Shown: positions 1 through 64,000, counted from the stretch's first letter. The stretch: 64,000 nt of DNA from Clostridia bacterium (GCA_017436675.1 JAFSCS010000042.1:18604-82603), one strand, 5' to 3'. Made by a program: numbers and translations. Notes: a model not told the origin generated them from the letters alone.

Positions 1-1368
1 TACGTTCCCGACTCCGAATTGCTCAACAAATTCTTCACCGAAGGAATAGTTGACAAAAAGCACGTCGAATGCTTCTTGGAACTTAATAATACGATTCCCG
101 ACTTCTATAGCTTTTGCGGTTATTTCGAAATTTCAGAAAAAGAGAGCTCCAATTTCTCCCAAATGTTTTCGTATACACATTGGTATAATCTTGGATTTGT
201 TTTGGAGTATTTCGGAATATCCGAGGAAGATTATATGGCGTACGTTAGCGTCGTCCATAATCTATACAATGATATCTTGGGCTATGGTAAAGGCACCGAA
301 AAGCTCGACAAAACCTATCCTCTCTTCCGCTATGTAAAGGGCTGGTATAGTGAAAACTATATGGAAGACCCGTTAATGATAAAAGCGGACTACGAGAAAA
401 AGGGCGATATGTATTATGCCGAAAACCGCGACGGCAAGCATAACTTGATCTATTATACAATAGACTACCGCCTGATAAATTACGTCGGAAAGGATAAATT
501 CGATGAATATCTCGACATGACTGACGACGTAAATATCTTGAGCTTCATCGACTATTTTGAGCTCGATTGGTATACCTTCAGCGGTATCATCAACGAAGAT
601 GCCTCCGCAGGCTTGCCATATAATACTTATTTCGTCTTCGGAACAGACGAGCAAAAAGCAGCGTATTTCGGCTTTGTCGGCGATCAGATCGAGCTCGACA
701 AAACACTTTTCCGCCCGCTTGCTTCGCCGAATGACGAGAACGTCCAAGCAATAGGCGACGGTATCCACGATCCGAGATATTTCCTTTTGACCGAAGAGAT
801 ATTCTCAAAGCTTCTCGGCGAAGATGTTAAATTTACCAACACCTTTATAAACGATACGAACGAGTTTGCGAAAATGTTCTATACGACGGATAATTGGAAC
901 TTCGGCTTCTTTATCGAGTATTACGGAATAACTCGCGAGCAGTGGGAAGAATGGTGCGACGAGCTTTACCCCGCCGAAACACGTGATACGAAAGGTCTTG
1001 CGTGGCAATATGACCTCTGGTTTGACCAAAGATATGAGCAAAACGTGATGACCGTCTCGCGTTACTACGATTTCCCCGAGGTGCGCACGTATTACGGCGA
1101 AAAGATCGATGCTAAATATAACAGCGCATACTATAAGATCGACAGAGAACTGATCTTGTTGGTCGGAGTCGATAAGTTCGAGGACTTCCTCGATAAGTAT
1201 GAAGGCACGGCTGATTGTAACGTAATGAAGTTCATCGAGGAATTCGGCTTGAAAAAGGCAGACCTCGAAGCATTGTATGATTTCGAAGCAGACGACGGAC
1301 TCAGACAGGCATACAACATCGAAATGATGTTCGATCGACCGGAAGCATATTTCGGCTACGCAGAATAA
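1..1368 (+). CDS. hypothetical protein, 5'-partial, internally duplicated (~220-aa repeat x2)
   Basis: Frame 1 is open from base 1, with no stop before the listed TTG at 19; stop at 1366-1368. Two halves share motifs: FSQMFSYTHWYNLGFVLEYFGISEEDY vs FAKMFYTTDNWNFGFFIEYYGITREQW, and YYTIDYRLINYVGKDKFDEYLD...NILSFIDYFEL vs YYKIDRELILLVGVDKFEDFLD...NVMKFIEEFGL. A hairpin terminator follows. Confidence 0.7.
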   Translation, partial: YVPDSELLNKFFTEGIVDKKHVECFLELNNTIPDFYSFCGYFEISEKESSNFSQMFSYTHWYNLGFVLEYFGISEEDYMAYVSVVHNLYNDILGYGKGTEKLDKTYPLFRYVKGWYSENYMEDPLMIKADYEKKGDMYYAENRDGKHNLIYYTIDYRLINYVGKDKFDEYLDMTDDVNILSFIDYFELDWYTFSGIINEDASAGLPYNTYFVFGTDEQKAAYFGFVGDQIELDKTLFRPLASPNDENVQAIGDGIHDPRYFLLTEEIFSKLLGEDVKFTNTFINDTNEFAKMFYTTDNWNFGFFIEYYGITREQWEEWCDELYPAETRDTKGLAWQYDLWFDQRYEQNVMTVSRYYDFPEVRTYYGEKIDAKYNSAYYKIDRELILLVGVDKFEDFLDKYEGTADCNVMKFIEEFGLKKADLEALYDFEADDGLRQAYNIEMMFDRPEAYFGYAE

Positions 1369-1376
1369 CGAAAAAA

Positions 1377-1409
1377 GAGCTTATACCACTCGGTATAAGC
1401 TCGTTTTTT
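1377..1409. terminator. bidirectional rho-independent terminator hairpin
   Basis: The sequence gagcttatacc-actc-ggtataagctc has an A-run upstream and a T-run (1404-1409) downstream. It sits between convergent genes. Confidence 0.7.
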
Positions 1410-1668
1410 AACTCAAAGCGGAAACGACGTCGGAAACTAACCCCTCCGCACCCGACACAACGTCAGACACTACCGAGTCACCCATTGATACCGCATCGGA
1501 TACAAATGAGTCACCCTTGCTGACCGCATCGGATACGGCAGATGATACGTCGTTTTTTGAAACGTTTCCTCTGCTCTCGTCCTTTGAAACGTTTCCCATC
1601 ATTCCGTCGCACGATGCACACGCAAACGCAAGCAACGCAACGAGTATAAATAAAATTAATTTTTTCAT
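1408..1668 (-). CDS. small lipoprotein with V-S-D-rich repeats
   Basis: An internal ATG at 1668 is preceded by GGAGG (cttggaggaaatATG). The product starts MKKLILFILVALLAFACASC (lipobox). The rest is VS[KD]-type repeats (VSDAVSKGDSFVSDAVSMGDSVVSDVVSGAEGLVSDVVS). Confidence 0.7.
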   Translation of the reverse strand: MKKLILFILVALLAFACASCDGMMGNVSKDESRGNVSKNDVSSAVSDAVSKGDSFVSDAVSMGDSVVSDVVSGAEGLVSDVVSALS

Positions 1669-1782
1669 ATTTCCTCCAAGATCAATATCCAAAAATAAAA
1701 AAAGAAAAAGCTCCTTTTGAATTATTATTTCCCGTAATATGCGAGAAATATTCAAAAGGAGCTTTCAAAATTTAAAATTTAA

Positions 1783-2796
1783 TTATTCGCCGTCTTTTTT
1801 GCGGCCTGCCGAAAGAGCAGAGAGGATGTCGTCGATGTTTTCCTCTTCCTTGACTACCTCGCTCTTCTTTTTCGGGCGTCTTGAGATCTCGAAAAATCTT
1901 TCTCCGTTTTTGACCTTCGGTTGCATCGCCGTTTCGACCGTTTCTTCCTCGATCTCGGGCTCGTCGATTATCTCGAACGTGATCTTCGACTTCTTTTCTT
2001 CGGATCTCACTGTAGTGTCTGCCTTCGGCTCGTCAAATTGTTTTTCTCCGGGAGCAGCCTCTTCGACCTCTTGTGCCGCCTCTTCTTTGATATCCGCTGT
2101 CACGAGATCGTGAATAGCCGTCGAAGCGTTGTCGTCATCAACGAGACGCGGCTCGATAATAAAATTATCGTCTTGATATACCGCTTTGTCTTGCGCAGAG
2201 CCATAGACCTGTGAAACGCTCGGCTTGTTATGCATAACTCTCGTGCGAGTTCCTGCGTTGAGCTCACCGAGACGTGCCGTAATTATCGAACGAAGCTCAT
2301 ATATATCGATCGAAATATCCGACGCCTTGATAATGATCGCGGGCATCCCCGCGTCAATATTGTCGCTGATCTCGGTTCTCGATGCCTTCGTGAGTCCCAT
2401 AAATACCTTGCTCGTGGTTCTGAGGCTGATTCCGAGCCAATCGCATTTCTTGTCACCGAACATCTTCACCTCGGCGATATTTTCCCAAGCAACGTATGCG
2501 ATCCCACCCTCGGGAATGGTGTGATCCAAAAGTCCCTCGTCGGTAATGATGATCGCGATCGGCGGAGAGATGAGCTTGATAACGTGAAACGTCGCCTTGT
2601 ATCCGAAAAACGCAATACCGATGCATCCGATAATAAGGTAAACGATCTTGATATAAAGCGCGAGCGGACCGCTGAGCGTGTCGGTGGCGGGAAGAATGAC
2701 GCAATAGATCGATGCGAACAGAAAGATCAACGAAACGAGAGCATAAAAGGCACTCGGAAGTCGTTTAGCTTTTATAATCATATCTTTGTTTTCCAT
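1783..2796 (-). CDS. membrane protein: two N-terminal TM helices, PH-like region, acidic/lysine-rich tail
   Basis: 337-aa ORF. Hydrophobic segments are AFYALVSLIFLFASIYCVILP and IKIVYLIIGCIGIAFFGY. The C-terminal third is E/K-rich. The family is not recognised with certainty. Confidence 0.65.
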   Translation of the reverse strand: MENKDMIIKAKRLPSAFYALVSLIFLFASIYCVILPATDTLSGPLALYIKIVYLIIGCIGIAFFGYKATFHVIKLISPPIAIIITDEGLLDHTIPEGGIAYVAWENIAEVKMFGDKKCDWLGISLRTTSKVFMGLTKASRTEISDNIDAGMPAIIIKASDISIDIYELRSIITARLGELNAGTRTRVMHNKPSVSQVYGSAQDKAVYQDDNFIIEPRLVDDDNASTAIHDLVTADIKEEAAQEVEEAAPGEKQFDEPKADTTVRSEEKKSKITFEIIDEPEIEEETVETAMQPKVKNGERFFEISRRPKKKSEVVKEEENIDDILSALSAGRKKDGE

Positions 2797-2811
2797 AATA
2801 ACCTCTATCCT

Positions 2812-3516
2812 TTATTTGTAAGATGTTTGATTGAGCGGAATGTCTCTGTGATAAACGCGGAAGCTGTGGATGAGCTCTTCGCCGTAATACACCTCGAAGG
2901 TGTATGTCAAGCTGTCGTCGACCTGATCGAAAATACCGCTTCCGACCGACTCGTCGCTCTCGCCGAACGTGTTCGAAAGATCCTTGCTTTCGGGATCGCG
3001 ATACGCCACGTTGTCCTCAACGTCGATCACAACACCGCCAAAGCAAACTCGCTCATATCCATATTCGAAACGGGAATCGGAAACCCTGTTCACCATCTCG
3101 AAAACGTTGCCCTTGTTGTCCTTCAAAACGTAGTGGAACGGCTCGTTAAGATCACCGCCCGTCAGCTTTTTGCTGTTGTATCGAACACCGATCTCGAACT
3201 CGTTAACGTCGGGCGCATATACCATTCGGCGAAGCATCACCGCTCCGCTTTTGCTCGACGTGCTCTTCGAGTCAACTCTGTAAAGCTCGAACCCCTTCGG
3301 GTCAGCGGCGTATACTTGACGCGCTTCTTCCGAAAGAAACGTTTGTTTAACGAGATCTAATTCCTTGCTGATATACATTCTGAAAAATATAACGAGATAT
3401 ATCGCAATAGCGCAAAAATAAATGAAGCTTTTGAAAATAGCCTTAACGACCTTTCCCGACGTCCAACGGAGGTCGAGAAGCTCGTCATCGGGGAAGTAGT
3501 CGCCCCTATAATCCAT
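2812..3516 (-). CDS. single-pass membrane protein, unknown function
   Basis: 234-aa ORF with one TM segment (FIYFCAIAIYLVIFF). It lies 15 nt upstream of the next same-strand gene. No recognisable motif. Confidence 0.6.
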   Translation of the reverse strand: MDYRGDYFPDDELLDLRWTSGKVVKAIFKSFIYFCAIAIYLVIFFRMYISKELDLVKQTFLSEEARQVYAADPKGFELYRVDSKSTSSKSGAVMLRRMVYAPDVNEFEIGVRYNSKKLTGGDLNEPFHYVLKDNKGNVFEMVNRVSDSRFEYGYERVCFGGVVIDVEDNVAYRDPESKDLSNTFGESDESVGSGIFDQVDDSLTYTFEVYYGEELIHSFRVYHRDIPLNQTSYK

Positions 3517-3545
3517 TAATATTCACCCCTTTGAAAGTGTTTATG

Positions 3546-5105
3546 TTATGACCAATAGCTCTTGTCAAGACTTCTGAGCTGAATGGCACCGAGAATATGT
3601 CCTTTTTTGATATCATCGCTTCTGTCGATGTCGGCAAGCGTACGTGACAAGCGTAATATTCTGTCGTATCCGCGTGCAGAAAGCCCGAGACGGTCGTAAG
3701 CACTCTTCAAAAGCGCCTTTCCCGCATCGTCGGGAACACAATATTTTCGAAGCTGACTTTGTCCCATCTGTGAGTTTGCGAGAATGCCGTCGTTTCCGCT
3801 CTCAAACCGAGCCTTTGCGAACTCTCGCGCCGCAACGACGCGCTTGCGTATCTCGCTTGATGATTCCGACACCCTCGTTCCCGAGAGCTTGTCGAAATCG
3901 AGCGCAGGCACCTCAATTTGTATATCTATTCTGTCAAGAAGCGGCCCCGATATCTTCGAAAGATATGAGTGACGAGCCGACGGCGAACACGTGCATTCGT
4001 GATTGGGACTTCCGAAATAACCGCATTTGCACGGGTTCATCGCACAAACGAGCATAAAGTCACTCGGGAACGTCACCTTCCCGTTAACGCGAGTGATCGT
4101 GACCTTTCCGTCCTCAAGCGGCTGACGCAATATCTCCATCGTGTTCTTGTCGAACTCGGGAAGCTCGTCGAGGAAAAGTACACCGTTGTGCGAAAGCGAT
4201 ATCTCGCCCGGTGTCGGTGTTTTCCCACCGCCCGCAAGCCCCGCCGCCGACATCGAATGGTGCGGTGAACGGAACGGCTTCGTGAAAAGAAGCGGAGTGT
4301 CGGGTGAGAGCACACCTGCGATCGAGTGTATCTTCGTCGTTTCAATAGCCTCCTCGAGCGTTTGGGGAGGAAGTATCGACGGAAGCCGTGACGCGAGCAT
4401 ACTCTTGCCCGAGCCGGGAGGACCTATCATCAAAAGGTTGTGCGCACCTGCGGCGGCAACCTCAAGCGCCTTCTTCGCCTTGTCTTGTCCCTTTACGTCG
4501 GAATAGTCGAGAAGACTTCCGAGCGATTCGGCCCTGAAATCGTCGATCGAAAACTCTTGCTTCGTAATCGAAACGATACCCATCAAATGCTCATAAAGCT
4601 CAACAACGTTCGAAACGGGATAAACGTCGATACCGACCGCGGCAGACGCCTCCTTTGCGTTCTCGAACGGAACGTATATCTCACGAAATCCCGCGTTGCG
4701 AGCAGCAATAGCCATCGAAAGCGCACCGCGAACGGGACGAAGCGCACCCGTCAGCGAAAGCTCACCGATGAAGCACTTTCCGTCGAGATCGAGATTTTGA
4801 AGCGCATCCTCTTTTATCAAAGAAAGGAAAATGGGGAGGTCAAACGCCGAGCCTTCCTTTTTCTTGTCGGCAGGCGCAAGATTGACCGTCAGCATCCCGT
4901 TGAATAGCCGAAACCCGCTTGACGTGATCGCCGAGCGCACACGGCTGCCCGCCTCCTTGACGGCGGCATCGGGAAGTCCGATTATCCTCAGCTCACTCGA
5001 GCCGGAAAGCGATTGTGACCTTCCGCCGCGAGAGGCTTCAACAGTAACTATAAACGCGTCGATCCCGTGGAGCGCGGCTGAATAGATAACGGAAACCATA
5101 GTCAT
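3546..5105 (-). CDS. comM: YifB/ComM-family Mg-chelatase-like AAA+ ATPase
   Basis: Walker A MIGPPGSGKSM, Walker B VLFLDELPEF, N-terminal Lon-protease-like fold (LPIFLSL), and a cysteine cluster CKCGYFGSPNHECTC. Start placed at MTMVSVIYSAALHG; the N-terminal 11 codons of the listed ORF are probably not translated. Confidence 0.88.
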   Translation of the reverse strand: MTMVSVIYSAALHGIDAFIVTVEASRGGRSQSLSGSSELRIIGLPDAAVKEAGSRVRSAITSSGFRLFNGMLTVNLAPADKKKEGSAFDLPIFLSLIKEDALQNLDLDGKCFIGELSLTGALRPVRGALSMAIAARNAGFREIYVPFENAKEASAAVGIDVYPVSNVVELYEHLMGIVSITKQEFSIDDFRAESLGSLLDYSDVKGQDKAKKALEVAAAGAHNLLMIGPPGSGKSMLASRLPSILPPQTLEEAIETTKIHSIAGVLSPDTPLLFTKPFRSPHHSMSAAGLAGGGKTPTPGEISLSHNGVLFLDELPEFDKNTMEILRQPLEDGKVTITRVNGKVTFPSDFMLVCAMNPCKCGYFGSPNHECTCSPSARHSYLSKISGPLLDRIDIQIEVPALDFDKLSGTRVSESSSEIRKRVVAAREFAKARFESGNDGILANSQMGQSQLRKYCVPDDAGKALLKSAYDRLGLSARGYDRILRLSRTLADIDRSDDIKKGHILGAIQLRSLDKSYWS

Positions 5106-5212
5106 ACCCTTCCAAAATACTTCAAAATAATTATACATTATTATAATAACACTTTTCTAAAGAAAATACAAGTGCCAAATCGATCTTTTCGCCGAAACAT
5201 AATAATTTCACC

Positions 5213-5243
5213 AAAAAAACAAAACGCCCCCGAAGGAGCGTTT
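5213..5243 (-). terminator. rho-independent terminator of the lipoprotein/small-peptide operon
   Basis: The minus strand reads aaacgctcc-ttcg-ggggcgttt followed by tgttttttt. Confidence 0.75.
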
Positions 5244-5329
5244 CGAAAGGAGAATATTTAGTTGTATGAGGATATGTATTGAAATTCTTCACTGATGATC
5301 TTTCTTTTGTCAAGAATAAATTGATTATA

Positions 5330-5464
5330 CTATTCAGCATTAACAGCAGAATCCCAAACCTCATCTGAAATTTTACTTTTACTATTATAAAAACTCGCAG
5401 CTTGAACCGGTATAATGCAATTAAAGAGCAGAATAATAATCAAAAATAACGTAAACTTTTTCAT
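5330..5464 (-). CDS. 44-aa secreted small peptide (not in ORF track)
   Basis: The minus strand reads ttAGGAGttcaatATG..., encoding MKKFTLFLIIILLFNCIIPVQA/ASFYNSKSKISDEVWDSAVNAE with stop TAG. The RBS has 7-nt spacing and the N-terminus is a Sec-type signal peptide. It starts 10 nt after the stop of the upstream lipoprotein gene. Confidence 0.5.
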   Translation of the reverse strand: MKKFTLFLIIILLFNCIIPVQAASFYNSKSKISDEVWDSAVNAE

Positions 5465-5473
5465 ATTGAACTC

Positions 5474-6277
5474 CTAACCAATAGGTACACTTTGGAGTTG
5501 ACAACCCCATTCATTTTTAAAACAAAACACGGTGCTAAGTGGTGAAACGGTGCCTACTGCTATAACCATAGGAAGATCAAGCAGCTCGTCAAGTTCGCTC
5601 TCATTTGCATAAACCAATATACGAAGTGTATAATAGTACCCCTCGCCAATTGCTCCTCCAATAAAATGGAAAACCTTGTCTATATCGGTATAGCAATTTT
5701 CTTTAGGTAAAGGATTGACTTTTTCAAATTCTGAAAGACGGATTTTGGCGAATTCCTTGAAAACTCTTGTGTTTCTGATTATCCAACCCATCCAAACTTC
5801 GTATGTGTCGTTTTGGTAAGGATTATGGCTTGGTTTAAAGTCAGGGTATCTTTTAGCAAAAGCCGCATCAAATTCATCTTTTTTTGCTAGACCGATAAGG
5901 ACAACTTTAAGTTCTCGACCGTCTTCTCTTTTTGCATCTAATTTCAAAAAATCTCTATTTTCAGTATGATAAGGATATCCTTCTCTAAAACCATCAAGAA
6001 GAAAAGTAAAGCTTTTTTCTTCGTCATCGGGAAATGGAGGTTCCAACGTAAAATACTCTTCCATATAATGAATAAAATCTGCCGGAGTTTCAAAATCCCC
6101 TGCTACCTCGATTATTTCTTCTTCGCTTTCCTCCTCACTCACCTCGTCCGACACCGACTCACTCACGTCCGCCTCGCTCACGTCTGCCTTGCTTTCCTCG
6201 TCGGGCGTGCAAGCAACAACGCCGAGAAAGAGCGACACAAGCAAGATAAATGAGATGATTAATTTTAATTTTTTCAT
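5474..6277 (-). CDS. lipoprotein, unknown function
   Basis: The product starts MKKLKLIISFILLVSLFLGVVAC (lipobox), followed by an acidic D/E-V-S linker (DVSEADVSESVSDEVSEEESEEE). RBS aaaggagag is upstream. Confidence 0.78.
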   Translation of the reverse strand: MKKLKLIISFILLVSLFLGVVACTPDEESKADVSEADVSESVSDEVSEEESEEEIIEVAGDFETPADFIHYMEEYFTLEPPFPDDEEKSFTFLLDGFREGYPYHTENRDFLKLDAKREDGRELKVVLIGLAKKDEFDAAFAKRYPDFKPSHNPYQNDTYEVWMGWIIRNTRVFKEFAKIRLSEFEKVNPLPKENCYTDIDKVFHFIGGAIGEGYYYTLRILVYANESELDELLDLPMVIAVGTVSPLSTVFCFKNEWGCQLQSVPIG

Positions 6278-6303
6278 AAAAAAACTCTCCTTTTTGATAA
6301 AAT

Positions 6304-6477
6304 AAAAAACCGCAAGGGTATTCTACCCCTGCGGTGATGCGCTGATGATGGTTTAATTAAAAGGATACTCCCGCAGGGGTAGTCATATTTTCTTGTTCAA
6401 GTTCTAACTGTCCCATCGGTCCGTACCTCGCTTTCTTATTCTGTTTTCATTATATAGTACAAATATTTATTTGTCAA
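6304..6477 (-). promoter_or_regulatory. sigma-A-type promoter plus ~150-nt leader with mutually exclusive terminator/antiterminator helices
   Basis: On the minus strand: TTGACA (6472-6477), 17-nt spacer, TATAAT (6449-6454). Terminator: ccgcagggg-tagaata-cccttgcgg followed by tttttt (6304-6334). An upstream tacccctgcgg (6371-6381) is perfectly complementary over 11 nt to the 5' arm of the terminator. Confidence 0.65.
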
Positions 6478-6495
6478 GACGATCATCAAAAAATG

Positions 6496-7164
6496 TTATA
6501 TCTTAAAAGCCTTTTCGGTAGGAAGCGCAAAGATTATTCCGTTTGCTTCCGAAGTCAAACCGAAATCGCGGTTTACGTCCTGCATGATTTGCGCACTCAC
6601 CTTTGAGGGTGCCAAAATGCAGATCATCTCGCGCTCGCCCTCCGCGGTGGTGTTCAAATATTCGGAAAATTGCTCCGAGTCCGCAAGTCTGCCCTTGATG
6701 ATCGTACCGCCGGTAGCACCCGCTTTTCTTGCGACCTGCATAACGTCCTCGCTGAAGCCCTCGTTTACCGATATTATGATCAGATTGTTGTGATGCTCGT
6801 TTTTCATATTAACGCTCTCCTTTTCCTTGTTAGAGTTGTCATTGTAATTGATCACCTCGCAAAGCACCCTGCTTGCCGCCGCCACGTCGATAACGATCAT
6901 GATCCCGCCATATTTCGAGTGGCTTGGGAACACCTCTCCGAAATTCGTCATCATATCGCGAACAGCCCCTTCGGGTGCAAGACTGATCATCACGTCCTTG
7001 TCGTTCGTGCCGAGACCGAAAATATCCATCATCTCGGTCGGCGCAGTGCCGAAACCGAACGTCTGGAAATTGACCGTCATACCGCGGCTTCGAAGCTCCT
7101 TGATGAGCTTCTTTCCCGAGCCTTGCTGAACGATAGATAAGAGTGCCATGATTTTTTTATTCAT
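6496..7164 (-). CDS. tandem P-II-like signal-transduction protein
   Basis: 222 aa in two P-II-sized halves. The second half (NLIIISVNEGFSEDVMQVARKAGATGGTIIKGRL...ICILAPSKVSAQIMQDV...GIIFALPTEKAF) has the typical P-II pattern. RBS GGAGGG lies 8 nt upstream. The gene overlaps the upstream gene by 8 nt. Confidence 0.72.
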   Translation of the reverse strand: MNKKIMALLSIVQQGSGKKLIKELRSRGMTVNFQTFGFGTAPTEMMDIFGLGTNDKDVMISLAPEGAVRDMMTNFGEVFPSHSKYGGIMIVIDVAAASRVLCEVINYNDNSNKEKESVNMKNEHHNNLIIISVNEGFSEDVMQVARKAGATGGTIIKGRLADSEQFSEYLNTTAEGEREMICILAPSKVSAQIMQDVNRDFGLTSEANGIIFALPTEKAFKI

Positions 7165-8686
7165 TTATCTCACCCTCCGTCTCAAAGAATATAATGTCAT
7201 CCTCGACCATGCTGAGCTCCGTGTGTATCCTCTTGATCCTTCTCGCGTGCTTTCTTCTTTCGATGAGCCCGAGCGTCTGTATCGTGATCAGCGGTGCCAT
7301 CGCAATAAGCGCAACGATACCGAACGCATCAGTCATCACGTTGCCGCCGATAGATTCACAAGCTCCCATCGCAAAAGGAAGCATAAACGTTGACGTCATC
7401 GGTCCGCTCGCAACTCCGCCCGAGTCGAAAGCGATTCCCGTATAAATGCTCGGAACAAAATAGCTGATAACGAGTGAGATAGCGTATCCAACGATCAAAA
7501 ACGGTAAAATAGGTATCCCCGTGAGAACTCGAAGCATCGAAATGCCCACCGATACCGCAACACCGACGGAAAGCGCGATGGCGACCGAGCCTTGAGAGAT
7601 CGCACCGTTCGTTATCTCGTTGACCTGTCTCTTGAGTGAATGCACTGCCGGCTCAGCCGCAACGACGAAATATCCCATAAGCATACCGATAGGGATGAGA
7701 AGATATTTTAACTCTCCTCCCGCTATCGCCGCACCGATAAGCCGTCCCGCGGGCATAAATCCAACGTTCGCACCCGTCAAAAAGAGAACGAGTCCAATGT
7801 ATGTGTATATAAATCCGAATGACATCTTCAAAAGATTGTGCAAATGATATCTTCTTGTGATAAGCTGGAAAATAAGGAAAAGCACGACGATCGGCACGAA
7901 TGCCTTCGCTACCTCCAACGCATATTCCGGCAAAGCGTGTGCAAATTGCTTGAACGCATCGGCTGTCGTCTTTATATCTGCGATCTCGATCACCGATGTC
8001 GAAGGAGTCGGCTTGTAGAAGATGCTGAGCAAAAGCACCGACAAAATAGGACCGATACTGCAAAGCGCAACGAGACCGAAGCTGTGCTCACCCGTGCTCT
8101 TACCCTTCTTGCTCGCCGCAAGACCGGCACCGAGCGTCATAATGAACGGCACGGTGATAGGACCCGTCGTAACTCCGCCCGAGTCGAAGGCTGTCGGAAT
8201 GAATTCCTTCGGTGCAAAGAACGCGAGAATGATTATCAAAGCGTAAAATATAACGAGAAGCCTGCGAAGCGGTATCTCTTTTCTGTTTCTTATCAGCGTG
8301 ATGCTGAGAAAAACTCCGACTCCGACACCAACGCATCCGATAAGCAAGGAGTTGGGGATCGTCGGCACCTGCTCTGCGAGTACCTGAAGATCAGGCTCGG
8401 ATACAGTGATGATAAATCCGAGGATAAAGCATATGACGAGTGGCAAAAAAAGCCATTTTCTCTTGTTGAGCGTCTTACCGATACCATCGCCGAGCGGCTC
8501 CATCGAAATGCCCGAGCCAACCGTAAAAAGACTCATTCCGACAATGAGCAGCACCGTACCGAATAAAAACAGAACGAGCACACCCGCATCGAGCGAAACG
8601 ATCGAGACCGATAGTATCAAAACGATCAACGCTATCGGTAATACCGATTTCAAAGACTCATTGAGAGAGGGGAAAATATGCGCCAT
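7157..8686 (-). CDS. polytopic membrane protein with internal duplication, DUF1538-like
   Basis: 509 aa and very hydrophobic. The two halves share AFDSGGVTTGPITVPFIMTLG / AFDSGGVASGPMTSTFMLPFA, and VSEPDLQVLAEQV / AAEPAVHSLKRQV. From memory, DUF1538 genes are typically adjacent to P-II-like genes. Confidence 0.75.
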   Translation of the reverse strand: MAHIFPSLNESLKSVLPIALIVLILSVSIVSLDAGVLVLFLFGTVLLIVGMSLFTVGSGISMEPLGDGIGKTLNKRKWLFLPLVICFILGFIITVSEPDLQVLAEQVPTIPNSLLIGCVGVGVGVFLSITLIRNRKEIPLRRLLVIFYALIIILAFFAPKEFIPTAFDSGGVTTGPITVPFIMTLGAGLAASKKGKSTGEHSFGLVALCSIGPILSVLLLSIFYKPTPSTSVIEIADIKTTADAFKQFAHALPEYALEVAKAFVPIVVLFLIFQLITRRYHLHNLLKMSFGFIYTYIGLVLFLTGANVGFMPAGRLIGAAIAGGELKYLLIPIGMLMGYFVVAAEPAVHSLKRQVNEITNGAISQGSVAIALSVGVAVSVGISMLRVLTGIPILPFLIVGYAISLVISYFVPSIYTGIAFDSGGVASGPMTSTFMLPFAMGACESIGGNVMTDAFGIVALIAMAPLITIQTLGLIERRKHARRIKRIHTELSMVEDDIIFFETEGEINE

Positions 8687-9042
8687 TAATATACCTCAGC
8701 TTTCTTTAAAACATAATACAGTTATATCTCACGCTACAAAAACAGAGCCATATATAACATATTATTATAGTATATATATTATAACATAGCAAGGTCGGTC
8801 TTTTCAATCGATCAATGCCACAAAAATAAAATATTATCCAAAAATTAATTATTTCTTTCGCATAAATCAAATTAAGCGACAGTAAAGAACGACTCGGCTT
8901 TAAATACGCCCGTGTTTTCGAACAGCACTTTTCAAACGGTAAGAAAAAAATATTAAAAAATTGAAAAATTGTCTTTACTTATTGATAAAAAGGTGTTATT
9001 ATAATAAGAAGTAAAGTTATATTAAATTCAGGAGGACATAAA

Positions 9043-12000
9043 ATGCCAAGAAAAAAGATTTCTATGGATGGTAATACAGCCGCGGCTCACGTATCGTATG
9101 CGTTTACCGAGGTTGCTTCGATCTATCCTATCACCCCGTCCAGCGTAATGGCTGAGCTCACAGACGCTTGGTCCGCAACGGGTCTTAAAAATATCTTCGG
9201 TGACAAAGTAACAGTAATGGAAATGCAATCCGAAGCAGGTGCCGCAGGTACAGTACACGGAAGCCTTGCTGCAGGTGCACTCACAACGACCTTTACAGCT
9301 TCGCAAGGTCTTCTTTTGATGATCCCGAATATGTATAAGATCGCAGGTGAGCTCCTTCCTTGCGTAATTCACGTTTCCGCAAGATGCGTTGCATCCCATG
9401 CTCTCAATATCTTCGGTGACCACTCCGACGTATATGCTTGCCGTCAAACAGGCTTTGCTATGATGGCAGGATCTAACCCTCAGGAAGTAATGGACCTCGG
9501 TGCAGTTGCTCACCTTTCCACAATTAAAGGCAGAGTACCGTTCATCAACTTCTTCGACGGCTTCAGAACATCCCACGAGATCCAAAAGATCGAGGTTTGG
9601 GACTATAAGGATCTCGACGAAATGGTTGACAAGGATGCTATCAAAGCTTTCCGTGCACGTGCTATCAACCCCGAGCATCCCACGATGAGAGGTAGCGCTG
9701 AAAACGGCGATATCTTCTTCCAACACCGTGAAGTATGTAACAAATACTATGACGAGCTTCCCGCGATCGTAGAGGAATATATGAACCGCGTAAACGAGAA
9801 GATCGGAACAGACTATAAGCTCTTCAACTACTATGGCGCACCCGATGCAGAGCGTGTTATCGTTGCAATGGGCTCCGTATGTGACGTTGCAGAAGAGGTT
9901 ATCGATTACCTCAACGCAATGGGCGAAAAGGTCGGTCTCGTAAAAGTACGTCTCTACCGTCCCTTCGTTGCAGACAAGCTCATCGAAGCTATCCCGAAGA
10001 CAGCGAAGAAGATCGCAGTTCTCGACAGAACGAAAGAGCCCGGTTCCCTCGGTGAGCCTCTCTTCTTGGACGTTGTTACAGCATTGGCGCAAGGCGGCGT
10101 AAACGCGAAGGTAGTCGGCGGCCGTTACGGTCTCGGCTCGAAGGATACACCTCCCTCCAGCATCTTTGCAGTATTCGCTAACCTCGCTCTCGACGAGCCG
10201 AAGAACCACTTCACAGTAGGTATCGTTGACGACGTAACGAACCTCTCTCTCCCCGAAACAGCATCTCCCGATACTTCCCCCAAAGGAACTATCAGCTGCA
10301 AATTCTGGGGACTCGGCGGTGACGGTACAGTTGGTGCTAACAAAAACTCCATCAAGATCATCGGTGACCACACGGATAAATATATCCAAGCATATTTCCA
10401 ATATGACTCGAAGAAAACAGGCGGCGTAACCATCTCGCACTTGCGCTTCGGTGACAGCCCCATCAAATCCACATACTACGTAACGAAAGCAGACTTCGTT
10501 GCATGTCATAACCCGTCCTATATGATCAAGGGCTACAAGATCGTAAACGACGTAAAACCCGGCGGAAAGTTCTTGCTCAACTGTCAATGGACACCCGAAG
10601 AGGTTGAACATCACCTTCCCGCAGAAGCGAAGAAATATATGGCTGAGAACGATATCCAATTCTATATCGTTAACGCTATCGATAAGGCTCGTGAGATCGG
10701 TATGGGCAAACGTACCAACACGATCCTCCAATCTGCATTCTTCGCACTCGCAAACATTATGCCCATCGAAGAAGCAGTAGAATATATGAAGCAAGCTGCT
10801 AAGAAGTCCTATATGAAGAAGGGCGAAGCAGTTGTTGAAATGAACTACAAGGCTATCGACGCAGGTGTAGATGCTATCGTTAAATTCGATATCCCCGAAA
10901 GCTGGAAGAGCCTCGAAGTTAAGGAAGCTGAGGTAGTAGTAGAAGGCGACCGTCCCGAGCTCGTTAAGTTCGTTAAGGACATCGTTGTTCCCGTATCCAA
11001 GATGAACGGTGACTCTCTCCCCGTATCAGCATTCCTCAATTCCGTAGACGGTACGTTCCCGCAAGGTGCGGCAGCATACGAGAAACGCGGCGTTGCAGTT
11101 GACGTTCCCACGTGGATCCCCGAAAACTGTATCCAATGTAACCAATGCTCGTACGTATGTCCTCACGCTACCATCCGTCCCTTCGCTCTTGATGCAGACG
11201 AAGTAGCAGGCGCACCCGCAGGCATGAAGATGAAGCAGATGACAGGTAAAGGCTGCGAAGGCTATAAATTCGCAATGACCATCAGTCCTCTCGACTGTAT
11301 GGGCTGCCAGCTCTGTGTAAACGTATGTCCGGCGAAGACAAAGGCTCTCCAAATGGTACCGCAAGAAAGCCAACTCGAAGAGCAAAAGTCCTTCGACTAT
11401 GCAGTTGCTAAGGTAACAAAGAAAGACGTACCCTTCGCTGAAACAACAGTAAAGGGAAGCCAATTCAACCAACCCCTCCTCGAGTTCTCGGGCTCCTGCG
11501 CAGGTTGTGCTGAAACGTCCTATGCAAGACTTATCACTCAGTTGTTCGGTGAGAGAATGTATATCTCCAATGCAACGGGATGTTCATCCATCTGGGGTGG
11601 CTCCGCACCGTCAACACCTTATACAGTAAACCGCGATACAAAGAAAGGACCGGGCTGGGCAAACAGCTTGTTCGAGGATAACGCAGAACACGGTCTCGGT
11701 ATGTACCTCGGTCAAAAGGCTATCAGAGATAGATTGATCGGCTACGTTAAAGAGCTTGGCGAAAAAGTTGAAGACGCTGATAAGAAAGCAATAATCGACG
11801 AATACCTCGCAACAGTAGACGACGGCAAGAAGAACGGCAAGGCTGCAGAGGCTCTCGTAGCAATGCTCGAGGCTTGTCCTTGCGAAAGCGAATTGAAGAC
11901 CAACATCCTCGAAGGAAAAGACTACCTCGCTAAGAAGTCCGTATGGATCTTCGGTGGTGACGGCTGGGCTTACGATATCGGATTTGGCGGTCTCGACCAC

Positions 12001-12582
12001 GTTATCGCAACAGGCGAGGACGTAAACATTATGGTATTCGATACCGAGGTTTACTCCAACACAGGCGGTCAAGCATCCAAGGCTTCTCAAATCGGTCAAG
12101 TTGCTCAATTCGCAGCAGCAGGTAAAGCGATCGGTAAGAAGGATCTCGCTCAGATCGCAATGTCCTACGGCTACGTATACGTTGCACAGATCGCAATGGG
12201 CGCAGATATGAACCAAACCATCAAAGCTCTTGCTGAAGCAGAAGCATATCCCGGACCTTCGCTCGTTATCGGTTACGCTCCTTGTGAGATGCACGGTGTT
12301 AAGGGCGGTATGTCCAACTGCCAATCCGAAATGAAGAAAGCAGTTGAGTCGGGATACTGGCAGATGTTCAGATATAATCCTCTCCTCAAGGCTGAGGGCA
12401 AGAACCCCTTCACCCTCGACTCCAAAGAGCCGACAGGAAGCTATATCGACTTCATCTCCAACGAAACGAGATACAACCGTCTCAAGCAAGCATTCCCCGA
12501 AAGAGCAGAAGAGCTCTTCAAGCGCGGTGAAGAACTTGCAAAAGCAAAATATCTCAAGTTGAAGAAACAATCTGAACTTTAA
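9043..12582 (+). CDS. nifJ: pyruvate:ferredoxin (flavodoxin) oxidoreductase
   Basis: 1179 aa. N-terminus is DGNTAAAHVSYAFTEVASIYPITPSS. Two 4Fe-4S motifs: CIQCNQCSYVCPH and CMGCQLCVNVCP. TPP-binding GGDGWAYDIG. RBS aggagg. Strong codon bias. Confidence 0.97.
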   Translation: MPRKKISMDGNTAAAHVSYAFTEVASIYPITPSSVMAELTDAWSATGLKNIFGDKVTVMEMQSEAGAAGTVHGSLAAGALTTTFTASQGLLLMIPNMYKIAGELLPCVIHVSARCVASHALNIFGDHSDVYACRQTGFAMMAGSNPQEVMDLGAVAHLSTIKGRVPFINFFDGFRTSHEIQKIEVWDYKDLDEMVDKDAIKAFRARAINPEHPTMRGSAENGDIFFQHREVCNKYYDELPAIVEEYMNRVNEKIGTDYKLFNYYGAPDAERVIVAMGSVCDVAEEVIDYLNAMGEKVGLVKVRLYRPFVADKLIEAIPKTAKKIAVLDRTKEPGSLGEPLFLDVVTALAQGGVNAKVVGGRYGLGSKDTPPSSIFAVFANLALDEPKNHFTVGIVDDVTNLSLPETASPDTSPKGTISCKFWGLGGDGTVGANKNSIKIIGDHTDKYIQAYFQYDSKKTGGVTISHLRFGDSPIKSTYYVTKADFVACHNPSYMIKGYKIVNDVKPGGKFLLNCQWTPEEVEHHLPAEAKKYMAENDIQFYIVNAIDKAREIGMGKRTNTILQSAFFALANIMPIEEAVEYMKQAAKKSYMKKGEAVVEMNYKAIDAGVDAIVKFDIPESWKSLEVKEAEVVVEGDRPELVKFVKDIVVPVSKMNGDSLPVSAFLNSVDGTFPQGAAAYEKRGVAVDVPTWIPENCIQCNQCSYVCPHATIRPFALDADEVAGAPAGMKMKQMTGKGCEGYKFAMTISPLDCMGCQLCVNVCPAKTKALQMVPQESQLEEQKSFDYAVAKVTKKDVPFAETTVKGSQFNQPLLEFSGSCAGCAETSYARLITQLFGERMYISNATGCSSIWGGSAPSTPYTVNRDTKKGPGWANSLFEDNAEHGLGMYLGQKAIRDRLIGYVKELGEKVEDADKKAIIDEYLATVDDGKKNGKAAEALVAMLEACPCESELKTNILEGKDYLAKKSVWIFGGDGWAYDIGFGGLDHVIATGEDVNIMVFDTEVYSNTGGQASKASQIGQVAQFAAAGKAIGKKDLAQIAMSYGYVYVAQIAMGADMNQTIKALAEAEAYPGPSLVIGYAPCEMHGVKGGMSNCQSEMKKAVESGYWQMFRYNPLLKAEGKNPFTLDSKEPTGSYIDFISNETRYNRLKQAFPERAEELFKRGEELAKAKYLKLKKQSEL

Positions 12583-12594
12583 TAATAACTTTAC

Positions 12595-12630
12595 TTTTCG
12601 GAATTGACCCCAACGGGTCAATTCCGAAAA
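12595..12630. terminator. long perfect hairpin downstream of nifJ
   Basis: The sequence is ttttcggaattgaccc-caac-gggtcaattccgaaaa (16-bp stem). There is no clean T-tract on the plus strand after the stem, so terminator function is inferred. Confidence 0.55.
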
Positions 12631-12652
12631 AATTAAAAAAGGAGCTCGAAAA

Positions 12653-13672
12653 ATGGCGAAAAGCTTTGAAAAAAATAAAGAATTGAATTATTTGGCGATA
12701 ATAAAAGCCGTAGTGTTTCTTGTCGCGGTAGCGCTCGCCTTTGTTTTGCTTCTCGTAATAGTACAACGAGCCTCCGAAACACCGACGGTCAGCATTCCCG
12801 AGCAAAGCGAAACGTCGATCGAAACGTCGACCGAGGATTCACTCCCCGATACCGACACCTCGCTTCCGCCCGTCGTTATCAACCCGACCGTCAACTACGT
12901 TCCGATCGAGCTTGATACGAATGCGATCCATAGCGGAACGACGATACTCGTGAACGGCTCGAACGAATTCGTGTTTCCGTCCGACGAGTTCGCACCCACG
13001 ATGGCAGACAGCAAAAACAGCGACTATTACGTTCGTGACAGATCGGTATGTCTGAGAACCGAAGTGACCGAAAAGCTCAACGAATTGATGAGCGAATACA
13101 GAGCGACAAAAAGCAAAAAGAATATAATGGTCTACAATGGATACCTCGATCGCGACGCCCAAAAATCATACTACGATCGCGCAGTTAATAACTACGGCAA
13201 GGATAAAGCGTCAATGATGCAAGCAAAGCCCGGATTTGCCGACGCGCACACCGGACTTTCGATAGATCTCAGAATGTATAACAACGGAGAGGTCAGCGAC
13301 TTCAAGGGTGAGGACGAAACGCTCTGGATCGTTGAGAACGCTCACAGATACGGATTTATCGTGCGTTACCCCGACGGCAAAGAAATGACAACAGGGCTCA
13401 ACGCCTCCGCATCAAAATATCGCTACGTAGGTCTTCCGCATTCCGTTTTGATCAAAAACAACGAGCTCACGCTTGAGGAATATATCGCGAAAGTAAAGGC
13501 ATATACCTACGAAACGAGCCATTGGTATTGCGAGTTCGAGGGCTCGACCTACGAGGTCTATTTCGCTCCCGCATCGAGAGAGGCGAAAACAGTCGTCTAC
13601 GTTCCCGGCGATAAGGAGTATACGATAAGCGGAAACAACGTCGACGGTTTTATCATTACGATAAAATATTAA
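12653..13672 (+). CDS. M15B (VanY/LdcB-like) D-Ala-D-Ala carboxypeptidase homolog, membrane-anchored, degenerate active site
   Basis: N-terminal TM segment AVVFLVAVALAFVLLLVIV. It has DAHTGLSIDL (H-x6-D zinc motif) and NAHRYGFIVRYPDGKEMTTG. The usual YEPWHxRYVG is replaced by SASKYRYVG. Confidence 0.8.
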   Translation: MAKSFEKNKELNYLAIIKAVVFLVAVALAFVLLLVIVQRASETPTVSIPEQSETSIETSTEDSLPDTDTSLPPVVINPTVNYVPIELDTNAIHSGTTILVNGSNEFVFPSDEFAPTMADSKNSDYYVRDRSVCLRTEVTEKLNELMSEYRATKSKKNIMVYNGYLDRDAQKSYYDRAVNNYGKDKASMMQAKPGFADAHTGLSIDLRMYNNGEVSDFKGEDETLWIVENAHRYGFIVRYPDGKEMTTGLNASASKYRYVGLPHSVLIKNNELTLEEYIAKVKAYTYETSHWYCEFEGSTYEVYFAPASREAKTVVYVPGDKEYTISGNNVDGFIITIKY

Positions 13673-13685
13673 TTTTGAAAATAAT

Positions 13686-13714
13686 AAGTCTTGGTTTTAT
13701 CCAAGACTTTTTTC
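13686..13714 (+). terminator. rho-independent terminator
   Basis: The sequence is aagtcttgg-ttttat-ccaagactt followed by ttttt. Confidence 0.78.
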
Positions 13715-13759
13715 TTATATGGTTGAAAAACAACAATAAATTTAGTATAATATAATAAC

Positions 13760-13891
13760 AACCGCAAAATTTAAAAACAACCACAAAAAAATAATTCCCG
13801 ATGAAGTAACGAATACCTCGTCGGGAAAAAGCAATATAAAATCTTTGAAAGGATTCTTAAGGGAGACTTTCTATAGAAAGTTTCCCTTAAG
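13760..13891 (-). repeat. mosaic intergenic repeat, family E, partial copy (modules A and B)
   Basis: Hairpin cccgatgaagtaacgaatacctcgtcggg, then aaaaagcaatataaaatctttgaaagg, then palindrome cttaagggagactttctatagaaagtttcccttaag. The same modules occur in reverse order at 20530-20640. Confidence 0.85.
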
Positions 13892-13907
13892 AAAAAAAGA
13901 ATATAAA

Positions 13908-14492
13908 ATGGAAAAAGAAAAAGGGTATCTGAGCGAGGTGTCGGCTATAACGCTGAAATATAGGCTTCGCCGTCCGCCGTCCGCTCCGCTTGTATTCTAT
14001 GGCTCGAGCAACTTCAAAAAATGGACAACACTCGAATCGGACTTTTCCGAATACAATGCGCTCAACCACGGATTTGGCGGCTCAAATGACCGCGACCTGC
14101 TGACGTACGCCGAGAAGCTCGTGCTTTCGCTCTCGCCGAAAACACTCGTGCTCAACACCTCGTCCAACGACGTATATGCAGGCTTTGGCGACGATGAGAT
14201 AATGGAAAACAGAAAAAAGCTTCTCGAAACGTTCGCTCCGATCGAAAACGTACTCGTCCTCTCCGTTATCCGCGGAGTCATCAGCGACGAGCTCGAAGCT
14301 CGTTTCGAAGGAATAGATGAAAAGGTAAAAGCACTTTGCGCCCGCTACGAAAACGTGACCTTTCTCGACGTGACGAGCCCGCTCGACCGCAACGCGCACT
14401 TCGAGGACAACCACCACCTCAACCCGCTCGGCAGAGAGGTGCTGAAATCGACAATATTGACAAAGCTAAAGGAGATATACGATGCTGTTTAA
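13908..14492 (+). CDS. SGNH/GDSL-family hydrolase
   Basis: Start moved to MEKEKGY, because the listed N-terminus lies in repeat E. SGNH blocks: VFYGSSNF, GFGGSNDRD, SSNDV and DNHHLN. The gene overlaps mtaD by 11 nt. Confidence 0.7.
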   Translation: MEKEKGYLSEVSAITLKYRLRRPPSAPLVFYGSSNFKKWTTLESDFSEYNALNHGFGGSNDRDLLTYAEKLVLSLSPKTLVLNTSSNDVYAGFGDDEIMENRKKLLETFAPIENVLVLSVIRGVISDELEARFEGIDEKVKALCARYENVTFLDVTSPLDRNAHFEDNHHLNPLGREVLKSTILTKLKEIYDAV

Positions 14493-15750
14493 AAATATAT
14501 CGATCATAGACGAAAACCTTGAACATAAAGAAAATATGTACGTTGCCACCGAAGGCGGCAAAATAACGTACGTTGGCTCAATAATGCCCGAAAGCTACGT
14601 CGGTGATGAATACGACGGCTCGGGAAAGCTGCTTATGAGCGGATTTTATAATATCCATTCCCACTCCCCAATGTCGCTGCTTCGCGGCTACGGCGAGAAT
14701 ATGACGCTGTCCGATTGGCTGAACAAACGTATCTTTCCGTTCGAAGCGAAAATGAACGCCACCGACAACTATAACGGCTCGCTCCTTTCGATCGCCGAAA
14801 TGATCCGAGGCGGAGTCGTATCCAACAGCGATATGTACTACCAAACCCCGTCGCTCATCCGAGCCGCAAGAGAATCGGGCTTCAAAACGAATCTTTCCGT
14901 TCCCGTGCTCTGCTTTGATGACAGCAGCCTTCGTGACCTTCCCGTGTTTTCCGAGATGACCTCAATGGACGAGGACGGCATACTTGTGAAATGCGAATAT
15001 TCCATCCATGCTGAATATACTTCAACACCAAAGGTCGTCCGTGAGCTCGCCGAACGAGCAATGCTCGACAAAAAAAGCATCCACGTCCACCTCTCCGAAA
15101 CGAAAAACGAGCACGAGGAGTGCATCGCGCGTCACGGAATGACTCCGACCGCATATTTCGAGAGCCTTGGTGTGTTCAACGTACCGACAACAGCCGCACA
15201 TTGTGTATGGGCGGACGAAAACGATATCGAGATAATGAGCAAAAACGGTGTCACCGTCGCGTGCAACCCGACGAGCAATATGAAGCTTGCGAGCGGGTTT
15301 GCGAACGTAAAGCTGATGCTTGAAAAGGGCGTCAACGTCGGACTCGGAACGGACGGAAGCGCAAGCAATAACACTCTCGATATGATCAACGAGCTGAAGA
15401 TGTTCGCGTTGATATATAAAGGAATATCGGGCGATCCGACCGTCGTCACACCGAAGCAATCCCTTGCGGCAGCAACTGTCAACGGAGCGAAAGCACAAAG
15501 AAGACAGGGCGGACTCGTCAAGGAAGGCTATGATGCCGATCTGATAGTGCTCGACACAACGAGAGAAAACTACACCCCCGTCCACGAGATGATAAACAAC
15601 GTCGTATATTCGTCCAACTCGCGCGACGTTGTACTAACGATGATAAACGGAAAGGTCGTCTATAAAAACGGCGAGTTTATGACGATAGACCTCGAAAAAG
15701 CAAAATACGAAGCGAAAAAAAGCGTCGAAAGGATATTGAATGAGCTATGA
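14482..15750 (+). CDS. mtaD: amidohydrolase, 5-methylthioadenosine/S-adenosylhomocysteine deaminase-like
   Basis: It carries YNIHSHSPMSLLRGYGENMTLSDWL, HVHLSET, GTDGSASNN and a final D in the amidohydrolase metal-site order. An ATGA overlap links it to the next gene. Confidence 0.85.
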   Translation: MLFKNISIIDENLEHKENMYVATEGGKITYVGSIMPESYVGDEYDGSGKLLMSGFYNIHSHSPMSLLRGYGENMTLSDWLNKRIFPFEAKMNATDNYNGSLLSIAEMIRGGVVSNSDMYYQTPSLIRAARESGFKTNLSVPVLCFDDSSLRDLPVFSEMTSMDEDGILVKCEYSIHAEYTSTPKVVRELAERAMLDKKSIHVHLSETKNEHEECIARHGMTPTAYFESLGVFNVPTTAAHCVWADENDIEIMSKNGVTVACNPTSNMKLASGFANVKLMLEKGVNVGLGTDGSASNNTLDMINELKMFALIYKGISGDPTVVTPKQSLAAATVNGAKAQRRQGGLVKEGYDADLIVLDTTRENYTPVHEMINNVVYSSNSRDVVLTMINGKVVYKNGEFMTIDLEKAKYEAKKSVERILNEL

Positions 15751-16760
15751 TGGACACACTTTGGCTGAATGAAGAAAACGACTCGCTGGTAATAATCGAC
15801 CAGACGAAGCTGCCGAACACACTCGAAACGCTTGAAATAACTACACCTAACGCGCTATATGATGCGATAAAAACACTCGCCGTACGTGGTGCACCCGCAA
15901 TCGGCGTCAGCGCGGCGATCGGTATGTACGCTATAGCAAAACGCTTCGAAACGACCGATATAACTGAATTCAAAGCCCGTTTCAGTGAAACGAGCGAATA
16001 TATCAACTCCTCACGTCCGACGGCGGTCAATCTCTCTTGGGCGCTTGAGCGGATGAAGAACGTGCTGAAGGGCTGCACCACCGTCGACGAAGCAAGATCG
16101 TCACTAAAGCGTGAATGCATCGCAATTCGTGACGAGGATATCGCCGTTTGCCGTAAGATCGGCGAAAACGGTGCATCGCTGATAACCAACGGCGGAGTAT
16201 ATATAACTCATTGTAACGCCGGCAGACTCGCCGCAGTACGTTACGGCACGGCACTCGCTCCGTTCTACGTCGCGCAAGAGCAGGGAAAACGGTTCACCGT
16301 CCACGCCGACGAAACGCGCCCGCTGCTGCAAGGCGCAAGGCTCACCGCCTACGAGCTGAGCTCCGCAGGCATCGACACCGTTGTCCAATGCGACAATATG
16401 GTCGCTTCATTGATGAGCGAAAAGAAAATTAACGGTATCTTCGTCGGCTGCGACCGCGTTGCTCGAAACGGCGATGCGGCTAACAAGATAGGAACACACG
16501 GGCTCGCGTTGATCGCAAAGCATTTCGGTGTCCCGTTCTACGTCTGTGCACCATATTCAACGATCGATCTCAACACAAAATGCGGGGCGGATATAGTTAT
16601 CGAGCACCGCGATGGCGACGAGATCGGCGAAAAATGGTATAATGCTAAAATGACTCCAAACGGCGTCAGCTACTATAACCCCGCGTTCGACGTCACCCCC
16701 CATGAGCTCATCACCGCGTTCGTCACCGAAAAAGGCGTCCTCACCCCTCGACAGCTCTGA
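15747..16760 (+). CDS. mtnA: S-methyl-5-thioribose-1-phosphate isomerase
   Basis: Motifs: LVIIDQTKLP, VRGAPAIGVSAAIGM, SRPTAVNL, ITHCNAG, VGCDRVARNGDAANKIGT, NPAFDVTP. Confidence 0.9.
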   Translation: MMDTLWLNEENDSLVIIDQTKLPNTLETLEITTPNALYDAIKTLAVRGAPAIGVSAAIGMYAIAKRFETTDITEFKARFSETSEYINSSRPTAVNLSWALERMKNVLKGCTTVDEARSSLKRECIAIRDEDIAVCRKIGENGASLITNGGVYITHCNAGRLAAVRYGTALAPFYVAQEQGKRFTVHADETRPLLQGARLTAYELSSAGIDTVVQCDNMVASLMSEKKINGIFVGCDRVARNGDAANKIGTHGLALIAKHFGVPFYVCAPYSTIDLNTKCGADIVIEHRDGDEIGEKWYNAKMTPNGVSYYNPAFDVTPHELITAFVTEKGVLTPRQL

Positions 16761-17088
16761 TACCCCCGACGGCTCTGTTATGCCTTCGACAGCTCTGATA
16801 TGTCTCCGACGGCTTAAGACAAACTTTCTATAGAAAGTTTTTCTTAAGAATCTTTTCAAAGATTTTTTAATTATTTTTTTGATGAGGGACTCCCGATAAT
16901 TATTCGGGAGCTCTTTTTTTGTGCGTTTTTGGAGTCCCGCATCAAAAAAATGGTTAGAAAAGTCGCCGAGAGGATTTTTAGGAAAGGCTTCTATAAGAAG
17001 GTTTATCCTAAACCGCAGGAGGTATAACAAAGCTGTAGGAGGCATAACAAAACCGCAGGGAGTATAAAAAATCGTAATGATGTGTTAT
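16745..17088 (+). repeat. mosaic intergenic repeat, family E, full copy with terminal inverted arrays of a ~20-bp unit
   Basis: Four ~20-bp units (c.cgacRgctctgWtat...) at 16745-16812, the first overlapping the mtnA stop. Then palindrome cttaagacaaactttctatagaaagtttttcttaag, hairpin modules, and the module agtcgccgagagg. Finally four inverted units (ccgcaggaggtataac...). Confidence 0.85.
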
Positions 17089-17380
17089 CTCCAACGATCT
17101 TATTATATCTCTGACGATTTAATATATTTCCGACAGTGTAAGAGAACTCTTGAAAGCTTCCTTAGAGTCTCCCAGAGTCTCTTAACTACTTTTTTCCCGA
17201 TGGGTACGTCTGCACAAAATAAAAAATTCCCGAAAGGTAACGTGTACCCATCGGGAAAAAAGCAATTAAAAAGTTTTGAGGGATTCCTAAGGGAACTTTT
17301 TCAAAAGTTCCCTTAGGCCGTCGGAGACATATCAGAGCCGTCGGAGACATACTAAACCCCGTCAAAGACATAATAAAACG
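17089..17380 (-). repeat. mosaic intergenic repeat, family E, inverted full copy abutting the previous one
   Basis: Units ctccaacgatcttattatat / ctctgacgatttaatatat, then hairpins cccgatgggtac...gtacccatcggg and cctaagggaactttttcaaaagttcccttagg, then gccgtcggagacatatcagag x3. The last arrays are the reverse complement of 16745-16812. Confidence 0.85.
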
Positions 17381-17479
17381 TTGGAAATATTTAAATTAGA
17401 TATTGAAAACCGCGGTGCTTTATGATAGAATGATATGAGGTCCGAAAGGGCTTTAATAATAAAAGAAATGGAGATAGAT

Positions 17480-18403
17480 ATGCCGATAAAGATCCCCGAA
17501 GCGTTACCCGCTGCGGCAATGCTTGAAAAAGAAAACATATTTACGATCACAGAATCTCGCGCAATGAAACAGGATATCCGTCCCCTGAAAATAGCGATAC
17601 TCAATCTGATGCCGACGAAGATCGTCACGGAAACGCAGTTTTTACGACTTCTTTCCAACACACCGTTGCAGATCGATATAACTTTGTTGATAACGAAAAC
17701 ACACACACCGAAAAATACACCGATGGAGCATCTGAAGAGCTTCTATAAGTATTTTGACGACATAAAGGACGAAAAATTCGATGGACTCATCGTAACGGGC
17801 GCGCCCGTCGAAACGCTTGAGTTCGAGGACGTCACCTATTGGAAGGAGCTTACCGAGATACTCGATTGGGCAAAGAATAACGTATTCTCGTCAATGTTCG
17901 TCTGCTGGGGCGCGCAAGCCGCCCTCTACCATAACCACGGCATCGGAAAACACGCCGTGAAGCGTAAGATATCGGGAATATACCGCCACTGTACGCTTGA
18001 GCCGTCGCATCCGCTCGTTCGCGGATTTGACGAACGGTTTTTCGCACCTCATTCGCGCTACACCGAGATCTCCGTCGATGACGTTGTTCGCCATAAGGAG
18101 CTGATCCCGCTCGCCATCTCTGACGAAGCAGGGCTTTATCTCATCTGCTCGCGTGACGGCAGAGAGGTCTATATTACGGGACATGCCGAATACGACCTCG
18201 AAACTCTTTCGAATGAGTATAACCGAGACATCGGGCGCAACCTCGATCCCGACGTCCCGAAAAACTATTTCCCCGAGGATAACCCCTCACTCCCGCCGAT
18301 CAACGTATGGCGTGCCCATGCCCATCTTTTGTTTTCGAATTGGCTCAACTATTTCGTCTACCAAACGACGCCCTTCAACCTCGAAGAGCTTCAATCGAGA
18401 TAG
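17480..18403 (+). CDS. metA: homoserine O-acyltransferase (MetA family)
   Basis: Start at MPIKIPEALPA. Motifs: IRPLKIAILNLMP.K...E.Q, FDGLIVTGAPVE, VCWGAQAALY, PHSRYTE. Confidence 0.9.
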   Translation: MPIKIPEALPAAAMLEKENIFTITESRAMKQDIRPLKIAILNLMPTKIVTETQFLRLLSNTPLQIDITLLITKTHTPKNTPMEHLKSFYKYFDDIKDEKFDGLIVTGAPVETLEFEDVTYWKELTEILDWAKNNVFSSMFVCWGAQAALYHNHGIGKHAVKRKISGIYRHCTLEPSHPLVRGFDERFFAPHSRYTEISVDDVVRHKELIPLAISDEAGLYLICSRDGREVYITGHAEYDLETLSNEYNRDIGRNLDPDVPKNYFPEDNPSLPPINVWRAHAHLLFSNWLNYFVYQTTPFNLEELQSR

Positions 18404-18639
18404 CCCTGCGAGAATATCTCGTTTTCGATGTATGTTCGAAACTCCTTGTTTATCGGGTGCGCAATATCCTTTGCACCGTGCTCGGTCATACGGTATGGCA
18501 TAACGACCATCTCCTTTCCGCCCGCCTCGACTATCTTCACGTCGTGCAGCGCAAAGCAGTTGTCGAACGTCAGCGATAAGACCGCCTTGAGCGGACCGCT
18601 GTCATATCGTTTTCGTACCGTAACCCCTGTAATCTTCAT
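18391..18639 (-). CDS. spoVG: septation protein SpoVG
   Basis: MKITGVTVRKRYDSGPLKAVLSLTFDNCFALHDVKIVEAGGKEMVVMPYRMTEHGAKDIAHPINKEFR is the canonical SpoVG sequence pattern. Confidence 0.95.
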   Translation of the reverse strand: MKITGVTVRKRYDSGPLKAVLSLTFDNCFALHDVKIVEAGGKEMVVMPYRMTEHGAKDIAHPINKEFRTYIENEIFSQGYLD

Positions 18640-18750
18640 AAAAACCTCCAAGCTCTTTTGATATAGCTAAATTTTTCTCTCAAAGCGGAGCTAATATTCA
18701 AAAAAACATCATAAACTAAAATAAATTTACCTCGGAAGGACTGATCACGA

Positions 18751-20112
18751 TTGAAAATAGACCTTTCAAAATATAAAAAAATATACTTCCTCGGAATCGG
18801 CGGAATAAGTATGTCCGCGCTTGCCTTGATCCTTCATCGCCGCGGCTATACCGTGTGCGGCTATGACCGTCGTCGTACCACCGCAACGATAAAGCTCGAA
18901 GAAGAGGGCATCGAGGTGTTCTACGATTTCTCACCGAATAATAGCGTCGGCGTCGACCTTTGCGTCTATAGTGCCGCAATAGGTGAGGATAACCCGGAAA
19001 TGATGGAAATGCGCAAAAGGGAAGTCCATACGATCAGCCGTGCACAGCTCCTCGGCAGCATAGCCGACGATTATAGTTGTTCAATAGGTATCTCGGGTAC
19101 CCACGGCAAATCGACAACGAGCGGAATGCTTTCCCAGATATTCCTCTCGTTCCCGAAAAGCGATCCGACCATCCTCGTCGGAGCAGAGCTCCCCGCTATC
19201 CATTCAACGTTCAGAACGGGATGCGGCGATAGCTTCATCTTCGAGGCATGCGAGTATAAAGACTCGTTTTTGCAGTTCTATCCTTCGATAAGTATAGTCC
19301 TCAACGTCGAGCTCGACCATACAGACTATTTCAAGGATATCGACCAGATAACCGATTCCTTCGCCCGCTTCATCAAAAATAGCGGTAAGGACGGAAAAGC
19401 GATCGTCAACGCCGATAGCCCCTATGCACTTCGTGCCGCCGAGGGCTATAGCGGTACGTTGTATACCTATTCAGTGTATGGGAACGGTAATTATACCGCG
19501 AAAAATATCTCCTTCGAGAACGGCAACGCCGAGTTTGACGTGATGTATAACGGTAGCTTCTTGATGAACGTAAAATTGAGCGTCCCCGGAATTCATAACG
19601 TGTCGAACGCACTCGCCGCAATAGCCGCATCGCATATCACGGGCGTGCCGGAGGAGGCAATAAAAAAAGGACTCCTCGACTTCCATGGCGTCTGCCGTCG
19701 ATTTGAATATAAAGGAACGTTTTGCGGTGTCCCCGTCTATGATGACTACGCCCACCACCCCGACGAGATAAAGGTGACCTTGTCCGCAGCTCGAGGCTTG
19801 GGCATAAAGCGAGTCATCGCCGTGTTTGAACCGCATACGTATACACGTCTTCATACGTTTATGCAAGATTTCGCCGCAGTACTCTCGAAAGCCGACCTGA
19901 CTATCATCGCTCCGATCTACGCCGCGAGAGAGAAGAACGTCTACGGCTATACCCCGAAAACTCTCGCCGATATGATAAGCGGAGCAGTGGGGCTCGATAG
20001 CTTCGACGAAATAAAAGAATACCTGAAAACCGAGGTCCGAGAGGGCGACGTGATCTTAACAATGGGCGCAGGCGACGTAACAGAGCTTGCCGCATCGTTG
20101 ACGAGTAAATAA
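18751..20112 (+). CDS. murC: UDP-N-acetylmuramate--L-alanine ligase
   Basis: TTG start. Motifs: YFLGIGGISMSALALIL, GISGTHGKSTTSGM, DYAHHP. Confidence 0.93.
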   Translation: MKIDLSKYKKIYFLGIGGISMSALALILHRRGYTVCGYDRRRTTATIKLEEEGIEVFYDFSPNNSVGVDLCVYSAAIGEDNPEMMEMRKREVHTISRAQLLGSIADDYSCSIGISGTHGKSTTSGMLSQIFLSFPKSDPTILVGAELPAIHSTFRTGCGDSFIFEACEYKDSFLQFYPSISIVLNVELDHTDYFKDIDQITDSFARFIKNSGKDGKAIVNADSPYALRAAEGYSGTLYTYSVYGNGNYTAKNISFENGNAEFDVMYNGSFLMNVKLSVPGIHNVSNALAAIAASHITGVPEEAIKKGLLDFHGVCRRFEYKGTFCGVPVYDDYAHHPDEIKVTLSAARGLGIKRVIAVFEPHTYTRLHTFMQDFAAVLSKADLTIIAPIYAAREKNVYGYTPKTLADMISGAVGLDSFDEIKEYLKTEVREGDVILTMGAGDVTELAASLTSK

Positions 20113-20146
20113 TGTTATAAAATCTCGAAAAAATCGAAAAAACATA

Positions 20147-20175
20147 TTGACAAAACCGAAAAAATGTTGTATATT
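20147..20175 (+). promoter_or_regulatory. sigma-A-type promoter of rpmB
   Basis: TTGACA (20147-20152), 17-nt spacer, TATATT (20170-20175). Confidence 0.65.
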
Positions 20176-20228
20176 AAGGTGTTGCAATCGATAAGTAGTA
20201 AAAATAGCTTAAAGCGGAGGTGTTATAG

Positions 20229-20414
20229 ATGGCAAAATGTGAATATTGTGGCAAGAGTGTTACCTTCGGTCTCAAGGTTTCCCACTCCAACAGAAAAACT
20301 AACAGAACCTGGAAACCCAACATAAGAAAAGTTAAGGCTAACGTAAATGGTACGCATACAACTGTTTCAGTTTGTAGCCGTTGCCTTCGTTCCGGTAAGG
20401 TAGAAAGAATATAA
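20229..20414 (+). CDS. rpmB: 50S ribosomal protein L28
   Basis: MAKCEYCGKSVTFGLKVSHSNRKTNRTWKPNIRKVKA...VCSRCLRSGKV. RBS ggagg. Confidence 0.95.
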   Translation: MAKCEYCGKSVTFGLKVSHSNRKTNRTWKPNIRKVKANVNGTHTTVSVCSRCLRSGKVERI

Positions 20415-20462
20415 GTTTTTCGGAGTTCCGAACTAACAAATTGTTCATAAAATCAACAAAAA

Positions 20463-20497
20463 GAGCTGATGCTTTTGCATCAGCTTTCTTTTTTTTA
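20463..20497 (+). terminator. rho-independent terminator of rpmB
   Basis: The sequence is gagctgatgc-tttt-gcatcagct followed by ttcttttttttt. Confidence 0.8.
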
Positions 20498-20762
20498 CTC
20501 CCCTGTGACTGGTTTATTATGCCTTCGGCGACCAAAGACAACTTTCTATAGAAAGTTTTCTTTGGAATCTTTCAAAGATTTTATATTGCTTTTTTCCGAC
20601 GAGGTATCCGTTACTTCGTCGGTAATTTTTATTCTGTGGGTTTTAGACACCTCGACGGAAAAAAGAGATAGAAAGTCGCCGAGAGGTTCAAAAGAGAATT
20701 CTCTACAGAGAGTTATTTTTAATCGCAGGAGAAATATAAACAGCTACAAAGGACAAACAACC
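20498..20762 (+). repeat. mosaic intergenic repeat, family E, full copy
   Basis: Order of modules: ttatgccttcggcgac unit, palindrome caaagacaactttctatagaaagttttctttgg, aatctttcaaagattttatattgctttttt, hairpin ccgacgaggtatccgttacttcgtcgg, agtcgccgagagg module, and inverted units tcgcaggagaaatataaac. Confidence 0.85.
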
Positions 20763-20925
20763 AAAAGTTTTGGTCGAGCTTTTTCAAAAGCTCGCGGGTG
20801 GAGGGCGGAGCCTCCGAAATGTGAAGCCTTGATACGCCACGGCTTTGAAACCATTTTCAACCAAGGCGTCGCCTTATGGCGACCATATTTCACGAATTAA
20901 AAGACGGCAATTTTTTGCCGTCTTT
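20763..20925 (-). repeat. mosaic intergenic repeat, family F, inverted copy
   Basis: Its reverse complement aligns module by module with 43881-44030 (aaagacggcaa...gccg.ctttt..aattcgtgaaat.tggtc.ccataaggcgac) and with 33049-33095 (gccctccacccgcga.cttttgaaaaag.tcga.caaaactt). Confidence 0.85.
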
Positions 20926-20949
20926 GTCGTTGTTCATAATTTATTCATT

Positions 20950-21170
20950 TTTTGTTCATAAATTGTTTACATTTGAATTTGGTAAAAACTATTGACTTTT
21001 TGCGGGGGGGTAGTATAATGTAATTGAAGAGTAAAAGTTACTCTTTAAAGGAAAAACAAGCATCGAGATGGATTACGGTGTTATTATATTTTTGACTTAT
21101 ATCCGTACTTTCTTTTTGATGATTTGTTTTCAAGGGACAGTGCGGTCATTTTACATTTAGGAGGGATAAA
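20950..21170 (+). promoter_or_regulatory. promoter plus structured-leader cassette, copy A
   Basis: A 26-nt block ttttgttcataaattgtttacatttg is identical to 36639-36664. Promoter: TTGACT (20992-20997), 16-nt spacer, TATAAT (21014-21019). The leader has the stem gaagagtaa/ttactcttt, a conserved aaaggaaaaaca, and the hairpin tacgg...ccgta followed by ctttcttttt. Confidence 0.7.
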
Positions 21171-22805
21171 ATGAAAAAATTATTCATAGTGTCATTATTA
21201 TTGTGGGCTGTTATCTTGGTTTCGTGCGGGAGCGGAGATGATAGCTCGGCTGCAATTCCGTTGACGAGTGATGCTGATGTGTCCGTTGACGAGAGCTTTG
21301 ACGATATTTCGGAGGATATATCAGCCGAAGTGTCCGATACGAGCATGATTGAAGAAAGCGACGTTTCCGATGTAGTAAGTGAACCTGATGAAAGCGACGT
21401 TTCCGATGTAGTGAGTGAGCCTGATGAAAAGGATGAGCAGATCGTTTTTTCGTATGGTGTTATTGATGGTGATCCTTGGCAGACACATTACTCTCATTTT
21501 TACAGAGGTTCAAATTATATTTTAGATTTTTCGTTCACAAAGACAGAAGCGTTCGATACTTGGATGACGGAGTGGGAAGGTTTGAGTGATAAAGAGAAAA
21601 GCTCTATGCCGTTGTTATATCACCTTGTGAAGTCACTTGAGTTGGATAAGGATGACTTTATCGCTGAAAACGAATTGAGAAAGAACGAAGAAGGAAAGCT
21701 GTTTTACGAGGATAGGTTAATTGAGCTGATATTTGGCGATTATGAATTGAATACACTTAATATTGCACTCAACAACGGCACGGCATATATTATCGGTGGT
21801 GAAATATATGAATTCGACGAGATTCTCGAATGGGATTATGAGAAGATCAAGGATCACGTTATAAATTACCGTTTATTAAACTATTTTGACAAAGCAAAAA
21901 CAGGATTTACAAACGTCGAAAATACCGTTGCACTTGAAAAGTTAGACGCCATCCACGATAAGCTTTATGAGGACGGCTTTATTGCTAACGAAGGTGATTA
22001 CATAAATAGTGGTTATATTAGGTTCTCGGAGATTCATCTTGATGAGGATTCTTATGGAAACTATGATTTTTACTTTTATTCAACCAATCCCGATTATGAA
22101 TCAATCTACTGGCGATGGTTACAGTGTGATGAAGAGACTGCAAGAAGGTTTTCGGAGGAGATAAAAGAAAGTCAGCCCGAACTGAGTGTATGGGATCTTG
22201 AATACTTTGAATACTACAACGATGTATTCCAAAAACCTGCGATAATTACTTTTTTGGAGTTGGCTGAAAAGCACGGAATGGACAAAGAGCTATTCTGCCT
22301 ATTGAACGAGGAGTTAAAGGCTAACTACCACGGCGGATCGATCCGCAGCTATTTAACCGACAGAGAAATTGAACTTATATACGCCTATATCAACGGAACT
22401 TATGACAAAGAAGCGTTGAAAGTCTCCATGCGCACAGGGCAAGGTATCTATTACAAGGGTAAAATGTATACCTTGTTGGATATAATGTATTTCTTCAACG
22501 ATGATGAAGAGGTTTGGGTCGATCTTGCCGAAAATTACGATTTTATGGGATTTATCTATGATAATCTCATATATCCGAAGGAAACGGGCGTTAACCACGC
22601 TTCTTGGATAATAAAACAGATGTATAAATTAGGATATTTGTATTCCCCTTATTTACCTGAACACGAGGATTATGATACGGCTACAATAGATATGGATTTC
22701 AAAACGATGGAGATAATTGATTACATTCCCGATTTTGGCGGAGATTATTACCCGCATTGGTTTTGGGATGAAGATTATTGGTCCAGGTCAGAAGATTTGG
22801 AATAA
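21171..22805 (+). CDS. lipoprotein with acidic S/D/E linker and repeated helical modules, unknown function
   Basis: The product starts MKKLFIVSLLLWAVILVSC (lipobox). RBS aggaggg. The linker contains a perfect 12-aa duplication. Repeated modules include PLLYHLVKSLELDKDDFIAENE and PAIITFLELAEKHGMDKELFCLLNE. Confidence 0.78.
   Translation: MKKLFIVSLLLWAVILVSCGSGDDSSAAIPLTSDADVSVDESFDDISEDISAEVSDTSMIEESDVSDVVSEPDESDVSDVVSEPDEKDEQIVFSYGVIDGDPWQTHYSHFYRGSNYILDFSFTKTEAFDTWMTEWEGLSDKEKSSMPLLYHLVKSLELDKDDFIAENELRKNEEGKLFYEDRLIELIFGDYELNTLNIALNNGTAYIIGGEIYEFDEILEWDYEKIKDHVINYRLLNYFDKAKTGFTNVENTVALEKLDAIHDKLYEDGFIANEGDYINSGYIRFSEIHLDEDSYGNYDFYFYSTNPDYESIYWRWLQCDEETARRFSEEIKESQPELSVWDLEYFEYYNDVFQKPAIITFLELAEKHGMDKELFCLLNEELKANYHGGSIRSYLTDREIELIYAYINGTYDKEALKVSMRTGQGIYYKGKMYTLLDIMYFFNDDEEVWVDLAENYDFMGFIYDNLIYPKETGVNHASWIIKQMYKLGYLYSPYLPEHEDYDTATIDMDFKTMEIIDYIPDFGGDYYPHWFWDEDYWSRSEDLE
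21354..21425 (+). repeat. in-frame 36-bp tandem duplication (x2) inside the lipoprotein linker
   Basis: gaaagcgacgtttccgatgtagtaagtgaacctgat and gaaagcgacgtttccgatgtagtgagtgagcctgat each encode ESDVSDVVSEPD. Confidence 0.9.
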
Positions 22806-22815
22806 TTAAATTAGA

Positions 22816-22845
22816 AAGGGACGGCGATGCCGTCCCTTCGTTTTT
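22816..22845. terminator. bidirectional terminator between convergent genes
   Basis: The sequence is aagggacggc-gat-gccgtccctt followed by cgttttt, with an A-rich stretch upstream. Confidence 0.8.
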
Positions 22846-22918
22846 AAGACCTGTGTGTACCTCGTTGAAGGCAAATATAATTGACACATCTGCAATAGTA
22901 CAGATGCGTCAGCTTTTT

Positions 22919-23407
22919 TCACATCCTATAAAAGCTCCCCTGCGAAGCGAAGCACAGCGGACATACCGTCGGCGCATTTCTGCCGCTTGCAACGAACCCG
23001 CATCTGTGACAACGCCACGAAGCAGGCTTTTCACAATTGTAATCTGTGCCGCCCTCGAAGTCACGAAGCCGCTTCTTGAAGCGTTCTCCGTGACCTGCCT
23101 CTATCTTGGATAGCGCCAAAAGTCTCGCGTCGCCGTCGTCAGCGTGCCACTCGTGGTATTTCCGCGCGTCCGCCTCCTCGTCGGCAATTGCACGGCGCAT
23201 CTGCTTCTCAATAGCTTCCTTTCCGTTTAGTTCATCATAAAACGCCTTCGCGTGCGAAAGCTCGTTTTCGGATGTGTCGTAATAAAGCCGAGCAATATCC
23301 TCGAGCCCCTCGCTTCTCGCTCTGTCGCCGTAGATTTTATATAATGTGTGACCGACCGCCTCGTCGCGAAAGCTTTCTTCCATCTTGTTTTTGTCCAAAA
23401 AAAGCAT
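22919..23407 (-). CDS. rubrerythrin-family protein (ferritin-like diiron domain plus C-terminal rubredoxin-like CxxC...CxxC)
   Basis: Motifs: EAVGHTLYKIYGDRA, ENELSHAKAF, EEADARKY, IEAGHGERF, WRCHRCGF...CPLCFA. The start is ambiguous: AGGAG abuts the ATG at 23407, while a TTG at 23398 and an ATG at 23383 are alternatives. Confidence 0.8.
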   Translation of the reverse strand: MLFLDKNKMEESFRDEAVGHTLYKIYGDRARSEGLEDIARLYYDTSENELSHAKAFYDELNGKEAIEKQMRRAIADEEADARKYHEWHADDGDARLLALSKIEAGHGERFKKRLRDFEGGTDYNCEKPASWRCHRCGFVASGRNAPTVCPLCFASQGSFYRM

Positions 23408-23455
23408 CTCCTTTAATACCGTTTTCTAACAGTATATTCGGAGATGCCGAATTTG

Positions 23456-24019
23456 TTATATTTTGTTGTAAAGATAATAGAAGCAAACGTCTCGACTCTC
23501 ACCGCGAATGAACATATAATTCCGCTTCGTGTCCGTAAGCTTGAAGCCGAATCGCTCTGCAAGTCTGCGCGACGGAGTGTTCTTTTCCATAATCCTCAGC
23601 TTAATGTGTTTGAGCCTCAGCACCTCGAACGAATACCGAACGAAAAAGTCCATCGCCTCCGTCATATATCCGTTCTTTTGATATTTTGGAGAAAGCACAT
23701 ACCCCATCTCCGAACCGCCGTTTTCAAATCCGGTATATCCGATCGTTCCGATGAGCTTCTTTTCTTCCCTCAGCTCGATGCCCCATTCGAAGTATCGAAA
23801 CCGCTTCATCTTCTCGACAACGCTCTCAAGAAAGCATTTCGTCTCGAAAAGGTTGAGATGCGGTCCCCACGGAAGATGCTCGACCGTTTTTGACAGCGAC
23901 GCAAGATCATAAAGATCGTTCAAGTCATCCATCGTCATCGGTCGAAATATCAACCGCTCAGTTTCAAATACGGGCAACGGAAAAATGTTCCTTTTTAGCC
24001 TGAGCCGAAAAAACATCAT
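23456..24019 (-). CDS. GNAT-family N-acetyltransferase (RimJ/RimL-like)
   Basis: Motifs: FETERLIFRPMTMDDLNDLYDL, WGIELREEKKLIGTIGY, GYVLSPKYQKNGYMTEA, N..S.RL.ERFGF. It overlaps the hflC stop by 4 nt. Confidence 0.8.
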   Translation of the reverse strand: MMFFRLRLKRNIFPLPVFETERLIFRPMTMDDLNDLYDLASLSKTVEHLPWGPHLNLFETKCFLESVVEKMKRFRYFEWGIELREEKKLIGTIGYTGFENGGSEMGYVLSPKYQKNGYMTEAMDFFVRYSFEVLRLKHIKLRIMEKNTPSRRLAERFGFKLTDTKRNYMFIRGESRDVCFYYLYNKI

Positions 24020-24915
24020 TCACCCTCGGAAATGTTTGTGAGTATCTTTGCGATCTCGGAATCCTTGCCTAGAATGATCGTCGTCTCGTCGCCGTTTAAT
24101 GATGCCTTGAGCGCGTCAAGTCCGCGTAAGAACTCATAAAACTCGCGTTTTGCGGGTGTGTTGTATGCCTCGCTGAGTATCTTCATATATTGCTTTTCAC
24201 CCTCAGCAACGAGCTTTTCAGCCTCGAGCTTCGCGTCGGAAATGATGATGTTGTATTTCTTGTCTACCTCATTGATAATGAGCGCCGCTTGATATTCACC
24301 GTCTGCGCGGTATTTTTCAGCCATTTGGTTGCGCTCCGAGATCATTCTCGTATAGACCGCTTGCTCGTTTTCGCTCGGAAGGTCGAAACGCTTTATTTTA
24401 ACGTCAATAACTTCAATTCCATAGCTTTCAGCACCGACCTTCACCTTTTCGGTTATCTCGCGATATATCTCGTTTCTTTCCTCGGGGGGATTTTCATTGA
24501 TGATGTCGCTCTGGTTGAGCGTACCGAGAATTGTCTTTACGTTGTTGTATGCAATGGTGTCAAGACGAGTCTCTGCCTCGCTGATATATCCGAGCGTTTG
24601 GTAGAAGCGAAGCGGATCGGATATCTTCCAAACCACGTAGCAGTCCACCTGCATCGTCTTCTTGTCCTTCGTGATACCGTCCGACGGCTTCACGTCATAA
24701 AGCTGCATATTCTTCGGATACGTCTTTATGCTGTCGATGAACGGCACCTTGAGATAAAGCCCCGCGTCACCCTTGACGTCGATTATCTTCGCAAAACGTA
24801 CCACACACGCGTATTCGTCCTCTGCAACGGTGAAATATGAATCACCCACCACGAAAAGACCAACGACAACGATAATACCTATTATAATTAAAACAACTTT
24901 TTTGCTTTTTTTCAT
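24016..24915 (-). CDS. hflC: SPFH/band-7 protein, HflC-like
   Basis: N-terminal TM segment VVLIIIGIIVVVGLFVV. SPFH core: VRFAKIIDV...GLYLKVPFIDS. It is the second gene of an hflK-hflC pair. Confidence 0.82.
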   Translation of the reverse strand: MKKSKKVVLIIIGIIVVVGLFVVGDSYFTVAEDEYACVVRFAKIIDVKGDAGLYLKVPFIDSIKTYPKNMQLYDVKPSDGITKDKKTMQVDCYVVWKISDPLRFYQTLGYISEAETRLDTIAYNNVKTILGTLNQSDIINENPPEERNEIYREITEKVKVGAESYGIEVIDVKIKRFDLPSENEQAVYTRMISERNQMAEKYRADGEYQAALIINEVDKKYNIIISDAKLEAEKLVAEGEKQYMKILSEAYNTPAKREFYEFLRGLDALKASLNGDETTIILGKDSEIAKILTNISEGE

Positions 24916-24939
24916 TATATCATTAACTCCTTTCGCGAA

Positions 24940-25920
24940 CTATCCCAATTGGGTGTAAAAGCTTTCGAGCGGGAGGAGCTTTTCAACTCCGTTCTCGGAT
25001 GCGTCAATATAGATCTTTGCATTCGGGAAAATGACCTCGATAGCTTCAAAATACATTCTTATCCTCGTTATCTCGGGATTGAGCTCGTATTCGCTGTACA
25101 TCGCCTCAAACATCGCGATCTGCTGACGCGCTTCGTTTATGCGGGCCTGCATCTGATAGTTCGCGTGTTGGATGAGCTTATCCTTTTCCGTGTTCGCAAG
25201 CGGTATCTTCTCGTTTTCGTACGCCGTAGCATTGTTGAGTGCAGTGTCCATACCTTGCTTTGCCGTTTCAACCGCCTTGAACGCATTGTTTACCTCAACC
25301 GTAGGCGGCTCACTGTCTTGGATACGTACGTCGGATATCGAAAGCCCAATGTCGTATACCTCAAGCTCTTGGATGAGCATATCCTTGACGAGTCCTTGTA
25401 TCTCGCTCTTTCCGGTCGTCAAAATGTCGTCGATCTTGTATGAGCTGATGACGCTTCTGATCTGGCTTTGCGCGAGCATCTTCAGTATCGAGTCGGGAGA
25501 CTTTGAAGAGTAAAGATATTTAACGGGATCGGCGATGCGATATTCAATGAAGAAATCAACGTTTACGATGTTGAAATCACCCGTGATCATCTTGCTCTCA
25601 CTCTCAACTGTGTATGTTTCACCCGTCTTGTCGTCGGTCTTGTAGCCAAGCTCGATCTTGTAAATAGCGTTGACCTTCGTCTTTTGTACCTGTTGTATTC
25701 CAAAGGGTAGCTTGACGTGAACGCCCGCCTCGGTGATCGCCGTCACCTTTCCGAACGTAGTCACAACGCCGACCTCTTGGTCGTTGACTGTGTAAATGCA
25801 GGTCGATATCAATGCCACCGCGAATATTACCGCAAATATCGCAATAACGATCTTCAGCGCAGTCTTGTTTTTGTCGGACGGCACGTTAACGACCTTCTTT
25901 TGATTAAAACTAAAATTCAT
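24940..25920 (-). CDS. hflK: SPFH/band-7 protein, HflK-like
   Basis: TM segment ALKIVIAIFAVIFAVALISTCIY. SPFH core: VGVVTTFGKV...GVHVKLPFGIQ. It has a coiled-coil C-terminal half. Confidence 0.82.
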   Translation of the reverse strand: MNFSFNQKKVVNVPSDKNKTALKIVIAIFAVIFAVALISTCIYTVNDQEVGVVTTFGKVTAITEAGVHVKLPFGIQQVQKTKVNAIYKIELGYKTDDKTGETYTVESESKMITGDFNIVNVDFFIEYRIADPVKYLYSSKSPDSILKMLAQSQIRSVISSYKIDDILTTGKSEIQGLVKDMLIQELEVYDIGLSISDVRIQDSEPPTVEVNNAFKAVETAKQGMDTALNNATAYENEKIPLANTEKDKLIQHANYQMQARINEARQQIAMFEAMYSEYELNPEITRIRMYFEAIEVIFPNAKIYIDASENGVEKLLPLESFYTQLG

Positions 25921-26128
25921 GATCCTTCATCCTTTCATAAATTAGTATGGTAACATTATATAATATTTCGGTCGCTTTTTCAATAGACAAATAATAATAA
26001 ATGTTCCGCCGTTCCATAAATCGCTCAACTAATAGAAAGATCGAAAAAAGAAAAAGAACACTCATTAACAATTTGTTCATATTTTTTAATAATTTATTAA
26101 CAATTTTTAAAAAAATGCCTAAATGTTG

Positions 26129-26157
26129 TTGACAACGAGAGGTAAAACTGTTATAAT
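26129..26157 (+). promoter_or_regulatory. strong sigma-A-type promoter with extended -10
   Basis: TTGACA (26129-26134), 17-nt spacer ending in tgt, TATAAT (26152-26157). Confidence 0.7.
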
Positions 26158-26187
26158 TAAATAAACTTTTAAAAAGGAGTATAAAAA

Positions 26188-27609
26188 ATGAAAAAGTTAA
26201 TTGCACTTGTTCTTTGTTCTCTCCTTCTTCTCTCCTGCGTTGCTATGGTTGGCTCCGCAGCTAAAGTTGATGTTGAGAACGGACTTCTCGATCCCGCCGG
26301 CTCTTTTATGGCTAAAGGCGGAAGAATCGGACACGCTGGTAGCTACACCGCTAAGATCGGCTTCAATAAATGGAACGCTGACGACTACGGCTGTGGTGAT
26401 ACAGTATTCGTAACCCGCACAGAAGGTAAAACAACCATCGGCGAAGCTTTGGACGTAGCTAATGGTCAATATAACCTCAACTGGTGGAGAGTAATGGTTG
26501 TTGAATATGACAACACAGATGGAAATTGCTGCTACAAAGTAAAAGAGGTCCATGCTCCCGCTGATGCAACATCCGATGCAAAAGCTGCTTTGGTTATCCC
26601 CGAAGGCGGATTCGCAGTTGTTATCCACAACCTCGAAACATTCGAGCCCGAAGACAAACGTGAAAACATCGACATCGCTGCAATGAGCACAGCTAACTGC
26701 GCTGCATTCGATCAATATGCAGTAGGCGATCAAGTTGACATCATCGGTGTTCCTTCTCCCCTCCTTCCCGAATTCGGTATCTACGAACTCACAACAGCTC
26801 CCACACTCGACGGTGAGATCAGAGCTGGTGAATACGGCGACGCTGTAATGGAAATCAACCCCGAAAACCCCCTCTGCGACTACTTTATGTTCGGCGCAGA
26901 CAAATATGCAACAGGTAAATTCTACGCAACATACGTAGGCGATACACTCTATCTCGCATGGGATATCGCTTCCGAGCACTACAAATATATGGTAGACGGC
27001 GCTGCAAGCGGTATGTGGCAATATGACTGTATCCAAATCAACATCAGTGCACTTTCTACATACGATGACCATATGCTCAATGCAACAGCTCAACCTTGGG
27101 GCACATTGGCAGCTGGTTATGACTGCATGATCCAACTTGGTATCTCCGTAAAAGAAGACGGTACAACAGTACTTTGCCATAACGGCGAATGGTTCGGCAA
27201 CAACAAGTGTGCTATGGAAGGTAAAGCTAAGAGAGACGATACACTTGGTAAGACAATTTACGAAGTAGCTATCAAAGCTGATGACATCAGCAACGCTTTC
27301 GCTAACTATGACATTTCCTTCGATAAGGGAACAGAGTTCGCACTCTCCTTCTCTATCAACACAGATGACGGTTCTCAAAAAGTTCTCCGTCTCCGTGATG
27401 GCGGTTCTATCTTCGGTAGAAACGACTACTCCAAGGCTCCCAACGCTGTTCTTCTCGGCGCTAAACAACAAGCTCCCGATACAAGCGAACCCGCAACAGA
27501 GCCCACCGAACCTTCAACACCTAACACAGGCGACTCCACAATGGTATTCGCTCTCATCGCTCTCGTAGCTATGGCAGGTGCTGCAGTTGTTGCAAAAAAA
27601 GTTAGATAA
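26188..27609 (+). CDS. abundant cell-surface protein with CBM9/DOMON-like domain and LPXTG-like C-terminal sorting signal
   Basis: Signal peptide MKKLIALVLCSLLLLSCVAMVGSA. The stretch TLDGEIRAGEYGDAVMEI...FYATYVGDTLYLAWDI resembles CBM9-type modules. The C-terminus is TPNTGD, a hydrophobic stretch, then KKVR. Codon bias resembles nifJ and groEL. Confidence 0.75.
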   Translation: MKKLIALVLCSLLLLSCVAMVGSAAKVDVENGLLDPAGSFMAKGGRIGHAGSYTAKIGFNKWNADDYGCGDTVFVTRTEGKTTIGEALDVANGQYNLNWWRVMVVEYDNTDGNCCYKVKEVHAPADATSDAKAALVIPEGGFAVVIHNLETFEPEDKRENIDIAAMSTANCAAFDQYAVGDQVDIIGVPSPLLPEFGIYELTTAPTLDGEIRAGEYGDAVMEINPENPLCDYFMFGADKYATGKFYATYVGDTLYLAWDIASEHYKYMVDGAASGMWQYDCIQINISALSTYDDHMLNATAQPWGTLAAGYDCMIQLGISVKEDGTTVLCHNGEWFGNNKCAMEGKAKRDDTLGKTIYEVAIKADDISNAFANYDISFDKGTEFALSFSINTDDGSQKVLRLRDGGSIFGRNDYSKAPNAVLLGAKQQAPDTSEPATEPTEPSTPNTGDSTMVFALIALVAMAGAAVVAKKVR

Positions 27610-27627
27610 GTTTTAACTTGATAATAA

Positions 27628-27657
27628 AAGACTCTTCCTCGTGAAGAGTCTTTTTTT
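27628..27657 (+). terminator. rho-independent terminator
   Basis: The sequence is aagactcttc-ctcgt-gaagagtctt followed by ttttt. Confidence 0.85.
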
Positions 27658-27748
27658 GTGTAACGCAGTAATAAAATCAGCTTAATTGTTGACATAAACC
27701 CGAAATTTTGTTATACTAATATAGATATGGATACGATTGGAGAAAGCT

Positions 27749-28876
27749 ATGTACGAATTGGTCGCAACCTGTATGTTCGGGCTCGAGAAATTTCTCGGTG
27801 AAGAAATAGATGCACTCGGCTATGAGCGAATCGAAACGATAGACGGTCGAGTAACCTTCCGCGCACCCATCGAGGGCGTCGCATACAGTAATATATTCTT
27901 CCGCTATGCAGAGCGTGTGCTGATAAAGGTCGGCTCATTCCGTGCTACAACGTTCGAGGAGCTTTTCCAAGGAACGAAGGCTCTCGATTGGAGCGAGTGG
28001 ATCGATCGATACGATGCATTCCCCGTAAAAGGACATTCTATCCGCTCGAAGCTCTTTTCCGTCTCCGATTGCCAGAGTATCGTAAAAAAAGCGATAGTCG
28101 AGAACTTGAAGGAAGAATATGAGATCGACTATTTCGAAGAAACGGATATAAAATATCAGATCGAGTTTTTGATACTCAACGATAACGTAACAATGATGAT
28201 AGACACGAGCGGAGACGGACTCCATAAACGCGGCTACCGAACCCAAGCTAACCTCGCACCGTTGAAGGAAACGCTTGCCGCGGCAATAGTAAATCTGTCT
28301 CGCCCGCGAGAGAACGTCATCATCTGTGATCCAATGTGCGGAAGCGGAACACTATTGATCGAAGCCGCAATGATGTGCGCAGGCTTCGCTCCCGGACGAA
28401 ACCGCCGCTTTGCCGCAGAGCAGTATCCCCAGATCCCCGAATCCGCGTGGATCGAAGCAAGAGAAAAAGCAAAGTCGATGGAGACCGAGCCGAAAATGCA
28501 AATAATCGGCTATGACGTCGATCCGAATACCGTCGCGATCGCGATCGAGAACGCAAAAAGAGCAGGCGTCGAAAATTTCGTCCGCTTCTACGTCCGCGAT
28601 GCTCGTCAGTTCAAAAACCCCGTCGAGGGCGCAAGAGGAACAATAATAATGAATCCGCCGTACGGCGAACGTATGGGCGATAAAAGGGAAGTTCAGCAGC
28701 TTATCCGCGAGGTTGGAAGGACGTTCCAAAAAGAGATCCCCAATTGGCAAAAATATATCTTGTCGAGCGACGAGGAGTTTGAAAAATTCTTTGGAAGAAA
28801 GTCCGATAAAGCACGAAAGCTCTATAACGGAATGCTGAAATGCTACCTTTATCAGTATTTCAAAAGACAATATTGA
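27749..28876 (+). CDS. THUMP-domain class I SAM-dependent RNA methyltransferase (RlmL/YpsC-like)
   Basis: Start at MYELVATCMFGLE. Motifs: DPMCGSGTLLIEAA, IIGYDVD, MNPPYGERMG. Confidence 0.85.
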   Translation: MYELVATCMFGLEKFLGEEIDALGYERIETIDGRVTFRAPIEGVAYSNIFFRYAERVLIKVGSFRATTFEELFQGTKALDWSEWIDRYDAFPVKGHSIRSKLFSVSDCQSIVKKAIVENLKEEYEIDYFEETDIKYQIEFLILNDNVTMMIDTSGDGLHKRGYRTQANLAPLKETLAAAIVNLSRPRENVIICDPMCGSGTLLIEAAMMCAGFAPGRNRRFAAEQYPQIPESAWIEAREKAKSMETEPKMQIIGYDVDPNTVAIAIENAKRAGVENFVRFYVRDARQFKNPVEGARGTIIMNPPYGERMGDKREVQQLIREVGRTFQKEIPNWQKYILSSDEEFEKFFGRKSDKARKLYNGMLKCYLYQYFKRQY

Positions 28877-28893
28877 CTAAAACCGACAAAATT

Positions 28894-29034
28894 TTAGCAC
28901 TCAAAGTTCAAATTTGCTAAAATTGTGAAAATTTTTTTAAAAATTTGTTAAAAATCAAAAATACCTATTGACAATTACACTCAAAAGGATTAAAATAACC
29001 ACGTTGTTTGGCAATCCTCTCTTTTGAGTGCTAA
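28894..29034 (+). promoter_or_regulatory. groESL control region: degenerate CIRCE, sigma-A promoter, and a split CIRCE-like inverted repeat
   Basis: Degenerate CIRCE: TTAGCACTC-N9-ATTTGCTAA (28894-28920; consensus second arm is GAGTGCTAA). Promoter: TTGACA (28968-28973), 17-nt spacer, TAAAAT (28991-28996). The arms TTACACTCAAAAG (28975-28987) and CTTTTGAGTGCTAA (29021-29034) are inverted repeats separated by 33 nt. Confidence 0.55.
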
Positions 29035-29077
29035 ATCGATAAATTAAAACATTATATAAATTTCGGAGGAAAAGTAA

Positions 29078-31004
<1,927 letters not shown>

Positions 31005-31018
31005 TAAAATAACGTTCA

Positions 31019-31048
31019 AAACTCCCAATTTCAAATTGGGAGTTTTTT
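31019..31048 (+). terminator. rho-independent terminator of groESL
   Basis: The sequence is aaactcccaatt-tca-aattgggagttt followed by ttt. Confidence 0.85.
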
Positions 31049-31184
31049 ATTAAACCATATTGACAATAAATATATATATGTATTATAATAAAAATAGAGA
31101 GATTATCGAAAGGGGTGAGTCCAATGGTTATTATTATGATTTTGGCAAAACAACCATATAATAACTGAAAAGGAGAGATGATTT

Positions 31185-32072
31185 TTGAAAAAAACAATTT
31201 GTTTATTATTGATTCTTTTGTTGGCACTTGTCCCGATTCTTGTAAGTGCTGCAAATAACGATGATGTTGAAACTATAACATTAATCGAGTATAATTGTGT
31301 TACAAAAACTGAAAGAGAAGTAGTTGTTGAGGTAGATGAAGATGATTTGACTGCGCCAATGCCTGTATTGGGCGCTAATCCCAATTTAACGAGACAAATC
31401 ATTAATGGCAATAATAGAATTCAAGTTTACTTGGGAGCGTATAATACTTTTCCCTATAGTGCTATAGGTTTAATATCATGTGAAATAGAAAATGAAAAGT
31501 CATATTCTACTGGTTTTATTGTAGGTGAAAGAACTGTATTAACAAGCGTAGAAGCTGTTTATTCGCTTGAACCTAATATTAATATGGAGTGTGCATATTT
31601 TTTACCTCATGCAGATGCCGGCTCAACACATACTTATATAGAAAATAATGGTGTCAAGGTATATAAAACTTATGCTCCTGCTGACTACTTTACAAATCCG
31701 TGCGCCGCAAATGATTGGGCCATTTTGGTTTTAGAGGAGGATGTTGGTACAGATAATGGTATTATCCGACTTGATCACGTGGCACCGCATTATTCTGTAG
31801 AAGTTAAATTGATAGGTTATGACGATACAAGAGCAATGTATATATCACCCGGTAACCCCTCTTTATACACAACTAACGATGTTTTATACACTTGCGATAC
31901 TACTGCAGTTAATAGGGGGTCGCCTGTATTTTATATAACAGGTGGAGGCGCATTTTATTATGCATTTGCCATACACCATGGCGATTCAACTAATTATTCT
32001 AATATAGGTTGTAGAGTCACCCAATCACTTATTAACCGTGTTTATGAAATAGATGATGAATATTTACATTAA
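31185..32072 (+). CDS. secreted V8/glutamyl-endopeptidase-like (S1B fold) protein lacking catalytic His and Ser
   Basis: TTG start with RBS aaaggagag. Signal peptide MKKTICLLLILLLALVPILVSA. STGFIVGERTVLTSVEAVY aligns with V8 SGVVVGKDTLLTNKHVV. NDWAILVL aligns with GDLAIVKF. TTAVNRGSPVFY aligns with TTGGNSGSPVFN. Confidence 0.8.
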   Translation: MKKTICLLLILLLALVPILVSAANNDDVETITLIEYNCVTKTEREVVVEVDEDDLTAPMPVLGANPNLTRQIINGNNRIQVYLGAYNTFPYSAIGLISCEIENEKSYSTGFIVGERTVLTSVEAVYSLEPNINMECAYFLPHADAGSTHTYIENNGVKVYKTYAPADYFTNPCAANDWAILVLEEDVGTDNGIIRLDHVAPHYSVEVKLIGYDDTRAMYISPGNPSLYTTNDVLYTCDTTAVNRGSPVFYITGGGAFYYAFAIHHGDSTNYSNIGCRVTQSLINRVYEIDDEYLH

Positions 32073-32102
32073 TAGTATATTATAGAAAGGAAATATTTAG
32101 CA

Positions 32103-32462
32103 ATGAAAAAATTTATTTTATTTAGTCTTATCATCATGCTTTGCCTTCCTTTGCTTGTATCTTGCATTACAACGTTAGGCGCAGATGATAAATTCAATGA
32201 GCAAAAAAACGAAACAAGTGTCGTTGATAATGGCACCGCATCAGAAACTGAAACTGATGTTAAGAATACTGACTTAGCTGAAAAAGAAGCACCAACGGAT
32301 GAGGAACTAAAGAAGCGTGCTGAGGATCTGGGTGTAAAGATCATCGGTGAGAGCGAAAATTTCTTCTCTTATATAGAAAAAAGTGGAGATATGGAGTTGC
32401 TCGTTCAGATCTCAAAAGATCAGTTCGAAGCCTATTTAGATAAAATCGCTAACGAGCAATAA
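32103..32462 (+). CDS. small lipoprotein, unknown function
   Basis: The product starts MKKFILFSLIIMLCLPLLVSC (lipobox). It is an acidic 119-aa protein, AT-rich like the preceding gene, and starts 30 nt after it. Confidence 0.7.
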   Translation: MKKFILFSLIIMLCLPLLVSCITTLGADDKFNEQKNETSVVDNGTASETETDVKNTDLAEKEAPTDEELKKRAEDLGVKIIGESENFFSYIEKSGDMELLVQISKDQFEAYLDKIANEQ

Positions 32463-32481
32463 TATAAAATGCTGAGCTTAT

Positions 32482-32704
32482 GCGTAGTGCCCTTAAGGAC
32501 ACTACGCAGCGATATAAATCCCTAACGGGATTTGCGATATACGCTATCGCGTGCGATATATCTTCGATGCGATATGCCCTGCGGGGCGTGAAGGGGATTT
32601 ATATCATATCGCAACCGACCGCAAGGGAGGTTATATCGCTTTTGAGCGTAGCTTGCATGGCAAGCCGCGAAAATATATCGCATTAGCGAAAGCAAATATA
32701 TCGC
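32482..32704. repeat. convergent array of eight GCGATAT heptamers interleaved with short hairpins
   Basis: GCGATAT occurs at 32509, 32534, 32553 and 32569. ATATCGC occurs at 32606, 32633, 32675 and 32698. Hairpins: gcgtagtg...cactacgc (32482-32509), aaatccc-taac-gggattt, gccc-tgcg-gggc, gcttgc-atg-gcaagc. Confidence 0.8.
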
Positions 32705-32847
32705 CATAAAAAAGAGCTTCTGTGTCCACAGAAGCAGTGCTTGCAAAGAAAAGAGGACGAGGATCTGTAAAACACCTCGTCCTTTTCCTGTCGGTAGGTA
32801 ACGTACTTTATTAAATTTCAAAAACTGTCCTTTAGAGTACGCACCTT

Positions 32848-33195
32848 ATAAGCCGTCTTTTTTATGAGCGAAAGAAAGGGACGGCATCAGCCGTCCGCCT
32901 ATATTGCAGTTCCAATCAAGATGGAAGCATACCAAGATGGGTGGTTTTTTGTGCCACACAAAAGCAGTTCGGGTATTATGTTGCTTTTTGGGGGGCGCAC
33001 ACACTATTTGCCTTGCAAATAGGTTTGGATTTTGGCTTCGCCAAAAACGCCCTCCACCCGCGAACTTTTGAAAAAGTTCGATCAAAACTTTCAATTCCTT
33101 GGTGATGTAACTGTTTCAATACAATCAAGTCATCCCCAAAATTTAAGTTTTTTGGGGGAGTTTGAGGGGTACTTTTTCGAAAAAAAGTACCCCTC
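32848..33195 (+). repeat. mosaic intergenic repeat, family F
   Basis: Positions 33049-33195 align with 43985-44123 through cttttgaaaaa..t.ga..aaaactt..a.t.ccttggtgat.taa...tttc.atacaatcaagtcatccccaaaatt.aagttttttgggg.ag.tttgag. It ends in the hairpin gaggggtac...gtacccctc (33164-33195), next to the darA stop. Confidence 0.85.
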
Positions 33196-33204
33196 AATAA
33201 AAAC

Positions 33205-33531
33205 CTAAATCTTTTCAAAACCTTCAACGCCGAGCACGAAGATCGTCGCGCCGCCGACCTGCACCTCGTCACCGAGGCTGTTGTCGCACATCCCGCGTCC
33301 GAACGAGGAAGTCGAAGGGTTGAGCTGCTTTCTCGTGGGACAAAGATCACGTAAAATGGCTTTGATCCTCTCGACCTTGTCGTCTTCCGTGCCGATAAGA
33401 AGCGTCGTATTGCCGACCATCAAAAAGCCGCCCGTCGTCGAAAGCTTTGTGACGAAGAAACCTTCCTTGTTGAGTGCCGACGAAACGATCATACTGTCGT
33501 CGTTGTTTATAATTGCCAAAACCAATTTCAT
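33205..33531 (-). CDS. darA: cyclic-di-AMP receptor, P-II-like (DarA/PstA, YaaQ family)
   Basis: MKLVLAIINNDDS...FFVTKLSTTGGFLMVGNTTLLIGTEDDKV...VQVGGATIFVLGVEGFEKI is collinear with B. subtilis YaaQ as I recall it (MKL..A.V.D.DS...F.VTKLATTGGFL..GNTT..IG.ED..V...V.VGGATVFVL.V..F). Confidence 0.9.
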   Translation of the reverse strand: MKLVLAIINNDDSMIVSSALNKEGFFVTKLSTTGGFLMVGNTTLLIGTEDDKVERIKAILRDLCPTRKQLNPSTSSFGRGMCDNSLGDEVQVGGATIFVLGVEGFEKI

Positions 33532-33555
33532 ATCTTTTTTCTCCCTTAATATATT

Positions 33556-34050
33556 TTATAGCTCATATGAAAGTAACTTTTGTGAATGCTTGTCGAGTGC
33601 GCTCACGTCGGGTATCTCATATCGGTTGTCGTTCGCATCACGAACGAGAATACGTCCGTCATAAAGCGTCTTGATATCGCTGTGTCTGTTTTTGATCCTG
33701 ATAGTCCGCTCGCCGCGGTCAGTCATAATGGTCCATTTCAAAACACCGAATTTCTCAACGATATTGAGCACCGCCGTTATCCTCGGAATAAGATAATATT
33801 CCTCGAGACAATCCTCAATAGCCTTTTTTGAATCGGGCATCAACCTGTCGAGATCTCGAATGACCGCCTTTTCCTTGAGGTCGCTGTCGAGTAGTGTAAT
33901 ATAATTGCGAAGCCCCGAGAGCGGGAACAGCCTCCGCGGCTCAAGTCCCTCAAACCGCTCACCGCTGTAAAACTCAACGTCAACGAGACAAGTTCCGACC
34001 TTCGTGATGCGAACCTCGTCACCGTTAATATAATTTGCCATATCAACCAT
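33556..34050 (-). CDS. DUF1854-like protein (ABC-exporter-associated)
   Basis: 164 aa. The motifs PRRLFPLS, ITLLD and YLIPRI fit my recollection of DUF1854. It starts 7 nt after the ABC gene stop and ends 24 nt before darA. Confidence 0.65.
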   Translation of the reverse strand: MVDMANYINGDEVRITKVGTCLVDVEFYSGERFEGLEPRRLFPLSGLRNYITLLDSDLKEKAVIRDLDRLMPDSKKAIEDCLEEYYLIPRITAVLNIVEKFGVLKWTIMTDRGERTIRIKNRHSDIKTLYDGRILVRDANDNRYEIPDVSALDKHSQKLLSYEL

Positions 34051-34057
34051 CCTCCCC

Positions 34058-36307
34058 TCAAACGCCGGCTTCTATTCTCGCGCGATTCGTCTTCTCGGCG
34101 AGTGATTGGATCTCAATGAGAGTGTAGTATTTGCCCTTGAGCGCCATCAGCTCCTCGTGTGAGCCGAATTCGATGATCTTTCCTTGATCAACGACGACGA
34201 TCTTGTTCGCCTTCTTGAGTGTCGAAAGCCTGTGCGCGATCATAAGCGTCGTCCGTCCGGATATCAATCGTTCAATAGCCTCTTGAATGAGGTTTTCCGT
34301 CTCCGAGTCAACCGATGCGGTCGCCTCGTCGAAGATGAGTATCGACGGGTTTTTGAGAAGCGCACGTGCGATCGAAAGCCGCTGCTTCTCACCGCCCGAG
34401 AGTCCAACACCGCGTTCACCGAGCATCGAATCGTAGCCGTCGGGCTGACGTGCAATAAACTCGTGCGCGTTCGATGTTTCGGCAGCGTGAATGACTTGCT
34501 CAACGTGAGCGTTCGGAACACCGTATGCAATGTTGTTGAATATAGTGTCGGAGAACATAATAGGCTCTTGTTGAACGTAACCGATGCAAGCACGGTACGA
34601 TTCAAGGTCGAGATTTTTAATGTCTGTTCCGTCAACGAGTATCTCACCGTCATAGTTGTCATAGAAGCGCATCAAAAGATTGATCAGCGTCGACTTGCCC
34701 GAGCCCGTCGTACCAACGATACCGACGATGTCACCCGGCTCGATCGTGAGATTGATGTTGTTGAGCGTCTTCTTCGTCTTGTCGAACGAGAAGTTCACGT
34801 TTTTGAATTCTATCCTACCGTCGAGATGAGTGACCTTCTTCGCATCGGGAAGGTTGACCTCAGGCTCGGCGTCAATAATGTCGAGAATACGTTCGATCGC
34901 CGCAAGCGCACCTTGGTACGAGTCCGAAAGATACGCGAAAAAGTTGACGGGCGTGTAGAACATCGACGTGTATGAAATGAACGAAACGAGAAGACCGAGA
35001 GAAAGCATCTCTTCGTTCGTTGTGATCGCCCATCTACCGCCGATCGCCCAAATAAGAAGTGAACCGCACGTTACCGCAAACCCGATAATGCACGGGAAGA
35101 CCGTAGTGATACGAGCCGAAGCAGTATCGACCTTGTACCATTCCGCATTGTGCTTTTTAAATCTGTCGACCGCCCTGTCCTCACCGGCAAACGACTTTAC
35201 GATACGAATACAAGGTATCGTGTCCGTCAAAATGCCCGAAACCGACGCCCAACGCCGCCATATCTTCTTGTAAAACGGCGCGATCTTCCTCGAAAATATC
35301 TTCGCACCGACAACAACGAGCGGCACGGGAATGAGCGAAAGCAAGGTCAACCGCCAGTCCATCGCAAACATAATAACGATAATACCGATAAGCATAAAGA
35401 ATTGAACGACCACCTCTTGCGTGATCTTCAAAATGAATGCCTGAATGGTGTTGCTGTCACCGCTGATACGGTTGATCACCGAGCCCGTCGAGGTCTTGTC
35501 ATAAAACCTCATCGGGAGATGCTGCGCCTTTTCGTAAACGTCGTTACGAAGCTCCATAACGATCCTGTCACCGGATATCCTGAGCAGATATCCGCGAAGC
35601 GCACTGATAACGTGCTGAACTAAATAACAAAGAAATAACGTTAAAACGAGTGTCGCAAGCCCCTTGAGGTCTCTGTTCGGGATGACCGTGTCAACGATAG
35701 TCTTCGTCGCATACGGCGGGAATAAAGCAACAGCCGTCGTAATAATAGAAAGAATAAGACATACGAGAAGCCGCTTCCATTGAGGAGTAACGTATTTCAT
35801 CAGCTTCGCAGCGATCTTGCTCTTTGATTGACAATGAATACATTCCGCACCCTGACGAATTAGCGTGCGCCCGCATTTCGGACAAACGAGGTTCAGCTTG
35901 TCATAAGTAGCCTCAACGATCTCGAGCTGCTCCGAAAACGGCTCACCGAGCGCGACGTTCTTGATGAAAAGCGCCGCCATATCGCAAAGCGAGGCAACGG
36001 AATATGTAAATGAAAGTATCTCGTTTTTCTTCCCATCGCGGAGAAAAACAAGCCTTGCGTTTCCGTACATCCGCTTCACGAAGCAGTCCTCAATACCGTC
36101 ATAGACGTATTCTCGAAGAGCTTCATCACTGCAAACGAAAAATCGTTTCTCACAAAAAGCGATAACAGAGTCACCGTAGGTCGCCTCGGGCGTGAGGTCG
36201 GCAACAATGGCGAAAAGCAATTTCTCGTCTTTACCCAATGCCTCCAAAAGCTTCTTTTCAATAGCTTCGGGAAGCTCCCTGTTTTTCAAAAAATTATGAG
36301 TTTCCAT
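34058..36307 (-). CDS. type I ABC exporter (fused TMD-NBD, MsbA-like) with ~170-aa N-terminal extension containing a zinc ribbon
   Basis: Walker A GTTGSGKST, signature LSGGEKQR, Walker B ILIFDEATASVD. Six TM helices. The N-terminal extension has CPKCGRTL...CIHCQS. Minus-strand promoter: TTGACA-17-TATACT at about 36357-36385. Confidence 0.9.
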   Translation of the reverse strand: METHNFLKNRELPEAIEKKLLEALGKDEKLLFAIVADLTPEATYGDSVIAFCEKRFFVCSDEALREYVYDGIEDCFVKRMYGNARLVFLRDGKKNEILSFTYSVASLCDMAALFIKNVALGEPFSEQLEIVEATYDKLNLVCPKCGRTLIRQGAECIHCQSKSKIAAKLMKYVTPQWKRLLVCLILSIITTAVALFPPYATKTIVDTVIPNRDLKGLATLVLTLFLCYLVQHVISALRGYLLRISGDRIVMELRNDVYEKAQHLPMRFYDKTSTGSVINRISGDSNTIQAFILKITQEVVVQFFMLIGIIVIMFAMDWRLTLLSLIPVPLVVVGAKIFSRKIAPFYKKIWRRWASVSGILTDTIPCIRIVKSFAGEDRAVDRFKKHNAEWYKVDTASARITTVFPCIIGFAVTCGSLLIWAIGGRWAITTNEEMLSLGLLVSFISYTSMFYTPVNFFAYLSDSYQGALAAIERILDIIDAEPEVNLPDAKKVTHLDGRIEFKNVNFSFDKTKKTLNNINLTIEPGDIVGIVGTTGSGKSTLINLLMRFYDNYDGEILVDGTDIKNLDLESYRACIGYVQQEPIMFSDTIFNNIAYGVPNAHVEQVIHAAETSNAHEFIARQPDGYDSMLGERGVGLSGGEKQRLSIARALLKNPSILIFDEATASVDSETENLIQEAIERLISGRTTLMIAHRLSTLKKANKIVVVDQGKIIEFGSHEELMALKGKYYTLIEIQSLAEKTNRARIEAGV

Positions 36308-36638
36308 AACGCTGTACGTATCGCACTAAGCGACACTTCCTATGTTAATTTTTCAAGGGTAGTATAAAATCGAAAACCGAATTTGTCAAGATGATTTCGA
36401 AAAAACGGTATCGTATTTTTCAATACCGCTATGCAAAATTTATATATCAAAACACAGTTTGCGAACATAAATCCGCCCTTTAATATCAAAAATACATATC
36501 AAACACAAAAATATCTATATACTAACGCATATGTTGGCAATACAAATATCCACCTCGCCCCTCTTATGACGCTTTTGCTCACAATGAATAATCTCTCACA
36601 TTTACCGCTTCGCGCCAAATATGAACAGCTTGTTCATA

Positions 36639-36867
36639 TTTTGTTCATAAATTGTTTACATTTGGGATCGTTAAAACCTATTGACATTTTGCGGTAGGGG
36701 GTGGTATAATGTAATCGAAGAGTAAAGGGTGCTCTTCTTAAAGGAAAAACACGCACTCGGTAAGTACGGTGCAGTAATATTTTTCGACTTATAGCCGTAC
36801 TTTCTTTTTTGAGTGACATCAAACCGCGTTTGCGGAGAAAGGGCGGTTTTTTGCTGTTTTAAAGGAA
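36639..36867 (+). promoter_or_regulatory. promoter plus structured-leader cassette, copy B
   Basis: It has the same 26-nt block as copy A. Promoter: TTGACA (36681-36686), 18-nt spacer with TGg, TATAAT (36705-36710). Stems: gaagagta/tgctcttc, and aagtacgg/ccgtactt followed by a U-run (36762-36810). An extra hairpin aaaccgc...gcggtttttt lies at 36821-36852, with a competing ccgc-gttt-gcgg. Confidence 0.7.
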
Positions 36868-39552
36868 ATGAAACTTTTACGACAAAAATCACAAGTCAAC
36901 AATTCAAATCGAATCATCGCTTTGATCTTGTTCTTTGCGATGGTCTTAAGTCTCACAGCCTCATTTTCGGCTTTCGGTATCGAGGAACAGCCCGCCTTGA
37001 TAAGTCCGCAATTCGTCGGTACTCCCGGTATTGACGATATACCCTTCTGTATCGACGAGGACGTTATAACTGACGCTGAACACACAGTCAGGTTGCGTTA
37101 TCTCGAAACCGAAGATAACGTTGCCGCATTCTCCAACCCTGACGGTAGCGCCACGATGTACTATTTTTCAAATCCTATCAAATACACCGATATTTACGGC
37201 AACACGGTCGATATCGACAATACCGTGGAAACCTTTGGTGAATTGACAGATGAATATAAGTTCAAAACAAAGTCAGCCCCTGCTACAACTTATCTCCCTG
37301 CAACCATCGGTATGGGTGAGGACGTAAAGGTTGAGCATAATGGTTTTTCGGTACAGATAATACCGATGTCAGACAGATTTGCTGCGGGTACTACTGTAGC
37401 AAGTGAATTGAAAACAGGAAAAGACTCAGCCGTGCTTTACAGCAACGTATTTGGTACGGGCAGATCACTCAAATACACAACACTATACAACGGTGTTAAA
37501 GAGGACATTATACTTAACAGCTACGTAGCGAACGCTAACAGCTTCAACTTTATCGTAAAGACGAACGGACTTGAGCTTGCGGAGATAGACGGAAGATACG
37601 TATTCAGAGACACTTTAGGCATACCGATGTTTGAATTTTCGCCGATATTCGTATATGATTCTGCGGAAGTACCCAACTCAACAGGCGGCACATACACTGT
37701 GGAAGAACTAAAACCTAACGACATATATGCATTAACTCTCACAGTTGACGAGACTTGGTTAAGCGGTGCTACTTACCCTGTTACCATTGATCCGACGGTG
37801 ACATATAATACTGACAGCGGGATAGAAGATGCATATAGCAGAGCAACTACTTACGATTTGACCGGATATGAAACCCAATTAATTATTGGCGAAATCTCCA
37901 ATTCAACACCACTTTCAAGAACATATTTGCGTTTTCCTAATTTGGTTAATACATTAGAGATGGACTCAGATATTATAGAATCAGCGAAATTACATTTAAC
38001 TATTTCGTCAAATACTATGGAAACAAGTCCAAGCACACTCTCAATACATCATATTACTTCCGGTTGGGTTGAATACCATTGGTCAGGATCTTATCCGTAT
38101 AGTTCTTATGATCAATCTACAGCCGCATCAAAAGACTATTCTATTTCGGGAACCGGTTCTAAAGAATTAAACATAACACCATTTGTTAGACGTTTTGTTG
38201 ACAACGAATATGTTGATGCTAACGGCTTGTTAATCAAGTTAAAAAATGAAAGTTTATCTAATACAACAAATGAAAGTATTGTTTTCTATTCTTCAGAGGC
38301 TACCGACACTTCAAAACGTCCGTATATTATAGTAACATTATCTTCATTTTCAATGCCCAATGGAAAACAACAAGGAATTAGAGACGATCGCTTTTATTGG
38401 GTTAGTAGCGACGATCAATTTTTAACAAAATCAGATAGCAGACCTGACATAATATATTCAGGTCAAGTAAGAGACTACACTTTATTAAAGCAACGCTTTT
38501 TATTTACGTTCGACGAAGAGAAAGGAAAATACAGAATTTCAACTGAAAATGCTCCAACTACATATTTGACTGTTAGCGGAAGCTATTTAGTGGGTTCAAG
38601 TCTATCTTCTTCTAACAATCAATTGTGGCACATTGGTTGTACTAATAATGGCTATTATTTTATTATTAGTGCCGGTGACACTTCAAAATCATTAGCGCTT
38701 AATAATTCAAGTGCTTGCCTTACAACAGGAACAATTACATCTTGGACGTTTGAAAAATGTCCGACGTTTTATGGGCAACGCGTTAACGTAATGAATGGAT
38801 TTGAGTATTGGGATTCAACAAATTTAGATAATCTTTTCTTTCCCTCATATTCAAACACAAGAAAATTTTTCACTTACACACCGAATGATGCTACAAATAT
38901 AAATGAAAGCCCTTCGGCAAATGACAATGACATAATGACAGAAGGATGTGTTATGTGTTCTATTGCCATGGTATTGGATAACTTAGGCGCTAAAAGCAGT
39001 GTATCTAAATATGATATACGTAATGGCTCAACAGGATTTATGATTCCTGATCCTTTTACATGCACTTTAGCAAATTCATTATATTTTTCAAATTCACCGT
39101 CAACTATTATCTACGATAATATTCAGGCAAGATATGAATGTTCATTTTCAACGTTGCCAGTAAAATTTGACGCAAGCGTATTTACGGGTTTTAATTGTAG
39201 TTTTACGACAGTTTCTATTTCGGGATCAAATGTTCAAAAAGCAATAGCATTAAAAAATGCACTATCTGATCATTCTGAAGGAATTCTTGTAAGGGTTGGC
39301 TATAACGCTGACAATTTAAGAGGACGACATACGATAGTAATTACAAAATATATCGGCCCTGATAATATCCCTGCGTCAATTGATGACACCACTCTACATT
39401 CTTATTTCATTGTATATGATCCTGCTAGCAGAACTCAAGCACAAGGCAGTGGCTGCCAATGGAACTTATGTAAAACATATATTGGTTCAAGTAATTCCCC
39501 AAGTCAAAATCTATCCAACGCAATATATTATCAGACTATTGTTATGAACTGA
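36868..39552 (+). CDS. secreted 894-aa multidomain protein: DNRLRE/CBM96-like beta-sandwich, possible beta-trefoil, C-terminal C39-like papain-fold cysteine peptidase
   Basis: Signal peptide RIIALILFFAMVLSLTASFSAFG. TYLRFPNL...IESAKLHLTIS fits the DNRLRE-type pattern. NQLWHIG and TSWTFEKC look like QxW-type repeats. Peptidase-like motifs are EGCVMCSIAMVLDNLG (Cys codons 38947 and 38956), GRHTIVITKY (His codon 39328) and YFIVYDPAS (Asp codon 39418). Confidence 0.7.
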   Translation: MKLLRQKSQVNNSNRIIALILFFAMVLSLTASFSAFGIEEQPALISPQFVGTPGIDDIPFCIDEDVITDAEHTVRLRYLETEDNVAAFSNPDGSATMYYFSNPIKYTDIYGNTVDIDNTVETFGELTDEYKFKTKSAPATTYLPATIGMGEDVKVEHNGFSVQIIPMSDRFAAGTTVASELKTGKDSAVLYSNVFGTGRSLKYTTLYNGVKEDIILNSYVANANSFNFIVKTNGLELAEIDGRYVFRDTLGIPMFEFSPIFVYDSAEVPNSTGGTYTVEELKPNDIYALTLTVDETWLSGATYPVTIDPTVTYNTDSGIEDAYSRATTYDLTGYETQLIIGEISNSTPLSRTYLRFPNLVNTLEMDSDIIESAKLHLTISSNTMETSPSTLSIHHITSGWVEYHWSGSYPYSSYDQSTAASKDYSISGTGSKELNITPFVRRFVDNEYVDANGLLIKLKNESLSNTTNESIVFYSSEATDTSKRPYIIVTLSSFSMPNGKQQGIRDDRFYWVSSDDQFLTKSDSRPDIIYSGQVRDYTLLKQRFLFTFDEEKGKYRISTENAPTTYLTVSGSYLVGSSLSSSNNQLWHIGCTNNGYYFIISAGDTSKSLALNNSSACLTTGTITSWTFEKCPTFYGQRVNVMNGFEYWDSTNLDNLFFPSYSNTRKFFTYTPNDATNINESPSANDNDIMTEGCVMCSIAMVLDNLGAKSSVSKYDIRNGSTGFMIPDPFTCTLANSLYFSNSPSTIIYDNIQARYECSFSTLPVKFDASVFTGFNCSFTTVSISGSNVQKAIALKNALSDHSEGILVRVGYNADNLRGRHTIVITKYIGPDNIPASIDDTTLHSYFIVYDPASRTQAQGSGCQWNLCKTYIGSSNSPSQNLSNAIYYQTIVMN

Positions 39553-39566
39553 AAGAGGGTACAATT

Positions 39567-41006
39567 ATGAAAAAAATCGCTATGATACTTATTATCTTTT
39601 TGTCCATTATATCAATTCAAAGCAGTGCATTAAGCAATGACAGTCATAATGAAAACATCCAAATTGTTGAAGATAAAGCCGTTAATAGTGTTAAGGAGAT
39701 ATTAACTAAATATAATGAATACGTTTTATTAAGTAACAGATGCACCGGGTCATTAGAGGTTGACACTTCCGTTCTTTATCCTGCGGAAAGGGGCAAATAT
39801 TCCGAGCTTGTTTTTTATTGGGATGAGCTTGTTGAAAAGTATCCCGACATAGTTAAAATGGAGAACAATTCACTTAACTATGATGAATATGACTTAAAAA
39901 ACTTAATTCCTCCTCGATACAAGGTTATTGATTCAAAATATAAAAGTATTGATGACATTCGCAATCTATTAGATAGTATTTTTACAGAAAAATTAGTTCA
40001 CCTACGTTTAGCAGCAGATATCATCAATACATCGGATGTACCATATGAAGGGACATACGATTGGACATTCTACAGCAAATTTGAAAAAACAGGAAAGTTT
40101 TATGATGTTGACGGAGAGCTTTATACTACTTGGGAGGATCAAAATTTTAAAATATTGACGCTTAGATATATAGATATTGAGAGTATCAATGTTTTAGAGG
40201 TTGAGAACGGATATGTTGTTTCTGCAAGAGGTTCGTCCGAATATCGCGACGGAAAAGTGTCTAAACCTGATTCAGATGTTAAATTTTATTTTGAGATAGT
40301 CGGTGATGAATTAAGGATCTCTGCTATTGATTTCAAACGAGATCATATAAAAGATAACGAAACTCAAATAGGCGATATTTACGATCAAATAGACGCACTT
40401 TATGAGCTTCAAAACGATGTTATATTTAATAGTTCGGACTATGATCCAAGCACGATGTATATTATGGCAACCCGAAATTCCTATTTTTCAAACCCGGATC
40501 ACCTGAAAAAGAATACTTCGGTATATAAATTTGAACACGAAAGGTTTATGAATTTAGCTGACTTATATGATTGGGCTTATGATGTTTATTCTCCACTAAA
40601 AGCAGAATTGTTTTATAGTATCTATTTTGACAGTGGCTATTATTCTCCAAGCGGACAGACTCTTAGTTCAGGGCGATTCAAAAACAACGAATATGGCCTA
40701 TTTGTTGAAGCTTTAGCAAAAATTCACCACTACGGTGAAATAATCACTTTTAACAAACATTTTGATTTTGACGACTTTGAAATGATCGAGACTGATAACA
40801 GGGTGTTTTTTTACAAAAAAGATGATAGTTTTTGGGATGTAATCTGTTTTGAAAAATCATATTCATTTGACAACAACGAAATTGAACTTCGACTCCATTC
40901 AAATGTTCAGTGTTACGAAGGCTTTGAAGAAGGATTTTTCGATATTAATGAAGCTGAAATGAAAACTTCCTCTGACTTTTATTTATACAACGAATTTTAT
41001 GAGTAG
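39567..41006 (+). CDS. secreted protein, paralog 1 of a three-member family
   Basis: SPase I-type signal MKKIAMILIIFLSIISIQSSA. Shared motifs: TKYNEYVLLSNRCTG, RYIDIESINVLEVENGYVVSARGSSEYRDGKVSKPDSDVKF, ADLYDWAYDVY. Confidence 0.8.
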   Translation: MKKIAMILIIFLSIISIQSSALSNDSHNENIQIVEDKAVNSVKEILTKYNEYVLLSNRCTGSLEVDTSVLYPAERGKYSELVFYWDELVEKYPDIVKMENNSLNYDEYDLKNLIPPRYKVIDSKYKSIDDIRNLLDSIFTEKLVHLRLAADIINTSDVPYEGTYDWTFYSKFEKTGKFYDVDGELYTTWEDQNFKILTLRYIDIESINVLEVENGYVVSARGSSEYRDGKVSKPDSDVKFYFEIVGDELRISAIDFKRDHIKDNETQIGDIYDQIDALYELQNDVIFNSSDYDPSTMYIMATRNSYFSNPDHLKKNTSVYKFEHERFMNLADLYDWAYDVYSPLKAELFYSIYFDSGYYSPSGQTLSSGRFKNNEYGLFVEALAKIHHYGEIITFNKHFDFDDFEMIETDNRVFFYKKDDSFWDVICFEKSYSFDNNEIELRLHSNVQCYEGFEEGFFDINEAEMKTSSDFYLYNEFYE

Positions 41007-41051
41007 TATTTTAACAAATACGGCTTTACACCAATAAGGAGGTATAAAAAT

Positions 41052-42407
41052 ATGAAACATTTATCATTTATTCTACTGATTGTGCTGACACTTGGAATTT
41101 TGGTTTCTTGTATGCCTAATGACACTTCTTCGGGTGGAGAATTATCCGAAGGCGTATCAACCGATATTTCCGTTGACGAATCAACTACTGTTGAGGTTAC
41201 GGACGAGGCAGTTATCGCCGAGATAAAGGCGCTTTTGGAGAAGTATAACGAATACGTACTTATCGTGAATATGTGCGAGGGGGCAATTGACGCAGACAAA
41301 GATGCAAAGCTCGACGAATATTCATTTAGTATTTTTGATTGGTTTGAGTTTAATGTGGAAGAAGAGATCTACGGACCTACGCCAAGTACTGATGCGGGTG
41401 ACGACTGTGTCAAGATTACCGACGCACGTTTTGATGACCAAAACGATTTCAAGGATATGCTTTATGAAATATACACTAAAGAAAACGCTGAGATGTTCTA
41501 TGCTTCGGAATTTGCATATTCATATCCGTATGGCGATTTTGGTGCTTTTTACAGAGGTTTTTCCAACTTTCCGCTTTTTGTCACTATTAATGAAGAGTTA
41601 TATTCGACACAAGAATTTAAAGACTATGCTGTTTTGACAAAAAGATATATTGATCTTTCTACTGTATTGATTTCTGAAAGTCAGCGAGGATATATTGTTA
41701 CAGCAAGAGGTTCTTCGATATTCAAAGATGGTACTGTTCAAGCGGCTGATTCCGATGTGAAGATACTGATAGTCAATGAAAATGAAAGCTTTAAAATTGA
41801 ATACATGGAAGCAATCAGCGATCACAATAAGGTACTTCAATCTTTAGGCAAAACCGACGAAGAAAAGCAACAAGCTATTATTGACGATATAGATTCAATG
41901 CTGAAACTGATCAACACAAGTGTTGAGGCAGATGTTAGCTTCGATGATATACCTCAGGGGATGCCGTTATATGGATATGAAAAATATTACAAGGCAGAAA
42001 CTGATAAACTCAAGAATATGGCGGACCTGTATGACTGGGCATATAGAATCTTTTTAGGCGAAAAAGCCAATGAGGAAAACATCAACGTATCGCACCCTGA
42101 ATATATTTTTCATCAGCGTATATTCCACGGAAACTATGATTCTTCCGGTATTTTCGGGCATCCTGCATTTTACAACGATGAATCGGGATTATATTCCATT
42201 AACAAAAAAGAGATTATAGAAGAATTACATAATCTCAAATTTACACCCATAGAAACAGGCTATATTGGAAATAATGATCATTCTGATTTTTACTTTTTTG
42301 ATAAGGTAGATATGTTCGGTGACGGTGAATACACCTTTAAGATAAGCGGTGTAAAAACAAAGTACGACCTCACCGACGAGGAAAAGGCACTTTTGGGGAT
42401 CAATTAA
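41052..42407 (+). CDS. lipoprotein, paralog 2
   Basis: Lipobox LGILVSC and an S/D/E linker. Shared motifs: EKYNEYVLIVNMCEG, RYIDLSTVLISESQRGYIVTARGSSIFKDGTVQAADSDVKI, ADLYDWAYRIF. The C-terminus is LTDEEKALLGIN. Confidence 0.82.
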   Translation: MKHLSFILLIVLTLGILVSCMPNDTSSGGELSEGVSTDISVDESTTVEVTDEAVIAEIKALLEKYNEYVLIVNMCEGAIDADKDAKLDEYSFSIFDWFEFNVEEEIYGPTPSTDAGDDCVKITDARFDDQNDFKDMLYEIYTKENAEMFYASEFAYSYPYGDFGAFYRGFSNFPLFVTINEELYSTQEFKDYAVLTKRYIDLSTVLISESQRGYIVTARGSSIFKDGTVQAADSDVKILIVNENESFKIEYMEAISDHNKVLQSLGKTDEEKQQAIIDDIDSMLKLINTSVEADVSFDDIPQGMPLYGYEKYYKAETDKLKNMADLYDWAYRIFLGEKANEENINVSHPEYIFHQRIFHGNYDSSGIFGHPAFYNDESGLYSINKKEIIEELHNLKFTPIETGYIGNNDHSDFYFFDKVDMFGDGEYTFKISGVKTKYDLTDEEKALLGIN

Positions 42408-42437
42408 AGATAATTGAACTAAAAAGGAGGTACGAAA

Positions 42438-43856
42438 ATGAAAAAACTTATAATTTTATTGCTATTATTTTCATTAACACTTGGGTTATTAGCATCTTGT
42501 ACGCCGAATGACACTTCTTCGGTTGGAGAGATTTCTAAAGATATATCAAACGAAATTTCCACCGATATGTCAGATGAAGTTTCGACAGAAGAATCCAACA
42601 CTGTTGTCGAAGTCACTGACGAGGCAGTTATTGCCGAGATAAAGGCGCTTTTGGAGAAGTATAACGAATACGTTCTTATCGTAAATATGTGCGAGGGATC
42701 GTTGAAGTATGAGGGTGAAGCTATTGACTACACCATTTCATACGAGCAATGGTTCAACATAGATATTACAAAAGAGAACTATGATGCTCTTCCAAGTCCA
42801 CCTATTCTTGATTTCAACGGTTACAAAATAGTTGATGAGCGTTTTTCTGATATCGATTCGTTTCAAAAGCTTCTTGAGGGAATTTATATTTCGGAATTAG
42901 CTGAGATGTATTACAGATCAGAGTTTGCGTTTTGTTGGGAAGATAAGGATTCACCCTTTGACCACAAATACGATTCGTTTTCAAGATATCCGCGATTCAA
43001 TTTCTTTGATGGTTATAATTATTCCACTTTGAAGTTTACCGACAATGCTACCTTGAGAAAACGTTACATTGATATTGACAGTATTGCCGTTTTTGAAGGC
43101 TCAAAGGGATACGTTGTAACGGCAAGAGGCTCTTCTTTGTTCAAGGACGGAAAGGTGCAAGATGCTGATTCTGACGTTAAATTTCTTATTACGGACGAAA
43201 ACGGGGCTTTGAAAATTTCAGAATTTGAGGCGAAGCGTGATCACATTACTGACGAAAAAACTTCATCCGCTCAAGAGAAGCTTGAGAATTTCTTCAAAGA
43301 ATTCGGCTCGATCACATCGTTGATACGCGAAAGCGATGAAGTAACATTGAATACCGATAGTGATCCAAGCTATCTTTATTATTTCTATATCAGAGATGAC
43401 AACATTGAAGCTTACTTAACAGAAGATGATATTTTCAAGAGCATTGTTGACGTTTATGACTGGGTAAATAGTTTTTATTACACCACAAGCGCAGAAAATT
43501 ATTTCACAAGGTCTGTTTTTGGCACCTTCGATCCTGCGGGGTGTGTGTTTCCAACATTCATTTACTCAACAGCTTTTCCCGATAAGCTTTATTTAAATAA
43601 AGCTGCCTTGAATTCCGGATCCCCGCTTGGTCAAGCACATAACATTGACGAAGACTTTATTGATGGATTTGAGTTCAAAAAAACAGAAAGCGGCTATCTT
43701 GCATATTATTTTGACGGAGAATATTATCTTTTATTCTACCTTGATGAAATCGACTTGTTTGGAGACGGGGATTATTCTTTAAGAATAAAAAATTCGAGGG
43801 AAACAAAAGAAAAATACCTCACCGACGAGGAAAAGGCACTTTTGGGGATAGAATAA
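42438..43856 (+). CDS. lipoprotein, paralog 3
   Basis: Lipobox LGLLASC and the linker ISKDISNEISTDMSDEVSTEES. Shared motifs: EKYNEYVLIVNMCEG, RYIDIDSIAVFEGSKGYVVTARGSSLFKDGKVQDADSDVKF, VDVYDWVNSFY. The C-terminus is LTDEEKALLGIE. Confidence 0.82.
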   Translation: MKKLIILLLLFSLTLGLLASCTPNDTSSVGEISKDISNEISTDMSDEVSTEESNTVVEVTDEAVIAEIKALLEKYNEYVLIVNMCEGSLKYEGEAIDYTISYEQWFNIDITKENYDALPSPPILDFNGYKIVDERFSDIDSFQKLLEGIYISELAEMYYRSEFAFCWEDKDSPFDHKYDSFSRYPRFNFFDGYNYSTLKFTDNATLRKRYIDIDSIAVFEGSKGYVVTARGSSLFKDGKVQDADSDVKFLITDENGALKISEFEAKRDHITDEKTSSAQEKLENFFKEFGSITSLIRESDEVTLNTDSDPSYLYYFYIRDDNIEAYLTEDDIFKSIVDVYDWVNSFYYTTSAENYFTRSVFGTFDPAGCVFPTFIYSTAFPDKLYLNKAALNSGSPLGQAHNIDEDFIDGFEFKKTESGYLAYYFDGEYYLLFYLDEIDLFGDGDYSLRIKNSRETKEKYLTDEEKALLGIE

Positions 43857-43880
43857 CGACCTAACGGATCTATGCAACAT

Positions 43881-44123
43881 AAAAAGACGGCAATTTATTT
43901 GCCGCCTTTTTTAATTCGTGAAATTTGGTCACCATAAGGCGACGGCTTGGCTGTTATATCCAAGGGGCTATGCGCCCCTTGACCCGCACAATTTTTTGAA
44001 AAAATTGAGTAAAACTTTAAAATCCTTGGTGATATAATAGTTTCGATACAATCAAGTCATCCCCAAAATTAAAGTTTTTTGGGGAGAGTTTGAGAACCCC
44101 TTTTTTTCAAAAAAGGGGTTCTC
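43881..44123 (+). repeat. mosaic intergenic repeat, family F
   Basis: It starts with the terminator-like aaaaagacggcaa-ttta-tttgccgcctttttt. It ends with ccccaaaattaaagttttttgggg and gagaacccc-tttttttcaaaaaa-ggggttctc (44092-44123), next to the mutS2 stop. It aligns with 32848-33195 and inverted 20763-20925. Confidence 0.85.
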
Positions 44124-44135
44124 ATAGAAAAAACT

Positions 44136-46499
44136 CTATTTCAATTCAAGAACGGTAACACCGCTGTCGCCCTCGCCGTAAGTGCCGAGACGGTATGATT
44201 TTACACGTCTGTCGTGGCGCAGGTTGTTCCAAATAGCCGTGCGAAGCGCACCCGTGCCCTTGCCGTGAATGATGTTCACCGAGCTGTAGCCCTCGAGTAT
44301 CGCCGTGTCGATGTATCTGTCGATCATAAACCACGCATCGTCACCGTATTGACCGCGAACGTCGATCTCGTGCTTGAGGTCGTGTGTGCGCTGCGGAACG
44401 ACGTTTCTCGTCTTTTTCTTTTCTTGAACGGGAACGTCAACACAAAGCTTGAGCTGTGTCAACGGCACCTTCATCGTCAGCTTGTCGAATTGCACCATCG
44501 CATTCTTGCTGTCGACCGATTCAACGGTACCGACCTTGCTCATTCCCTTGACCATAACTCTGTCGCCCTTGCGAAGCTCACGCGGTAGCGTGTAGTTCTC
44601 GTCCTCGAGCGTCGCCGGATCGATCCGCGTCGAGCCCGATTTCAGCGAGTCACGAATGTTGTTTCTCGCTTCTTCAAGCGCCTTTGCGTAGTTTTCCTTG
44701 TCCTTGTTCTTCTTTGCTTCTTCGAGCTGTGCAAGTACGTAATCGCTCGTCGCACGTGCATTTTTGAGTATCTGCTCCGCTTGAACGACCGCACGCTCAG
44801 CCTCCTTGTTTGCCTTCTCAACGAGCGCGTCACATTCCGCCTTCGTCTTTGCGATAGCCGTGTCCGCCTCGATCCGTGCAAGCCGTGCCGCCTCGCGTTC
44901 GCCCTGCATCTCGTGTTCGGTAGCCTGTAGCTTCGTGATTATGTCCTCAAACCGCTTGTTCTCGTCGCTCATCAGCTCGCGCGCCCTGTCGATTATCGAC
45001 TCGTCGATCCCGAGCCTCGTCGAGATAGCAAAAGCGTTCGACCTTCCGGGAATGCCCGTGATAATGCGGTACGTCGGCTTCAGCGTCTCAACGTCGAATT
45101 CGCACGACGCGTTGAGCACGTTCTCGTTTTCGAGCGCATACATCTTTATCTCCGCATAGTGCGTTGTCGCCATCGTGAACGCACCGAGCGAGCGTATCTT
45201 TTCAATAATGGAAATTGCAAGCGCAGCACCCTCAACGGGGTCGGTACCGGCACCAAGCTCGTCGAAAAGCACAAGTGAGCGGTTCGATGCAATTCCGATA
45301 ATATCAACAATGTTTGAAATGTGTGACGAGAACGTCGAAAGCGATTGCTCAATGCTCTGTTCGTCACCGATATCGGGCAATACCGCATCAAAAATAGGCA
45401 TTTTCGTACCATCGGTGCAGGGAAGATGAAGTCCGCATTGTGCCATCAACGCGAAAAGCCCGACCGTCTTCAACGTAACCGTCTTACCACCCGTGTTCGG
45501 GCCCGTAATAACGACAGTATCTATCTCCTCGCCGATCTCAAGCGTCAACGGAACGACCGTCTCCTTCGGGAGAAGCGGGTGTCGTCCTTTTTTGATAACG
45601 ATGCTCGAGCGTTGCTCGGTCAGCTCGATCTGAGCACAGTTAAGCCTGAACGAAAGCTCCGCCTTCGCGAAAATGACAGCCAACTCAACGAGCGCATTGT
45701 AGCTTCGAAGCAACGTGTCAGCAAAATTGCCTACCTTTGAGGAAAGCTCATAAAGTATCCTCTCGATCTCCGCCGCTTCCTTGACCTTCAATTCGCGAAG
45801 CGTGTTGTTTGCTTCGAGTATCGCAATAGGCTCAATAAAGAGCGTCGCACCCGAAGCGGAGGTGTCGTGAAGCAGCCCCTTCACCTCGTTTCTGTATTCC
45901 GCCTTAACGGGAATAACGAATCTGCCGCCGCGCATCGTAACGATGTTTTCCTGCAAATATTTGTTCTGCGGTCCGCCGGTGTATTTCGAGAGCGTGTCAC
46001 GAATGCTGTTCTCGGCTTTTCGCATATTTCGTCTGATAGTGTATAGTGTGTCGCTCGCATCGTCGGAAATAATATCCTCCGCAACGATAGCGAGAGAAAT
46101 AGCCTTCTCAAGAAATTGATTTGGCATAAGTGTGTCAAAATATACCGAAAGACTGCTCCATTTCGGATCAGCACCGCGATATTTCGACATAGTGGCAATA
46201 GTCCTCAAGACCGAAGCAACGTCCAAAAGCTCCCTCGGCGAAAGCGAAGCACCCTTTTGCGCTCGTTCGACCGACGATGTGATGTCCTTCATATTTCCGA
46301 ACGACGGCGCGCCGTGTACCGTCACGAGATTTTTTGCAGTGGTCGTCTCGTCTTGAAGCAGTATAACTCGCTCAAATACAGTTTCGGGCTTGAGCGATAA
46401 TATTTTTTCCTTCGCCCCCTCAGCATAAGTGCATTCGGCAAGAAGCGAAAGTATTTTAGAGAACTCGAGTATCCTCGAGGCTCGTTCAAAACCGATCAT
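44136..46499 (-). CDS. mutS2: endonuclease MutS2 (MutS domain V ATPase plus C-terminal Smr)
   Basis: Walker A ITGPNTGGKTV, then LVLFDELGAGTDP, a coiled-coil middle region, and a Smr domain (IDVRGQ...IIHGKGTGALR). Confidence 0.93.
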   Translation of the reverse strand: MIGFERASRILEFSKILSLLAECTYAEGAKEKILSLKPETVFERVILLQDETTTAKNLVTVHGAPSFGNMKDITSSVERAQKGASLSPRELLDVASVLRTIATMSKYRGADPKWSSLSVYFDTLMPNQFLEKAISLAIVAEDIISDDASDTLYTIRRNMRKAENSIRDTLSKYTGGPQNKYLQENIVTMRGGRFVIPVKAEYRNEVKGLLHDTSASGATLFIEPIAILEANNTLRELKVKEAAEIERILYELSSKVGNFADTLLRSYNALVELAVIFAKAELSFRLNCAQIELTEQRSSIVIKKGRHPLLPKETVVPLTLEIGEEIDTVVITGPNTGGKTVTLKTVGLFALMAQCGLHLPCTDGTKMPIFDAVLPDIGDEQSIEQSLSTFSSHISNIVDIIGIASNRSLVLFDELGAGTDPVEGAALAISIIEKIRSLGAFTMATTHYAEIKMYALENENVLNASCEFDVETLKPTYRIITGIPGRSNAFAISTRLGIDESIIDRARELMSDENKRFEDIITKLQATEHEMQGEREAARLARIEADTAIAKTKAECDALVEKANKEAERAVVQAEQILKNARATSDYVLAQLEEAKKNKDKENYAKALEEARNNIRDSLKSGSTRIDPATLEDENYTLPRELRKGDRVMVKGMSKVGTVESVDSKNAMVQFDKLTMKVPLTQLKLCVDVPVQEKKKTRNVVPQRTHDLKHEIDVRGQYGDDAWFMIDRYIDTAILEGYSSVNIIHGKGTGALRTAIWNNLRHDRRVKSYRLGTYGEGDSGVTVLELK

Positions 46500-46529
46500 A
46501 ATAAATACCTAACTAAATGTCTGTGATCC

Positions 46530-47267
46530 TTATAACATATTCTTGTAAAAATCGAGCTTGGTCGTGTTTATCCCCGTCATATTTATCAAAAAACGTTCGG
46601 AAAGCCGAGAAAGCGTCAGCGCATCATCGTCAGAGACCGAAAACATAAATACCCTTTTCGGAGGACTCATCGCAATATATTTCATCGCGAGATAAGTGTC
46701 TCTCTTTAAAAACATCCTCTCGCCCTGCTTCGAGCCGCATTCGGCACAAAACAGCTCTCCCGAGGTGTAGTCGAAAATAACGTCACCCTTCGGCTCCGCA
46801 CCGCAGTTCACACAAATAAGCTCGGGACAAAACCCAATGAGAAACAATACCCTCAGCTCAAATACCGCCTTGATAAGCGTGTGCTTGTCGGGATTTTTCG
46901 AAAGATACCAAAGACTGTTCAGAAGCAATCTGAATATCTCCCCCTGCTCGCCCTCGCCAACGCTCACGGACGATGCGACCTCGCATATCCAACAAGCAAG
47001 CGATAACGACACAAGATCCTCGTTAAGCTCAAAAAAAACGTCCTTGACCGTCGCCTCGGTGAGCGTCAAAAAATTGCCCTTTTGATATATCGTCATATCG
47101 GAATAAGCAAACAATTGACTCGACGCAAAAAGGGAAGAGGTAAGCTTCGTTCCGCCCTTGGTCGATATCTTCAAAACACCGAGATTGGGCGTCAAAACAG
47201 TCAAAAGCTTTCCGTTCTCGCCTTGCTTCTTTTCACCGATAACAAGTCCTTGAATGTCAGTATACAT
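46530..47267 (-). CDS. recO: DNA repair protein RecO
   Basis: OB-fold N-terminus (GLVIGEKKQGENGKLLTVLT) and a zinc module CVNCG...CAECG. It is located after era, as usual. Confidence 0.85.
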   Translation of the reverse strand: MYTDIQGLVIGEKKQGENGKLLTVLTPNLGVLKISTKGGTKLTSSLFASSQLFAYSDMTIYQKGNFLTLTEATVKDVFFELNEDLVSLSLACWICEVASSVSVGEGEQGEIFRLLLNSLWYLSKNPDKHTLIKAVFELRVLFLIGFCPELICVNCGAEPKGDVIFDYTSGELFCAECGSKQGERMFLKRDTYLAMKYIAMSPPKRVFMFSVSDDDALTLSRLSERFLINMTGINTTKLDFYKNML

Positions 47268-48154
47268 CAGTTTTCATCCTTGAAACCGAAGTTGGATAAA
47301 AGCGTCGGTCTGTCTCTCCAGTTTTCCTTCACCTTCACCCAAAGGTCGAGATAAACGTTGATCCCGAAAAACTCAGCCGCATCCTGACGCGCATAAGTAC
47401 CGATCTTTTTGAGCATCTCACCGTTCTTGCCGATGATGATGCGCTTGTGCGACTCGCGCTCACAATAGATCTCCGCACGAATTGAGATAACGTTCTTCTT
47501 CTCCTTGAATTCCTCGATAACAACGGCAACACCGTGCGGTATCTCGTCGTCGGTGAGACGGAGTATCTTTTCTCTGATCATCTCCGCAACGAGCTGCTTT
47601 TCGGGCATATCCGTCAAAATATCATCGGGGAAGAAGTGCGGACTTTCAATAAGAAGCGGTTCAAGCTCCTCGAAAATGATGTCGATGCCGTCCTTGTTGA
47701 GTGCGGATATCGGAATGACCGCGTGAAAATCATATTGCTCCGAAACCGATTTGATGGTCTCGGCAAGCACGACCTTGTTGACCTTGTCTATCTTGTTAAT
47801 AATAAGTATAACTCTGCTTCCGTTCTTCGAAAGACGTTCGAGCGTCTTCTTTTCGCTGTCGCCGAGCTTTGCATCAGCTTCAATAACGAAAAGCGTGACG
47901 TCCGTGTCGCCGATAGCCTGACCGACGGAATGCATCATAAAGTCACCGAGCTTCGTCTTCGGCTTGTGAAGACCGGGTGTGTCAATAAAAACGTATTGTG
48001 TCTCATCCTTCGTGAGAACACCGACAATGCGGTTTCTCGTCGTCTGCGGTTTAGCCGAAACGATAGCGATCTTCTCGCCGATGAGCGCATTGAGAAGCGT
48101 CGATTTACCAACGTTCGGTCTTCCGCAAATAAGTATAAAAGCTGTCTTTTCCAT
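47267..48154 (-). CDS. era: GTPase Era
   Basis: G1 GRPNVGKSTL, G3 DTPG, G4 NKID, and a KH domain (IYCERESHKRIIIGKNG). It overlaps the recO start by 1 nt. Confidence 0.95.
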   Translation of the reverse strand: MEKTAFILICGRPNVGKSTLLNALIGEKIAIVSAKPQTTRNRIVGVLTKDETQYVFIDTPGLHKPKTKLGDFMMHSVGQAIGDTDVTLFVIEADAKLGDSEKKTLERLSKNGSRVILIINKIDKVNKVVLAETIKSVSEQYDFHAVIPISALNKDGIDIIFEELEPLLIESPHFFPDDILTDMPEKQLVAEMIREKILRLTDDEIPHGVAVVIEEFKEKKNVISIRAEIYCERESHKRIIIGKNGEMLKKIGTYARQDAAEFFGINVYLDLWVKVKENWRDRPTLLSNFGFKDEN

Positions 48155-48176
48155 TCTATATCACCAAAATGATCCT

Positions 48177-48659
48177 TTATCTGTAAATTTCCAATAGATC
48201 CATGATCTCTCTTTGCTTTTCCTCCATCAAAGCTCTGTCTCCGTCTTCGATGTGATCGTATCCAACGAGATGCAAGACCGAATGTACCGAGAGAAACGCC
48301 ACCTCGCGAAGAAGCGAGTGCCCGAATTCCTCCGCTTGACGAATAGCCGTGTCGGCGGAAATTATGATGTCACCGAGAAGCACAGTTCCGTCCTCCTCCT
48401 CGAACATATCCTCGTCGCAAAAGCAAGGCTCACAAAAATTCCAAATAGGAAATGATAAAACGTCAGTCGCACGATCGATCTCTCTTTGCTCCTTGTTGAT
48501 CTCGCGGATCTCCTCGTCGCTTGTGATAATGAGATTTGCACTATATCCCTCGTCGTCGAGAAGATAACTCATCGTCTTGTCAATAGCATCAATAACAATA
48601 GATAATATTTCGTCGTCAAATTCGACTTCTTTTGAAAGATAGATCCTATTTTTGCTCAT
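48177..48659 (-). CDS. ybeY: rRNA maturation RNase YbeY
   Basis: Start moved to MSKNRIYL, giving 161 aa. It has the H..LHL.GYDH zinc motif (HSVLHLVGYDH). The listed 80-aa N-terminal extension runs antisense-free but overlaps phoH and looks non-genic. Confidence 0.88.
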   Translation of the reverse strand: MSKNRIYLSKEVEFDDEILSIVIDAIDKTMSYLLDDEGYSANLIITSDEEIREINKEQREIDRATDVLSFPIWNFCEPCFCDEDMFEEEDGTVLLGDIIISADTAIRQAEEFGHSLLREVAFLSVHSVLHLVGYDHIEDGDRALMEEKQREIMDLLEIYR

Positions 48660-49665
48660 TTGGAACTCTCCTGAAAGTCCTCGGCTTTTCCTCGGGCTTG
48701 GATTTTTCATATTTATCGTATGCAAGTATGATCTTTTGTACGAGCGGATGACGAACAACGTCTCGGTATGAGAAGTGGAAGATCGAGATCCCCTCGATCC
48801 CCTCGAGTATCTTGATAGCCTCCGCAAGTCCGCTCTTTTTGAGATACGGGAGGTCGATCTGTGTAACGTCGCCCGTAACGATAGCCTTCGAGTTGTTTCC
48901 AAGCCTCGTCAAAAACATCTTCATCTGCTCGGGCGTCGTGTTTTGAGCCTCGTCGAGTATAATGAACGCATCGTCGAGCGTTCTGCCGCGCATATACGCC
49001 AACGGGGCGATCTCGATAGTTCCTTTTTCAACGTAGTTGCGGAACGTCTCGCCGCCGAGCATCTCGGAAAGTGCATCATAAAGCGGACGAAGATAGGGGT
49101 CGATCTTGCTTTGAAGGTCGCCGGGCAAAAAGCCGAGCTTTTCTCCCGCCTCAACAGCAGGACGAGTCAAAACGATCCTGTTGATCTGCTTTTGCTTGAG
49201 TGCGGTCACCGCGAGCGCAACGGCGAGAAACGTTTTTCCCGTTCCCGCAGGGCCGACACAAAGCACCACGTTGTTTTTTTGGATCTCCTTGACGTATTTC
49301 TTTTGTCCGACAGTACGAGCCTTGATAGGCTTGCCCTTGTTCGTAAGACAGATACAATCGTTGTATGCCTCGTCGAGCTCGTCGATCTTGTTGTCCTTGA
49401 TCATCGAGATAACGTAATTGATGCTGTTTTCATCGATCGAGTCGTTCAGCTTCGTGACAGCTGCAAGCTGAGTAACCGCAATAGCCGCATACTCGACCAT
49501 CCCCTCGTCGTCTCCGACGATGGTGATCCCTTGCTCCTTGTTCGCGAGTCTGACCGAAAACGCCTTTTCAATAAGATGAACGTTTCCGTCAAGCGCGCCG
49601 AAAAGCTTATAAACAAAATCTGTGTCAAGAGATTCAAGAATTCTTTCATACATGATCGCATCCAC
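48646..49665 (-). CDS. phoH: PhoH-family ATPase
   Basis: Walker A GPAGTGKTFLAVALAV, Walker B FIILDEAQN, then TGDVTQIDL. Confidence 0.92.
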   Translation of the reverse strand: MDAIMYERILESLDTDFVYKLFGALDGNVHLIEKAFSVRLANKEQGITIVGDDEGMVEYAAIAVTQLAAVTKLNDSIDENSINYVISMIKDNKIDELDEAYNDCICLTNKGKPIKARTVGQKKYVKEIQKNNVVLCVGPAGTGKTFLAVALAVTALKQKQINRIVLTRPAVEAGEKLGFLPGDLQSKIDPYLRPLYDALSEMLGGETFRNYVEKGTIEIAPLAYMRGRTLDDAFIILDEAQNTTPEQMKMFLTRLGNNSKAIVTGDVTQIDLPYLKKSGLAEAIKILEGIEGISIFHFSYRDVVRHPLVQKIILAYDKYEKSKPEEKPRTFRRVPNEQK

Positions 49666-49832
49666 CTCCGAATACCCATAAATCTACATTTTGATTATAT
49701 CATATAATTAGACCAATGTCAAAACTATTTTCCCAAAAAACATAGTAATAATACACGTTTTTTCGAAAATCGATTGATTTTAAAAAATAAATATGCTAAA
49801 ATAATATGAATAATTAGTCAAGGAGATCGGTT

Positions 49833-49931
49833 ATGAACAAAAAAACTTTGATTCAAATTTTGTCTTTGGTACTTGCGGGACTTTTCGTACTATCGACAGT
49901 AGTCGGAATTATATATTCCATGTCGTTATAA
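49833..49931 (+). CDS. 32-aa single-TM micro-protein (not in ORF track)
   Basis: aAGGAGatcggttATG encodes MNKKTLIQILSLVLAGLFVLSTVVGIIYSMSL, with stop TAA at 49929-49931. It ends 10 nt before the next gene. Confidence 0.45.
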   Translation: MNKKTLIQILSLVLAGLFVLSTVVGIIYSMSL

Positions 49932-49941
49932 GGGTGAAAAT

Positions 49942-50577
49942 ATGAATGACTATATCCTCCGAACCGTTAAGGTCGGATTTATGAATACAAATTGCTATAT
50001 ACTGAAATCGAAAACGTCCGAGAACGCGATCGTCATCGATCCGGGCGAGGATGCAATAAAAATAAAAAGTGTGCTTCGTGATATGGATGCGAAATGTATC
50101 TTGATCCTCTTGACACACGGACATTTCGATCATATCCTCGGTGTAGAGAATATGAGAACGACTCGTGCGAAGGTCGCGATCCACGAGCTTGATGCACATA
50201 GCTTGACCGAAAAGGATGTCTTTTCGTCGATAATCCCGAAGGACGATCGCCCGTTTGCACCTGCCGATATATTGTTTACGGAGGAGGGCGACTATAAAGC
50301 CGAGGAGTTCACCTTCTCGCTCATCCATACCCCCGGTCATACCGAGGGTTCGGTGTGCTACGTCTTTGACGATATCATCTTCACGGGTGATACACTATTC
50401 AAAAACGCAATAGGCAGGACCGATTTCAGCGGAAGCGACCCCGAAAAAATGATAAGATCATTAAAACGACTCTATGACCTACCGGGTGACTATGGTATTT
50501 ACCCCGGCCACGAGGAAAAAACAGTGCTAAGCGATGAGCGAAAATATAATCCCTATATGAAAATGTTTAGGAATTGA
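49942..50577 (+). CDS. MBL-fold metallo-hydrolase (glyoxalase II-like)
   Basis: Motifs: LLTHGHFDHILG, HTPGHTEGS, GDTLF, PGHE. Confidence 0.88.
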   Translation: MNDYILRTVKVGFMNTNCYILKSKTSENAIVIDPGEDAIKIKSVLRDMDAKCILILLTHGHFDHILGVENMRTTRAKVAIHELDAHSLTEKDVFSSIIPKDDRPFAPADILFTEEGDYKAEEFTFSLIHTPGHTEGSVCYVFDDIIFTGDTLFKNAIGRTDFSGSDPEKMIRSLKRLYDLPGDYGIYPGHEEKTVLSDERKYNPYMKMFRN

Positions 50578-50650
50578 AAAAAGTAGAGAAATCAAAAATG
50601 TTCAGGAATTGAAAAAAGTAGAGAAATCAAAAATGTTTAGGAACTGAAAG
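50560..50650 (+). repeat. 35-bp direct tandem repeat, 2.6 copies, starting inside the 3' end of the MBL gene
   Basis: The unit aaaatgtt[tc]aggaattgaaaaaagtagagaaatca occurs at 50560-50594 and 50595-50629, with a partial copy at 50630-50650. The first copy contains the MBL stop codon. Confidence 0.9.
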
Positions 50651-50660
50651 GAACGAAAAA

Positions 50661-51728
50661 ATGAAGATCAGTGAACTCGATAAAAACCTTGCCGTCCAGT
50701 CGGAATTGACCGAAAAAAATGAAAACCTCGTGTTTTTGGACGCTACCGATGCTCCGATACAGCTGACGGGAGCTGCTGAGCCCTATGTAAGAGTGCCTCG
50801 GAAGATGATCGAAACGATGCGCCCCGGACTCGCGTGGCTTTCCCAATACACAAGCGGAATAAGAGTTCGCTTCCGTACGGATAGCCCGTATATCGTAATA
50901 AACGCGACCTTGCCGTCGGTAGACCTGATGTGCCATATGCCCTTGACGGGATCGTCGGGCTTTGACGTGTACGTCGGTGATACCTATGAGAATTTTGCCG
51001 CACCCGCAACGATCACGACGACTCACTTCGAAAAGATGATAACCTTCGTGACCGCAGGCGACGAGGACGGCTTCCGTGATATAACGATTAATTTCCCACT
51101 CTATAACAGAGTGACCTCGCTTTCGATCGGATTCGATAAAACGAAGTCGATCCAATCACCCAAAAAGCAAAAATACGGAAAGGTAGCCTTCTACGGCTCT
51201 TCGATAACCCAAGGCGGATGCGCCGCAAGACCGGGTAACAACTATTCCCAGATCCTCGCTCGTTGGCTTGATTTCGAGCCCGTGAACCTCGGTTATTCGG
51301 GTAACGCCTTTGGCGACCAAGTCAGTGCAGATTATATCGCATCCCTCGACCTCGATGCATTTGTAATGGACTATGACTTTAATGCAAGAAGCCTCGAGGA
51401 GCTCGAAGCTACCCACGAGCCGTTCTTTAAAACGATAAGAGCAAAGCAACCGACAACACCGATAATCTTCGTGTCAAACCCCGTCTCAACGTTGATGAAC
51501 AGAGAAGAGGAGGGAACAAAGCGTAAGGAGATAATTTTGCGTACCTATAATAACGCAAAAGCATCGGGCGACGAAAACGTTTGGTTCGTCGATGGCTTCA
51601 CACTGTTGGACGGACTCGATCCGCAGTGCTGCACAGTGGATAACCTCCACCCGACCGACCTCGGATTTTTGAGAATGGCAGAGCATATACTCCCCGCACT
51701 CCGTGAAGCACTTGAAAAAAATCAATGA
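50661..51728 (+). CDS. two-domain SGNH/GDSL hydrolase (N-terminal beta-sandwich-like plus SGNH esterase)
   Basis: SGNH blocks: VAFYGSSITQGG, LGYSGNAFG, and DNLHPTDLG (DxxH). Confidence 0.78.
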   Translation: MKISELDKNLAVQSELTEKNENLVFLDATDAPIQLTGAAEPYVRVPRKMIETMRPGLAWLSQYTSGIRVRFRTDSPYIVINATLPSVDLMCHMPLTGSSGFDVYVGDTYENFAAPATITTTHFEKMITFVTAGDEDGFRDITINFPLYNRVTSLSIGFDKTKSIQSPKKQKYGKVAFYGSSITQGGCAARPGNNYSQILARWLDFEPVNLGYSGNAFGDQVSADYIASLDLDAFVMDYDFNARSLEELEATHEPFFKTIRAKQPTTPIIFVSNPVSTLMNREEEGTKRKEIILRTYNNAKASGDENVWFVDGFTLLDGLDPQCCTVDNLHPTDLGFLRMAEHILPALREALEKNQ

Positions 51729-51824
51729 CATACTTTTCTTTGCGAGTTTACGTTTTTTCGTGAACTCGCATTTTTTCTTTTTTATCAGTCAATAATATTC
51801 CAAAAGCAAAAAAGGAAAAGAGCG

Positions 51825-54800
51825 ATGTTTTTGGAACATAAAAAGGCATTCAAAGCGATAACGAAACGATATAAAGAAAACGATAACGAAATAATAAACG
51901 AAAACTACTACCTCCTCCAAACGTCCTTCGAGCATCTCGAGAGAGCAAAGCCTCTGAAAAGATACTACCACTTGATCGACCGTGTCGGATACTTCGTCGA
52001 AAACAATAATTTCGACTTCACAAAAGAAAAATATGTCGAATATATGCTCTCGCTTGGGAAAACGATCGAATTGGATAAGTATATCCTCGACGTGATGCCC
52101 TCGCTTATCGTCGCATATCTGCTCATATCAATAACAAAAACCGACGAAAATATCCCGCTTGCCGTCGATATGCTTCGTAAAATAACGAAAACCGACTTCT
52201 CGTCCCTTGAGCCGAGGTTATTCGTCTCCGAGCGCTTTCTCGAAAACGAGGAGAAATATGAATATATGACTCCCGAAACGAAGTCGAGCTATCGCGCCGC
52301 CTTCTCAAAATTTGCAAAAGACCATCATTTGACACATAAAGAAGTCGAGAAAAAGCTGCTTTCTTCAAATAAGACGATCGGCGAGTTGCTTTTCCCCGAA
52401 AAAAACAGTCGGACGTTCTTTGTGTTGAGCACGATACTGTTTTTGCCGTGTATGACGCTCCTCCTGAAATTTATCGGTGGTTTTTCCTTGATACTTGCAC
52501 TTCCGCTTTGGATCGCCGTCGGCGAGATAAGTGACCTGTTTATCTCGAAATATTCAAAAAAACAGCCAACGCTCCGACTTGCCGCCGATAAATGCTCGTC
52601 GATCGGAAAAACACTCGTCGTAACGACCTCGCTCGTCGGCGATAACGATAAGCTTTTTGAAAACGTGGAGCTGTTTTACCTCGCAAATAAGACCGCCCCC
52701 GCATATTTCGGACTGTTGCTCGACCACCCCGACAGTCAAACGCAGGAGGACGAAAAAAGCAAAGAGCATACCGAAAAAGCAAAAAAGAAAATAACGGAGC
52801 TAAACGAAAAATACGGCGAGAGATTTTTCCTTTTTCTCCGTCACCGAGTAAAAAACGACGACGGAAAATATTACGGCTGGGAACGAAAAAGAGGCGCGGT
52901 CACCGAGCTTGTCCGTTTTATCCACGGTGAAAAAACGACCATCTCTCATTTTGTCGGAAGCATCGACGACCTCAAAAAAGTGAAATACCTGTTGACTCTC
53001 GATAGCGACACACTGCTGTCGCTTGAAAGCGTGAACGAGATAGTCGGCACAATGGCACATCCGCGCTATCGTCCGATAATAAAAAACGGGAAGGTCGTAA
53101 AAGGCTATGGAATAATGCAGCCTAAGATGGTACCAACGATCGAAAGCTCAACAAAAACGCCCTTCTCGTCAATGCTGAGCTTCGGTGGCACGGATATCTA
53201 TGAAAGTGCCTCCTACGACCGATATATGCACACCTACGGTGAAGGTGCGTTTTGCGGAAAGGGTATGATCGACGTCGAGCTGTTCTATAAGCTTGTCGAT
53301 CTTCCCGAAGGCTTCGTGCTCAGCCACGATCTGCCCGAGGGCTCAATATTGCGAACACGTTCGCTAAACGACGTGACCTTGTCCGACAGTACCCCGAAAA
53401 ATATGCTTTCCCATTCGACTCGAGCTGCTCGTTGGTGTCGCGGTGATATCCAAAACCTCTGGCTTTGGAATAAGGTCAGCGGTGTCGGGAAGCTAATGAT
53501 GCTTTCGAACGTCGCAAGACTTTTGTGCCCAATACTCGTGACCCTTACGATCATTCTTTCTCTTGTCCACCCATCACCACTCTCCGTCACGCTTTCGTCG
53601 CTGTCGATACTCATCCTACCACAGCTCGTTTCAATACTTTTTACACCGTCTTATTTCGTTCTGCTCTTTAGAAGACGTACCTTTTCAAAAATAACGAAAA
53701 GCTCAATAAAGCAGCTCTGCTTGATCGCTCATAAGGTGCTGTCGCTCAGCTACGTTGCCTACGTCAATATGATCTCGATCCTCCGCTCGCTTGTGCGAAT
53801 GACGATAACGAAGAAAAAGAGACTCGAATGGATAACCGCATCGGAGATAGATAAGAGCGGAAAGGGAGGCTTTTGGTATTTCGTCCAACGAATGCTCTTT
53901 TCGTGCGGTGTAGGCGCAGCCCTCTTCCTGATGGCGAACGACCTTTCGACAAAGCTTCTCGGCATATCTTGGTTTTTGTATCCGCTCGTATCCTACCTCA
54001 GCTCACTTCCCGCAAAACCGCGTCTACCTCAGCGTGACAACTCGGAGCTCAAGGAGGAAATAGCACGAATGTATCGATTTTTTGCCGACAACGTCACCGA
54101 AAAGACCTTCTATCTCCCGCCGGATAACGTATCCTTCTACCCGATGACGCGAGTCGCGATGCGTACCTCGCCGACGAATATCGGACTCTATCTCCTCTCG
54201 ACCGTCTCTGCCGCGTCATTATCGCTGATAAGCGAGGACGAATTGATCACCCGCATCGAAAATACACTTACCACCTTGGAGCACCTCGAAAAATGGAACG
54301 GTCACCTCTATAATTGGTATGACCTCACCGATCTCCATCGCTTGAACGGCTACGTCTCGACCGTCGATTCGGGAAACCTGATAACCTCGCTCGTCGCCGT
54401 GGGCGAAGCTCTCCGTCAGCTCGGACAGATCGACCTTGCCGAGCGTTGCGGCGCCCTCACAAAAGCCGATATGCAAAGCCTCTATAACACAGAACGTGAC
54501 CTTTTTTTCCTCGGCTACGACGTCAATAGCGAAAAACACGGAGATATCTGCTACGATCTCTATATGAGCGAGGCGAGAACGACGAGCTACTTCGCTTGCG
54601 CAACGGGGTCCGTCCCGAAAAAGCATTGGAGAATGCTTTCACGAGTTCCGATCGAAAAGAATGGATATATCGGTATGGCGAGCTGGACGGGTACTGCGTT
54701 CGAATATTTTATGCCTACTCTGTTGCTCCCACACCCCGAAAATACGTTTCTCGAGGAATCACTCATCTTCGCCTACCACCGCCAACGCTCGTATACGCGC

Positions 54801-57800
54801 GGAGGTGTCTACGGTATCTCCGAAAGCGGCTACCACCATTTCGACCACGAAATGAATTACCAATATAAAGCCTTCGGCGTCCCTGCGCTCAGCTTGAAGC
54901 ACTACACCGAGGACGAATACGTTTTTTCACCTTATTCGACCTATCTTATGGCATATCTGAACGAGAGGGCGGCAAAAACCAATCTTTCACGATTGCAACG
55001 CCTCGGCGCATACGGAAAATACGGCTTTTATGAGGCTGTTGATATGAGAAACGGTGGTGCCAAGGTCGTAAGAAGCTATATGTCCCACCACGTCGGAATG
55101 TCGATATGTGCATTGACCGATCTGATAAATGACGGCTATCTCCAAAAGCTTTTTATGAATAATAAAAGTATGAAGTGCGCCCACGAGCTTTTGGAGGAGC
55201 GTATCCCTGACGTCGGAGTATATAAACGCCCCCATCTCGACCATCCGCAAAGGCTCACCTCGTATAGCATTGGGACGAGCATTGACGAAGCCTCTCCCTA
55301 CGATCCGACCGTCCACGCCATCTCCGACGGCGTAATGACGATCGTCGCCACCTCGAACGGCAACGTCAGTCTTCGCCGCGGCGAGCTCATAGTCAACGAA
55401 TGCAACTTTACCCTGCCACTGACCGATAAAACGATCGATTTCGGACTCGGGGAGAAAATATTCATCGAAAAGAGCGAAAATGCGCTCAGCTTGATCTCGG
55501 ACGAAGAATACAAAAGCGTCACCCTCGAGCTGCTCGGAAATTGCTTCCTTTTGAAAATGCTTTCCAAACACTCGAAAAATACACTACAGCTCGACGTCGT
55601 GATCGATCGTGAACGAGACCACCTCTCCCATAGCGCGTTCTCGCGCTTGTTCGTGATAAGCGAGTATGATGAAAAGAATAACGTGCTCTATTTCATAAGG
55701 CGAAGCCGAAAAAGCGAGAAAAACACCTACCTCGCCGTCGCAAGAAAGAACGGCTCACCCTTCAGCTTCAAGATCCGCCGCGACGGAGAATACGGTGAGC
55801 TCGGCGGAACGATATACCCAACTCTTTACGCCGAGGGAAAGCAAGGCGAAAAGGAGACGTCGTTTGTTTTGAGTGTGGCGGAGGATAAAGCAGAGGCTTT
55901 GGAGAATATCCTTCGTGCGAGAAAAACGACCGCTCCGACCGGATCCGTCGACGTCTCACCGCTAACGAGAAGTCTGCTTTCGTCGGTATTGTTCCGCCCT
56001 CTTCGAATCGGAGAGACCGATTTAAAAAGAAACGACCTCTATAAATACGGAATAAGCGGCGACTTTCCAATGGTGCTCTTAAGCCACCCGTCACCATCAA
56101 TATTGCGTGAATATCTGAATTCGTTTTCCGAGCTGATGAGCTTGGGCGTGAGATGTGAGCTGGTGATCACGACCGAGGACGAGGACGAATATACGAGCGA
56201 AAACACAAGACGATGCAAAAATATCGTTTTTTCCCATAAGCTCGATCATCTTCTCTCAAAACGAGGCGGAATATTCATCCTGAAAAACGTTGATGAAAGA
56301 GAATTTGCTTTTCTTTCGCTTTTCAGCACGAACCAAAAGGAGCATCAGGTGACGCTCGAGCAAAAAGCATCATTACGACCGAGCGAGCAGCCGGAGCCTA
56401 AAAACGTATCGTTAAAGACCTTCGGCGGATATTTCAGCGAAAACGGATATACAGTGAATTGCAGAGAGATACAGCATACAAAATGGAGCTTCATCCTCGC
56501 AGGCAGTGCGTTCGGTACAGTCGTCACCCACGATTCTCTCGGCTTTTCTTATTTTTTGAACTCAAAAAACGGTAGATTGACCGACTTTTCGGGCGATATC
56601 TATTCGAACCTCTTCGGCGAACGGCTTGTGTGCATCAAGAACGGTAAACGTATCGATCTGATAAAGACTGCCGTAGCGATGTACGTCACCCCCGACCTTG
56701 TGATATATAGCGGAAGACTCGGCGAAAGTGAATATAAGATCCACGTATCTGTGAGCGAAAAATATCCGATAAAATATATCCGTGTCGTCAGCGAGAGCGA
56801 GATGACGCTCGAATACCTCGCTATTCCGTCCGATAGGGAGAGCACTGTCTCGGAAAACGGAAGCGCCTCGTCATTGATGCAAAAAACCTCGTTTTGCCTC
56901 GGAGCATTCGGTGATAGCGAGTATTCATCAAAAAACGGTGTCGCCGTCAAAACGAAGGGAAGTGATACCGTCCTTTTCCTGATAGGCGGGAAAACAGCGG
57001 AATTCTGTATTTCGCTCCGCTCATCCTTGACGATGGACCAATATCTTCGCGACCAAACCGTCACAAAAACACCGCTTCCGCCGATCAAAATGCACTTCGG
57101 CGCAAAATGGCTCGACGTCTTTGCGAATGCCTTCTTGCCCTACCAAACCGCCGCATCACGATTTCGTGCAAAAAGCGGCTATTTCCAAAGCAGCGGCGCG
57201 TTCGGATACCGCGACCAGCTCCAAGACGTAATGGCGCTCTGCTATGCCGATCCGTCTCTCGCACGAACGCATCTGATCCGTTGCAGCGCAAGACAATATG
57301 AGGACGGAAGCGTCAACCATTGGTTCTTTCCGAATGCCGAGGGCGTGAGGACGAAATGCAGCGACGACTTTATGTATCTTCCCTTCGTCACCGCACACTA
57401 TTTCTCTTTGACAAACGACCGCTCGCTTCTTGAAGTAGTGACCGAATATCTTCGTTCATCACCGCTCGGAAACAAAAGCGAACGCTTTGAGATGCCCGAA
57501 AAAAGCGGAATTAAGGAAAGCGTATACGACCATTGCAAGCGCGCACTGAAGAATAGCTTAAAACGAGGACGCCACGGTCTCCCTCTGCTCGGGAGCTGCG
57601 ATTGGAACGACGGCTTTTCTCACTTTGGCGAAAAGGGACTCGGTGAGAGTGTGTTGAACGCAATGCAGTACGTCTATATCTACGAAAAATTCATCCCCGT
57701 GATGAGAATGATGAATGACAGTGATGCGGACTTTTGGGAAGCGGAAGCGAAAAAGCTGAGAAAAGCGGCTGAAAAATGCTTTGAGAACGATAGGTTCATA

Positions 57801-58535
57801 AGAGCCTACGGCGACAACGGTGAAAAGCTCGGAGTGATCGAATGTGACGAGTGTAAGATCGACTTGACCGTTCAGGCATTCTCCGTGATCGCCGATATCG
57901 GAACGAAGGAGATGCAGAAAAAAGCACTTGATACGATGTGGCGTGAGCTTTTCGATGAAAAAATGATGGTGCTTCGTCTGTTTTCTCCCTCGTTCGTGAA
58001 AAACGATCGCCACGTCGGATATATTCAAGGGTATGTCGACGGCATTCGCGAAAACGGAGGACAATATACCCACGCGGCAGTATGGGGCTTGATCGCTCTC
58101 GCAGAATTCGGGATGATGGATCGGGCGTTAAAGCTTTTGAAGGCACTCTGCCCAAGCTGGCGTCAGAGCGTCGGCGGTGAACTGACCAACGCCTATAAAA
58201 GCGAGCCATACGCACTTTGCGGCGACGTCTATTATTCGCCCAAATTTAAAGGCAGAGGCGGTTGGAGCCACTATACCGGCTCGTCGGGCTGGTACTATCG
58301 CGCAATATTGGAAACGATGATGGGCATAAAGCTTGAAAACGGCTTCAAACGCATCACCGTCGCACCGAAGGTCGAATATGAAGCAAGCCTCTTCGGAAGC
58401 TTGAAAATAATCGCAAAAAAAGGAGAAAACAAAATATTGCTCGACGGAAACGAGACAACGTTTCCGATCGATCTCGACGGAAAGGCTCACAAGCTCGAGA
58501 TCTTCACCGAAAAAATATGCGGAATTGACCGATAA
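51825..58535 (+). CDS. 2236-aa cyclic beta-1,2-glucan synthase-like protein (GT84-type glycosyltransferase, TM region, glucoamylase-like middle domain, GH94-type phosphorylase domain)
   Basis: LTLDSDTLL and RAARWCRGD are GT signature motifs. Multiple TM helices lie at about residues 190-240 and 560-720. TSPTNIGLYLLS marks the middle domain. The C-terminal part has GYRDQLQD, ENGGQYTHAA and GRGGWSHYTGSSGWYYRA. Confidence 0.8.
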   Translation: MFLEHKKAFKAITKRYKENDNEIINENYYLLQTSFEHLERAKPLKRYYHLIDRVGYFVENNNFDFTKEKYVEYMLSLGKTIELDKYILDVMPSLIVAYLLISITKTDENIPLAVDMLRKITKTDFSSLEPRLFVSERFLENEEKYEYMTPETKSSYRAAFSKFAKDHHLTHKEVEKKLLSSNKTIGELLFPEKNSRTFFVLSTILFLPCMTLLLKFIGGFSLILALPLWIAVGEISDLFISKYSKKQPTLRLAADKCSSIGKTLVVTTSLVGDNDKLFENVELFYLANKTAPAYFGLLLDHPDSQTQEDEKSKEHTEKAKKKITELNEKYGERFFLFLRHRVKNDDGKYYGWERKRGAVTELVRFIHGEKTTISHFVGSIDDLKKVKYLLTLDSDTLLSLESVNEIVGTMAHPRYRPIIKNGKVVKGYGIMQPKMVPTIESSTKTPFSSMLSFGGTDIYESASYDRYMHTYGEGAFCGKGMIDVELFYKLVDLPEGFVLSHDLPEGSILRTRSLNDVTLSDSTPKNMLSHSTRAARWCRGDIQNLWLWNKVSGVGKLMMLSNVARLLCPILVTLTIILSLVHPSPLSVTLSSLSILILPQLVSILFTPSYFVLLFRRRTFSKITKSSIKQLCLIAHKVLSLSYVAYVNMISILRSLVRMTITKKKRLEWITASEIDKSGKGGFWYFVQRMLFSCGVGAALFLMANDLSTKLLGISWFLYPLVSYLSSLPAKPRLPQRDNSELKEEIARMYRFFADNVTEKTFYLPPDNVSFYPMTRVAMRTSPTNIGLYLLSTVSAASLSLISEDELITRIENTLTTLEHLEKWNGHLYNWYDLTDLHRLNGYVSTVDSGNLITSLVAVGEALRQLGQIDLAERCGALTKADMQSLYNTERDLFFLGYDVNSEKHGDICYDLYMSEARTTSYFACATGSVPKKHWRMLSRVPIEKNGYIGMASWTGTAFEYFMPTLLLPHPENTFLEESLIFAYHRQRSYTRGGVYGISESGYHHFDHEMNYQYKAFGVPALSLKHYTEDEYVFSPYSTYLMAYLNERAAKTNLSRLQRLGAYGKYGFYEAVDMRNGGAKVVRSYMSHHVGMSICALTDLINDGYLQKLFMNNKSMKCAHELLEERIPDVGVYKRPHLDHPQRLTSYSIGTSIDEASPYDPTVHAISDGVMTIVATSNGNVSLRRGELIVNECNFTLPLTDKTIDFGLGEKIFIEKSENALSLISDEEYKSVTLELLGNCFLLKMLSKHSKNTLQLDVVIDRERDHLSHSAFSRLFVISEYDEKNNVLYFIRRSRKSEKNTYLAVARKNGSPFSFKIRRDGEYGELGGTIYPTLYAEGKQGEKETSFVLSVAEDKAEALENILRARKTTAPTGSVDVSPLTRSLLSSVLFRPLRIGETDLKRNDLYKYGISGDFPMVLLSHPSPSILREYLNSFSELMSLGVRCELVITTEDEDEYTSENTRRCKNIVFSHKLDHLLSKRGGIFILKNVDEREFAFLSLFSTNQKEHQVTLEQKASLRPSEQPEPKNVSLKTFGGYFSENGYTVNCREIQHTKWSFILAGSAFGTVVTHDSLGFSYFLNSKNGRLTDFSGDIYSNLFGERLVCIKNGKRIDLIKTAVAMYVTPDLVIYSGRLGESEYKIHVSVSEKYPIKYIRVVSESEMTLEYLAIPSDRESTVSENGSASSLMQKTSFCLGAFGDSEYSSKNGVAVKTKGSDTVLFLIGGKTAEFCISLRSSLTMDQYLRDQTVTKTPLPPIKMHFGAKWLDVFANAFLPYQTAASRFRAKSGYFQSSGAFGYRDQLQDVMALCYADPSLARTHLIRCSARQYEDGSVNHWFFPNAEGVRTKCSDDFMYLPFVTAHYFSLTNDRSLLEVVTEYLRSSPLGNKSERFEMPEKSGIKESVYDHCKRALKNSLKRGRHGLPLLGSCDWNDGFSHFGEKGLGESVLNAMQYVYIYEKFIPVMRMMNDSDADFWEAEAKKLRKAAEKCFENDRFIRAYGDNGEKLGVIECDECKIDLTVQAFSVIADIGTKEMQKKALDTMWRELFDEKMMVLRLFSPSFVKNDRHVGYIQGYVDGIRENGGQYTHAAVWGLIALAEFGMMDRALKLLKALCPSWRQSVGGELTNAYKSEPYALCGDVYYSPKFKGRGGWSHYTGSSGWYYRAILETMMGIKLENGFKRITVAPKVEYEASLFGSLKIIAKKGENKILLDGNETTFPIDLDGKAHKLEIFTEKICGIDR

Positions 58536-58615
58536 TACTTGATTTTTTCACATTAGTCGTATATAATTATAATGTTATAATATGTGCCGTAAAAACGGAC
58601 GAACGGAGGACGAAC

Positions 58616-59116
58616 GTGGAAAGAAAAAGTAAGATCGACTACTACCTCGATATCGCATTGACCGTTGCGCAAAGAAGCACCTGTCTTCGAAAATGCTATG
58701 GAGCAATAATCGTAAAAAACGATGAGATAATTGCAACGGGCTATAACGGTGCGCCGAGAGGACGAAAAAATTGCACTGACCTCAATTATTGTATAAGAGA
58801 ATCGATGAAGATACCGAGCGGTGAAAGATATGAGCTTTGCCGTTCCGTCCATTCCGAGATGAATGCGATCATCAGCGCGAGCCGTGAATCGATGATCGGA
58901 GCCGACCTCTACCTCGCTTGCTTCGATCCGAAAACGGGAGATGAGATCCTGAACACCTGCTCCTGCTCAATGTGTAAGCGTCATATAATCAACTCCGGAA
59001 TAAAAACAGTATACGTTCGCTCTGAGGGCGGACGTTACATAGCGTATAACGTTGAGGATTGGATAACCAACGACGACAGCTTGACAGGCAACACCAGATA
59101 TATGGAGACAAAATAA
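58616..59116 (+). CDS. comEB: deoxycytidylate (dCMP) deaminase, ComEB-like
   Basis: GTG start. Motifs: VAQRSTCLR..YGAIIV, HSEMNAI, CSCSMCKRHIINSGI. Confidence 0.88.
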   Translation: MERKSKIDYYLDIALTVAQRSTCLRKCYGAIIVKNDEIIATGYNGAPRGRKNCTDLNYCIRESMKIPSGERYELCRSVHSEMNAIISASRESMIGADLYLACFDPKTGDEILNTCSCSMCKRHIINSGIKTVYVRSEGGRYIAYNVEDWITNDDSLTGNTRYMETK

Positions 59117-59118
59117 TA

Positions 59119-59787
59119 ATGAAAAGATCACTAATAGCAATAATACTCCTTTTGTCGCTCTGCCTCTGCGCGTGTGACGAATACGAGGTGCTTCGCAAAA
59201 CAGAGGAGGGTAACCTTTGGAACCGTTCGAGCGGGATAACCTACGTGTCTTGCGGACTCAGCGTAAAGGCGTATTCCGTCGACACGAGCGACGTCTATGC
59301 AAAAGCAGGAAAATCAAAATACTATAAAATACAGTTCGAGGATCCGACCTGCTTCATAACGGAGGAGGATAACGTAATGGGCGGTGTCTATCGTAACTCC
59401 GAGCTGTCACCGATAACCCTTTCGAACTTCAACGCGGTCTCTGCTCATATATACGTAATAGGAACGGTCGAGCTTATCGTTGACCAATTCCTCGCCGCAA
59501 AAAAATATTTCGACGAAGACTATCCGTTCGATGAGAACTACGTCGACGGAACACCATATACCAACGCCGTCGTAGAGGCAATGCTTACGGGTGACAACGT
59601 CCTCGTCCCGACCTACGTCGACGAGGATGAGACGAGACATATCCGTCTTCTTTCTCCCGATTTTCCGGGACTTTCATATACGATAATCTTTATGAAGGAC
59701 ATAAACGGAGATTGCTACCTCTATGACAGAGAAACGAAGGTCTGCGTAATAGCCCCCGAGATCATCGTCGAGAGAATGATCGGATGA
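59119..59787 (+). CDS. lipoprotein, unknown function
   Basis: An internal ATG gives MKRSLIAIILLLSLCLCAC (lipobox). It starts 2 nt after the comEB stop. Confidence 0.72.
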   Translation: MKRSLIAIILLLSLCLCACDEYEVLRKTEEGNLWNRSSGITYVSCGLSVKAYSVDTSDVYAKAGKSKYYKIQFEDPTCFITEEDNVMGGVYRNSELSPITLSNFNAVSAHIYVIGTVELIVDQFLAAKKYFDEDYPFDENYVDGTPYTNAVVEAMLTGDNVLVPTYVDEDETRHIRLLSPDFPGLSYTIIFMKDINGDCYLYDRETKVCVIAPEIIVERMIG

Positions 59788-60215
59788 AGCTGGAATATCT
59801 GAAAAAGAACGATCCGAGGATACCCTCGTGCGCTCTTTTGGAAAAGAAAACGCTCCCAACACCGTGGAGCGAGGAAAGCATCGCCAATATGACGCCGCAG
59901 GGCAGATATATCGTCGCTGACGTGAACGACGAGGTCGTCGGAATATGCTCCTACTACCTCGTTTGCGATGAGCTTGAGCTCGTCAATATAGCCGTCGCCG
60001 ATCGCTTTCGAAAGCAAGGGATAGGAAAAGCGATGATGAGAAAAATGCTTGATGAAAGCTTTTCTGTCTGCTCACTCGAGGTCGAGGAGGACAATAGCTC
60101 AGCGATATCCTTCTACCGATCGCTCGGCTTCAAGGAATCGGGCAAACGTAAAAATTTCTATAAAAATAAAGATGCAATAATAATGATATTGCAAAAGGAA
60201 AACGAAAAATGTTAA
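59784..60215 (+). CDS. rimI: ribosomal-protein-alanine N-acetyltransferase
   Basis: GNAT motif VADRFRKQGIGKAMM plus N..A...Y..LGF. It has 4-nt and 7-nt overlaps with its neighbours and lies upstream of tsaD, as usual. Confidence 0.82.
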   Translation: MKLEYLKKNDPRIPSCALLEKKTLPTPWSEESIANMTPQGRYIVADVNDEVVGICSYYLVCDELELVNIAVADRFRKQGIGKAMMRKMLDESFSVCSLEVEEDNSSAISFYRSLGFKESGKRKNFYKNKDAIIMILQKENEKC

Positions 60216-61231
60216 TTTTGGCAATCGAAAGCTCTTGCGACGAGACCTCCGTCGCCGTAGTACGTGACGGCAGAGAGGTGCTTTCAAACGTAGTCGCATC
60301 ACAGATCGAAATACATAAGCTCTACGGCGGAGTAGTGCCAGAGATCGCATCTCGTGCCCATACCGAAGCGCTCAGCGGATGCACGAGCGAGGCACTCGAA
60401 AAAGCAGAGGTAACACTCGATGATATCGACGCCATCGCCGTAACCAATTGCCCCGGACTCATCGGAGCACTACTGACAGGACTTTCCTTTGCGAAGGGGC
60501 TCGCCTATTCCGCAAAAAAGCCGCTGATCCCCGTCCACCATATCCGAGGCCACGTAGCCGCGAACTACCTCGCATTTCCCGAGCTAAAGCCCCCGTTTAA
60601 TGCACTCGTCGTTTCGGGCGGACATACCTCGATCCTCGGTGTCGATAGCTATACCGATTACAGAACGATCGGATATACACGTGACGACGCCGCAGGCGAA
60701 GCGCTCGACAAGGCTGCGCGAGTTTTGGGAATGCCGTATCCGGGCGGTGCCGCAATGGATAAAATGGCGCTTGAGGGCGATAAAACAAAAATAAAATTTT
60801 CCGTGTCCCACGTTGACGGCGCACCCTACGACTTCTCGTTCTCGGGGCTCAAAACGTCCGTCATCAACCACGTCCATACCCTCGAAATGAAGAATATTGA
60901 GCTGAGTGACGACGTAAAAAAGGATATCGCCGCATCATTTATGAGCGCACTCGTCAAAACCGTTACAACACGCATCGAGGTGCTTTTGGAAAACGAAAAA
61001 CGACCTCTCGTCCTCGCAGGCGGCGTCGCGGCAAGTAAAAATCTTCGTATGGGACTTGAGGAGATATGCAAAAAATACGGTGTCGAGCTCTATCTCCCAC
61101 CGCTGAAATATTGCGGTGATAACGCCGCAATGATCGGCGCACAAGCATATTACGAATACCAAAACGGCAATGTCGCCGACCTTGATCTGAACGCCTTTGC
61201 GACCGCAGCAGCGGATAAATTACCGAAATAA
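60209..61231 (+). CDS. tsaD: tRNA N6-adenosine threonylcarbamoyltransferase
   Basis: Motifs: ILAIESSCDETSVAVV, VPEIASRAH, HIRGH, VSGGHT, GGVAAS, CGDNAAMIG. Confidence 0.96.
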   Translation: MLILAIESSCDETSVAVVRDGREVLSNVVASQIEIHKLYGGVVPEIASRAHTEALSGCTSEALEKAEVTLDDIDAIAVTNCPGLIGALLTGLSFAKGLAYSAKKPLIPVHHIRGHVAANYLAFPELKPPFNALVVSGGHTSILGVDSYTDYRTIGYTRDDAAGEALDKAARVLGMPYPGGAAMDKMALEGDKTKIKFSVSHVDGAPYDFSFSGLKTSVINHVHTLEMKNIELSDDVKKDIAASFMSALVKTVTTRIEVLLENEKRPLVLAGGVAASKNLRMGLEEICKKYGVELYLPPLKYCGDNAAMIGAQAYYEYQNGNVADLDLNAFATAAADKLPK

Positions 61232-61300
61232 ACGAGCCGCTCGTTGACATAATACCACCTCCACTTTACATAATACTTATTAACATTCTGTTGATAACGC

Positions 61301-61406
61301 TGTGGAAAACTTTTCTTTCAAAGCGTGAAACAATAAAAAACCTTGTGAAATCAAGGGTGTGATTGTGGAAAAGTGTGTGGATAATGTGGAAAAGTAGTTT
61401 GGAAAA
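61301..61406. promoter_or_regulatory. cluster of co-oriented DnaA-box-like 9-mers
   Basis: TGTGGAAAA at 61301, 61364 and 61385. TGTGGATAA at 61376, the perfect complement of TTATCCACA. TTTGGAAAA at 61398. Confidence 0.6.
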
Positions 61407-61490
61407 CTTTAGCGGCGAAAAAATAATGCCGAATTATGTAAACTGAATTATATTCAACAAAATGAATAAAACCGACCGAAGTGTCGAGAA

Positions 61491-62675
61491 ATGGAGCAAA
61501 AAATAATGAACGAAAAATTCCGTGAACAGATCGAAAACGCAACGAAGCACTACGCCCTGCTTCTTGAAGAGCAGCTTGAAAGAGCAGAGAAGATAAAAGA
61601 AATAAAAGACTTCGTCGACTATTCGAAAAAGGATAAAATAATAATCGGTGTCTGCGGCGGTGATGGCATCGGACCGAGCATCACAAGTGTTACCCACAGC
61701 GTCCTCGAGAAGCTTCTTGCCGACGAGGTAAAAGCAGGAAAGATCGAATTCCGCGTTATCGAAGGCTTGACGATCGAAAACCGTATCGCACACAATAAAG
61801 CCATCCCCGACGACGTTTTAGCTGAATTGAAGGCTTGTGATGTTATCCTCAAGGGACCGACAACAACTCCCCAAGCAGGTGACGGTAGACCGAACCTTGA
61901 GAGCGCGAACGTAGCAATGCGTAAAGCCCTCGACCTCTTTGCCAACGTTCGTCCCGTAAAAGTACCCGACCAAGGAATCGATTGGGTGTTCTTCCGCGAG
62001 AATACGGAAGGCGGCTATGCAGTCGGAAGCAAGGGCATCCACGTTAACGATGACCTCGCGATCGACTTCGTTGTAACCACAACAGAGGGAACGGAGCGTA
62101 TCGCAAGACTCGCTTTCGAATATGCAAGAAAGAATAATATCGACCGTGTTGATTTCGTAACGAAAGCAAACGTAATAAAAACGACCGATGGAAAATTCTT
62201 GAAGATCTGTAACGAGGTCGCGTCCGAGTATCCCGAGATCCACACAGAAGGCTGGTATATCGATATAATGACTGCAAAGCTCGTTGACGAAAAACGCAGA
62301 AGAGACTTCAGAGTAATGGTGCTCCCGAACCTCTACGGCGATATCCTCACCGACGAAGCAGCTGAATTCCAAGGCGGAGTAGGAACAGCCGGAAGCGCAA
62401 ATATCGGAAAAAGATACGCTATGTTCGAGGCTATCCACGGAAGTGCACCGAGAATGGTACAAGAGGGAAGAGATATCTATGCCGATCCGTGCTCAATGCT
62501 TCGTGCAGGCGTGCTCTTGCTCGACCATATCGGCTATAGCGAAAAAGCGAAAATGCTCGAAAGCGCACTCGATTACTGTATGTTCACCGACAAAAAGGTA
62601 GTGATAACAGGTCGTGACACAGGCGCGACAACTAAAGAGTTCGGCGAATACGTCCTCGCAAATATAGGAAAATAA
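61491..62675 (+). CDS. isocitrate/isopropylmalate dehydrogenase-family protein (probably NAD(P)-isocitrate dehydrogenase) with ~45-aa N-terminal extension
   Basis: Motifs: GGDGIGPSI, LKGPTTTP, ANVRP, FRENTEG, NLYGDILTDEAA, EAIHGSAP. Confidence 0.8.
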   Translation: MEQKIMNEKFREQIENATKHYALLLEEQLERAEKIKEIKDFVDYSKKDKIIIGVCGGDGIGPSITSVTHSVLEKLLADEVKAGKIEFRVIEGLTIENRIAHNKAIPDDVLAELKACDVILKGPTTTPQAGDGRPNLESANVAMRKALDLFANVRPVKVPDQGIDWVFFRENTEGGYAVGSKGIHVNDDLAIDFVVTTTEGTERIARLAFEYARKNNIDRVDFVTKANVIKTTDGKFLKICNEVASEYPEIHTEGWYIDIMTAKLVDEKRRRDFRVMVLPNLYGDILTDEAAEFQGGVGTAGSANIGKRYAMFEAIHGSAPRMVQEGRDIYADPCSMLRAGVLLLDHIGYSEKAKMLESALDYCMFTDKKVVITGRDTGATTKEFGEYVLANIGK

Positions 62676-62680
62676 TAAAA

Positions 62681-62710
62681 AATGCACTTGTGCTCTTGCA
62701 CAAGTGCATT
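62681..62710. terminator. bidirectional terminator between convergent genes
   Basis: The sequence is aatgcacttgtgc-tctt-gcacaagtgcatt (13-bp stem), with A-runs upstream and T/A-rich sequence downstream. Confidence 0.75.
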
Positions 62711-62724
62711 AATATAAGTAAAAG

Positions 62725-63438
62725 CTATTTAAGATCGATCGAGCCGTTGATAAAACGCAAAGCGCGTTCAACGGAGTCCTTGCTGTTGCCCCATGGCTCA
62801 GCATCGTAGCGATAGTCGAATTTCTTGCAAAACCAAGAAACGTCGTCCTTCAGCTCCGCCGTGTAGGAAAGCATGATCTTTTCAGCCTCCTTGACAAGCT
62901 CGTTGTATTTGTCCTTAGGAAGCTCACGCTTGGCAGTTTGTAGCAGAAGCTTGTAGTGGGGAAGACAAAAATATCTCTGCGCGTTGAATTTCGCTCTGAA
63001 TTCCTTTTCCCTCGCCCAAAGCACCGAAGCCGTCTCGAACATCTTTCCGAGCGAGAACTCTATCCTGTCGCAAACGTAACAGGAAGAACCGAGCTTTTCA
63101 AGATTGGATACGGGCTTCGCACCAATATCCTTTGCCAAAAATCCACCGAGCTCGACCTCTTTTTTGAGGCACTCAACGTGACTCTCGAGAATAAGTCCGA
63201 GCTGAAGCCGATTTTTTCGAGCGAACATCATCGAAAAATGAGTCGGGCAAAAGCCCTTCTTGTTCGTTTCAATACGTACCTCCGGCTCCATCATCGATGC
63301 ACCGAGAATGAGCTGAAGCTCGTCCTCCTGCAGCTTTTCATAAAGATGGCAAAACGGACAGTACCCCTCCATCTTGTCAAACGCTTCGTTAACGGGAATA
63401 GTATATATCGCTTCCTTCAAAAAAACACACCCTTCCAA
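62725..63438 (-). CDS. cysteine-rich protein of unknown function (DUF6062-like)
   Basis: 237 aa with the paired motifs CPFCHLY...FCPTHF and CYVCDR...FCLPHY. The start is uncertain: TTG at 63438, or TTG at 63420, which gives MKEAIYTIPVNEAF. Confidence 0.65.
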   Translation of the reverse strand: MEGCVFLKEAIYTIPVNEAFDKMEGYCPFCHLYEKLQEDELQLILGASMMEPEVRIETNKKGFCPTHFSMMFARKNRLQLGLILESHVECLKKEVELGGFLAKDIGAKPVSNLEKLGSSCYVCDRIEFSLGKMFETASVLWAREKEFRAKFNAQRYFCLPHYKLLLQTAKRELPKDKYNELVKEAEKIMLSYTAELKDDVSWFCKKFDYRYDAEPWGNSKDSVERALRFINGSIDLK

Positions 63439-63488
63439 ACGGACTATAAGAATAATATACCATATAAAAAAGGATTTTTCAAGTACTA

Positions 63489-64000
63489 ATGATAATTGAA
63501 GAAAAAAACGGCAACGTATATCTGAAAGAAGTGGCGAATTTCGACCTTGCCCAGACCTTCGATTGCGGACAATGCTTCCGCTTCAACAGAACTGACGACG
63601 GAGGCTTTTGCGGCGTCGCTTTCGGAAAATACATAAAATTGAATAGCATAAACGACGAGATCGTTTTCTATAATACGACCGCCGCCGAGCTTGAAAGCAG
63701 ATGGATCCCGTTTTTCGACCTTGAACGAGATTACGGAAAAATAATCGACTCGTTCTCCTTTGACGATCACCTGACGACAGCCGCAAAAAGCGGAAGCGGA
63801 ATAAGGATCCTTGCCCAAGATCCTTGGGAAACTCTCGTGTCGTTCATAATCAGCCAAAACAATAATATCCCGCGAATAAAAAAGATAATCGAATCACTCT
63901 GTCAGCTTTGCGGTGATAAAATAGACGAAAATATATATTCCTTTCCGTCACCGGAACGAATATTGAGCCTCGGTGTCGAAGGATTATCCCCGATAAAAAG
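63489..64000 (+). CDS. ogg: 8-oxoguanine DNA glycosylase/AP lyase (Ogg, HhH-GPD superfamily), 3'-partial
   Basis: This ORF is absent from the track because it runs off the window. It encodes MIIEEKNGNVYLKEVANFDLAQTFDCGQCFRF...GIRILAQDPWETLVSFIISQNNNIPRIKKIIESLC with no stop up to 64000. Confidence 0.8.
   Translation, partial: MIIEEKNGNVYLKEVANFDLAQTFDCGQCFRFNRTDDGGFCGVAFGKYIKLNSINDEIVFYNTTAAELESRWIPFFDLERDYGKIIDSFSFDDHLTTAAKSGSGIRILAQDPWETLVSFIISQNNNIPRIKKIIESLCQLCGDKIDENIYSFPSPERILSLGVEGLSPIK

Follow-up and report, generated by a model that had tools for sequence, protein, structure and literature searches.

A strain-variable module of a gut Clostridia bacterium encoding a probable secreted cysteine hydrolase and three paralogous exported proteins as candidate partners

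In an uncultured gut Clostridia bacterium, a gene for a large secreted protein is followed by three genes for exported proteins that are homologous to one another, and this raises the question whether the four products belong together in function or share no more than their place in the genome. In this study, we analyzed the locus within the window, i.e. the whole stretch of 64,000 nucleotides under consideration. The operon-like block (36868-43856) and its expression signals comprise the following features:

36681-36710, + strand: sigma-70-type promoter (TTGACA, 18 nt, TG-TATAAT; 12/12 consensus positions; extended -10)
36711-36867, + strand: conserved 5' leader (5' hairpin GAAGAG...CUCUUC; stem GUACGG...CCGUAC, then a U-run)
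36868-39552, + strand: gene 1 (g1), 894-aa secreted multidomain protein (NCBI MBQ6906691.1, 'DNRLRE domain-containing protein')
39567-41006, + strand: gene 2 (g2), 479-aa secreted paralog, SPase I-type signal, subtype A
41052-42407, + strand: gene 3 (g3), 451-aa lipoprotein paralog, LVSC lipobox, acidic S/T-rich linker, subtype B
42438-43856, + strand: gene 4 (g4), 472-aa lipoprotein paralog, LASC lipobox, subtype B
43888-43914, + strand: intrinsic terminator (CGGCAA...TTGCCG at 43888-43904, then a T-run)
43909-44084, no strand assigned: intergenic repeat element (copies at 33063-33157 and, inverted, at 20858-20902)

All four open reading frames lie on the + strand, separated by spacers of 14, 45 and 30 nt, and the coordinates given in an earlier sequence-only reading of the locus (four co-oriented genes, 14-45 nt apart, behind a promoter and leader and ahead of a terminator and repeat) proved exact, with every one of these elements present. 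The AT-richness described there was reproduced as well: its spot counts of 22/60 and 33/60 GC were obtained exactly, and the GC content is 0.363 for the four-gene module versus 0.453 for the whole window, with the lowest values of the module in g1 codons 323-894 (0.342) and g2 (0.326). Six independent metagenome contigs carry the same four-gene locus, which is therefore not an assembly artefact.

The promoter is kept at five other loci. Relatives of the leader with 80-96% identity were detected ahead of g1 in the same-species contig L007, ahead of paralog arrays on three contigs (L009, L002 and L005) and within the window at 20941-21170. The leader folds with -41.3 kcal/mol (z=-1.9); a covariation check yielded zero covarying pairs, and an Rfam search gave no family match. 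Within the repeat element, 43990-44084 is 84% identical to 33063-33157, and 43909-43953 corresponds to 20858-20902 in inverted orientation; a further copy lies 3' of the array in L002. We infer that the single promoter and the conserved leader drive all four genes as one transcript. Paralog arrays lacking a peptidase gene, and an unrelated lipoprotein gene of the window (21171-22805), are likewise driven by copies of this promoter and leader.

For gene 1, the following domains were assigned:

36868-36975, + strand: Sec signal peptide, residues ~1-36 (MKLLRQK..., hydrophobic core, SFSA|FG), read from the sequence
36976-37833, + strand: N-terminal domain, residues ~37-322 (~300 aa), 98% identical to the L007 allele
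37828-38337, + strand: DNRLRE (CBM96/disaggregatase-related) beta-sandwich, residues 321-490, model NF033679
38491-38748, + strand: probable ricin-B-type beta-trefoil lectin domain, residues ~542-627, sub-threshold PF14200
38749-39549, + strand: C-terminal Cys-His-Asp domain, residues 628-894, with triad conservation
38947-38949, 39328-39330 and 39418-39420, + strand: codons of Cys694, His821 and Asp851

Other gene callers place the g1 start at M25, a version without the signal peptide. The N-terminal domain gave no match in Pfam; an ORF in MT835475.1 shares 30.7% identity with it (E=1e-22), and weaker matches were obtained to 'YD repeat / virion structural' proteins of Bacillus phages. All g1 motifs quoted in the earlier reading were found, namely TYLRFPNL (residue 352), SAKLHL (372), NQLWHIG (584) and SWTFEKC (625), followed in the C-terminal part by EGCVMCS (692), GRHTIVIT (819) and YFIVYDPAS (846). 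The DNRLRE-type domain suspected from the first two was recognized by NF033679 with E=4.5e-18 and 65.9 bits versus a cut-off of 34, covering profile positions 2-164 of 164, and by Pfam Disaggr_repeat with E=2.8e-5. In WapA, a DNRLRE domain lies within an N-terminal fragment predicted by the WapA authors to bind the cell wall (PMC12704120). A beta-trefoil, proposed on account of the QLW and SWTF motifs, is likely judging from the profiles: PF14200 (RicinB_lectin_2) scores 23.0 bits, below its gathering threshold of 25.6, weaker matches were obtained to PF05588 (HA-17) and to ThreeFoil (3pg0, E=0.043), and the L007 homolog matches the same families near threshold (17.6 for PF14200, 19.3 for HA-17). 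One clear QxW motif is present in this region (QLW at 585-587).

Genes 2-4 are mutual paralogs as proposed, with 29-30% identity between g2 and either g3 or g4 and 42% between g3 and g4; a 98-nt 5' segment of g4 is 91% identical to the matching g3 segment. The SPase I signal of g2 and the lipoboxes of g3 (LVSC) and g4 (LASC), which are read from the sequence, agree with the earlier description. Their assignment to no named family also stood, with no match in Pfam, NCBIfam or PDB sequence searches, and with 17 representatives among 1.84 billion proteins the family is tiny. On these searches, it is an undescribed, lineage-restricted family. Its members have ~450 aa and strongly conserved RYID, ARGSS and DSDVK motifs, and invariant polar motifs of the first domain suggest a putative intrinsic binding site. 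The lipoprotein members have long S/T/D/E-rich linkers after the lipobox, and many of them end in a conserved tail, DLTDEEKALLGI[EN], located 1-2 residues from the C-terminus; g2 and other paralogs standing first after a peptidase have neither linker nor tail.

An AlphaFold model of g3 (pLDDT 75.6, pTM 0.80) has two alpha+beta halves that are homologous to one another (hhalign 95.5%, E=1.6e-8), and each paralog consists of two tandem copies of a ~200-aa alpha+beta domain. A Foldseek search of the PDB with the paralog model gave no significant match (TM-scores <=0.36). NTF2-like proteins are numerous among the weak matches (E>=0.2, TMt<=0.36), which also include latexin; a BFVD search with the same model gave no NTF2-like match. 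A phage baseplate chain, the sole match below E = 0.2 (2.3e-3), was rejected as a relative, its rmsd of 23.5 Å not being credible. The suggested likeness to IseA/YoeB found no backing: Pfam, NCBIfam and PDB sequence searches gave no match, and the 50 best PDB matches listed by Foldseek do not include IseA. More generally, sequence and Foldseek searches revealed no similarity of the paralogs to known inhibitors or immunity proteins.

The relation of the paralogs to gene 1 was analyzed by gene order, for which the sample consists of four peptidase loci. At 4/4 of these, a family member lies directly 3' of the gene-1-type peptidase at a distance of 14-32 nt, the subtype being A in the window, B in L007, C in L001 and D in L011, and the four peptidase homologs are only 40-44% identical to one another. 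Comparison of the window with L007 revealed a further feature:

37833-41087, + strand: strain-variable cassette, g1 codons 323-894 and all of g2

On both sides of this cassette the two contigs share 96-97% nucleotide identity, and within it there is no nucleotide match. Residues 25-322 of g1 are 98% identical against a genomic background of 97%, the L007 C-part is 41% identical to window residues 323-894, and g2 is absent from L007. The variable part of g1 spans three domains, whose types are unchanged. Between these 97%-identical genomes, the C-part of g1 thus varies together with g2 as a single cassette. A neighboring ABC gene (34058-36307), which has a bPH N-terminus and not a C39 domain, is also missing from the L007 allele.

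Because a family member follows every known gene-1-type hydrolase, and because the variable part of g1 and g2 differ together, we consider the paralogs to be partners dedicated to this hydrolase, and the pairing is probably functional. We tentatively prefer to see the module as encoding a hydrolase that varies between strains, together with cognate partners at the cell surface that may be inhibitors or immunity proteins. The earlier expectation that such paralogs co-occur with hydrolases, which it took to be weakened if most were found without one, held from the side of the peptidases (4/4); from the side of the paralogs, at least four arrays without an adjacent peptidase (L002, L009, L005 and L008, the last a singleton) come close to the opposite outcome.

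These arrays bear on an alternative that we consider somewhat unlikely, according to which the paralogs are independent, fast-recombining variable surface lipoproteins and secreted proteins serving ligand binding or surface variation, and adjoin g1 only via AT-rich secretome islands sharing a promoter and leader. Peptidase-less arrays occupy rimM-lepA and rpsI-DUF4127 sites, and those of L002 and L009 contain g2 copies with 97-99% identity; together with conserved 5' and 3' gene ends and variable middles, these copies indicate cassette shuffling. Since promoter and leader are common to such arrays and the unrelated lipoprotein gene, adjacency may reflect a shared regulon or island, and the putative binding site in the first domain would suit proteins with a ligand of their own. 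However, peptidases as divergent as the four homologs still have a family member directly downstream, and g2 co-varies with the variable part of the peptidase.

The preferred reading of hydrolase and partners also depends on the C-terminal domain of g1. Its Cys694, His821 and Asp851 are invariant and in the same order across three full C-domain homologs with 40-43% identity, and the fragmentary fourth homolog (L011) keeps the Asp in VYDP, so that the conservation named as a check in the sequence-only reading was found. The flanks GC..IAM.LD, H.IVIT and FIVYDPA are also conserved at ~40% identity. The only family matching the domain is PF13529 (Peptidase_C39_2), in two of the three homologs and over the Cys motif, with 14.3 bits (E=0.06) for P0001 and 11.9 bits (E=0.34) for L007, both below the gathering threshold of 24 bits. 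Window g1 gave no PF13529 match at E<=10, neither g1 nor its homologs matched PF03412 or any peptidase model at threshold, and PDB profile searches gave no match to the domain. Cys694 and His821 are separated by a long spacing of 127 residues, and there is no conserved Gln upstream of Cys694 in the homologs. An AlphaFold prediction from two sequences did not model the fold (pLDDT 34.6); in a Foldseek search of the PDB with this model, papain-fold Cys/His enzymes, among them CtaG, prostaphopain B, IdeC, AvrPphB and SpvD, made up 11 of the best 15 matches, none significant (E>=0.07, TM<=0.25). Of the C39-like papain fold proposed earlier, the order of the triad was recovered, window g1 itself gave no match to the family, and the fold is putative. 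By its conserved motifs, the domain is a probable clan-CA (papain-like) cysteine hydrolase with Peptidase_C39_2 as closest family, its activity being predicted. In endolysins of Gram-positive phages, Pfam C39_2 is counted among the catalytic domains (PMC8223927; bioRxiv 10.64898/2026.04.25.720813).

It is improbable that this domain is no active peptidase and g1 a glycan-binding, adhesin-like surface protein under diversifying selection. The failed structural model, the lack of a peptidase model at threshold and a strain-variable part covering three domains, more than the tip, would agree with such a protein, but triad and flanking motifs remain invariant at ~40% identity, and no family other than a C39-like model, which covers the Cys motif, matches this region.

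With g1 as hydrolase and g2-g4 as its partners, the following course of events can be proposed. The g1 protein would be exported by Sec, its N-terminal domain and DNRLRE domain forming a scaffold like the N-termini of WapA/YD-repeat proteins. The lectin-type domains may bind a glycan surface, e.g. cell wall or mucus, where the C-terminal domain would then cut a peptide or amide bond. The paralogs, one soluble and two lipid-anchored after export, would most likely act as cell-surface binders or inhibitors shielding the producer in an immunity-like role, and the peptidase-less arrays would be orphan copies. C39-type enzymes are processing peptidases, and the conserved gene order, the S/T/D/E-rich linkers and the tails of many paralogs could accordingly mark substrates, cargo or adaptors, e.g. 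lipoproteins that g1 matures or sheds by cutting linkers or tails, but this is improbable, since the paralogs standing first after a peptidase have neither, cleavage of a tail so close to the C-terminus removes almost nothing, and many arrays exist for each single peptidase gene.

Among known systems, Peptidase_C39_2 (PF13529) shares with g1 the Cys...His...Asp order, GC-x5-AM-x-L around Cys, with H-x-[IV]V[IV]T and [IV]YDP around His and Asp, as well as a free-standing domain in a modular secreted protein beside carbohydrate-binding domains; g1 differs by the sub-threshold or missing matches, the 127-residue spacing, the lack of a conserved upstream Gln and a domain position behind a DNRLRE/ricin scaffold, at the C-terminal end. 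With canonical C39 (PF03412) of bacteriocin-processing ABC exporters, g1 has the order of catalytic residues in common, but neither an HMM match nor an exporter fusion, and its domain ends a signal-peptide protein, i.e. is extracellular instead of cytoplasmic. Staphopain/staphostatin, SpeB/Spi and IseA (YoeB) resemble the locus in that a putative papain-fold secreted enzyme has a candidate partner gene directly downstream, whereas the paralogs have ~450 aa versus ~100-180 aa and no sequence or fold match to these inhibitors. Staphostatins are cytoplasmic beta-barrels. NTF2-like/cystatin-like proteins (predicted Imm-NTF2, two-domain latexin) show the predicted order of helix and long curved strand and a two-domain duplication; the paralogs differ in having no significant structural match and no Pfam match. 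Unlike WapA/Rhs polymorphic toxins, g1 has no Rhs/YD repeats, its variable part keeps the domain families with no toxin-type swap, and the downstream proteins are ~450 aa long, exported and mutually homologous. Like them, it combines a Sec signal, an N-domain and a DNRLRE scaffold with an N-terminus conserved to 98% and a remainder conserved to 41% between strains, and the exported proteins directly downstream differ per variant, with extra 'orphan' copies elsewhere.

The plus-strand module of four genes described from the sequence alone, a C39-like peptidase gene followed by three paralogs, was recovered at exactly the same ORF positions; all motifs quoted for it were present, and recounting the GC spot counts returned the same values.

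Features of the four-gene module (window coordinates)
36681-36710, promoter TTGACA-18-TG-TATAAT, perfect consensus match
36868-39552, + strand, g1, 894 aa, NCBI MBQ6906691.1 'MAG: DNRLRE domain-containing protein [Clostridia bacterium]'
39567-41006, + strand, g2, 479 aa, hypothetical protein IJN75_06700
41052-42407, + strand, g3, 451 aa, hypothetical protein IJN75_06705
42438-43856, + strand, g4, 472 aa, hypothetical protein IJN75_06710
43888-43904, hairpin with T-run downstream of g4

The successive genes are separated by 14, 45, and 30 nt. Their GC content is 36.3% compared to 45.3% for the whole window, with minima in codons 323-894 of g1 (34.2%) and in g2 (32.6%). Among the paralogs, g3 and g4 share 42% identity, and either of them shares 29-30% with g2. 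On six independent ENA and Logan contigs, the locus is found between the bPH-ABC transporter gene and mutS2. A prophage origin was rejected, since the flanks consist of core genes (groEL, mutS2, recO, era) and no viral-contig matches were obtained. Also rejected was a link of g1 to the upstream ABC transporter, which has no C39 domain and is missing from the allele of L007, a contig from a MAG of the same species. Elsewhere in the window, a very long + strand ORF (51825-58535) encodes 2236 aa.

The nucleotide identity of L007 is 97% over window 24213-31008 and over g3, and 96% over the promoter and codons 1-322 of g1; no nucleotide match was obtained across window 37833-41087. On the protein level, the L007 allele of g1 is 98% identical in the N-domain, 32% in the DNRLRE domain, 53% in the trefoil, and 41% in the Cys domain, and g2 is missing from this locus. 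In view of the divergence of g1 past the N-domain and the missing g2, the C-terminal part of g1 and g2 are one variable, very AT-rich cassette. L007 also lacks a 5.7-kb insertion (window 31008-36699), and groEL there directly precedes the g1 promoter.

Contents of the insertion (window coordinates)
31185-32072, ORF with weak trypsin-like matches
c-di-AMP receptor-like gene
33556-34050, DUF1854
34058-36307, bPH-ABC transporter

The g1 protein starts with a Sec-type signal peptide followed by an N-domain of ~290 aa, for which no Pfam family was found. Using tblastn, this domain matched an ORF of the human-faecal contig MT835475.1 (30.7% identity, E=1e-22) and, weakly, Bacillus phage proteins annotated as 'YD repeat' or 'virion structural protein'. 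The MT835475.1 ORF resembles g1 in its scaffold (N-domain, DNRLRE, ricin-like part) and differs from it in the C-terminus. On this contig (L010), the g1-like ORF at 5983-8679 includes a signal peptide and a Cys-rich C-terminus, is split at 7437/7438, and is followed by two small ORFs. The contig is labelled 'UNVERIFIED: Bacteriophage sp.' in GenBank; it looks bacterial, with lysS and greA homologs. The DNRLRE domain suspected in g1 was located at residues 321-490 (NF033679, 65.9 bits, cut-off 34). Residues ~542-627 probably form a ricin-type trefoil, judging from a PF14200 score of 23.0 (cut-off 25.6) and matches to HA-17 and ThreeFoil; the L007 allele matches the same families.

For the C-terminal domain of g1 (residues 628-894), peptidase models gave no match to the window protein even at E<=10. 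Homologs beyond the window are the database protein P0001 (MAG GCA_017935935.1), an 879-aa L007 protein (GCA_054276635.1), and, where contig L011 breaks off, a C-terminal fragment of 59 aa, which retains FVVYDP. Among the homologs, Cys694, His821, and Asp851 and the flanking motifs (GC..(I/V)AM.LD, IPDPFTCTLAN, H.IVIT, FIVYDPA) are invariant at 40-43% identity. The only Pfam family matching this domain in any homolog was Peptidase_C39_2, below the 24-bit cut-off, with 14.3 bits (E=0.06) for P0001 and 11.9 bits (E=0.34) for the L007 protein, both matches spanning the Cys motif. The C39-like assignment in the sequence-only reading is weakly supported: the triad and its motifs are conserved, two homologs have sub-threshold C39_2 matches, and the window protein itself has none. 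An AlphaFold model of the domain from a two-sequence alignment was unusable (pLDDT 34.6); Foldseek with this model returned nothing significant, and 11 of the top 15 matches were papain-fold Cys/His enzymes, including CtaG, prostaphopain B, IdeC, AvrPphB, and SpvD. PDB sequence and profile searches with the domain found nothing. In our reading it is probably a hydrolase of clan CA, with C39_2 as the nearest though only putative family, and is no canonical exporter-fused C39 peptidase. As C39_2 domains are among the catalytic domains of endolysins of Gram-positive phages (PMC8223927; bioRxiv 10.64898/2026.04.25.720813), a cell-wall target is plausible by analogy.

One or two short peptide patterns, a non-exhaustive probe, detected no C-domain in GTDB genomes, JGI metagenomes, or IMG/VR, and with the C-domains as tblastn queries, phages and plasmids yielded noise only. 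The word-indexed protein search overlooked both the cluster representative of g1 itself (P0028) and the L007 protein, and the four C-domain homologs are therefore a lower bound; the exhaustive search covered the paralog family only.

The claim that the paralogs belong to no named family was borne out, with Pfam, NCBIfam, PADLOC, and PDB sequences all without match. Pfam scans of all 18 paralogs singly revealed no recurrent family, and PADLOC and PHROGs gave nothing meaningful. When 1.84 billion representatives were searched exhaustively by HMMER, using a three-sequence profile, only 17 proteins of the family were found; it was present in one of 185,579 GTDB species genomes, and scans of JGI metagenomes and IMG/VR detected none. 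A usable AlphaFold model of g3 was obtained from 16 sequences (pLDDT 75.6, pTM 0.80), in which two halves have an identical order of helices and long strands. Since hhalign also matched the N-half of the family to its C-half (95.5% probability, E=1.6e-8), each paralog is an internal duplication of an alpha+beta domain of ~200 aa. Neither PDB nor BFVD contained a significant Foldseek match to the g3 model; the weak matches include many NTF2-like proteins and also latexin. A suggested likeness to IseA/YoeB was not supported, IseA being absent among the top 50 Foldseek matches listed. Many paralogs have near-identical 5' ends, a variable middle, and a DLTDEEKALLGI[EN] tail, and the subtypes of the family (A-D) differ in tails and signals. 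This tail (e.g. window 43815-43853) is loosely double-glycine-leader-like but located at the extreme C-terminus. One family member in the database, P0014, is a chimera that carries C-terminal sequence of ribosomal protein S7 (Pfam E=1.6e-15) and probably reflects faulty assembly or gene calling.

All four peptidase loci carry a family member 14-32 nt downstream, each of a different subtype, and further members occur in the absence of a peptidase gene.

Gene neighbourhoods of the family
Window peptidase, next gene type A (g2)
L007 peptidase, next gene type B (g3 ortholog)
L001 peptidase, next gene type C, 405 aa
L011 peptidase, next gene type D, 406 aa
L002, peptidase-less array between rimM and lepA
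L009 and L005, peptidase-less arrays after rpsI
L008, peptidase-less singleton

L009 and L007 belong to one MAG, and the L009 array carries a g2 copy of 98.7% identity. The third paralog of this array (6530-7927) is interrupted, either through a frameshift or because it is a pseudogene, leaving ORFs of 163 and 292 aa, and in L002 only 135 aa of a paralog's C-terminal end are left (13012-13419). In two lineages, a DUF4127 lipoprotein gene on the opposite strand directly follows the arrays (L001, 3636-5345; L009, 7971-9620); a peptidase precedes the array in L001 and none does in L009.

The promoter and a leader of ~150 nt are also found upstream of L007 g1 and of the arrays in L009, L002, and L005. 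The leader is predicted to fold as a hairpin at its 5' end and a stem with a U-run behind it; its alignment contained no covarying pairs, and no Rfam families were detected in window and leader. Another copy, ~80% identical, lies at window 20941-21170 (core GACTTATATCCGTACTTTCTTTTT at 21094-21117). The gene behind it, in an AT-rich patch (window 20941-22805), encodes an unrelated 544-aa lipoprotein with a VSC lipobox, a long acidic S/D/E linker, and no Pfam family. AT-rich lipoprotein islands are flanked by a small intergenic repeat, with copies 84-91% identical and one inverted (window 33063-33157, 43909-44084, and 20858-20902; L002 12801-13166, here after the array). Several inverted repeats (49-76 nt, 84-88% complementarity) connect the intergenic regions at window 13776-13891, 16779-17351, and 20569-20644.

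Two observations speak for functional coupling of peptidase and paralogs: adjacency kept across ~40% divergence, and the joint cassette. For proteins exported alongside an exported hydrolase, the simplest role is that of binders or protectors, and we tentatively read g1 as a hydrolase with the paralogs as its exported protectors. The peptidase-less arrays and the regulon-like leader in common count against this; that the paralogs instead form an independent variable lipoprotein family is nearly as likely. The protector reading is also weakened by the unproven catalytic fold; a non-catalytic C-domain, a reading overlapping with the others, appears improbable given the invariant triad. A further point against protectors is that the paralogs are large, have conserved motifs, and lack similarity to any known inhibitor; that they are substrates or adaptors of g1 is less probable still.

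The hydrolase-and-protector reading can be extended to a lineage-restricted, previously unrecognised antagonism system of gut Clostridia, which as a whole we judge unlikely. Its effector would be a papain-like hydrolase, Sec-secreted and guided by its lectin, and strains would swap the variable C-terminal two-thirds of it together with the cognate exported protector. This protector would belong to a new family of proteins with two alpha+beta domains each (NTF2/cystatin-like). Genomes would also keep multi-gene 'orphan protector' arrays, with one conserved promoter and leader throughout.

Should the pairing be incidental, what remains is a lipoprotein family that is orphan, duplicated internally, and recombining under a common conserved leader, a clean example but one for a narrow audience only. 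If the pairing is functional, it would provide a concrete example of strain-to-strain cassette exchange, a new protein family binding or inhibiting an extracellular clan-CA hydrolase, and one more entry among the few Gram-positive systems known to pair a secreted enzyme with a protector. The locus would also represent a new modular architecture, hosted like the new family by uncultured gut or rumen Clostridia, which combines a WapA-like N-scaffold, a lectin, and a head resembling C39 and lacks Rhs repeats; in WapA of Streptococcus suis, a polymorphic toxin, DNRLRE lies within the N-terminal fragment, for which the authors predicted cell-wall binding (PMC12704120).
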